Below, in pieces: positions 1 to 44,131 of a DNA stretch of 44,131 bases. A program made the translations under genes and the position numbers. Below the pieces are notes generated by a model, which saw only the letters and a program-made list of their open reading frames with translations, ran no database searches and was not told the DNA's origin. The DNA lies in the NCBI GenBank assembly GCA_002256025.1, contig NKIB01014367.1:1-44131 (forward strand). Direction: 5' to 3'. The stretch comes from Asterionella formosa. Its lineage: Eukaryota. Each line of letters opens with the position of its first letter. The first letter of the stretch is position 1.

Positions 1-1016
1 CTTTTTGATGTCATAACAATTTTTTTAAAATCAGCACAAAGAGAATGAACCTGATTCAAAACGGCTGCAACAGCAATGCCTAGTACACATGTTTCCAACA
101 TGGGGAGACCAGCTCAGAATTATAGAATAATTGCATATATATATATTATCCTTGTCAATAAAATTTTGTCATAGCACCCAAATGTAAACACAGAGGAAAC
201 TAAAGCTAGAACCATCACAGCAACCCTAGTACTAGTAACATCATGACTGCTGGCTGGTAGTAAGCAGCACCCTCTCTCATCATGGAGGATGATGCATATT
301 TACAGCTACACCATTGAATGATTCCGTTTCAGCGCCACTGCAGGAGCTACACAGTATATAACAAACTATGAGCAGATGAAAGAACCACAAGAATTTACAA
401 GAAACTCACGGAAATAGAGACCAAAATGACCAAAATCCACCCAACAGCATCATTAAATTGAGTAAGACTTTTGACAATATCCATGCATCCAAATCAGATC
501 CAAACAGACCGTTTCCATCCCACTGTACCTCTTCAGTAAATTCTGAACAATGGCATTCAAACAAAGGCAAAACAGTTACCTGTGAAGTATACAGGGAGAC
601 GTGAAAAACAAAAAGGATTTCAAGAAGAGGATATTTGATAAATGATACCAAAACTTTATGAGTTTGAAAACTCTCATGCAAGGGAGTGACCCACCGAATT
701 CAACCACCCCACCTTTAATGAGCCATGGAGCGCAATGACGATGAATCTAGAAATAGACCAGGTATAATGTGCAATAAAAATGGTTAAATAATAATATCCT
801 TGTCAAAACTAGTATAAGATTATATTACCATCGTAGATATCATCGACAATATAATTGCAAAATGTTTTCCCTAGACTGAAATGCATCTAGCTAGTTAGTT
901 CGCTTGAAGCAGTAAAGAAAGCAATACATCAAGGGAGGAGCAGCTCTGAGTGCATTCTTCAGTTTGAAAGTGTTGTATAAAGTGTTTAACATTGTTATGA
1001 CTGTGAGGGGTGGGCT

Positions 1017-2006
1017 TCATTTTGGTGAAAACAATCGAAACCATGGAGCTGGATTGTCATGCTCATTTAATGTACTAAATGGGTCATCGTCTGGATAGAC
1101 TTCAACATGATTACTGGTCTCTTCTGTCCCTTTTGTCTGTACTGACTTTTGATCCACTCTTGATGTTTGGTGTTCATGCACCGAAACATCTTGCATCATG
1201 TGTTCCGTAGAAATTACCAACTTGAAAGCATCATTGTCGTCATGAGCAGTGCTGTTATTCTGATTGTTGGTAAAGCGTTTAGATTTCATTAGCTCTTGAT
1301 CAAATTTGATCGATAAGCTTTCCTTTTCTTCGTCGTCTACTTCATCAGCAGAACTAAATTGTGTTTGATATGGATTATTATTCTGTGACGACGCCGAGGT
1401 TGCTGTATCACCCACAGTATCTCTTGATGTTTGGTGACTGTAGCTACACACCCCAACAGTTTGACCCATACTCATGAGTAGAAACTTTTTCTCCATGGCC
1501 TTTGCTTGTAATACTAATTCATTATTTTCTTGAGTTAGCAACTCAATCACATCATCCTTGCTGCGACTTTTCCTTTCTAATTGTTGCATTCGGAAATTGG
1601 TTTGATCCGAATCCGACTTGAGATTTGCCACTTCCAACTTCAATTCTGCAATAAGGCGATGCAAACTATCTTCAGGACTGGGAGTGGTGGGTGGAAGGTG
1701 CCGACGAAGGCGACTGTGATCTACAATGGTTGTATCAATCGTACATTCGGAAATGTCATCAAGAGGATCACTAGAATGAGGAGGCCGTCGAAAGTGTCGA
1801 GAGGTAGTAGTAGTATTAGTTCGTGGAGGAGGTGGAAGTTTGCGAGGGATAGGTCCCTGCAGTGGTTGTTTGGGTCCATGCTTCCATCCACCAAACAAAG
1901 AGAGCCTACTACTAGCCTCCATTAACGCGCGCTCTGTCAATGACGGTGTTTCGAACCAACTAACATCGTCCGATCGATTGTGGGAGGCCTCATGTTGCGA
2001 CGGCAT
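1017..2006 (-). CDS. Hypothetical coiled-coil protein (329 aa)
   Basis: ATG-started uninterrupted ORF; central heptad-rich segment (SLHRLIAELKLEVANLKSDSD...LTQENNELVLQAKAMEKK) with disordered flanks; no recognised catalytic domain. Confidence 0.75.
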   Translation of the reverse strand: MPSQHEASHNRSDDVSWFETPSLTERALMEASSRLSLFGGWKHGPKQPLQGPIPRKLPPPPRTNTTTTSRHFRRPPHSSDPLDDISECTIDTTIVDHSRLRRHLPPTTPSPEDSLHRLIAELKLEVANLKSDSDQTNFRMQQLERKSRSKDDVIELLTQENNELVLQAKAMEKKFLLMSMGQTVGVCSYSHQTSRDTVGDTATSASSQNNNPYQTQFSSADEVDDEEKESLSIKFDQELMKSKRFTNNQNNSTAHDDNDAFKLVISTEHMMQDVSVHEHQTSRVDQKSVQTKGTEETSNHVEVYPDDDPFSTLNEHDNPAPWFRLFSPK

Positions 2007-2120
2007 GCGGCGGTTTTCTGATATATAATCGAACTAGAAACCTTCTTGTTATATGCCTTGTGGTCTCTTTTGTGCTATTCGCTCTAGAAATCAAACGGTT
2101 CTGCCTGGCTGAAGGGCTTT

Positions 2121-2230
2121 AGTACCTGGTACTGGGGGTACCAGGTACCATCAGGTAGACAGAGTACCCTGTGACCTGGTACCTGGTACCTCATACTAAA
2201 AAATCATTGTTTTGTTTAACTACCGGTAGT
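2121..2230. repeat. GGTACC/CCWGG/ACCGGT-rich low-complexity patch upstream of the 1017-2006 gene
   Basis: agtacctggtactgggggtaccaggtacc...gacctggtacctggtacc...taccggta read directly. Confidence 0.6.
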
Positions 2231-3398
2231 CATTAGGCAATAGTGGACAGGGAGCACGTTGGGGGTGACGCATCCTTCTTTATTATTATTTTGTGCATAT
2301 TCTAATGAAATATGTTTCATTCCTGATTAATACAAGTCAAGGGTTTCTGAATACAATAGTCGTTGTACACCGAATGGATGAGCCAATGATGACATTACCG
2401 CTACTTACTGCATGTCGCGGTCATTTTGCTTAAACTAACATTTTAATCTGGGACAAAGATAGCTAAATCCTTTGTTTCAGCAAAATTACCGCATCATGCT
2501 GGTACGACTGCACATTCCAAATATGGGTAGTCTTTTCACCAGGTAACAAGCAACTTGCCGGATATATTCCTGAAACTAAACCTTTAGCTATCTTTATCCT
2601 CAATTAAATTGTTTATTTCAGCCAAATGACCGCAACCTGCAGGTACAAACTGGATGAATGACACGAAGTACGACCGGTGCGACATTTTGTCCACATGGTT
2701 CAGCCAACAAGAAATGCTGCTGCCTCGTTGTTTCCTCAGTCAACGTATCATCTGGTACCAGGTAGATTTGATCTGCTGGCCAGCTGATTGAGAGGGGCTG
2801 CATTGCTTTGTAGTCTTTTTGCTTTGAATGTCCTCGGGTGATAGAAAGTCATTTTCACAGATTCAGAAATGATTACCGGTAGGAAGGATATTCGCTCCAG
2901 ATCATATGTAGGATTGTGTACCAGGGTACCAAACGAAAGGAGTACTGTGTGTGGTCTTTTTTTAAATAATGTCACTTTTTTGACAGTGGAATGACTCTTG
3001 AGAATGACCTATGTCTTCGGAAACCAGAGCCTGCAAGGTTTCCAATCACGTCCAACCGCGGCTGTTTCTGTTTCGTCTTGTTCTTTTTATATTTATAATG
3101 TCTTTTCTTTATTATTGTATATGCATCAATATAGTGCGTGTAGAGCATAAAAAGTGGTCTTGAGATGGGAAAGGCTAATAATTTCTTGACTGATGAGTCA
3201 ATTTAAGAAATGATTAGACAACAACAAAAGGTTCGGGCTGATGGGGTTTGTCTCAAGGGGAATCCCTCGAGTAGTGATGACAGTTATAGTTTAGGTTTAA
3301 CTAAGTCTTTCTAAATGTTTATAAATGTCAATCGTTGTTCGTATATATGTAACTATTTGCTCGCCAGCCACCAAATGAATAATAACAAGCCTCATCAT

Positions 3399-6300
3399 TC
3401 ATAAGCTAGTGATCTTGGATTCTTTCTTCTTTGACTTCTTCTTTGCAGATTTAGCTGGCTTAGACAATTGCTGATTTTCAAAATGCTCGGAAAATTCCAT
3501 AGATTTGCCAGTACCGTGTGAACTTAATCCTCCTTCCAATGCACCAGGGCGAAGGTCTGTCATCAAAACGGGCTTGTCCTTTTGTGGAAGCATTTCCTCT
3601 TGTCGGTCGTTCACGGGTAAAATGGCAGGCCCAGATCGCCTTGTCATTGTCCATTCCGGAGATTGGTCGTCAGTATCAGAAAATCCGGCATGGTGATGAA
3701 TCCCCACCTCGTTGGTCACACAACAGATAGCAGGCTTCAATTCATTAGCTATTTTCGCCACTGCATCTGGTTTCATTTTCTTGGGAAGCTTTTCCTTGCT
3801 TGACTTTCCCTCTTTTGACGTCTTCTTTTTCTTTGCTTTCTTCACTGCCTTGGCTTCCATTGTATCACTAGACACCTTATTTACCGAAGGCTCTACATGT
3901 CGCCCGTTTTCAATGGCAGTAACTTTCTTGGCCCGGGGATTTGAAAGTGGCGGAGACCAGCTTAAAGAGTCTGAAAGGCAATCGGAGATACTTTCGACAG
4001 GAGTCCATTTTATAGGAGATTCATGGCCAGTGGGCTTAACTGTATTTACCTCATCCTGCGCTCCTGATATTTCTGTCGTGGGTTTTGCAGAGGTTGTTGT
4101 TTCAAGCGAAGAATCGTTCAAGGGATTAGCGTGTATGCACTTGTCGTGGGAGTCCGAAAAAGGAGGTATTGGAGGAATTGAAACGTGCGAAGAATCGGGA
4201 TTTCTCTCACTAATAATGTCGTTAAGTTGATGGCGAAGCGTTTCCATCTGAACTCGAAGAACGTGTCCCTTCAAATCAGCTGAAACTTGACCAGCAGCAC
4301 TACTTGACACTATCAAGTCGGAATTTGAATTCATTTCCATTTGTGATGGTGTTTTTCTTACGACGGTATCGTATGAGAAGCTAGAGTCTGCCAACCCTTG
4401 CTGTGAAAGAAGTGACGAAACAACCTTGTCGCTAAGCTCAGTTGCAATTGCAATTGATTCCTTCTTCTTCTGTGCTGGAGTCTTTGGAATCTGGAAAGTC
4501 GTCCCGTCACCAGAAGCACTTGCACGTCTCGCCCTTGCTCCCTTATCGACATCCCAAGCGTTAGGTGCAGGTCGATGCTCCGATCGATTAGACGACGAAC
4601 TTCGAACTGAGCCTCGAGTCTGCGAGCTCCTTATACTCCTCGTATCCGTCGCTACACTTTTACCGTCATAATCGTCATAAGAATTTTGAGGGGGACGAGA
4701 GGATGAGTTCGTTATGACACTTCTAGTATCGTCATCATCATGTCGTGATATGTTGAGGCTACTAGAGTGTCTTGATCCAGAACTTAAGTGCGAACCTTTT
4801 GTCAAAATGGATCCCGATGAAACAACAGTCTTAGCATCTTGGTCTGCATTCTGATGTACTCGGGGTGCACTTGCGCTGCGGTACTTCCCAGCTCTTGATG
4901 AAATGTGGCTCACATCCGAACCCCTTGTGATGGCCATCTCAGACGACATCATGCTAATTGTTTTGGCGTATCCTTGTGTTCGTTGTTCCTTTCCAAAATT
5001 AAATGACTGCATAACCTGAGTGGATAAAGCTAAAGCTAGCATACTTCCATTATTGCCCCCTTGAATTGTATGTCCTGACCTAGAAGGATGGGATGCCTCC
5101 GAAGTAGTAAATGACACAAAACTTTTGGATTCGCCGTTTTCTGTGAAATAAACGTTTCTTGAACCAGAAGCAAAAGAGTGAGGGGATTGGTTTACAGCAT
5201 GCGATTTCGACGTGTTGGTAGCATGAGCTGACCTGGTAAATGCTGATGGTGATGATAATACACTTTTGGTCTCGCTGTCGTCTTGCAATAGCCGCATGGC
5301 ATTTGAATTCGGAATGTCAATCGATCGATTGTCGCGCGAGAAATCCATAGAAATATTGGGATTCTTCGTACGTAGGTATGAGGCCTGAGAAGCTGAAGCC
5401 GTCGGCCTAGCGCTTCGACGTTCATTGTACTGATCTGCACTGCCAACTGAACTGGCACGTTGCTGTCGGGTACGAGTGTGAGGACCAGAAAAATTATCAA
5501 GACTGTGAGTATGGCTCAGTTGGGGAATGGCAAATAGTTGTTGGCTTCCTTGAGTGTACTGAAAATTAGAATCTTTTGGAGCAGCAGATTGCTGAGAGCT
5601 CTCATACATACTATAATTTACTGGATGAGTTTCATTCAAGTGTTGAGCAACATTTGTTGACCTTTCTGACCCTTTAGTAGCTTGTCTTGGATATGGTGGT
5701 TGTTGTATATCGTCAAATTGAGGCTGTTGATGGCGTCGCTGAGACACATTATGATTATGACCCTGCAGCTGATCGATTGGGTTGTTTGCCTTATTAGATC
5801 CATGATCATGTTCGTCCTGTAACCCCGTGGTAAATTGAGTTATTTCAGACACTGCCGTACCCAAATGATTGCTTTGGTGATTCGAAATCAACGCAGTGCT
5901 TGCCATAGTATTCAAAGAAAGATCGGGATTTCGTCGCGCCAACTGCTGTTGCCGTTGCCGTTGCCGTTGATCTTTCATCATTGACTGATATACAATAGGT
6001 TGAATTGGCGCAGCTTCTGATTTCTTCAAAATGCCCTTTGGTTTCACCACGACTGAGTTCCTACCTGAAGTTTCGTCCATGGAGAATGCTCGTTGATGTT
6101 GATGATTTGAGTTTGAACGACTTTCTATTTTGTTTTGCGGATGATGGTATGATCCACGTGGAAAATTTTCGGTCGTTGCAAAGGTTGTGTTTACCGAATC
6201 CATTGAATTACCAGTGTCTTGCTTACTTATTTCGGTCGTTGCCAAGGTTGTATTTAACGAATCCATTGAATTACCAGTGTCTTGGTTACTTAGGTATTGT

Positions 6301-7760
6301 GAAAGGTGGGGTGGTTGCATGTTGCTGGATGAATTGTTATCACTTTTATTCTTTGTAGTATTTGCCAAAGAGCACAACTGTAATGATTGTTGTGAATTAG
6401 GCATCCAATTTTGAGCTTGTTGATAGTAAGGGTGGGGATTGTTGTTGTTGTTGTTGTTGTTGTTGGATTTGGAGTACATTAAATATTGTTCCCTAGTATG
6501 ATCGTTCCTACTTGTTCGTGGTCTTTGTCCTGTAGTTTCATATCCTCCTCCACTAATAATAGGCGCAGATGATATAGACGAGTCACCATTCCCATTTCCT
6601 CTTGACTGTTTCTGAAGTCCCAACAACATTTGAGTAGTACCACCAAGTGGCGATGATGATACAGACAAAGCCCCAACAGCACTATTGCGATGAAATGGTT
6701 GAGTCTGTCTTGGTTGACTTTGAGATCGTTGTTGTTGCTGTTCTGCTGTTTGTCCTTGTTTAATAACTCGTTGAGTTGTTGTCGTTGAGTGTTGGGTTTG
6801 CATTCCTTGGGTTGACCACAGTTGACTTTGCGGTCTATTTGCTCTATATGGTTGTTGTGTTTGCTGTTGTGGATGATTCTGATATCCTTGACCATTATTT
6901 AGACTGTTGACTTGATGATAAAATGAATCATAATATCCCAACGGCGGCGGAGGCGGCTGATGTTGTTGTTGTGGTATATAATATCCTTGACTTGCTGTTG
7001 CTGCTTGTTGCCATGATGTTGTTGGTGACGAATGATCATTATTCAATACTAGGAATGATGATGAATGATTGTGTCCTTGTTGAGGAGGTATTGATGGACG
7101 TTGATGTTGATATTGATTATTAGGATCATTATTCATTGCAGGGTAATGATGTTGGAATGATTCTCCTTGTTGCCATTTGGATGATGAATGATTATTCCAA
7201 AACATATCATTTCCTGGTGTTGGATGACTACTAGTAGTACTATTCATTTCTTGTTGTCGATGTTGTGTACCATACTGCACAGTAGCTGCAGTAGAAGTTG
7301 TATTTGGGTGTGATGACATGTCATTATCAAAGGATGGTTGGTGTTGTCGTAATTTTGGTCTGGTAGGAATTCCTCCTTTATTAGGACTTGTTTGTAGATG
7401 ATGATTGCTGTGACGATGATAATTATCATAACTATTCGATGCTGAATAGCTCATCATATTTGGCAGTCTTTGATTAGGAGCACTAGCAGTGGTAGGATTC
7501 CTATCAAATTCATTCTGATTCCTTGGTCGTTGTCTCATTATTTGGGTGGTTGCAGTTTGTTGTTGTTGTTTCTGTTGTTGAGTGGTATTCCTTTTCGTTC
7601 GTCTATTGGTAATAGTATTACCTAAGGATGATGATGTAGTATTATTAGTAGTAATCGTAACAGCATCGTGCTGATCGCTGTTACTTGTCTTGGAACGTCG
7701 AAAGAGCTGTTGGAACAACCCATGCTTGTTGGAGTTTCCACCCTCCTCACTTATTGTCAT
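3399..7760 (-). CDS. Large intrinsically disordered Q/N/S/H-rich hypothetical protein (~1453 aa) with Lys-rich C-terminus
   Basis: 4.4-kb stop-free frame. The track start at 7784 is TTG; first ATG is 7760 (MTISEEGG). Poly-Q and poly-N tracts N-terminally, S/R-rich middle, KKAKKKK and KKKSKKKE clusters. Confidence 0.85.
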   Translation of the reverse strand: MTISEEGGNSNKHGLFQQLFRRSKTSNSDQHDAVTITTNNTTSSSLGNTITNRRTKRNTTQQQKQQQQTATTQIMRQRPRNQNEFDRNPTTASAPNQRLPNMMSYSASNSYDNYHRHSNHHLQTSPNKGGIPTRPKLRQHQPSFDNDMSSHPNTTSTAATVQYGTQHRQQEMNSTTSSHPTPGNDMFWNNHSSSKWQQGESFQHHYPAMNNDPNNQYQHQRPSIPPQQGHNHSSSFLVLNNDHSSPTTSWQQAATASQGYYIPQQQHQPPPPPLGYYDSFYHQVNSLNNGQGYQNHPQQQTQQPYRANRPQSQLWSTQGMQTQHSTTTTQRVIKQGQTAEQQQQRSQSQPRQTQPFHRNSAVGALSVSSSPLGGTTQMLLGLQKQSRGNGNGDSSISSAPIISGGGYETTGQRPRTSRNDHTREQYLMYSKSNNNNNNNNNPHPYYQQAQNWMPNSQQSLQLCSLANTTKNKSDNNSSSNMQPPHLSQYLSNQDTGNSMDSLNTTLATTEISKQDTGNSMDSVNTTFATTENFPRGSYHHPQNKIESRSNSNHQHQRAFSMDETSGRNSVVVKPKGILKKSEAAPIQPIVYQSMMKDQRQRQRQQQLARRNPDLSLNTMASTALISNHQSNHLGTAVSEITQFTTGLQDEHDHGSNKANNPIDQLQGHNHNVSQRRHQQPQFDDIQQPPYPRQATKGSERSTNVAQHLNETHPVNYSMYESSQQSAAPKDSNFQYTQGSQQLFAIPQLSHTHSLDNFSGPHTRTRQQRASSVGSADQYNERRSARPTASASQASYLRTKNPNISMDFSRDNRSIDIPNSNAMRLLQDDSETKSVLSSPSAFTRSAHATNTSKSHAVNQSPHSFASGSRNVYFTENGESKSFVSFTTSEASHPSRSGHTIQGGNNGSMLALALSTQVMQSFNFGKEQRTQGYAKTISMMSSEMAITRGSDVSHISSRAGKYRSASAPRVHQNADQDAKTVVSSGSILTKGSHLSSGSRHSSSLNISRHDDDDTRSVITNSSSRPPQNSYDDYDGKSVATDTRSIRSSQTRGSVRSSSSNRSEHRPAPNAWDVDKGARARRASASGDGTTFQIPKTPAQKKKESIAIATELSDKVVSSLLSQQGLADSSFSYDTVVRKTPSQMEMNSNSDLIVSSSAAGQVSADLKGHVLRVQMETLRHQLNDIISERNPDSSHVSIPPIPPFSDSHDKCIHANPLNDSSLETTTSAKPTTEISGAQDEVNTVKPTGHESPIKWTPVESISDCLSDSLSWSPPLSNPRAKKVTAIENGRHVEPSVNKVSSDTMEAKAVKKAKKKKTSKEGKSSKEKLPKKMKPDAVAKIANELKPAICCVTNEVGIHHHAGFSDTDDQSPEWTMTRRSGPAILPVNDRQEEMLPQKDKPVLMTDLRPGALEGGLSSHGTGKSMEFSEHFENQQLSKPAKSAKKKSKKKESKITSL
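6168..6290. repeat. 63-bp (21-codon) in-frame tandem duplication inside the 3399-7760 CDS
   Basis: QDTGNSMDSLNTTLATTEISK / QDTGNSMDSVNTTFATTENF; ttcggtcgttgc at 6168 and 6231. Confidence 0.9.
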
Positions 7761-7827
7761 GATTTGTTCGGCTTTGTTTATCAAAAATTATATAAAGTAT
7801 TTAAATGTATACAATGGAATGAATTGG

Positions 7828-7945
7828 AATCAAAATCAAAATCAAAATCAAATCAAATGGTATTTATTGTGTTAACATTGTCCTTTGTTGGATCGTCTGT
7901 TGTTTGTTGTCCGCTGCTGTCGCTTGTTTGTTGTCCGCTGCTGCC
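7828..7945. repeat. (AATCAA)n microsatellite plus a 24-bp tandem duplication (tgtttgttgtccgctgctg x2) upstream of the CDS
   Basis: Read directly at 7828-7857 and ~7900-7945. Confidence 0.8.
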
Positions 7946-8708
7946 TGATGATCATATTTATATCTATACCGGAGGAAACGAAATAAAGGTACAAAAACGG
8001 GAATACACATAAGCCATGGTAAAAATAAAAGTAAAGTTATTGTTGTGATGCATCATCACCCATCCTAAAATTTCATGTATTTTTATCATAAAAAAATCCG
8101 GTATGCCATGTAATTTTGATGGTGATGATTGTCATGATCTACACCACTTCTTCAATAGTAATTCAATTGGTGATGATTTAAATATGGAATTCTTAGAATT
8201 GTTGATCTTACTAACAAGCACCAATTGGAAGTTTCATATTCCATGAATGCATGCACATCAATTTAATTCATTTAGTACAACTAATATGAATGTATACTTT
8301 ATGAATACTTGAGAATCAAAATATTCATTAGACTAGCAAGTTATGGAAATTTTGCTTCTTCATGTTATTCAATCCGAAATCAAAGTTTGAAACTTCAAAA
8401 TAGTTGGTGACCAACAACCGAAATAATCACTACTTGACAAATTCGATTTTTTCAGATAATTCTGGGAAAAAGATTTCAATGAATTGTCATTTTGGGATAA
8501 AAGGCTTAGGAACTTTTTTAGTTCAAGAAAATGGACCCTACTTTAAAGAAAACAACATTAAGCATATATACAATTAGCAAATCTAGCTACTTTAAGCAAT
8601 ATTCTACTTAGTAGACAAACATAGTCCTTAATTCATTTGCATATATCCAGTAAATGCCAATGTCGCTACATGAGGAAAGTAATCTACCAGTAACTATCTA
8701 CCAGTATA

Positions 8709-8931
8709 AAAAGGTTAATAATTATTAAGTTAATTTATAGTATGCTATTGTTAAAGAACTCGACAATTGTGGAGGTTGTGAAGGTGCACTTGGTCCCCCA
8801 GAGGGCCTTAGACCTATGTGTTGTCTGCCTCACCACCTAGAACCCAAGGGACTACATAAACATCAAAGCAGGTGGAGAATGCGGGAATCGAAACCGCAAC
8901 CTTCGAAGGTGAGCTAACCAGCCAGCAACAG
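8709..8931 (-). mobile_element. Putative tRNA-Ala-derived SINE (tRNA-like head, unique body, AT-rich tail)
   Basis: Minus strand reads GGCTGGTTAGCTCACCTTCGAAGGTTGCGGTTTCGATTCCCGCATTCTCCA (8923-8873): an A-box-like TAGCTCA plus a T-arm/3' end resembling eukaryotic tRNA-Ala (CCCGCATTCTCCA), with no anticodon arm. Flanked by the direct repeat tctaccagtata at 8697-8708 and 8932-8943. Confidence 0.6.
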
Positions 8932-9186
8932 TCTACCAGTATATATGTCGACTTATACCCGCTCACTAACTATATAGCTAGCATGCATATCATACCAGTG
9001 GCTGGTATTTGATAAACTATTGGCAAGGTTTGTTCACTCCTGTCAACACATGACTGAGAATACCGGTTTCATATGTACAATATATGTATGAAGGGGCTAC
9101 CGCAAATTAGTATATTAGTTTTGACATTCTTCACATTTGTCGGCTTCCACAACTATACAAATTGCCAATTCGCAATTAATTAATTC

Positions 9187-9720
9187 TCAGTTGATAAATA
9201 CCGTATTACAAATCTTTCCCTTCGATTGTTCCTGTTGCTGTTGTTTTCTTAATTGCTTGCAGTCTTTTTTTGCATTATTCTCCATTGAGACAACATGATG
9301 AAGGATTCTCCAGCTGCTCATTACCAGTAACAGTACCAGTACACCAGCCATGAAACATTAGTCTTCAGTAAGAGTTGCTGACTCCATATCTGAGCCATTC
9401 TCAGATGGTGATGAAGTGGGCATTGTGGTTGTTGTGTGCAATGGAGTAGCACTAGGTCACTTTGTTTTGTTGGCTTTTTTTGGTGCTGGCGTCTTGAACT
9501 TGGTTGGTGCTGGAGTCTTGGACTTCTTGATCTTGGTCAGCACTTGGGTCTTGATGACTTTTACCACACCACCACCACCACCACCACCACCACCACCAAT
9601 CCTTCCTCTTTCCTTCACTAACTGACGACTTGAAGAGGATTTTAGCTTTAAGAAGTAGGCAAGTAAGGAGCCATTTATGACAACAGGCATGATGAGAATG
9701 ATGGTTATCAAATGCTTCAT
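9187..9720 (-). pseudogene. Pseudogene of a secreted/single-pass membrane Lys/Pro/Thr-rich (silaffin-like) protein
   Basis: One frame of 178 codons: hydrophobic N-terminus MKHLITIILIMPVVINGSLLA, SSSSRQL, poly-G, KIKKSKTPAPTKFKTPAPKKANKTK, TGA (9457-9459), PSATPLHTTTTMPTSSPSE, TAA (9358-9360), hydrophobic CFMAGVLVLLLVMSSW, polar tail, terminal TGA at 9187-9189. Confidence 0.6.
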
Positions 9721-10748
9721 GTTGACTTTAGGATAAAAACCATTCAACAATGTCTTTATTTTTGCTTTCTATTTTTGTTGTGAGAGCGACTGAAGTGAGG
9801 GAAAATTCCTTACACTTTATGACTTGTCACATTCGTGCAGAGATTGAGATGGTTAGTCATTCTAAAGAATTGCCTTCATAGAAATCAACGATATTCCTAT
9901 GGCTAGCTACCTGTGAAGTGGGACTGGGCGCGCTCTGATAAAATAAATTATTGCACAGATTGTTTCTTGACTACCGGTAATTAAATTTGCGAAATAAATT
10001 TGTGCTGCTTGTGTTGACCAATTGATGTTCTGTTGTGGTTGGGTTAATTTAGATTTAATTGTCTTGTTTGTATTTGTCTCCAAACCTCCCCAGGTAAGCA
10101 CCACACCATTGTCTCCAGTTTCATATGCTAAAGTGCCCATGATTGTTAACTGACTATCATAAGAATGCTCACTCACACCTTCATTGTTGTCCTCCTCCTC
10201 CTCCTCCTCAACACCTTCATATGAATTATGAATCTAATTATGCACAACGCAGGACTACCAGGTAGTTCGCTTATAGCTAGTTTTAAAAGTATTCCAGCCA
10301 TATTTGTTCTAAGTAGGGTAGTAAGTCAGCCCTACTCTGTGTATCAACTCAAGGTAGACTGTAGTATATTATTAAGTATACTAGTGATGACCAGTTCAAT
10401 AGTTTACCTAGTCAACTCTTGCGTAATTAGACTTAGTCAACAAGCTACCAAATGCGGAGTATAGGTGACATCTGATAATAGACCAGATGATGAGTCGAAC
10501 CTAGAAACTGCTGGAAGAAGGCTAGAATACATAGACTACCACTGCTTGTTGTCAAAAGTCGTATTTCTAGAGAAAAGTTACCAGGTACCTCCTACCTGGC
10601 ATGGATATGTATGAGGATCAATGTTGCTTGGTAAAACTATATTGAAATAACCATCATATAGAAACTAGGAAATATGTAGTAGTATACAAGTCTTGAAAAA
10701 TGATGCAAATGGAAAGTCCATTGATATTTTGTGCATAGTAGCACATCA

Positions 10749-11293
10749 TTATGCAACTTTGGCCACTTCTTCCCGAAGGGACATGTGCAATCGTTCTTTT
10801 TGGGTTCGTAGCAACGACCTAAATGTACATAGTTGTGACTGCAGAAACTCATGTTTGTGTCCATTATCTTTCACGTCAAGATCGTCGTTATTGCACGTTG
10901 TCACAACATGAGACGAAATGGTTTCTGTTGTGATGCCTTGTTGGTCTACAAGATGATCACCCTTAGTGACTGAAGACTCACGTTCCATCCGTTTGACAGA
11001 CGATTCCTTTTTTGCGTACTTTGACTTTTGTTTTTCTTTTTTTTGCTTCTTTTCCTTTGATTTGTGTTTTTTAGTGGAATGATTAGTATTCGTAGTATCC
11101 ATTGTTAAACTCGCATGTTCATGAATAACAGCAACATGATCTTCATCATCCAAACACGATATTATATCTCCTTGATCCCTCCTCGATCCGACCGATGATG
11201 CTGTAATGTACAAAGGTCGTCCTTCTTTGCCACTAGTATTACTTGGAGAATACAAGGTCCTTGCATCCAGTTTCTTGTTGTTATTGCTGTTTC

Positions 11294-11327
<34 letters not shown>

Positions 11328-11864
11328 ATTATTATTATTATTATCATGTTGTTCTTCCAAACACCGTGCTCGTGCTGTAATTCCTGGAATATAAAAGCTG
11401 GAAGCTTGTGATTTGTAGGAATGTACACCATCACAATGATCACAATCACAAGAATGACAGTTAGTATCATTCTGATGTTGTCCCGCCTGCTCCGACGTGG
11501 AACACGATTGGCAAACATGATGATGAGTATTATTGTGTCCATCATGTTGACGATATTCATACTGATCATGGTGACGTTGTTTGACTACTAAAGCTGAGGC
11601 TGACGTTGATAAAAAAATACCAGTAAGATCCGGAGCGAAATAAGAAAAGGAGGGAGGATCATGTGGTGGAATTGTTCTACCAGCAGTAGTAGTTCTTGAC
11701 TTGTAATGATGCCGATGATGCTGATGTATTTGATGTAGTAGTAGTTGGTGTTGTTGTTTCTGTTGAATGTTTGGCATGGAATCATGTCCTTGTGCTTTTT
11801 TTAACAACGATCCACGTTGTTCACTTGGAGCAAACGAAACAGGCAGCATGGAAGCAGACCGCAT
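10749..11864 (-). CDS. Hypothetical protein (~371 aa), divergent member of the IPG-x-x-[GA]-x-AR family with H/Q/N low-complexity expansions
   Basis: First ATG at 11864 (track start is TTG). FYIPGITARARCL matches MFIPGITGRARCL at ~34407; EFLQSQLCTFRSLL resembles DSLNMQLSNIRRLI in 37802-38719. Confidence 0.75.
11295..11343. repeat. (GTT)n(ATT)n trinucleotide run encoding poly-Asn on the minus strand
   Basis: Read directly. Confidence 0.9.
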
Positions 11865-13238
11865 GATGGTTCCGTTTTGCTTTGCTTTGCTTTGCTTTGC
11901 AACAGAAGCAATTATGTTACAATTAAAAGTTCTCAATCGTCGAGATGGTAAAGAAAAATAATGGTCATTATGATCATAAGTTGTTTGCTTCTGCAAACCA
12001 GACTTCTTGTTTTCTGCTTTCCCCTAATATACGGTACTCAGTTTATATGCTATTAGAATTGCGAGCGAGAATTCTTGATTCACTCATCAGCTCACACGGA
12101 TATTAGTATCCGTGCAGACATTGAAGCTACGTGGTGTTAAATCTCTTGTTGTGACACTCATTCGGGAATGGAACAACAATATATAGAGCTATTTATTATG
12201 AACTCAGCAATGAGAACTGCAAAACCGGTAAGTGTGAACTGCATATCCGGGTGCGATGCAAAATAAATGAAAAATTAAATATACATACCAAGGAATACTG
12301 CCTACCGGAATATATATATATCTTTTTTATTTAAGGAATAATCAATCCTTGCTTCTAGAAGTCCTTTACTTTCTACTTAGCTCTCCGTACTTTTTTTCCC
12401 GTAAATGAGACATTGCAAATGGCTACACCAAGAATATAGTATAAATTTATGGCTTTGTCATAAATCAATAGGAAAATGATTGTGATGTCGTAACATTATT
12501 TATAATGGTTTATGTAATAAGTACAGTAACAGTAGACTATCATATACCGATACATAAATATATGCCGGTATAAACATGTTAATTAAATAGGGGGATTCGG
12601 ATTCGGGTACCGGTATGCTTTGGATTCCTGCCACTTATTTTATTTACATCGACATTTGTTACCGGTAAATTAAATTTGAGTACATACCGGTAGCTACATA
12701 CTCGTGATTCGTGAAATTGTTTCGACCAACACATGACGCACTTCAAGTTACGTCCATCATCCCTGTGCGTACCGGTAGTAGTATCATGAGGCCTTGTTCA
12801 TGACAAAGGGCGGAGAGAGAGCATGGCGTACCATGCAACAATGCTACCGGTACATAGTATCTAGCATTATGGATTCATTTTCCGAAGGGTCTACCTTACC
12901 CATCAGTTCTTGTTGTAGCAGAAGCAATAATGCACTGATGATGGTATTGACAACTTTAAATTTGACATCCTTATAATATTAGAACCACTGTAATCACCCA
13001 TATGATAGAGTTGAACTGTCGTCACTGTTTGATGTATTAGTATCAGAACAGACTATCCAGGAAGCCTTTAGCTCGAGCTCACGTAACTGGCATTCAGATC
13101 TCGAAATGCATTTAGTGGAAGTGTTGTATGTGCATATCTTTACCACACCTCTTCACAGCAGACAACTTCATTGTCCTCGCTATTATCACAATTTCTAAAT
13201 CTATAGTAAATAGCAGATGGAGAAACTCATTTCAAAAC

Positions 13239-16200
13239 TTAAATTCCTGGGGATTCAGCATGGTGAAAGATTCGTCCATCGGGAAACGTCTCAATGCCAA
13301 AGCCATAGGGTTCATTATGTCGAAACTCGCCTTTGTAGGAACGACCATCTGGCCAAACGCATTCGCCTACACCCTCAAACATATTGTTTTTCCATTCTCC
13401 TTCATAGTATCCTCCTTCGGGAAAGTCGCATCGACCCCAGCCATTCTTGTCGCCATCTTCAAATTCACCAACGTAGATTGATCCATCGCTGAAAGCAAAT
13501 GTGCCATGTCCATGACGTACACCCTGAGTGAATGTTCCAACATATTTACCTGCCCCTCTACTTTGTGTGCCTTGTCCATGAAGTTGACCTTTCACAAATT
13601 CACCCAAGTAACAGTCACCGTTGCCTTCGCACAGCGTGCCGCACCCATCCCAATAACCTCCCTTCCATTCGCCCTCATAGACTAAACCATCATGATTGTA
13701 CACCATCTTACCAAATCCTTCAGGTACATCGAAATCGAGGGAGAGAGATCCTGAGAAAAATCCAGCATTACCTACTTGATCAATAAAAGTGAAATCCGTC
13801 ACTTGATATGTTTTGCCATTCTTTGGTGTATCAATGCCATCTGATTGTGTCCGGGATTGCTTTTCCTTTGCTGATAACTGACCAAAACATTTTGATTCGG
13901 AGGCATCGTTCGGTATTGAAGAAGTATTTTGAGGATCTTCGGAAGCCAAACTGAGTTCACTCCAGTGCTCATGTCGTTCCAAATCACCCACTTTGTTCCC
14001 TTCCGACAACATAAACATGGGTTCGCCACTAAAAGAAATTCGGTCTGGGGGTCCATGCAGTGAAGGAGCGCAACTATTGAGGTCTTCAGATATGTAACTG
14101 CATTGGCAACAACTTTCTGTTTGTTCCCATCCATTGTTCAATGCAACATCTCGAGGCGAATCACCCATGATTGCTCCACAAAAACACTTTTCTATGGTGT
14201 CGTTTCCAGATCGCAATTGATTGAGCTCGTCGGAGGATAAACTTGGTTGGCTGGAACTTTTATTGGATTCCTTCGTGTCAACCAGTATTGCCCCTGGCGG
14301 CGTTTCTGAAAATACTTGAAAGCTTGACAAGTCACCGGGATCTTGAACTGTATTTTCAATGTTGATATTCGTGAATGATGAATTCGATTCTTTCTCATTT
14401 TCTTCACAATTCTTTGAAACACCTGCCTCGCTTTGTCGATTTGCCTTCCAAATAGATACTCGATCTAACCACTTAAGTCTAGAGGGCTTTGGCGATGAAG
14501 CAGCAAAAATGTCCTGCTCTGGCGATGGAAACTGTTCAATGACCTCTTCACACAGCTCCAAGCCTTCATTAATTACCTCAGTGTACGAATTGTTCAAGGT
14601 CCCTGCATCTAAATCTATGAAGAAATCAGGATCTGAAGGTTCCACCAGAACCTTGTCGCCTGCGAAGTTCGATTCCATCCATCCCTCGTCCTGATCCAAG
14701 GAGTCGACCTCTAAAGGGACATGCATGGATCCTCCCCCATGAGATGCTTCTCGTGACACACTCGGGACCTCTTCAGCTATCGCTGTTTCTTCACCACAAA
14801 GTCGTTTCTGTTCGGGCCAGCATTGCTGTCCTCCCTCCAGGGTCTGCTCTACAGACTCTTGAGCAAATGGTTCCCCCTTGTGATGATCTTGCACTTCAAT
14901 TATGGCTATCTTTGGACTTTTTGTGCATGACTCTGTCAAGGAATTGTAGCCTAATGTGTTTGTGCAATTCATTACAGTAGGCGCATCCTGGACGACCTGT
15001 TCTGAATGGTAACACTTGAGCCCCTCAGATGCTAACTTAAAATCATCTTGACCTTGGTCTTGCACAATTGTATCTGCAATTGTTGCCTCCCGAGCTAAAA
15101 ACTTCGAAAATGCTCGACCACCAGTAGGAACTTTCGGAACTATAAGCTCTGCCTTTTCAGCTGTATCACTGTCGCCAATGTAATCTTTGCACTCAATGCT
15201 GTTTTCTTGTAAAATCTCCGTCGGGACATCCTTCACAGAAGCTTGACGAAAAGGGGCCTTCTTACGATGAGCTTGTGAGGGACGAAGACTCTTGCCAAAT
15301 TTAGGGACCAATTTTGATTCAATTATAGAATCAATGATATCTGGTTCCTCCTCTTCCTTCTCCACATGCTCAGGAACGGGCGCTCCATCACATTCAGCAG
15401 CTTCACGGTACTCGTGTAAGGTGAAAGTAGTTGAGGGAGAATTATTGATCTGCTGTGATGATGGAATTCGATCAATATTTTCGTCACAACGCACCAAGCC
15501 CTCATTAATTACCTCAGTGTGCGAATTGTTCAGAGTCACTGCATCTAATTCTATAAAGAAATCAGGATCTGAAGGTTCTACCAGAACCTTGTCGCCTCCA
15601 ATGTTTGTTTCCATCCATCCCTCATCCTGATCCAAGGAGTCGACCTCTAAAGGGACATGCATGGATCCTCCCCCATGAGATGCTTCTCGTGACACACTCG
15701 GGACCTCTTCAGCTATCGCTGTTTCTTCACCACAAAGTCGTTTCTGTTCGGGCCAGCCTTGCTGTCCTCCCTCCAGGGTCTGCTCTACAAACTCTTGAGC
15801 AAATGGTTCTCCCTTGCGATGATCTTGCACTTCAATTATGGCTATCTTTGAACTTGTTGTACATGACTTTTTTGGTTCACATAAAGAATCAATAATAGCT
15901 GATTCCTTCTCTTCCTTATCCACATGCTCAGGAACGGGCGCTCCATCACATTCAGCAGCTTCACGGTACTCGTGTAAGGTGAAAGTAGTTGAGGGAGAAT
16001 TATCGATCTGCTGTGATGATGGCATTCGATCAATATTTTCGTCACAACGTTCCAAGCCCTCATTAATTACCTCAGTGCACGAATGGTTCAGAGTCACTGC
16101 ATCTAATTCTATGAAGAAATCAGGATCTGAAGGTTCTACCAGAACCTTGTCGCCTCCAATGTTTGTTTCCATCCATCCCTCATCCTGATCCAAGGAGTCG

Positions 16201-19200
16201 ACCTCTAAAGGTACATGCATGGATCCTCCCCCATGAGATGCTTCTCGTGACACACTCGGGACCTCTTCAGCTATCGCTGTTTCTTCACCACAAAGTCGTT
16301 TCTGTTCGGGCCAGCATTGCTGTCCTCCCTCCAGGGTCTGCTCTACAGACTCTTGAGCAAATGGTTCCCCCTTGTGATGATCTTGCACTTCAATTATGGC
16401 TATCTTTGGACTTTTTGTGCATGACTCTGTCAAGGAATTGTAGCCTAATGTGTTTGTGCAATTCATTACAGTAGGCGCATCCTGGACGACCTGTTCTGAA
16501 TGGTAACACTTGAGCCCCTCAGATGCTAACTTAAAATCATCTTGACCTTGGTCTTGCACAATTGTATCTGCATTTGTTGCCTCCCGAGCTAAAAACTTCG
16601 AAAATGCTCGACCACCAGTAGGAACTTTCGGAACTATAAGCTCTGCCTTTTCAGCTGTATCACTGTCGCCAATGTAATCTTTGCACTCAATGCTGTTTTC
16701 TTGTAAAATCTCCGTCGGGACATCCTTCACAGAAGCTTGACGAAATGGGGCCTTCTTACGATGAGCTTGTGAGGGACGAAGACTCTTGCCAAATTTAGGA
16801 ACGAATTTCGATTCAATTAAAGAATCAATGATATCTGGTTCCTCCTCTTCCTTCTCCACATGCTCAGGAACGGGCGCTCCATCACATACAGCAGCTTCAC
16901 GGTACTCGTGTACGGTGAAAGTAGTTGAGGGAGAATTATCGATTTGCTGTGATGATGGAATTCGATCAATATTTTCGTCACAACGCACTAAGCCCTCATT
17001 AATTACCTCAGTGTGCGAATTGTTCAGAGTCACTGCCTCTGGCGCTCCATCACATACAGCAGCTTCACGGTACTCGTGTAAGGTGAAAGTAGTTGTGGGG
17101 GAATTTTCGATCTGCTGTGATGATGGAATTCGATCAATATTTTCGTCACAACGCACCAAGCCATCATTGAAAACCTCAGTGCACGAATTGTTCAGAGTCA
17201 TTGCCTCTAATTCTTTGAAGAAATCAGGATCTGAAGATTCCACCAGAACATTGTTGTCTCCATTGTTTCTTGATTCAATTATAGCATCAATGATATCTGA
17301 CTCCTCCTTTTTCTTCTCCATTTGTTCAAGAACGGGCGTTGCATCACATACAGCGGCTTGACAGTACTCGTGTACGGAAAAAGTAATAGAGGAAGAATTA
17401 TCGATCTGCTCTGATGATGGAATTCGATAAATATTTTCGTCACAAACCTCCAAGCCATCATTGAAAACATCAGTGTACGAATTGTTCAGAGTCACTGCCT
17501 CTAATTCTTTGAAGAAAAAAGGATCTGAAGATTCCACCAGAACCTTGTTGTCTCTATTGTTTCTTGATTCAATTATAGCATCAATGATATCTGACTCTTC
17601 CTCTTTCTTCTCCATTTGTTCAAGAACGGGCGCTGCATCACATACAGCGGCTTCACTGTACTCGTGTATGGAAAAGGAAATTGAGGAAGAATTATCGATC
17701 TGCTGTGATGATGGCATTCGATCAATATTTTCGCCACAACGCTCCAAGCCCTCATTAATTACCTCAGTGTACGAATGGTTCAGAGTCACTGCATCTAATT
17801 CTATGAAGAAATCAGGATCTGAAGGTTCTAACAGAACCTTGTCGCCACCAATGTTTGTTTCCATCCATCCCTCATCCTGATCCAAGGAGTCGACCTCTAA
17901 AGGGACATGCATGGATCCTCCCCCATGAGATGCTTCTCGTGACACACTCGGGACCTCTTCAGCTATCGCTGTTTCTTCACCACAAAGTCGTTTCTGTTCG
18001 GGCCAGCATTGCTGTCCTCCCTCCAGGGTCTGCTCTACAGACTCTTGAGCAAATGGTTCCCCCTTGTGATGATCTTGCACTTCAATTATGGCTATCTTTG
18101 GACTTTTTGTGCATGACTCTGTCAAGGAATTGTAGCCTAATGTGTTTGTGCAATTCATTACAGTAGGCGCATCCTGGACGACCTGTTCTGAATGGTAACA
18201 CTTGAGCCCCTCAGATGCTAACTTAAAATCATCTTGACCTTGGTCTTGCACAATTGTATCTGCATTTGTTGCCTCCCGAGCTAAAAACTTCGAAAATGCT
18301 CGACCACCAGTAGGAACTTTCGGAACTATAAGCTCTGCCTTTTCAGCTGTATCACTGTCGCCAATGTAATCTTTGCACTCAATGCTGTTTTCTTGTAAAA
18401 TCTCCGTCGGGACATCCTTCACAGAAGCTTGACGAAATGGGGCCTTCTTACGATGAGATTGCGACGGACGAAGACTCTTGCCAAATTTAGGGACCAATTT
18501 TGATTCAATTATAGAATCAATGATATCTGGTTCCTCCTCTTCCTTCTCAACATGCTCAGGAACGGAAGCTCTAGCACATGCGCTAACACCGCGATACCCT
18601 GAGAAATGACGAAGAGTTTTGACTGATTCAGATTTCACTGATAATTCAATCTGATCGTCATCCGCGTGTGAGCCCCCCTCATGACTCGCTCGATGAGATT
18701 TTAAGTCTGACACAACATGTGATAATTTTGATTTATGGGGTGCTGCATGACAAGGAACACTTTTGAGTTCATCTGAAAATGTCAACATTTCACTCAGTCC
18801 TTCAATGCTACTTTCTTGATTGATGTTCTGCAACGAGACGTAGTGTAATGATTTAGGAAGTCCTTGTCCAGAAGGTGCAGAGTGGAGCTCCTCGGACGCC
18901 ATCATCAATTCTTTTTTACCATTGCGATCGACCATTTCTTCTGGCGCCCAAAACTTTGCACCTGCCCTAGCAGGAGAAACTACCGGTACAAACTCAGTCT
19001 TTTCATTTTCACCTGGAGGACTGTTTCTAATATCATGTCCACTCGACTCGAAGAGCGCCTGATCACATGGGCCTTTTGTATGGAATAATTGGAGAGAACT
19101 TTTGCTTTTACCATCGTCGTCAGTGTTTAACTTCTCCTCCGCATGGGACAGAGAAACAGGCGCAGATCTACGAAAGCTCGGTATTGTGGATTCTCCTAAC

Positions 19201-22200
19201 ACGGACGGTATGCGAGTTGGAATTGCTGTCGACACACTTGGTTTCCTCGGTCCTACTTTCTTCAGCAAGTGTTCCAGAAAGTTGGATTGGGGCACCTTCC
19301 TAGGGCTTCCTTGTACTGCAGGTTCCCCCTTGTGGTCCACTGTTGTGGAACTCACTTCGAAATGTTTAAGTGGCTTTGCCTCACGACAATGGATTTTTGC
19401 GGATGGTTGACTACTTGGTTCTCCAGGAGGTTTAATCTTGATCTCTTCAAAAGTTTGACTTTCTCCATAATGGCCCCAGCGCTGCCCTTGGCGGTGATCA
19501 AACCATTCTTCTCCGGCACAATCTTCTTTCTCGGACACGTGATCAAATTGTGTGAGGCGCCCCTCGCTTGCGGGTGCACAATTGTCCTCGTAAAACTCGT
19601 ACAAAGAGTTGTCCCCATAATCCTTATGCTCCCGGCTATATAATTTTTCAGGAGTGGAGGTGAGAATCTCGGATTCTAGAACAACTGAGCTTTCAAGAAT
19701 TGAAATTTGAGGCTTCTCACGATCATTCTGCTTTTCCAAGGCATGAAGGAAACCAAATGAACCTGGATTTCCAGGCTCTTGACCTGAACACAAAGGCTTG
19801 ACTGATTTGGTTATGGAACCCGAAGTAGGTTCAATCTTACTGACCAGCGCTTCCAAAGTATCTACATCATATTTTCGCAACAATGCCAGTAAAGAATCAG
19901 TACCGAACCAGTGGGTCTTTTTTTGGGCCACTTTTTGCGACGATTGTTGTTCTTTGATTTGCTCCGGTAGCGAGCTTTCACTATCTGTCGAGCCTTGAAA
20001 CATTATCCAATTCAGCTTCGGAACGTGCTCATTGTCAAGTTGGATTTGCCGTTGGTTGCTTTGTACTGGGGACACATTCTGGAGCTTCTCGGATTCCAAA
20101 CTCGGCAAAATATTTGCAGCTAAGCCACGAGAAACGCTCTCGACTTTGTCACATTTCTGGTTCAACTCTTCGTGCTTTGGAAATCGATCAAAGTTCATTG
20201 CTCGATGTGACGACACTAGAGGAGTTTTGTCCCATTGCATTTCATTTTGAATTTCTGGAACCAATGAAGGATTGAATAATTCGTCTGAAAACCTCGGCTC
20301 AAACCAGTTTTTCTTTACCGACAAATTGCGAGTGACCTCGCTTGGTAATGTCGTGCTTGACGCAGGGTCATTCAGGTCGAGCTCCTGAGTAAACGTTTTC
20401 TTCACCGACTCTTGATAGCACATGTTCGCTTTGAGAGTTTCGTCCAAAAGCCCGTGCTGGATTGATGTGAATTCACTTCTACCATTGTCGTTTTCTGAGT
20501 ATCTCGCATCTGTTCCGCTAAATGACTGTACACTAACCACCTCGTTTTCAATGGGCTCTGGATAAGTGAGCCCATTCTTGAGTCTTGTGGATGTCTCAGT
20601 CGTTGCAGTGCAACCTTCCTTGATTTCCAAAGCATCAGTTTCTCTATGTTGGTGCAACGCTAATGAGGGCGTACGATGACGAGAGAATGTATTGCGTGGT
20701 AAACGCAATACATTCGTAGTCGTCACCTCCTTGGATTCCAAAGTCGGTTCAAACAAAACTTCGTCGTCCTTCGATGCAAATGATTTCACCATTGGTGTTA
20801 AATAGTTTAGGTGCTTACCATGTGAGCGTTGTTTCAGGAGCCCATGACCAGGATGGGCACCCTTGCTCCCGACAGAAACTGTTTTTTCATCCAGCTTCTT
20901 TGCGTCGACCTTGGCCCCTTCTTCCATCTCCGATACAGTTTGTACTAGACTCGAGCCATTATCTATGTGCGCTTTTCTTGCAACATCGTTCTTGAGCCTT
21001 GTGAGTGTAGTCACATTCATTGCACCCTCACTATCGTGATTTTCCAAGGCATTCACTTTGCCATCAGCAGTTCGGTTTTTTGATGGCTTGAGCGATAAAT
21101 GATCAGTCTTGGGTTTCAATGATTCAGAATTTGGTTCATGGAAGGCTTCATCTTCCTTTACTGTATTACTTTTTTCTAATGGCACAACATTCAGTTGCTG
21201 ACCATGTGAGAGACGTTTTGGGGGAGTGTGATATGAAGGTACATGCTTACGCTCGACAGAATTTAATTGGCATTCTCCCCAAATCCTTGCCATTTCGCTT
21301 CTGAAATTTCTGGATGGTGAATCGAATCCTTTGTCGTTGACGCCTTTAGAAAACAGGGATTGCGCACCTTCAACGGATGCCGCAACAGCAACAGCCTTTA
21401 TGTCGTATGCTACATTCTGATTTAACCGTGAGCCCATGTCTGAACCGGAATTATTCACCACCAAAGGATCCACGCTGTTATCTTCTTTATTTTGATCGTG
21501 AAACACCACAGGAGAAAATAGTAGCAGGTCATCCAACTCGTCCACTTCCCGACTTTCAAGGACGTTTAGTGGCTCTGTAGCTGTCAGGTCCGATCGGCAA
21601 TGCTCCGGCGGAATCGTGTAAAGCACTACCAGATCCTCAGACTGCTTCACTGTCGTCCTAAACAGAGAATCATTATTTCGTTCCGTGGGGGGATGTGCTT
21701 GGTCTTCTTGTGTTGATGTTATTCCATTTCGCCTCAAATTCTTGTTCATGACCTTACCATCATCTTTCACTTCAAATGATAATCGTTCATAATTTAATTC
21801 TTTTTCGAATTGAACTGGTTTTGTAGCCCCATCTTTGAGCCTAGTGAGTGTAGGCGCATGCTTTTTCTGATACTTCAAATCATCAACTTTGCCATGAGTG
21901 ATTCGATCGGATGGCTTGGGTAGTACATGCATAGACTTGGGTTCCAATGATGTAGAATTTGGTTCATGACAAGCTTCGTCATCCTTTGAGCTATCGTTTT
22001 TTAAGTTTGCCGGCGAAACCTTTACTTGCTGACTTAGTGAGCGTCGTTTCGAGGGATTGTAATCTGAAGGCACCTGCTTGCGCCCGCCAGAAGCTACTTG
22101 GAACTCACTCCAAATTTTTGCCACATCAATTTTGAACTGCATCGAATCTAATCGGTTGTCGCTGACGCTTTTGGGAACCAGGGATTGCGCGCCTTTAGAA

Positions 22201-25200
22201 GAAACAGCCTTAATTTGGCACGTTTCTTTCGGATTTGGTGGCGAACCCACGTCAAACTTAGTCGCCGTCCACACATCATCATCCATGCTGCTGTTTTGAT
22301 TGCGTTGATCGTGGAATACAACGGGAGAAAATTGTAACAGGTCATCCAGCTCGTCTCTTTTTCTAGTTTCTAGTATGTGTAGTGGCTCTGTGTGTATAAA
22401 AGTCTCAGGAGTAATCATATCAAGCACTGCCAGATCCTCAGCCTTTTCCTCTGTCGTGGTTGACGAAGAAACAATCATATTTTCTTTAAAGCCATATGTC
22501 GAAGGATGTGCATCGCCTTCTCGAGTTGTTGTTTGGGCATTCCACCTCCAATTCTTTATCTCGGCCTTAACTTCACCTTTAATTTCTGGTTGTGATTTCT
22601 CAGACTCCATTTCGCGTGGCATTTTTTTGGTAATCTCGTTCTTAAGCCTTACTGATGTAGTAACGACCTCACTACCCTGAATTTCCTGTTTTTCTAAATC
22701 ATCAGCTTTGCCATGAGAAATTTGTGTAGATGGCGTAGTCAGTACATGCACACTCTTGAGTTCTACTGATTCCGAATTCGCTTCACAAATGGCTTTGTTT
22801 TCCATCACTACAGGTACAGCCTTGAGTTCCACTGATTCCAAGTTTAGCTCACAAAAACCTTCGTTGTCCTTTAAGCAATCTCGTGTTTCCTTCGAAGGGA
22901 CATCGTTCTGTTGCTGACCAAGTGAGAGTCGTTTCAGAGTATTATGACCTGAAGGTACATGCTTTCGTCTGCCAGAATCTAATTGAGATTCACTCCTTAT
23001 TCTTGGTATTTTGTTTTTGAAATTTCTGGATAGTCGATCGAATCGATTATCTTTGACACTTTTAGAAATCAGTAATTGCGCGTCTTTAACCGAATCAGCA
23101 CTTGTTTGGTGAAGTACATTCTGATTTAGCGGCGAATCCATGACCAACTCAGACGTCTGTGATACGTCATGACCCGTGCGGTTGCCTTGATTGTTGTGAT
23201 CGTGAAATTCTAAGGGAGAAAATAATAAAAGTTTATCCAGTTCGTCAACTTCCGGACTAATCAGGCGAAGTGGCTCCGTAGCTGTCAGGATGTGTGTAAC
23301 AACCTCTGGCGAAACGCTGTCACGCTCTATCATGTCCTCTACTATCTGCCCTTTCTTTGGTAACAGGCGATCAATATTTCTCGCTGCAAGGCAATCGGTT
23401 GATAAAGAACTTGCTCGATATTCGCCCGTTGTTTTGATTGCGCTCCATCTAAATTCATTTAGCGCGGCCTTAACCTCCTCTTCCACCTCCAATGATGATT
23501 GTTCAAAACCTGCTTCTTGGCCAAGATGGTCAATGCCTCCAACCTTAATTTTGAGAATTGCGGGTGCAGTAACATTTGGTGCAGCCAGTACTTCCTTATT
23601 TTCCCAATCATTACCTTGTATATTTCGGTGTATTATGGAAACTGGAGTATGAGTGATGCTGTGGGGTGATTTATGCATTCGACGCAAATTTTGGCGTTTC
23701 ACTCTCTCCTTTCGTGGCGAATCAGTGTGAGAAGTCGGGAACACCAAATTTGTGCTAATTTTGTGTTGATCGTGAAAAACAACAGGAGAAATTGGTAGCA
23801 CTTCATCCATCTGATTAACTTTTTCACGTTCAAGTACCTGTGGCGGCTCTGTAGCTATCAGGTCACCTCGACAAGTGTTTTTCGGAATCATATCATGCAC
23901 CGCTAGATCCTCCACATTTTTCTCTGTCGTCGTTACCGGGCAATCAATCCTATCTTTGGATAGTAGGCTCTGCGTTGAGGAAAAATATGGATCGTCTCTA
24001 CTGGTTTCTGGTACCAAACCCTCCTTCAATTTCTGTATAGAAGCATTCAACTCGTCTTCCATATCCGATGGATGTGTCATTGTTTCTAATAGTGTGGTTG
24101 TACTATTCGTGTCCCAATTTCCCGACGATAGTTTGAGCGTTTCCTCAATCTCTTCCAACAGTTGCGATGTACTTTTCAAGTCATACGTGCCTGACGATGA
24201 CGTTTCCATGTCAAGGCTTCTGGTTCGTATAGCAAGCATGGCCACAGGTAAGCTTCCCATCGGTTTCGAAATAGAACAATACTTATTATTATTGCGAGCT
24301 TCCGCTAATAATGTTCGATTGGGTATTATAGATAGTGGTTCGTCATGTATCGGTAGATGCTGTCCTGACGATGACGTTTGCATGTCAAGGCTTCTGGTTC
24401 GTAAAGCAAGCATGGCCACAGGTAAGCTTCCCATCGATTTCGAATTAGAACAATACTTATTATTATTGCGAGCTTCCACTAATAATGTTCGATTGGGTAT
24501 TGTAGATAGTGGTTCGTCGTGTATCGGTAGATGTTTTTGGTCAGATGCGACAGTTTCCATGGGTAAATCACCGTCGAACAGTTGTTCAAGTGTTTGGGGG
24601 ACAAGTTTATTTGCCTCCATCATCTCATCATCATTCGAGTCCTTTCGTTTTGGTGCCGACCGGTACGCCTTTTTTCGCTTAATCAACGATTCCACGCTAT
24701 TGTTAGTGTAGGAGCCAATTAGTGTTGGGCTCGTCCTGGCCACAGATGCCTCCTTTGACATGAAATTTTTTACCATGAACGGTTCTGGAAGGACTCGTTC
24801 TCTCAATGCGATCTGCTGATGTTGGACCTCCATACTAAGCGGGGCGGTGTCCTTTGTAGTATCAGCTGAACCTTGTGGCGGTGTTGACCATATCGTTCTG
24901 TCTGTGAAAACGTTGACCACAGATGCTCTTTTATTTTGTAATAGAGCTAATGATGGATAATTTTCAATCTTAGCTGATTCTGGATGAACCGTAATGGTCT
25001 GGCCAACCCATGAATCAGGGATGATTCTGTATCGTTGCTCCCGAGCGCGCATGGATGATCTCGCTCGTTTCTTCTTCCTTTTCCCCCTATTGTAGTTTTC
25101 AGCATCATCTGCTTCTTCTGTCATGGGCGGAGCAACGTCATTGTGGTACTCATTGTTCGTGGTTTTGGCAGAGGCTGAGTGCTTCCATCGTCGTCGTTTC

Positions 25201-25466
25201 AGTGCTTGTTCCATGTAGTACTGCTCATCCTTACTGCTATTCTTTCTTAGTGCGACTTGTAGTTCGTTACGGATTAATGCTATCTCTGCACGGGTAGTAG
25301 ACATGTGGAGCAGTTGTCGCCGACGATCTCTATTGTTCTTCGTCTTCGTCGTCGCAGTGTTCTTGTCGTTGTTTCTTGCCCCTTTCCGAGGATGCAGGAA
25401 GACAAACTCTGGAATCAAATGATGATTGCTATTGGAGATTTCATCATTATCCATGCTCGTGGTCAT
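13239..25466 (-). CDS. Giant MORN-repeat protein (~4075 aa) with long repetitive acidic disordered linker
   Basis: 12.2-kb stop-free frame; first ATG at 25466. The C-terminal ~170 aa (13239-~13750) contain about seven MORN units (YEGEWKGGYWDGCG, YLGEFVKGQLHGQG, YVGTFTQGVRHGHG, YVGEFEDGDKNGWG, YEGEWKNNMFEGVG, YKGEFRHNEPYGFG). Confidence 0.9.
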   Translation of the reverse strand: MTTSMDNDEISNSNHHLIPEFVFLHPRKGARNNDKNTATTKTKNNRDRRRQLLHMSTTRAEIALIRNELQVALRKNSSKDEQYYMEQALKRRRWKHSASAKTTNNEYHNDVAPPMTEEADDAENYNRGKRKKKRARSSMRAREQRYRIIPDSWVGQTITVHPESAKIENYPSLALLQNKRASVVNVFTDRTIWSTPPQGSADTTKDTAPLSMEVQHQQIALRERVLPEPFMVKNFMSKEASVARTSPTLIGSYTNNSVESLIKRKKAYRSAPKRKDSNDDEMMEANKLVPQTLEQLFDGDLPMETVASDQKHLPIHDEPLSTIPNRTLLVEARNNNKYCSNSKSMGSLPVAMLALRTRSLDMQTSSSGQHLPIHDEPLSIIPNRTLLAEARNNNKYCSISKPMGSLPVAMLAIRTRSLDMETSSSGTYDLKSTSQLLEEIEETLKLSSGNWDTNSTTTLLETMTHPSDMEDELNASIQKLKEGLVPETSRDDPYFSSTQSLLSKDRIDCPVTTTEKNVEDLAVHDMIPKNTCRGDLIATEPPQVLEREKVNQMDEVLPISPVVFHDQHKISTNLVFPTSHTDSPRKERVKRQNLRRMHKSPHSITHTPVSIIHRNIQGNDWENKEVLAAPNVTAPAILKIKVGGIDHLGQEAGFEQSSLEVEEEVKAALNEFRWSAIKTTGEYRASSLSTDCLAARNIDRLLPKKGQIVEDMIERDSVSPEVVTHILTATEPLRLISPEVDELDKLLLFSPLEFHDHNNQGNRTGHDVSQTSELVMDSPLNQNVLHQTSADSVKDAQLLISKSVKDNRFDRLSRNFKNKIPRIRSESQLDSGRRKHVPSGHNTLKRLSLGQQQNDVPSKETRDCLKDNEGFCELNLESVELKAVPVVMENKAICEANSESVELKSVHVLTTPSTQISHGKADDLEKQEIQGSEVVTTSVRLKNEITKKMPREMESEKSQPEIKGEVKAEIKNWRWNAQTTTREGDAHPSTYGFKENMIVSSSTTTEEKAEDLAVLDMITPETFIHTEPLHILETRKRDELDDLLQFSPVVFHDQRNQNSSMDDDVWTATKFDVGSPPNPKETCQIKAVSSKGAQSLVPKSVSDNRLDSMQFKIDVAKIWSEFQVASGGRKQVPSDYNPSKRRSLSQQVKVSPANLKNDSSKDDEACHEPNSTSLEPKSMHVLPKPSDRITHGKVDDLKYQKKHAPTLTRLKDGATKPVQFEKELNYERLSFEVKDDGKVMNKNLRRNGITSTQEDQAHPPTERNNDSLFRTTVKQSEDLVVLYTIPPEHCRSDLTATEPLNVLESREVDELDDLLLFSPVVFHDQNKEDNSVDPLVVNNSGSDMGSRLNQNVAYDIKAVAVAASVEGAQSLFSKGVNDKGFDSPSRNFRSEMARIWGECQLNSVERKHVPSYHTPPKRLSHGQQLNVVPLEKSNTVKEDEAFHEPNSESLKPKTDHLSLKPSKNRTADGKVNALENHDSEGAMNVTTLTRLKNDVARKAHIDNGSSLVQTVSEMEEGAKVDAKKLDEKTVSVGSKGAHPGHGLLKQRSHGKHLNYLTPMVKSFASKDDEVLFEPTLESKEVTTTNVLRLPRNTFSRHRTPSLALHQHRETDALEIKEGCTATTETSTRLKNGLTYPEPIENEVVSVQSFSGTDARYSENDNGRSEFTSIQHGLLDETLKANMCYQESVKKTFTQELDLNDPASSTTLPSEVTRNLSVKKNWFEPRFSDELFNPSLVPEIQNEMQWDKTPLVSSHRAMNFDRFPKHEELNQKCDKVESVSRGLAANILPSLESEKLQNVSPVQSNQRQIQLDNEHVPKLNWIMFQGSTDSESSLPEQIKEQQSSQKVAQKKTHWFGTDSLLALLRKYDVDTLEALVSKIEPTSGSITKSVKPLCSGQEPGNPGSFGFLHALEKQNDREKPQISILESSVVLESEILTSTPEKLYSREHKDYGDNSLYEFYEDNCAPASEGRLTQFDHVSEKEDCAGEEWFDHRQGQRWGHYGESQTFEEIKIKPPGEPSSQPSAKIHCREAKPLKHFEVSSTTVDHKGEPAVQGSPRKVPQSNFLEHLLKKVGPRKPSVSTAIPTRIPSVLGESTIPSFRRSAPVSLSHAEEKLNTDDDGKSKSSLQLFHTKGPCDQALFESSGHDIRNSPPGENEKTEFVPVVSPARAGAKFWAPEEMVDRNGKKELMMASEELHSAPSGQGLPKSLHYVSLQNINQESSIEGLSEMLTFSDELKSVPCHAAPHKSKLSHVVSDLKSHRASHEGGSHADDDQIELSVKSESVKTLRHFSGYRGVSACARASVPEHVEKEEEEPDIIDSIIESKLVPKFGKSLRPSQSHRKKAPFRQASVKDVPTEILQENSIECKDYIGDSDTAEKAELIVPKVPTGGRAFSKFLAREATNADTIVQDQGQDDFKLASEGLKCYHSEQVVQDAPTVMNCTNTLGYNSLTESCTKSPKIAIIEVQDHHKGEPFAQESVEQTLEGGQQCWPEQKRLCGEETAIAEEVPSVSREASHGGGSMHVPLEVDSLDQDEGWMETNIGGDKVLLEPSDPDFFIELDAVTLNHSYTEVINEGLERCGENIDRMPSSQQIDNSSSISFSIHEYSEAAVCDAAPVLEQMEKKEEESDIIDAIIESRNNRDNKVLVESSDPFFFKELEAVTLNNSYTDVFNDGLEVCDENIYRIPSSEQIDNSSSITFSVHEYCQAAVCDATPVLEQMEKKKEESDIIDAIIESRNNGDNNVLVESSDPDFFKELEAMTLNNSCTEVFNDGLVRCDENIDRIPSSQQIENSPTTTFTLHEYREAAVCDGAPEAVTLNNSHTEVINEGLVRCDENIDRIPSSQQIDNSPSTTFTVHEYREAAVCDGAPVPEHVEKEEEEPDIIDSLIESKFVPKFGKSLRPSQAHRKKAPFRQASVKDVPTEILQENSIECKDYIGDSDTAEKAELIVPKVPTGGRAFSKFLAREATNADTIVQDQGQDDFKLASEGLKCYHSEQVVQDAPTVMNCTNTLGYNSLTESCTKSPKIAIIEVQDHHKGEPFAQESVEQTLEGGQQCWPEQKRLCGEETAIAEEVPSVSREASHGGGSMHVPLEVDSLDQDEGWMETNIGGDKVLVEPSDPDFFIELDAVTLNHSCTEVINEGLERCDENIDRMPSSQQIDNSPSTTFTLHEYREAAECDGAPVPEHVDKEEKESAIIDSLCEPKKSCTTSSKIAIIEVQDHRKGEPFAQEFVEQTLEGGQQGWPEQKRLCGEETAIAEEVPSVSREASHGGGSMHVPLEVDSLDQDEGWMETNIGGDKVLVEPSDPDFFIELDAVTLNNSHTEVINEGLVRCDENIDRIPSSQQINNSPSTTFTLHEYREAAECDGAPVPEHVEKEEEEPDIIDSIIESKLVPKFGKSLRPSQAHRKKAPFRQASVKDVPTEILQENSIECKDYIGDSDTAEKAELIVPKVPTGGRAFSKFLAREATIADTIVQDQGQDDFKLASEGLKCYHSEQVVQDAPTVMNCTNTLGYNSLTESCTKSPKIAIIEVQDHHKGEPFAQESVEQTLEGGQQCWPEQKRLCGEETAIAEEVPSVSREASHGGGSMHVPLEVDSLDQDEGWMESNFAGDKVLVEPSDPDFFIDLDAGTLNNSYTEVINEGLELCEEVIEQFPSPEQDIFAASSPKPSRLKWLDRVSIWKANRQSEAGVSKNCEENEKESNSSFTNINIENTVQDPGDLSSFQVFSETPPGAILVDTKESNKSSSQPSLSSDELNQLRSGNDTIEKCFCGAIMGDSPRDVALNNGWEQTESCCQCSYISEDLNSCAPSLHGPPDRISFSGEPMFMLSEGNKVGDLERHEHWSELSLASEDPQNTSSIPNDASESKCFGQLSAKEKQSRTQSDGIDTPKNGKTYQVTDFTFIDQVGNAGFFSGSLSLDFDVPEGFGKMVYNHDGLVYEGEWKGGYWDGCGTLCEGNGDCYLGEFVKGQLHGQGTQSRGAGKYVGTFTQGVRHGHGTFAFSDGSIYVGEFEDGDKNGWGRCDFPEGGYYEGEWKNNMFEGVGECVWPDGRSYKGEFRHNEPYGFGIETFPDGRIFHHAESPGI
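14560..18565. repeat. Array of recent near-identical in-frame duplications (full unit ~936 bp / 312 aa plus partial units)
   Basis: The anchor gagtcgacctctaaag recurs at 14701, 15637, 16195 and 17887 (offsets 936, 558 and 1692, all multiples of 3). Copies differ by scattered substitutions. Confidence 0.95.
20900..23950. repeat. Four old, diverged in-frame repeats with a TEP...DE(L/V)...SP(V/L)(V/E)FHD core
   Basis: gatcgtg(a/g)aa anchors (FHD codons) at 21494, 22307, 23198 and 23768; peptide similarity is visible in the translation. Confidence 0.85.
24190..24533. repeat. 174-bp (58-aa) in-frame tandem duplication
   Basis: HLPIHDEPLS...RTRSLDM(Q/E)TSSSG x2; cctgacgatgacgttt at 24190 and 24364. 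Confidence 0.95.
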
Positions 25467-25505
25467 TTGCAACAGTTTCTACGATGCTGTTGTAGATAGA
25501 GATAT

Positions 25506-25545
25506 GATGGATAGATGGATAGATGGATGGATGGATGGATGGATG
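25506..25545. repeat. (GATG/GATA)n tetranucleotide microsatellite just upstream of the giant gene ATG
   Basis: Read directly. Confidence 0.9.
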
Positions 25546-25737
25546 AGAGTTGGTCGTATGAGGATCGGTGATTCGATACAGCTTTCCAGCACGACGAGGA
25601 CGATATTCCAAAACGAAATAATGATAAATACTTAATAGATGCATTTTGTGCATAAAAATAACAAATAAGAAACCACATCAGGCACACAAAAATTCCTCCT
25701 CCCTTTCCTACATCCGCCTACGGACATCATACGGAGT

Positions 25738-25757
25738 ACCGGTAATATATTACCGGT
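25738..25757. repeat. Perfect 20-bp palindrome accggtaatatattaccggt within a GTAC-rich upstream patch
   Basis: The sequence equals its own reverse complement. Confidence 0.9.
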
Positions 25758-27539
25758 GGTATAAAATGCATCATATATGATTGCTTTGGTTCATGGAGGC
25801 AGGACAACGTATTACCTGGTACCTGGGGAGTACCAGGGTACTGTAGCAGTTACAGTCGACCGGTCATACATTTATACTTACTATTGGCGAGTGAACTGGT
25901 ACCCAGGTTGTTGTTACCTGGTAGTGGTAGTCTGTATGTACCATGGTACTCGAGTACGAATAATAACATATATGTACGCACAATAGAAAATCTCAATGTG
26001 AGCGAAGCAAATTACCGGCAGAGAAGGAAGGGGCTTTGCTTTTGAATTTGTTGTATTTTGGAAAATTGCCATACAATCGTGTATAGACTCGACACATTTT
26101 CACCACGTTTGAAAAAGTATTTCCCTTTCTGCCTATTTAAATATAGTAAGTGTGCAACAACAACCAAGATGTTGGGATAGATATCGCTGTCTACATACCG
26201 TGATGTTAATGCATGGCATTAAATACATAAGGCATCAAGTTTGCTTAGTAAGTATACGTGTACCAGTAGTATCATACCTTATGTTCCGTTTTCATAGTAC
26301 ATTTGAGACAGAATGATGCATGACTTATTTTGTTCGTTTCGTCCTATATATATATAATGTTGGACAAGTAATAAATAACGGTATTAAACACAGGTACGTA
26401 GAATCATGTTTGTCGGTTTGTCGTCATACTATATCGGTAGGGGGTTTTGGCGAGCGAAGAAACACCCAACAAGATGTGGGACATATTTGTAGTAGGGACC
26501 CCTCAATGCAAGTCATCATGTCACTTAGAAAGGCGATTCATTTCGTTCCTGTAACCCCGCCAAAAGGATTATTGATGTCTGATCGTATCGTATAACATAC
26601 ATTTTTTTCCACTGGTTCAATTGCTGGCACACTCGGTGAAAGTACCAGGTACCGAACGTAAACTGCAGAGCACTATGCTGCAGTATCAGTATGATACCAA
26701 ACCAGGGACAAGGATACCGGTAATTGTCATTCCCTTTTCGAAATACCAATCTGTTCTAGAATTTTACCAGTGTAAACTGATCTAACTTTCCAGCATACTG
26801 TTAAGTATACGGAATCTTACAGAAATTCCGAAATGTCTTGTAAAGGATTGGAGTGCCAAATTCCTCAGCACAAACTAGGAGCTCCTAAACGACATACATA
26901 CCAGTAGTACCGGTACCATACATAAAAATCAGCATTACATCATCACATCATCATCATCATCATCATCACAAAAATTACACATGCAGCATGTTGTTCTTCA
27001 AACTAGATGCAACTAAAAGGGCATTCTAAGTTCTTCACACTGTTTTAATGCTAAATTAATATTGTTTTGTCACTGCAATAATGAGAAAGGAAATCAGGTG
27101 TTGATTGGAAAATGATTTCCTTAAGCTAATAGATAGTCTATAGGGCAAGCTTAAGACTGAAATGTGACCAGGATTGGCTGAGAGATGAAGAAGTTGAAAA
27201 TCGTGAAGTAAAAATAATTTTTTTTGGGATTTTTAGATCAGTTATGTTTTGCTGTAGAAACCACTTGTAAATGTAGTAGTTTCACCATGATGAAGCTTTT
27301 ACATACATACAGGCCAGTATGTTTGCCATGATGAGTCTGATTCAAGCAACAGTAACTCTGCTGCTAACTGGGATGTTCTACTCCGCTTTTTCACAGTGCT
27401 GTTGAACTAGAAATGCATCCACATTATGCCAAGAGTATCATTGAATGCAGCTATGATCAGAAAACAACAAAAAATCGCCATTCAACAGGTTGAAAGCGTC
27501 CACTTTGTCCAACAACTAACAAATGCCTTCATGGAACTT

Positions 27540-27830
27540 TCACCCAAAGCATCCAATGCCATCATGTTATAAGCGCCGCAACAGGTACTAATGATATCTA
27601 CGAAATCAAGCAACGACTGCTTTCACAAAGCGCCCACTGTAAGCAACAACCAGCAAGCACGCGAGCACTGTCTGTAGAGGCTATGGTACCGGAAATGTCA
27701 CCCAAATCATCCAATGCCATCATTCAACAAGCACCAAAACAGCAATGACATCTACAGCATCAAGAAAGAGACTGCTTCGGCGAAGTACCGCCTACTAAAA
27801 CAACAACCAACAAGCAGGAAAGCGCTGTAG
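27540..27830. repeat. Diverged ~158-bp tandem duplication, possibly part of a decayed coding sequence
   Basis: tcacccaaa(g/t)catccaatgccatcat at 27540 and 27698, with similarity continuing to caacaacca(g/a)caagca. Confidence 0.75.
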
Positions 27831-28315
27831 TGGCAATTGAACCGGACAGGCCCACTCACAGCAAGCAAGTGCCAACAAGAATAAGAATGATAATCACATC
27901 TATAAAGGCGGATAAAAATACATGTTAATATGATATTATATTTCTTTGTTACTTCAAGAATGGCGATTTGATTTGATTGATTTTCGACTAGAAATAGTAC
28001 AGCTTAAGAACTACTCCAAGTAGCGAATATACCATCATAGTTGTATACCATGATAGGTGAAAAATACACAAGGAGTGAAGTTAGTAAAATCAAGATGTCC
28101 TACACTGTCGCTATTTTGGTAGAGACAAAGTCACCTGTTAACTCTTAGAGTCGTTCATGGTCTCCAATGAATTCGAATAGACCGGTCTTTTGCCTCCAAA
28201 GGGTGTTAAGCTCCGTAATGGTCTGATGAAAAGGTACTAGTACTACCATGATCATTGGAGATTCACTAGCTTTGTCGTCTTGACTGATTTTTAGGGGTAT
28301 CAAATCAATGTTGAC

Positions 28316-28744
28316 CAATGATTACTATGTAATAGTTTTAAAAAGTACTATAGCGTTTTATTGACCAGCCTCCTCAAAAAAACTTGGGAAACAACGAAAA
28401 CAAATTTTAGCTTTAACAACCAACCCGGGAAAATGGAAAAGGCATTGTTGCATGTGTACCACAAAAACTAAAAGCGTGCAACCTCGTCAACCTCATTATG
28501 GCTATCAATTCTCTCAAGATTTAACCACAATGATTGCTGTGTAATAGTCTTAAAAAGTATTATAGCGTTTTATTGACCAGCCTCCTCAAAAAAACTCGGG
28601 GAAACTACGAAAACAAATTTTAGCTTTAACAACTAACTCGGAAAAATGGAAAAGGCATTGTTGCATGTGTACCGCAAAAACTAAAAGTGTAGCTACAACC
28701 TCGTCAACCTCATTATGGCTATCAATTCTCTCAAGATTTAACCA
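28316..28744. repeat. ~212-bp tandem duplication (two highly similar copies)
   Basis: caatgatt...tatagcgttttattgaccagcctcctcaaaaaaact...ctatcaattctctcaagatttaacca, starting at 28316 and 28528. Confidence 0.95.
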
Positions 28745-29048
28745 AAGAAACCTGGTTTTGAGAGAAGAATGATTATTTAGATAAACATGATTGCAGAACC
28801 AAAGAACTAAACTAGCTAATGTACCAGGTACTCCTACGAGCATGATTGCCTGCTGCATCCTTGGGTTTGTCGGCAAAAAATGATAGAAAGAATAAGAATA
28901 CTGCTTTGGTAGCAGTATCAGTATACTGGCATACTAGTATACTGTCATCCATCCTGTAGAACTTATAAGATTTACTTTGGTCTGTTATAAGGGAAATCTC
29001 AAGATGATTTTCAACCAGCCACCAACAAAAGAGGAAATATTTTAGTGT

Positions 29049-29370
29049 AAACTGGCGTGTTTACAGTTATTTTATCAGTGACAATGGACATGATTCACAG
29101 CAATCAACGGCTGTATCACTGATACAGAATTGGTCAGGGATCCAAAAACTGTATCAGTGATACACCAATGACAGACTGGTGATCAGACCTAAAATCCCGC
29201 TGGTGATACAAAAATATGATACAAACCGCCATTTTCGAAACGGAGATGATACACCTTTGAGAATTAACCAGTGACAAAATGATATGAGCGGCCCTAAGAA
29301 AATTATTCCGGCTGTCACCATAAAATGCACGCTGATTCCAGTGATAGTGCTTTCTAGACTACACCAGTGT
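29049..29370. mobile_element. Possible MITE/non-autonomous DNA transposon remnant with iterated TGATACA/CAGTGA motifs
   Basis: Palindromic ctgtatcactgatacag (29111-29127) and its near inverse ctgtatcagtgatacac (29149-29165), many half-sites, and weak terminal inverted similarity (aaactggcgtg / tacaccagtgt). Confidence 0.35.
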
Positions 29371-29481
29371 CATACATAAGGCACAAAAATGGAAGGCAGT
29401 AAATCTAAATCACTTCTTCCTCGATGAATGAACGCTAGATCAACAATAACCAACAACTTACTTCCTGGTTGCCAAACATGG

Positions 29482-30921
29482 TCATACTTTTTTGATAATC
29501 TTGGGAGCATTACAATGCCATTTTCCGTTGTGCCGGATCCGGCCATCTGCAAACTTCTCAACTCCCCACCCATGACATTGACTTTTTCGAAACTGGCCTT
29601 TGTAGGAACGACCATCAGGCCACATACACTCACCTTGGCCCTCAAACTTATTGTTGAACCATTCCCCTTCATAATAACCTCCTTCAAGAAAGTCACACCT
29701 TCCACGGCCCTGCCTAACCCCGTTTTCAAAATCGCCAACATAGACTGCTCCGTCTGGGAATGTAAATTGCCCTTTACCATGACGCACATCTCGGAGAAAT
29801 TCCCCAACGTACTGTTTACCTGATGTCCAAGTGTAGGTGCCCTGTCCATGGCGTTGGCCATTCACAAATTCTCCAACGTACATGTCACCATCTCCATTGC
29901 AAAGGGTGCCACATCCATCCCATTGCCCTCCTTTCCATTGTCCTTCGTAGAATCTGCCATCCAAGTCGTAAAGCATCTTGCCAAAACCTTCTGGTGATTT
30001 CAACTCTCTAGCGAGAGCTCCTGTGAAAAGTCCAGTAGCTCCTTTTGAATCTATACAAGCAAAATCTTTCACTTGAAATGTCTCAACATTAGTGCGTTGT
30101 TCCAAGTCGTAGGACACTGCATTTGGAAGCGATGCCAACACTGATATTAAGTTTAAATACCCTTTGGAGGCATTCGAAGGAGCCAAAACACAGTCAGATA
30201 ATTCATTTGAAAAATCCTTATTCTCACTCGTAAAAAGTCGGTTTGTTCCAAATTCAGGCCCTGTCCCTCTTGTATCTTTGCGAGAAGGGTTCAGAGGACG
30301 TTCGCTTTCGTGTTTGTTCTGGGCTTGCCGAACATGCTCCTTTGGACGAGAGCGTCGAATTGGCGAGTTGGTGCTAGCATCACCACAGGGCGAAGAAATA
30401 CTTGCTAAATTTTCCGCATTTTCTGATGATGCCTCTTCTTCGTCATCTCGAAGACCTAGATGAATATCTTGGGAAAAACTGACCCGTTTCAATGACGCAT
30501 TCGTTTGTTTCGCAGGAACGATGTTCCTGCTGTTGGCAGCATCCATTGATTCACGTTCCTTATCTGGAGTTACCATGGGAATCAAGAAATCATTCTGAAC
30601 CACTGCTTGTGATGCAGTTTCAATATCCATGTTGTCGGCTCGCCTCTTCAAAGCGTCCTCAATGAATTGATCCTTTTTTGCTAGCTCGTCTCTGAGTGAT
30701 GCAATCTCGGCTTGGCTGTCAGTCAGCTGATGATGAAGCTTCTGAACTAGCAGCTTAAGAGTTGCATTTTCTCTGTAGCTATTAATAGAAAAATTGAATT
30801 GCTGACTCGATTGATTCCCGGCGTCGTCAGCTTTCTCCTCCTCCTCCACTTCCTCTTCCTCCTCCTCCCCTGGCTTCTGCTTCTGCGACTTGGTGACCGG
30901 CAGAAATTTGATCGGGTTCAT
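29482..30921 (-). CDS. MORN-repeat protein with N-terminal coiled coil (~479 aa)
   Basis: First ATG at 30921 (track start is GTG); poly-E tract; ENATLKLLVQKLHHQLTDSQAEIASLRDELAKKDQFIEDALKRR; about seven C-terminal MORN units. Confidence 0.92.
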   Translation of the reverse strand: MNPIKFLPVTKSQKQKPGEEEEEEVEEEEKADDAGNQSSQQFNFSINSYRENATLKLLVQKLHHQLTDSQAEIASLRDELAKKDQFIEDALKRRADNMDIETASQAVVQNDFLIPMVTPDKERESMDAANSRNIVPAKQTNASLKRVSFSQDIHLGLRDDEEEASSENAENLASISSPCGDASTNSPIRRSRPKEHVRQAQNKHESERPLNPSRKDTRGTGPEFGTNRLFTSENKDFSNELSDCVLAPSNASKGYLNLISVLASLPNAVSYDLEQRTNVETFQVKDFACIDSKGATGLFTGALARELKSPEGFGKMLYDLDGRFYEGQWKGGQWDGCGTLCNGDGDMYVGEFVNGQRHGQGTYTWTSGKQYVGEFLRDVRHGKGQFTFPDGAVYVGDFENGVRQGRGRCDFLEGGYYEGEWFNNKFEGQGECMWPDGRSYKGQFRKSQCHGWGVEKFADGRIRHNGKWHCNAPKIIKKV

Positions 30922-33789
30922 CTCGTTGTCAGCTGATAAACAAAAGTCTCGAACAACCAATCGCTGCACCTCGACAAGGCGTTAAGTGCAAGGGTACTTT
31001 CTTTTCAACACAGAGGGGTAGAAGTGAAGGAATATCATATGATTAAAAATTGATCATCATATAGCTATTATTGTGAGGTGAAATATGATGAAGTGTCGGA
31101 TCTACAAACGTCAAGTGTCAGTACCGTACAGAAATGTAAAGTATACACATTATATGTTTATGAATATAATCTTTATGATATGCATCCTTCATCACATACA
31201 ATTGACAATTACAAACTTTTATCATTCAACGCATTTTCGAAATGATATACTCCGAGTATACTTTTACCGGTATTTATTACCGCTATCCAAGATATAGAGT
31301 GCTGGTACAAGGGTACCTGTACTGTGCACAATGAGAATACCCGGTAGCTACAGTACATTAATTATATTCCTGTATATAATAATTAACAATGTTGACAGAT
31401 CTCCATTACATAATGAGATACCTGGTATGATAAAAGTGTGAAAATACTATACATTTATCGGTAGATATTACGCTCTGGTGTAGCATCATGCATTGACTGT
31501 TGCAATCATATGTAGCACAACACAAATGGGAACCAAGCAAGTATTTTATGTGTGCTTCAAATGATTGTATTGCTCTACAACTTTCGTGATAGCAAAGTTG
31601 GTCAGGACCAAAGTGCTTCAGTGTATAGTATGCCCTATTAGGAGAGGAATGCAAATAGATATGCCATGTAATTCATCATTGCCTGAATGGGTTCAGCACT
31701 GGCACTGGAGGTGGTTATTTGAGGTACCCCATGAATCAACAATGATGCCATGATTTAAATCATCATCATGTTCATCATATTCTGTTGCTGTTGCTGATTC
31801 TGCAGGTTATCAGTATCACTTCTACTAGTAGCCTTGTGAAGCAACTGCGTCGACAGAAGAGAAAGCACTTTCTCAACAGGCCCAGTATTGCTTGACACTG
31901 GCTTATCTCTAAACCAAGGGGACACCATAGGTTCAGGAAATCTTGAACCAGAGAAATAATCATAAGTGGCAGATGTTGCTCCACCATTTGTCTTCACTCT
32001 TTCCAGACATTGCTATAATTAATCATCAACATTGAGCTTATCATGTTCCCTCACTATTCCAAGATCAGTGAAGTCAATCTCAGCACTTGTGCCTGCTCAT
32101 TGCTCGATTCTTCGAAAGATTTGTTTGGTGTATCTCACTTGGGTCCCAAGTTGGTTTCTTGACTTTGTGAAGCTGTGTAAGATTTTGGCGAAGTGAAGGT
32201 CCTGTTTGTTCTTTGTCTGGGAAATTTGTCGAAATCTAAAAGCGATGACAATTGAGCGATGTATTGCGGAGGTTGATTGATATGTAACGGTATGCATACG
32301 TATATGCATATTACCCATTTTGGTGAGAGCAAGCCATTTTGAGTATGAGCAAGAAATTCTTGAAATATTCCGGGAAATTCTAAAAGGTCATTGCTTCATG
32401 CCCATACATCTTCTTATGGAATGCACTGTTATTTATAACTGTAAAAATTTGTGTTTGTGTTGGCTGACAAAATTTCGTAAACCTGGTAAGCACCCTCGCA
32501 AACAAAAATTTTGGAGTTATGGGTACAACGATTTGGGTCATAATACACATGCATGATATAATAAATTTTTTATTATCAGAGCGCACCCAATATCCAAATA
32601 TGACGAACATTTCTTTATCGAATTCAGTAGCTGGGGATGTTGTATGAATATGAATGTATGTATGGCTGGATGCATATTCCAGAAACCCCGTGCAGCCTTG
32701 GTGTTTAGACCCAAAATATCAATTAATCGTAACCCTTAATCGTAACCCAAAACATTGCATGTTTTGCGCCAAATTTTTGCTTGTAAAATCCTGATCACCA
32801 CCATGCTTGACGCCCACAAGTCATTGCTTTTCTATTGCTGTCATTGCATTCAGCCCCTTCAAGGCCTGGTTATCTTATTGCATTTCTTCTGATGAGTAGA
32901 AACTGCACCTTGAAGAGGCTCCCACAGATTAAAGCAATAGTTTTGACGTGTTTCACATTTTTTGGCACAGATAATACCTGTATCTACGACTACAAAAAAT
33001 TCCAATTTAATCAAGAATCAATTATCAGTTCATGAATAACTTATTTCACAACTTTTGCTTCAATTCATCATACTATTCTATCAGTTGTTGTATTGTCTGT
33101 TGTGCATTTAGCTACTGTGAAGTGTCAACTCTGCTCGAACCATCATTGTTTTAAAAATTATGCATTTTTAAATTATATGAAACATTGTGCTGGCATTGGT
33201 GACTTCAATATTTGTTTCATGTAGTCCCTAGGGTTCCAGGGGTTGCGACTAACATAAAGACAGGTCCTGTTGTACTGTTTGGACAAACAAAACCTGTATT
33301 AATTGTTTCCATTGAAAATGTGCTGGGCACAAGTGCGATCATGCTTGCTGTCACGATTGATGCTGCCAAAGCCAAGAATTCAAATTCAGAATGTAGCAGG
33401 ATGGAATAGGTTCATTCTCATGCATAGTTATAGTAGTTTGATTTTCAAGTGATCTGACCTGTTGTCAAGAAAATAGAATGATAGACTGGGGGAGGTTCAC
33501 CAACCAATCTGGAAGATTCCAAATTTCAAAAGGGATGGCGCAGGTTTACTGGTACTTTCGTATCGTCCTAGCATCATTCTGGTACCAGGTACCTGGTACC
33601 TGTCATCAACAAACTGAGGTTGCTATGACAAGATCACATGACATATGGCATGCGGTATATCCGAGATTGTTTAGTCTCAATATTTTTATGCTGTACTCTA
33701 CATAATAGGTAATGATAGACTGTTGTTACACAGTTTAGGCATATTTCTTGTCTCCTAAATATTTATTTTGAATACACCAAGTACCGGCA

Positions 33790-33885
33790 GTGCTGATGAT
33801 TGGTTTTTCGACAGGAGTTCACGTTATTTCAATTCCGCCCAAAACGGTACAGCAACTGTCTTGTACGAGTGACATTTTCGTTGCA
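33790..33885 (+). repeat. Left copy of a ~95-bp inverted repeat (partner 35521-35616)
   Basis: gtgctgatgattggtttttcgacaggagttcacgttatttcaat...gtcttgta...acattttcgttg matches the reverse complement of 35521-35616 with a few substitutions and indels. Confidence 0.9.
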
Positions 33886-34052
33886 GGTCGCTCTGGTCCG
33901 GTTTCTTACAACACCCATCCTATGATAATCAATAATTCCTCATCTCTACGCACCTTGAGCAAAATGCAGAATCCAGTAAAATGATTTAACAAACCTGCCT
34001 CAGGAATATTATTACCGGTGCCAGATAGACAAGAAGCAAGGTGACTTCAGAA

Positions 34053-34881
34053 ATGGCAAACACGAAACTTCAAAATATTGCTGACGAGATGATGCATAAT
34101 ACTGCTAGCAGTTGCAACCACGAAGAGCAATCCAATATCAAAGCAAAGGAGAAAAAACAACACATCAAGAAGAAGGAAAAGGTCGAGAAGGCACGAAGAT
34201 AATTGCAACATCAAATGATCCCTAGTACTTGCACTGCATCCTGTAGCGAGGATCCATGCGTGATGAAGATCACAAAGGAACCAGAGAAGGCTCCAAGAAG
34301 AACTAAAAACCACCAATGCTGTGATCAGAATCCGCGGCAAAGGAACGAAGAGAACTGTTTCAGTGGCGCAGCCTGCAACTCGAAGTTTTCCCAGCATATC
34401 GGAACCATGTTTATCCCCGGAATCACTGGAAGGGCCAGATGTCTGCATGACGCAGTTGCTTTGCCGACAGTCGTCGAACACAACCGCTTTCCTAAACAAG
34501 GAAGAAATCAAGCAGCTAGTACAGGTATGCAAGCTGATGAAGCTGTTACTTGTGCACTAGTCATTCGCGACATGGTCCATAGGACCTCCTCCTACTACAG
34601 TGACAAGTCCATTGCGAACCTCAAGGACACTTGGAATGAATACCGTCAAGGATGTGACACTATGTTCAAATGAAAGACAAGCTAGCTTACACAAACAACT
34701 TTTTAATATCCGACTCTTACTTGAAGAAACTCGGTCTGTTGGGTCACATGCTACTCTCACCAGTAGGCAAACATTCAACTCCTCTGCGTCAAACCCCAAC
34801 GAGGTTACTAGACCAAAGGAAAGTCACCGGCGACGACAGGCCCTACCGAAGATGTTGGTTGAAGGATCAATTGCCGCCTGA
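34053..34881 (+). pseudogene. Pseudogene paralog of 37802-38719 (in-frame TAA, internal deletion, frameshift)
   Basis: MANTKLQNIADEM...SNIKAKEKKQ resembles ELQEIPTEM...CNIKAKKKQ. TAA at 34200-34202. MFIPGITGRARC. NLKDTWNEYRQGCDT resembles NLKEAWNDYRDGCDT. Homology shifts frame near 34660-34670 (ERQASLHKQLFNIRLLLEETR). Confidence 0.8.
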
Positions 34882-35520
34882 ATGCATGGAACGATACGAA
34901 CTTCATGTCACTATAGTTACAACTAGTAATAGTTCCTAATATTGCAATTTCAGAGATCTTTTCATTTTTTGTACTACTTGTGAAGAGCAACAGGGTCCGA
35001 TTGGACACAAACGATCATGTCATCTCGGCTTTAGCAGCTGACATCTACTAGGCTAGCTTAAAAAAAGTTAACAGCAATTCTATCCACCGAAGAAAGAAAT
35101 AAGCAATTCTCATGGTGTGTGATCATAATTTATATTACTGTACATGTGTCTGCTTGCTTCTTGCGTGTTGCTTGTTGTCGCAGAGGACTCCATTATGCAC
35201 TATAAATCCCTTTGTCGATTTGAAAGGCCATCATTCTTTGCTGTATATATGCAACACCGCTGTCAACAAATCGGAATTCCATGTTGAACCGTGGCGTACC
35301 GCATGTATTTTTTAACCCTTCGGTGCAGGAAGAAGCAAGCCCACCTCCTGTTTTCAAAGATATCTCAGTCACATACTCGTATAACTTTTATTTATCTTAA
35401 CTACCGGTAATCGGAAATTTGAATTTTTTTTAAATCCATCCCAGGTTTTAAGAATTGGCAATACTTAGGCGATGGTCGATTAAGTATCGCTGTGGCGAAA
35501 TGTCGCACTTGAAGTGTGGC

Positions 35521-35616
35521 TACAACGAAAATGTTGTGCATACAAGACAGTTGTACGGTTTTGTGCGGCATTGAAATAACGTGAACTCCTGTCGAAAAAC
35601 CAATCATCATCAGCAC
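35521..35616 (-). repeat. Right copy of the ~95-bp inverted repeat (partner 33790-33885)
   Basis: ttgaaataacgtgaactcctgtcgaaaaaccaatcatc is the exact reverse complement of the core of the left copy. Confidence 0.9.
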
Positions 35617-35917
35617 AGAGCGGATGAGTGAGTTCATCCGCCTACCTAATGCATATGCCGGCGAAATACACGGAGGGAACTAGATACTTTTTGGTACTTG
35701 CGTCCGCGACATGAAGCTGTGCAATTTACAAGGAATTGATTACCCGGTAGGGGCTCAGCATTAGTCGTCCATAAATATGTATACTTCATACTAGACAAAA
35801 TCAAAATCTAAGTAGTCTAGTGTATCAATCAGACATATATGCTGTCATGCTGCTACTAGCCTCCATTTTCTGACAAATTATTCACGCGAAACATTATGGA
35901 AATCTCATGTTGCCAAG

Positions 35918-36757
35918 ATGAGCTCTTTACCCCCAACCCTCCAACTCACCAAAAAGGAGGTATAGCAAGAACGCCAGAAGGGGGAGGAGAACAAACGTCG
36001 AAAGTCGTCAACCAATCCTAACTTGTTGATGCAATCTGAGTCCATGTTGCCCCCCTGTTTGTTGGGAAAAGAACTCTGCTGCGGCATGGAGATCAAGGCG
36101 AAAGTTGCAAACTCTGACGAAAAAGCAAGAGGTGGAAGCTTATATGAAAAATCTTCTCCAACAAGTATCTGTGCTGGAATCAGGGCGGGGGGTAATAGGC
36201 GAAGGTCCACGAGAAGAACGACCTCTGTAAAACCATCTTGGGAAGCTGAAGAAATTTCCCAATATCTTCAAAACGTTGTACTCAAACTCAAAACTAACGT
36301 GAACAAGGAAACTGAGAAAAAGCGAGTTGTAAGTCTTGGAGATTTGCTTGAAGGTTCAAGCACTATGAGCTCCTTCTCCAATGGCAACTCTTTCTCTGAC
36401 CTTCAGAGCGATTGGACCGACGACCTGAAATCATGTGCAATTTACATTACGTCACATGAACGACGAGTTAGCTTGAGAAAGCAGCTTTCTACAATCTGAG
36501 GCTTGCTGAAAGACAAAAAGACTCCAAAAACAAGTAACAAATCATGTTGTGCGTCCTACTGGGACCCTTCGCCCCCAGGGTGTTCCGGAAGTACCATCAA
36601 CTCAAATGCCAAAGAAATTTCATTTTGCGTTCGAAACATGCTCAAGGAAGTACAGTCCCTTCGGTTGCATCCTCCCATGCGCGATATCAGCTCAGAAACT
36701 AGATCACAGAGCACACCACGGCACCGACAGTCGTTGCATGTGACGTCGATCGAGTGA
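35918..36757 (+). pseudogene. Pseudogene paralog of 37802-38719 (two in-frame stops)
   Basis: Single frame from ATG 35918 with TAG at 35963-35965 and TGA at 36497-36499. KRVVSLGDLLEGSSTMSSFSNGNSFSDL resembles RRVISLGDFLEGPSSNSSFSNGNSFSNL; ELCCGMEI resembles DLCGMEI. Confidence 0.8.
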
Positions 36758-37801
36758 ATCTTGACTTTTTACGGTTTCGTGTTGCCCTAAAATGTGAAAC
36801 GAGAAATTTGGTTTGATGTAGTTGCTGAGTTCGTCAGTTAATTTAGTACACAACCATTGTCGTAAATGAGGATGCTGCTTGCCGGACAAGCCCTTTTTGC
36901 TTTTCCCGTTATGGAATAGGACTAGTCAATGAAGTTACCGGTGCTATTGACCGCAACAGGGAATTGTACACAATGCGAATTATTCTGCAATCATCAGACA
37001 TACGTTTCTGGTGAAATAATTTTGTTACGATAGGTAGTAGTACTAGTAAGCAACTAAGCGAGGACCTTAACCGCTTAAACTGGATACGGGTTGACAATGA
37101 ATGCTTCCTTGTTGGCACAGCCATTACGATGCTGTGAAGCTATCCATACCTCTGGTGTTTCATTCTCGACATGCTCGATTTGTGATTTATTTGCTTTGTT
37201 TCCGTCCTTCTAGCTAGTAGCTAGCTCCATGATTGGCGGTGGGCATAAACAAGAGAATTGTTTTGCTGTTCCAAGGTCGTGTGACTACATGACTTTTAAA
37301 GCATGATTGTTTTGATAGCTAGAGTCAAGTAGGCGCAAGGGAGCGAACGCCAACTCTATGAAAACTCACCACAACAAAATCGACGTCATTATGATACGAC
37401 TGTTGAAGTTCGGTGCTAGGTGCCCTGACTGCAACGTTAAATACCCGATTCTAGTAAATAGAACCGATGGTGGCTGGCGGCATCATGAGGAAAATCTTAC
37501 AACTTCAGACAATCTCGACTGATGACGATGTCAGCATTCTCACTTGCTACGAACACAAGAAGTGGTACGACAAAACGACGAATCAAATAGTGATGAAGCG
37601 AACCCTATATATGTGAGACTGCATTCCTGTCGTTTCGTAAATCGCTGAAGTTCAAAGTATATAGGGGTATTGGTTGGTTTGTTTGCAATCTTCCTAAATT
37701 GTTTATGCACATTTGTAAATTTTATAAAAAGTTGACGAGAGGTTCTATACACACAAAGAATCGTGAACGAAGTCAGAAATAGGTACTGCAGCACATCTTG
37801 A

Positions 37802-38719
37802 ATGCTGCACAGTCAGAACGTGCAAATACACTTGCAGAATTTCATTCTCTGGGGTGAATTACAAGAAATTCCCACTGAGATGAATTGTGCCGAACTACCG
37901 GTATGCAATATCAAGGCGAAGAAGAAACAGAGCAAAAAGAAGTTGAAGCGGCACAAAAAAGAGAAGATGCAAGAACCTCATGAGAAACGACATGCTTCAT
38001 TGTGCATCGATCTATGCGGGATGGAGATCACTATGGACCAAGATGAGATTCCTAAAACACCAGACCTGACCTCACAGCAACAAAACAATGAATGCAATCA
38101 ACGTGGCGTCTGTACCTATGAGCTTTCTAGATCCAAACCAATGTGCATCCCAGGTCTTTTTGGAACAGCTAGACTTCCTGATGATGGGGACGCTAAGCCA
38201 ACAGTTGCCGAACGCAAGCGTCTGCCACATGCATACACCACGACAGAAACAAATAGCATGGATAGAGCACGAAAAGAGCATGACAAACCTGTTGATTGCA
38301 CACGAAACATCCGCGAAGTGGTACATAGCATCACATCTGATAAAAATAGTAGTAAGATGCAGTCGGCGATGAAGGGGAGACGAGTTATAAGTTTGGGAGA
38401 TTTCCTTGAAGGTCCTAGTAGCAACAGTTCCTTCTCCAACGGCAACTCCTTCTCCAACCTTAAGGAAGCTTGGAATGATTACCGTGACGGGTGTGATACT
38501 AGATCCATCATGCCGACGAATCAACGACGAGATAGCTTGAACATGCAGCTTTCTAATATCCGACGCTTGATTCAAAATACCCGTCCTGTTCGGTCAGATG
38601 CTGCTCGTTGTCAGACGGTCCATTCCGAGTTTAGTGCCATTCTGAGACACAGCAATCGACGCCGATCGTTTGATACCGAAAGAAAATTGGTCGTATTTCC
38701 TGATCATCATGGCAAGTAG
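37802..38719 (+). CDS. Hypothetical protein (305 aa), intact member of the IPG-x-x-[GA]-x-AR family
   Basis: ATG-started intact ORF with a basic N-terminal cluster (KAKKKQSKKKLKRHKKEK); shares ordered motif blocks with three other loci in the window. Confidence 0.85.
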   Translation: MLHSQNVQIHLQNFILWGELQEIPTEMNCAELPVCNIKAKKKQSKKKLKRHKKEKMQEPHEKRHASLCIDLCGMEITMDQDEIPKTPDLTSQQQNNECNQRGVCTYELSRSKPMCIPGLFGTARLPDDGDAKPTVAERKRLPHAYTTTETNSMDRARKEHDKPVDCTRNIREVVHSITSDKNSSKMQSAMKGRRVISLGDFLEGPSSNSSFSNGNSFSNLKEAWNDYRDGCDTRSIMPTNQRRDSLNMQLSNIRRLIQNTRPVRSDAARCQTVHSEFSAILRHSNRRRSFDTERKLVVFPDHHGK

Positions 38720-39186
38720 CTAGACCAATAATGTATTGCTTAAACTCCTTTTCTTGTAATGGCGGTTGACATGAAATAGTGCATTATGATGAAATTCCTG
38801 AGATAAGACAAAGTTTTTTATAGTACAATTAACTCTCAAATAAGATACATCACTGGCTTTGTGCTTTATGCTGCTCGGATACTTTGTATTCCTCGAAGGA
38901 GCGAGTTTTTGTAGTGGAAGAATTTTGCTTGAGTCTCGCTGAAACTATACACATATACATCACTTTCATCAGTAAATTGTAATAATTTGACACTTATAAC
39001 CTTAATTTTGAATTGGGCATTGTATTCTAGTCTGTCTCGCCCATGTGATTCCCTCTTGGAAACCAGCACAGGGAATTGTCATTAGCCAATTCTATCATTC
39101 AATAATACATTCTCCCTCCTTCCTCCTTCAACTTAACAAAGATGATCAGGAAAATTATCAAAATAAAAGTCGTTTTTATCACACAT

Positions 39187-39930
39187 TTATTCCCCTACCA
39201 AAGCAACTCGTTTCTTCCACACCTCGCCATCGTCCTCAGGCAACGTTGCGAGCTCGCTAGCAGAAAGCTTTCCATCACGGTCAATGTCGGCACCTCTAAC
39301 TTCCTTAAAGATTCTTCCCACAGCTTTAACATCTTCCATAGGAATCATGGAGAACCAATGGTCTAAGTTCATATCTGCCTGCTGAGCGTTGAAAACTATT
39401 TCTTCTTTATTTGAGAGTGCCAACGCATCCTTGAGGGCTTGAAGTGAATTCAATGTATTCTCCATGTAAGTTTTTCGATTGTCTTTATCCAGTTGGATAT
39501 ACTCCTTTAGTTCTGAAGAATCGTATTTGATGGTGTTGATGTATTGGAAGGAGAGACCACCATAATAGTTACGTTCAGACACCAGGCCTCCACGAAAGAA
39601 AGAGTCTAGGCGTTTCTGGACCAAAGGCCACTTGGCTGTATCCTGAATGCCAGATTGGAGAGCCTTGACAGAAAGTGAAAGTTCATAGATGGGCTCAAGA
39701 TATTCTAATCCCGGGTATTCCTTGATACGTGCACCGGCAGCTAAGGCAGGGTGCGATGCCGCAGAGAGTCCAGCAGCAACAAGAGCGCCCGAGAATATGG
39801 CGTCTCTACGAGAAATGGCGGACAAAGCAGTTGGTAGTCTTTCGTGAGAGTTGCATGACATAAGGAACACAGCAGAAGGCCTAATGAAGGAAAACAGGGG
39901 AACGACGATGATTGATGGTGCGATTCTCAT
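39187..39930 (-). CDS. Probable plastid thylakoid-lumen protein with C-terminal EF-hand (247 aa), possibly PsbQ-like helical bundle
   Basis: Hydrophobic signal peptide ending ...PSAVF; twin-arginine SRRDAIFSG + hydrophobic stretch + PALAA cleavage-like site; canonical EF loop DIDRDGKLSASE (~39253-39288). Confidence 0.85.
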   Translation of the reverse strand: MRIAPSIIVVPLFSFIRPSAVFLMSCNSHERLPTALSAISRRDAIFSGALVAAGLSAASHPALAAGARIKEYPGLEYLEPIYELSLSVKALQSGIQDTAKWPLVQKRLDSFFRGGLVSERNYYGGLSFQYINTIKYDSSELKEYIQLDKDNRKTYMENTLNSLQALKDALALSNKEEIVFNAQQADMNLDHWFSMIPMEDVKAVGRIFKEVRGADIDRDGKLSASELATLPEDDGEVWKKRVALVGE

Positions 39931-40649
39931 GGTTTACTTTGATGCGATCACTGATGCTTTACGTTTGCGCGAACTCCAAGCATCATTATGATACCGGAGT
40001 ATACCGCTACCAGGTTTACTTCTTTTGAAAGCATAACTATTATTATTTACATGTTCATATTGTGGATCCTTCAGATGTTCTGACGTAAGCAAGCCGTATT
40101 GTCAAACTTCACAGGAGTTCAGTCGTTCCCAGATTACAATTTACACGGCAAAAAGATAGTCCGTTGCTCGTGAACCTGGAGTGCAGTTGATCTGCACAGA
40201 ACCAATTCACCCGGATGAAAGGACACTTCTTCTGTTTCTCATTTTTCTCCTCCGGTTATACAAGGGCAGCTGTACCAGCATTGTGCTCTCAGGGAGTTTT
40301 AAACCCTGTGAATACACATTGATGTACCTGGTACTAAGTATGTGTACATCATATACTGTCAGTGAGAATGAACAAGCCATACTACCGGTAGTAGGCAGCA
40401 CGCAACAACACCCCTGGTGCTCTGCTATTCCCACGAAATCCTAATTTCGACCTTAAGCACACCTAGTACATGTGTCACTCAGATAATATCATGGGGATTG
40501 CTGTAGACTAGCTACCTGGTAACTAATAGTCTATTTTACTGGAAAAGTAGGTCAATAAATACAAATTAGAGTCTACTATGCTATACCAGTTTTGCTTCCC
40601 TTCTCACTTTTGCAAACTCCGCTGTAGAAGCGATATGCAGCATCATATA

Positions 40650-41600
40650 TATGAGACAATGCTGGTGGTGATGGTGCATCTGTTTGGTAAGTATCATATT
40701 TAGATGAGTATAACACTAAACAGCAATACATGTGCCTCATATAGGGCCATTGGAATTCCATGAATTTCGCTAGTAGCTACCATGGCACCAGTTCACCTCT
40801 ACATGGATAGAACGAGAAAAGCTAAATCATTCACATTCAGATCAGAAGAATTTGGTTGTTGCAGTGTGAGCTGCATATCTCATCCCATCCTAGCTAGTAG
40901 TACTCCCAGCCACCTTCAATAACTGCTGAAAAGCCTTGACCAAAATGAGTCATTACATTATCATATTGAAGAAAAATTGGCGTTTCTCAGATAGACCTTG
41001 TTCGTCGCTAGAACGCCCCCTTGATTGGCCAACATACTGGTTGCTGGTACCATTTGTACTTCAGTCTCACAGCAGCACTTAGAAAAATGCCATTTTATAT
41101 GGGACTTGTGACAAACATTTCTTTCTGGAGGGATCTCATCCTGACCTACTAGGTAGATCGTCTACTATGCAGTCTTTGAAACAAAAAAACTTTTCATCTA
41201 TGTGAACATCACAATAGAAGTGATTAAGGAAACCAAACTTACCAGAGTTGAATAGCTTGTCATGCTGATTGAACTGATCTGGACTATGGTTCAATTGCAC
41301 ATGGTAAATAAGACACATGAGTTCATTCATTTTTTGGTGATAGGTAGCAAAGGTTGATTGCTAACACCTACTTTAAAATATTCGTTGTAATTATGTACTC
41401 GATCTGTTCTGGTATAGTTGCAACACCATATGCAGTCAAATTTTTGTATTTTCCAGGTTGTTTTAGCCTGTTTTTCCTGTAGGTAAAACTTCTTCTTCAA
41501 GTTTCAAGGATCTGCTGATTGTAGCATTGCTTAAAACCTTTGCCAATTGGTCCTTTTTCTTGAAATATGTCTCTTGCTTTCTTGACTTTCATTTCGCCAG
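40650..41600 (-). mobile_element. Degenerate Tc1/mariner transposase pseudogene (plant-type DD39D-like)
   Basis: Ordered motif remnants across frames on the minus strand: DVHIDEKFF (~41190-41210), PPERNVCHKSHIK (~41095-41135), QYDNVMTH (~40945-40968), QQPNSSDLNVNDLAF (~40817-40861). These correspond to VHIDEKWF, HKSHI, QQDNAxxH and QPPNSPDLNVLDLGFF. Confidence 0.8.
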
Positions 41601-42562
41601 TCTATTGCAAATCAATCCATTCCTTGTATCATTGCTTCCACAAGAACAAAGAGGAGGTATGAAAATGGACAACTGAATGAGATTCTGGTGAACAAAGATA
41701 TTTGACAATATCTGATTTGCTGGTTGACTCACTGTTAGGAGGTGTTGATGTTTGTTTGCAACATGAAGGACAACAGGTACAATTACCTCACCTCCAAGCG
41801 GCTGCCTAAACTACTCAACAATCAACCTGTGTGATGTTGTGAGACATCAATCATGATAAATGAGATAACAAGGGCAACAATGATGGCAATGACAAACAAT
41901 GCAGGTGATGTGCGCCAATCTCATATTTATGGTGAAGGTGTATTTTGTTCTATGCATGTGTACTAGCTTTACCGTGCAGTTTAGAGTGGAGAATGAAGTC
42001 TACGAAGGTTTCTACGTATGAATATATCAGTGATGAATCTCCAAAATAATGAAATCGCCGCGACCTACGATTTTCGACTTCTTCATCTGTTAGAAAATCT
42101 TGGCAACATGCATTTCCCAACTTCGTTCGATTTCTTCATTTGAAAATCAAAACGACAGCAATCGACCCCTCATTCGCTTCGGTCGATCGGAATCATGAAA
42201 AAACAAAAATTTAGCTATTATAAAACACTGGATTGATTAGGATTCTTTTTACGATGATTTTCAATTGCCTGTTTTATCAATTAACAAACGTTTGAAGCAC
42301 TAGAGGTTGCATGTGATATATGTCACGGTAGTGAAAAAACAAGCCAATCAAATTATGGATGGAACATGTTCGGGTCATTCCTGTTATTTCTCCGGGAGGA
42401 CCGAACCCGAAACCGACGAAAACAATACCGGTTGAACGCAGAATAGGTCATTGTCATGATGACACTGTGCAATATGATCAGAGAAATTTAACAAGTGTAT
42501 ATCATTTTCTCATTGAAATCCCCCAGAAAACGTAAAAAGAAACAAATACACTGTGCAGCAAC

Positions 42563-43375
42563 ATGGATCAATCCATTGAGGAAATGAGAGCAGAGCTTAA
42601 GACCTTGCGCCTCAATGGCAGCGAGAGACGGCGAAAGCAAGAGGCGCAGCGAGAGGATCAGGAGCGCCAATTACAAGTCGTGCAGCGCAAATGGCAAAGT
42701 GCGTTTCAGCTGATGTTGAGTATCATTCCAGCACCAACGAGTCGACAGCTCAGCCCATACATGACATCGATGCGATATGTATCGCCTGATTCCTCTTCGT
42801 ACCTGTTGCATCTTCAAGCCAAGTCTTTATTGCAAGTTCATAACATTTGTGTCTACGAAAACCAATTGGTCATTGCAAAACAAATACTAGAGGAATTCAA
42901 AGATATCAACAAAAAAATCATTCATCAATTGAATTTTCTTAATTTAGATGAAGGCAAGTTGCTGCTTCAAAATATTACCGAACGAGAAGTGGAAGTTGAT
43001 AGTCTTGAATTGATGCTCCATGAAGCCAAACAACTAGGAAAGTATATCAGAAAATGCCTCAAGCAAGAAGACATCCATTCGTCCTCTTCAGATTTTAATG
43101 CTATTTTACCTATGGTCGATGAAATGCATTGCGAAAAAGTCAAGGTCATGACCACTGAGATAGAACCAACAGGTTCATCAGAACATTGCAAAAAAACAAG
43201 GGGTGTATTGTTGTTGGTGAGCAGCTGTACAAAAGGCAAGGAAGATGTTGAGGACTATTTGCCAAACATGGAATTTTCCAAAAATGAAAGAGGTACTTCT
43301 ACTTCATGGTCCTCAACTAATGGTAAAACTAGCCGTGCATGTCATAGGATCAGCCACACCACTCCAGTTGCATGA
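42563..43375 (+). CDS. Hypothetical coiled-coil protein (270 aa)
   Basis: ATG-started ORF; charged helical N-terminus (IEEMRAELKTLRL...QREDQERQLQVVQRKWQS) and a second heptad region. Confidence 0.75.
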   Translation: MDQSIEEMRAELKTLRLNGSERRRKQEAQREDQERQLQVVQRKWQSAFQLMLSIIPAPTSRQLSPYMTSMRYVSPDSSSYLLHLQAKSLLQVHNICVYENQLVIAKQILEEFKDINKKIIHQLNFLNLDEGKLLLQNITEREVEVDSLELMLHEAKQLGKYIRKCLKQEDIHSSSSDFNAILPMVDEMHCEKVKVMTTEIEPTGSSEHCKKTRGVLLLVSSCTKGKEDVEDYLPNMEFSKNERGTSTSWSSTNGKTSRACHRISHTTPVA

Positions 43376-43904
43376 GGAACAGGATTGAGTTCGCTCCTGA
43401 CCTTTTCAATCCTGCCAATCCTGCTTGCTGGATCTTGGATTTGAAGTTTGTGTCTCTAGGATGTTGATCAGTGACTGATGGTAATGATATGCAAACACAA
43501 GAAGCAAAATGATACTGGCTCAAACGACAGCAAAATGGCAAAAACAATTGGAAGTCGCACCGGTACTTTAATAGTAACAAAAAGTGTATCATACATGAAA
43601 CAAGTCAAGAATGAGTCCCGGATCTTGGTACCAATAGTAGACTTACTATATCCAGCCCACTCAGGGTTGTGTACGGGCAGAATGTACTCTCTCTGTTCCG
43701 GTACACCGGTGTGAGCCGGGAGTTGCAACACACTCAGCGGCTGATATTGTATGCATTTCATTCAGGCTATCTTACAGGTACGTCGTTTAGATTTGTATAC
43801 CGGGAACGTAGTCGTAAAAAATTAAACTCCCAGTTAAACCCGTAGTGGAAGCTAGCACTAGTAGTTCACTCGTACTCCAGTACTGTGCACAAAGGTAGCG
43901 ACAA

Positions 43905-44050
43905 TACCGGTACTGGTAGCAGGTACCAGGGTACCAGTACCATTGCTCCTATCGACTGGTACCTGGTACCGGTACCTGGTACCGGGGAGTACTAGGGTAC
44001 CATAGAGTACTAGGGTACCGTAGAGTACTAGGGTACCGTAACAGGGTACG
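43905..44050. repeat. GGTACC-rich patch including an 18-bp minisatellite (gagtactagggtaccRta x3, 43987-44040)
   Basis: Read directly; units at 43987, 44005 and 44023. Confidence 0.9.
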
Positions 44051-44131
44051 TGTATGCGGGGAATAGACCATTGTATATATTAGAGTACTTAATATGGAGT
44101 CACAACGAGTACATATACTTTAGCACTATAT

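Follow-up and report, generated by a model that had tools for sequence, protein, structure and literature searches.

A tandem gene pair from Asterionella formosa encodes a short and a giant protein which, on the sequence comparisons below, are supported as paralogs with a common C-terminal capped MORN domain; the copies of the duplicated scaffold appear to have kept complementary parts, and their spacers have diverged approximately 20-fold in length. It is probable, by analogy with known MORN proteins, that the two represent duplicated adaptors, one compact, the other a tether or docking surface of great length and acidic character, in which the open frame and the MORN domain are maintained but probably not the exact length.

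The gene pair and its MORN domains

The window, the whole stretch of DNA analysed here (44,131 nucleotides), is the entire contig NKIB01014367.1 of a 68 Mb assembly in 15,436 contigs, and contains no N. A diatom source is in line with the sequencing runs in which this DNA occurs, mostly algal or freshwater, and with the one named relative that has the same capped domain, a protein from Seminavis robusta. Both minus-strand ORFs that the first-pass annotation had reported in tandem were recovered at their positions (Table 1), the giant one, starting from an ATG, being located downstream of the short one at a separation of ~4.0 kb. Genetic code 6 was considered and found to be unnecessary, as both frames are open with the standard code.

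Table 1 Features of the short and giant genes, with positions in the window and the evidence for each
Feature	Position	Strand	Evidence
Short paralog, 479 aa: coiled-coil head, ~185-aa repeat-free spacer and complete capped MORN domain	29482..30921	-	RNA pieces; seven near-identical database records of its cluster
Short head, aa 48-94: predicted coiled coil, intact, common to outgroup P0247	30640..30780	-	Score 81, 0/500 shuffles
Short MORN domain: one cap hairpin and seven 23-aa MORN hairpins, terminating in G-x-W..P	29485..30084	-	Pfam MORN, AlphaFold2, Foldseek
Giant paralog, 4,075 aa in the present assembly, single open frame	13239..25466	-	RNA contigs across 18600-25503
Giant head, eroded, aa 63-92: probably the second half alone of the ancestral coiled coil	25191..25280	-	Alignment, shuffles, profile
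Basic motif around YRSAPKRK, aa 266-280; common to P0247/P0008, absent in the short gene	24627..24671	-	Exact 8-residue match
Young 59-aa duplication, aa 289-426	24189..24602	-	Self-comparison, 96% DNA identity
Old repeat tier, aa ~440-1640: three complete units of ~270-300 aa plus one or two partial ones	20547..24149	-	30-56% protein identity, dS 0.6-0.7
Young acidic tier, aa 2297-3652: nested 56-, 98-, 186-, 312-, 498- and 564-aa duplications, three near-identical cores	14511..18578	-	77-97% DNA identity
Giant MORN domain: folds; 1-aa deletion in one hairpin, terminal G-x-W strand missing	13242..13814	-	Identical in other-strain record P0010

MORN is the sole Pfam family in either protein, with PF02493 scores of 102.6 bits (short) and 54.9 bits (giant) at a curated cut-off of 22.5. 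The C-terminal blocks share 61% identity over 198 aa (E 3e-83; score matched by 0/500 shuffles) and 70.8% identity at the DNA level across 548 nt, bearing out the earlier claim of a common C-terminal block. AlphaFold2 modelled both domains, with pLDDT values of 95.7 (short) and 95.0 (giant), as MORN sheets of consecutive 23-aa β-hairpins, and a Foldseek search with the short domain gave MORN1 as the best fold match (TM 0.83 to TgMORN1). The aromatic YxGxW motifs are retained in both domains, and a cap hairpin with the pattern V..D..G..G.[YF][TS]G directly precedes the first MORN repeat in both proteins and in 29 other rows. The terminal G-x-W strand, present in the short protein and in nine other relatives among the matches listed, is missing in the giant as well as in P0010. 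A single low match (0.84) to a MORN cluster in the ESM Atlas serves as a lead only, and a complex prediction pairing the short MORN domain with itself scored 0.03 and was given no weight either way.

The MORN domains of the two paralogs display a dS of 1.2 and a dN/dS of 0.23, indicating that the duplication is old and that the domain is constrained. Comparison of the giant with P0010 identified no change among 191 residues of the MORN domain and seven among 304 residues upstream. Relative-rate tests for a faster change of the MORN domain in the giant were not significant (28 vs 17, p 0.14; 22 vs 18 twice).

Elsewhere in this genome, and among further diatom-like proteins, capped MORN domains occur repeatedly, in most cases preceded by a coiled coil and a spacer of variable length. 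In trees restricted to matches of the cap pattern, the two domains of the window are sisters, with support of 96/89 among 31 rows and 93/87 among 18 of those rows, the sister branch not being starred in the 18-row tree. The pair falls in a subfamily with P0005, P0008/P0247 and P0007/P0129, of which P0005, P0007 and P0129 are possibly cut at the 5' end. AU tests rejected the grouping of either gene with P0008 (p 0.01 and 0.005) and did not reject the grouping of either with P0007/P0129 (p 0.11 and 0.12). Among 236 candidate giants in the range of 2,243-7,139 aa, two MORN proteins were found, at 37-39% identity and with other domains, neither belonging to this subfamily; likewise, none of the metagenome contigs at 80 of 331 loci contained a subfamily member, the best identity being 49%.

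Head, spacer and history of the giant

The first-pass annotation had described the two proteins as sharing the same head and tail, which was an overstatement, given that the giant is devoid of the first half of the head as well as of the terminal G-x-W strand. The helix segments themselves are located where they had been placed, but their similarity is weak: the score of 70 between the short helix and the first 300 aa of the giant was reached by 2/2,000 shuffles and 7/2,000 local shuffles, and by 17/300 shuffles when the whole non-MORN part of the giant was used. At the DNA level, head homology between the two genes was not significant (62/500 shuffles), and a genome search with the first 100 aa of the short protein recovered itself only, the giant head not being found at E<=1. 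A two-sequence profile built from the short protein and P0247, an 884-aa protein of the same cluster as P0008 that lies outside the pair, matched the giant at residues 72-98 with 5.5 bits, which was reached by 0/500 shuffles (best shuffle, 5.1). The coiled-coil profile of the wider family gave a weak match of 9.3 bits to the short head, the N-terminal profile of the family gave no match to the giant, and residues 1-300 of the giant had no match among 1.84 billion representatives. Taken together, the N-terminal helix is probably homologous between the paralogs and eroded in the giant, as judged from a weak sequence similarity.

The MORN domain is preceded by 279 residues in the short protein and by 3,884 in the giant, the latter carrying a net charge of -230 and a composition that is mostly disorder-like (15 of 19 windows negative in a crude FoldIndex). 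No transmembrane segment was found in the giant, its top 19-residue hydropathy being 1.09, and no signal peptide was apparent at its N-terminus as judged by eye. Repeats account for 71% of the spacer in the giant and 67% in the 1,604-aa P0129, compared to 0% in both the short protein and P0247. Of the earlier proposal, the paralogy and the growth of the giant by internal duplication are upheld; a change of the linker only, from ~200 to ~3,800 aa, is not supported. The repeats of P0129 do not match those of the giant, suggesting that the spacer has expanded at least twice within the subfamily. All 27 DNA self-matches of the giant begin in frame, although the underlying events are not independent. 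The sole other spacer copy in the genome, within the limits of that search, was a separate 563-nt contig (G000:C10918), which gives no hint of a mobile repeat scattered across the genome.

It had further been proposed that the pair is a candidate length-tunable molecular ruler or scaffold; a ruler would have both ends anchored, with the length of the spacer setting a cellular distance. The range of spacer lengths in the subfamily (~185, ~575, at least 1,400 and ~3,790 aa) and the separate expansion of a second lineage are consistent with this idea. However, the repeat periods in the giant are irregular and nested (56, 59, 98, 186, ~270, 498 and 564 aa), its composition is mostly disorder-like, both of its ends are degenerate, and there is no structure for a comparison of size. 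Along with the neutral-looking substitutions in the spacer described below, these observations render a ruler very unlikely.

The basic motif of the giant is found as an exact 8-mer, YRSAPKRK, in P0247 (0/1,000 shuffles), the head of which matches that of the short protein (0/500 shuffles) but not that of the giant (295/500). It is because P0247, with a spacer of ~575 aa, combines the intact head of the short protein with the motif of the giant that the short copy is suggested to have lost spacer, and the giant to have grown and eroded at its ends. The simplest history, as read from this one outgroup cluster, would thus be an ancestral spacer of ~575 aa, which contracted in one copy and expanded in the other, with complementary loss of parts. 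An ancestor of ~900 aa resembling P0247, with a coiled-coil head, a disordered spacer and a capped MORN sheet, would have undergone tandem duplication long ago. The short copy would have preserved its head and MORN tail in full, with a loss of spacer that took the basic motif with it. The giant would have retained this motif while its head and last MORN strand eroded, and would have lengthened through two or more waves of internal duplication in frame, possibly by unequal crossing-over or slippage.

The exact length of the giant depends on the assembly of the three near-identical cores in the young tier, and it may in part be an assembly product, with cores collapsed or over-expanded or alleles joined in tandem, a reading that is compatible with the others. 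Stretches of 553, 390 and 360 nt recur exactly in the young tier, and contig C10918 is 100, 99.8 and 99.8% identical to the three cores. Against this, each of the three copies shows 17-27 differing sites in 843 nt and is flanked by different modules, an RNA contig extends past 18600 toward the first core copy, and P0010, from another strain, joins the last core to the MORN domain. Assembly error in the length therefore appears possible but on the unlikely side, and even with one core the frame would encode a minimum of about 3,000 aa.

Transcription, strain variation and selection

RNA from the poly(A) run X1 gave one contig of 5,742 bases that follows 18600-24260 throughout, free of differences, gaps and joints, and further pieces at 24231-24434 and 24448-25503, with zero depth over 25544-27279. 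Nearly all of the first 6.9 kb of the giant gene is thus covered by X1 contigs without any splice joint. X1 shares its sample with the DNA run X2, a possible source of the assembly, and is therefore not independent of the latter. In X8, an independent lake metatranscriptome from another strain, most of the same stretch of the giant was covered, as was some intergenic DNA. Read mapping covers the 5' half of the giant and stops short of 13239-18600, and the small-share runs X20-X24 were left out. The single unspliced transcript of ~12 kb that had been envisaged is supported for its 5' half, which is transcribed without splicing. The RNA cover of the short gene displays gaps at 29580-29714 and 30184-30229; these were not read as introns, as no joint was observed at either gap.

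The 40 strain differences listed, out of 140, are all located in the unique spacer and comprise 12 synonymous and 28 nonsynonymous substitutions, compared to a neutral expectation of 11.8 synonymous changes; none introduces a stop, for which the chance is ~0.12. Comparison of the young repeats revealed an excess of synonymous change in two of five cases (14/27, P 0.002; 19/43, P 0.009) and none in the other three, the five comparisons not being independent. The only coding indel between strains is 6 nt in length, and four of the six non-coding indels are not multiples of three. Evidence for selection on the spacer is thus mixed.

These data bear on the possibility that the giant is a decaying duplicate, transcribed still, the middle of which tolerates in-frame duplications and the length of which has no function. 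The neutral-looking substitutions of the spacer, the three repeat comparisons without excess synonymous change, the erosion of the head and of the last strand, and the failure to find any database protein of the subfamily between 2,243 and 7,139 aa would all agree with such decay. On the other hand, a frame of 12 kb has stayed open while the paralogs diverged to a dS of 1.2, no change is seen in the MORN domain of the other strain, and the in-frame coding indel contrasts with the non-coding ones. The two repeat comparisons with excess synonymous change also speak against decay, with the caveat of non-independence. We consider decay unlikely on balance, and favour an adaptor in which selection retains the open frame and an intact MORN domain.

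A fast-changing spacer under diversifying pressure, for instance from a parasite or in mate recognition, was also considered. Spacer contigs of run X5, which represent another strain, differ from the window at 67/4,219 sites, compared to 11/2,225 sites in intergenic pieces (Fisher p 6e-5), although this comparison included the longest pieces only, passed through a 95% likeness filter and possibly mixed haplotypes, such that a filter bias may be involved. Moreover, nonsynonymous changes are not above the neutral level, and neither a signal peptide nor a membrane segment is apparent in the giant, making diversifying pressure very unlikely.

Proposed roles and comparison with known systems

In the adaptor reading, both proteins would be cytosolic, a location proposed by analogy, and the groove of the MORN sheet may grip an extended peptide of a partner in the manner of MORN4. 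The short copy may oligomerise via its head, and the acidic disordered spacer of the giant could serve as an extended flexible tether or provide a surface for multivalent docking, with selection acting on the frame and the MORN domain and not on a precise length. A more elaborate version would be an accordion-like tether, split after duplication into a short, fully capped and oligomerising anchor and a very long acidic partner, in which a selected spacer length, growing independently in sister lineages, sets spacing or reach, for example at the cortex or in the valve-forming machinery; this we regard as quite improbable.

MORN1 of Trypanosoma, Toxoplasma and Plasmodium (PDB 6T4R, 6T6Q, 6T4D), which displays the same twisted β-hairpin sheet of 23-aa repeats, is the top match by sequence and fold. 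TbMORN1 consists of 15 repeats and little else, whereas the present pair has seven repeats and a cap behind a head and a spacer, with the last strand missing in the giant. The study of MORN1 (PMC7725318) reports no membrane binding by TbMORN1 and a dimerisation of MORN1 via its C-terminus; it also presents MORN repeats as protein-interaction modules, with the groove of MORN4 binding the tail of myosin 3a.

Weaker matches in sequence and fold were obtained with MORN4/retinophilin (PDB 6JLE) and the junctophilins (PDB 7RXQ, 7RW4), in which aromatic YxGxW motifs line the peptide groove. MORN4 is 146 aa in length, unlike either member of the pair. Junctophilins carry a C-terminal membrane anchor. 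Their MORN repeats are N-terminal, whereas those of the present pair are C-terminal, with no membrane segment in the giant. Molecular rulers, such as titin, nebulin, YscP and phage tape-measure proteins, are very long chains with internal repeats and distinct ends; in contrast, the giant has no regular unit and its ends are eroded.

A related architecture is that of the diatom capped-MORN family (P0028 from Seminavis robusta, the P0060 group and, in this genome, L028 and L006), with a cap and seven C-terminal MORN repeats, a variable spacer and an N-terminal coiled coil, the profile of the latter being matched weakly by the short protein and not by the giant. A C-x2-HP...CxxC head, absent in the pair, is found at the N-terminus of many members, and the members examined are 300-1,600 aa in length, compared to 4,075 aa of the giant. 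No description of this family or of the giant was found in the literature, as judged by titles and the starts of abstracts, and supplementary gene tables could list the genes; the family, with its head, coiled coil, disordered spacer and capped MORN sheet, is thus apparently undescribed. On the sequence evidence this is still a rapidly evolving repeat protein whose recognisable domain is a common one. MORN scaffolds are known already, and it is the diatom family and its giant that appear to be new; with a sister lineage that has expanded in parallel using different repeats, they may provide a natural series on the selection of disordered linker length.

DNA around the giant MORN gene

The intergenic DNA at 27000-29450, which lies between the giant MORN gene and its short paralog, is read as holding dispersed genomic repeats: it has very high summed depth in X2, a DNA run that may be the source of the assembly, and a 213-nt tandem pair. 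Compared with another strain, the coding spacer of the giant gene (18600-24260) is 1.2-2.9% different, and intergenic pieces differ by about 0.5%.

Features in the window and capped-MORN loci elsewhere in the genome
Feature	Location	Strand	Description
1,462-aa single ORF	3399-7787	-	low-complexity
GGTACC-type word clusters	25700-26000; 43958-44040		upstream of the giant gene; contig end
213-nt tandem pair	28316-28744		within intergenic 27000-29450
96-nt inverted repeat	33791-33886; 35520-35612		arms 86% identical
Three small paralogous ORFs	34215-34673; 36029-36499; 37802-38719	+	in tandem
247-aa protein	39187-39930	-	presequence-like N-terminus, weak EF-hand match
L007, 812-aa protein	G000:C168		three consecutive capped-MORN modules
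L028, capped-MORN gene	G000:C12787		896-aa frame with a Cys/His head and a coiled coil; the spacer bears repeats

Other reading frames in the window

All three small tandem ORFs share a C-terminal motif, with DNA identity of about 70%, and a Pfam scan of two of them gave no convincing match. One of the three is flanked by the inverted repeat. In the 1,462-aa ORF, Q, S and N are abundant and one end is rich in lysine; a Pfam scan gave it no match. For the 247-aa protein, the N-terminus was judged by eye, and the EF-hand match lies under the Pfam cut-off.

Capped-MORN genes elsewhere in the genome

Besides L007, the genome encodes L028, and contigs other than that of L028 carry two short, near-identical copies of it with 278-aa frames (L003 and L005). 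The occurrence of a gene in both long and short forms is thus seen again within the capped-MORN family, the diatom proteins with a C-terminal cap hairpin and seven MORN hairpins.
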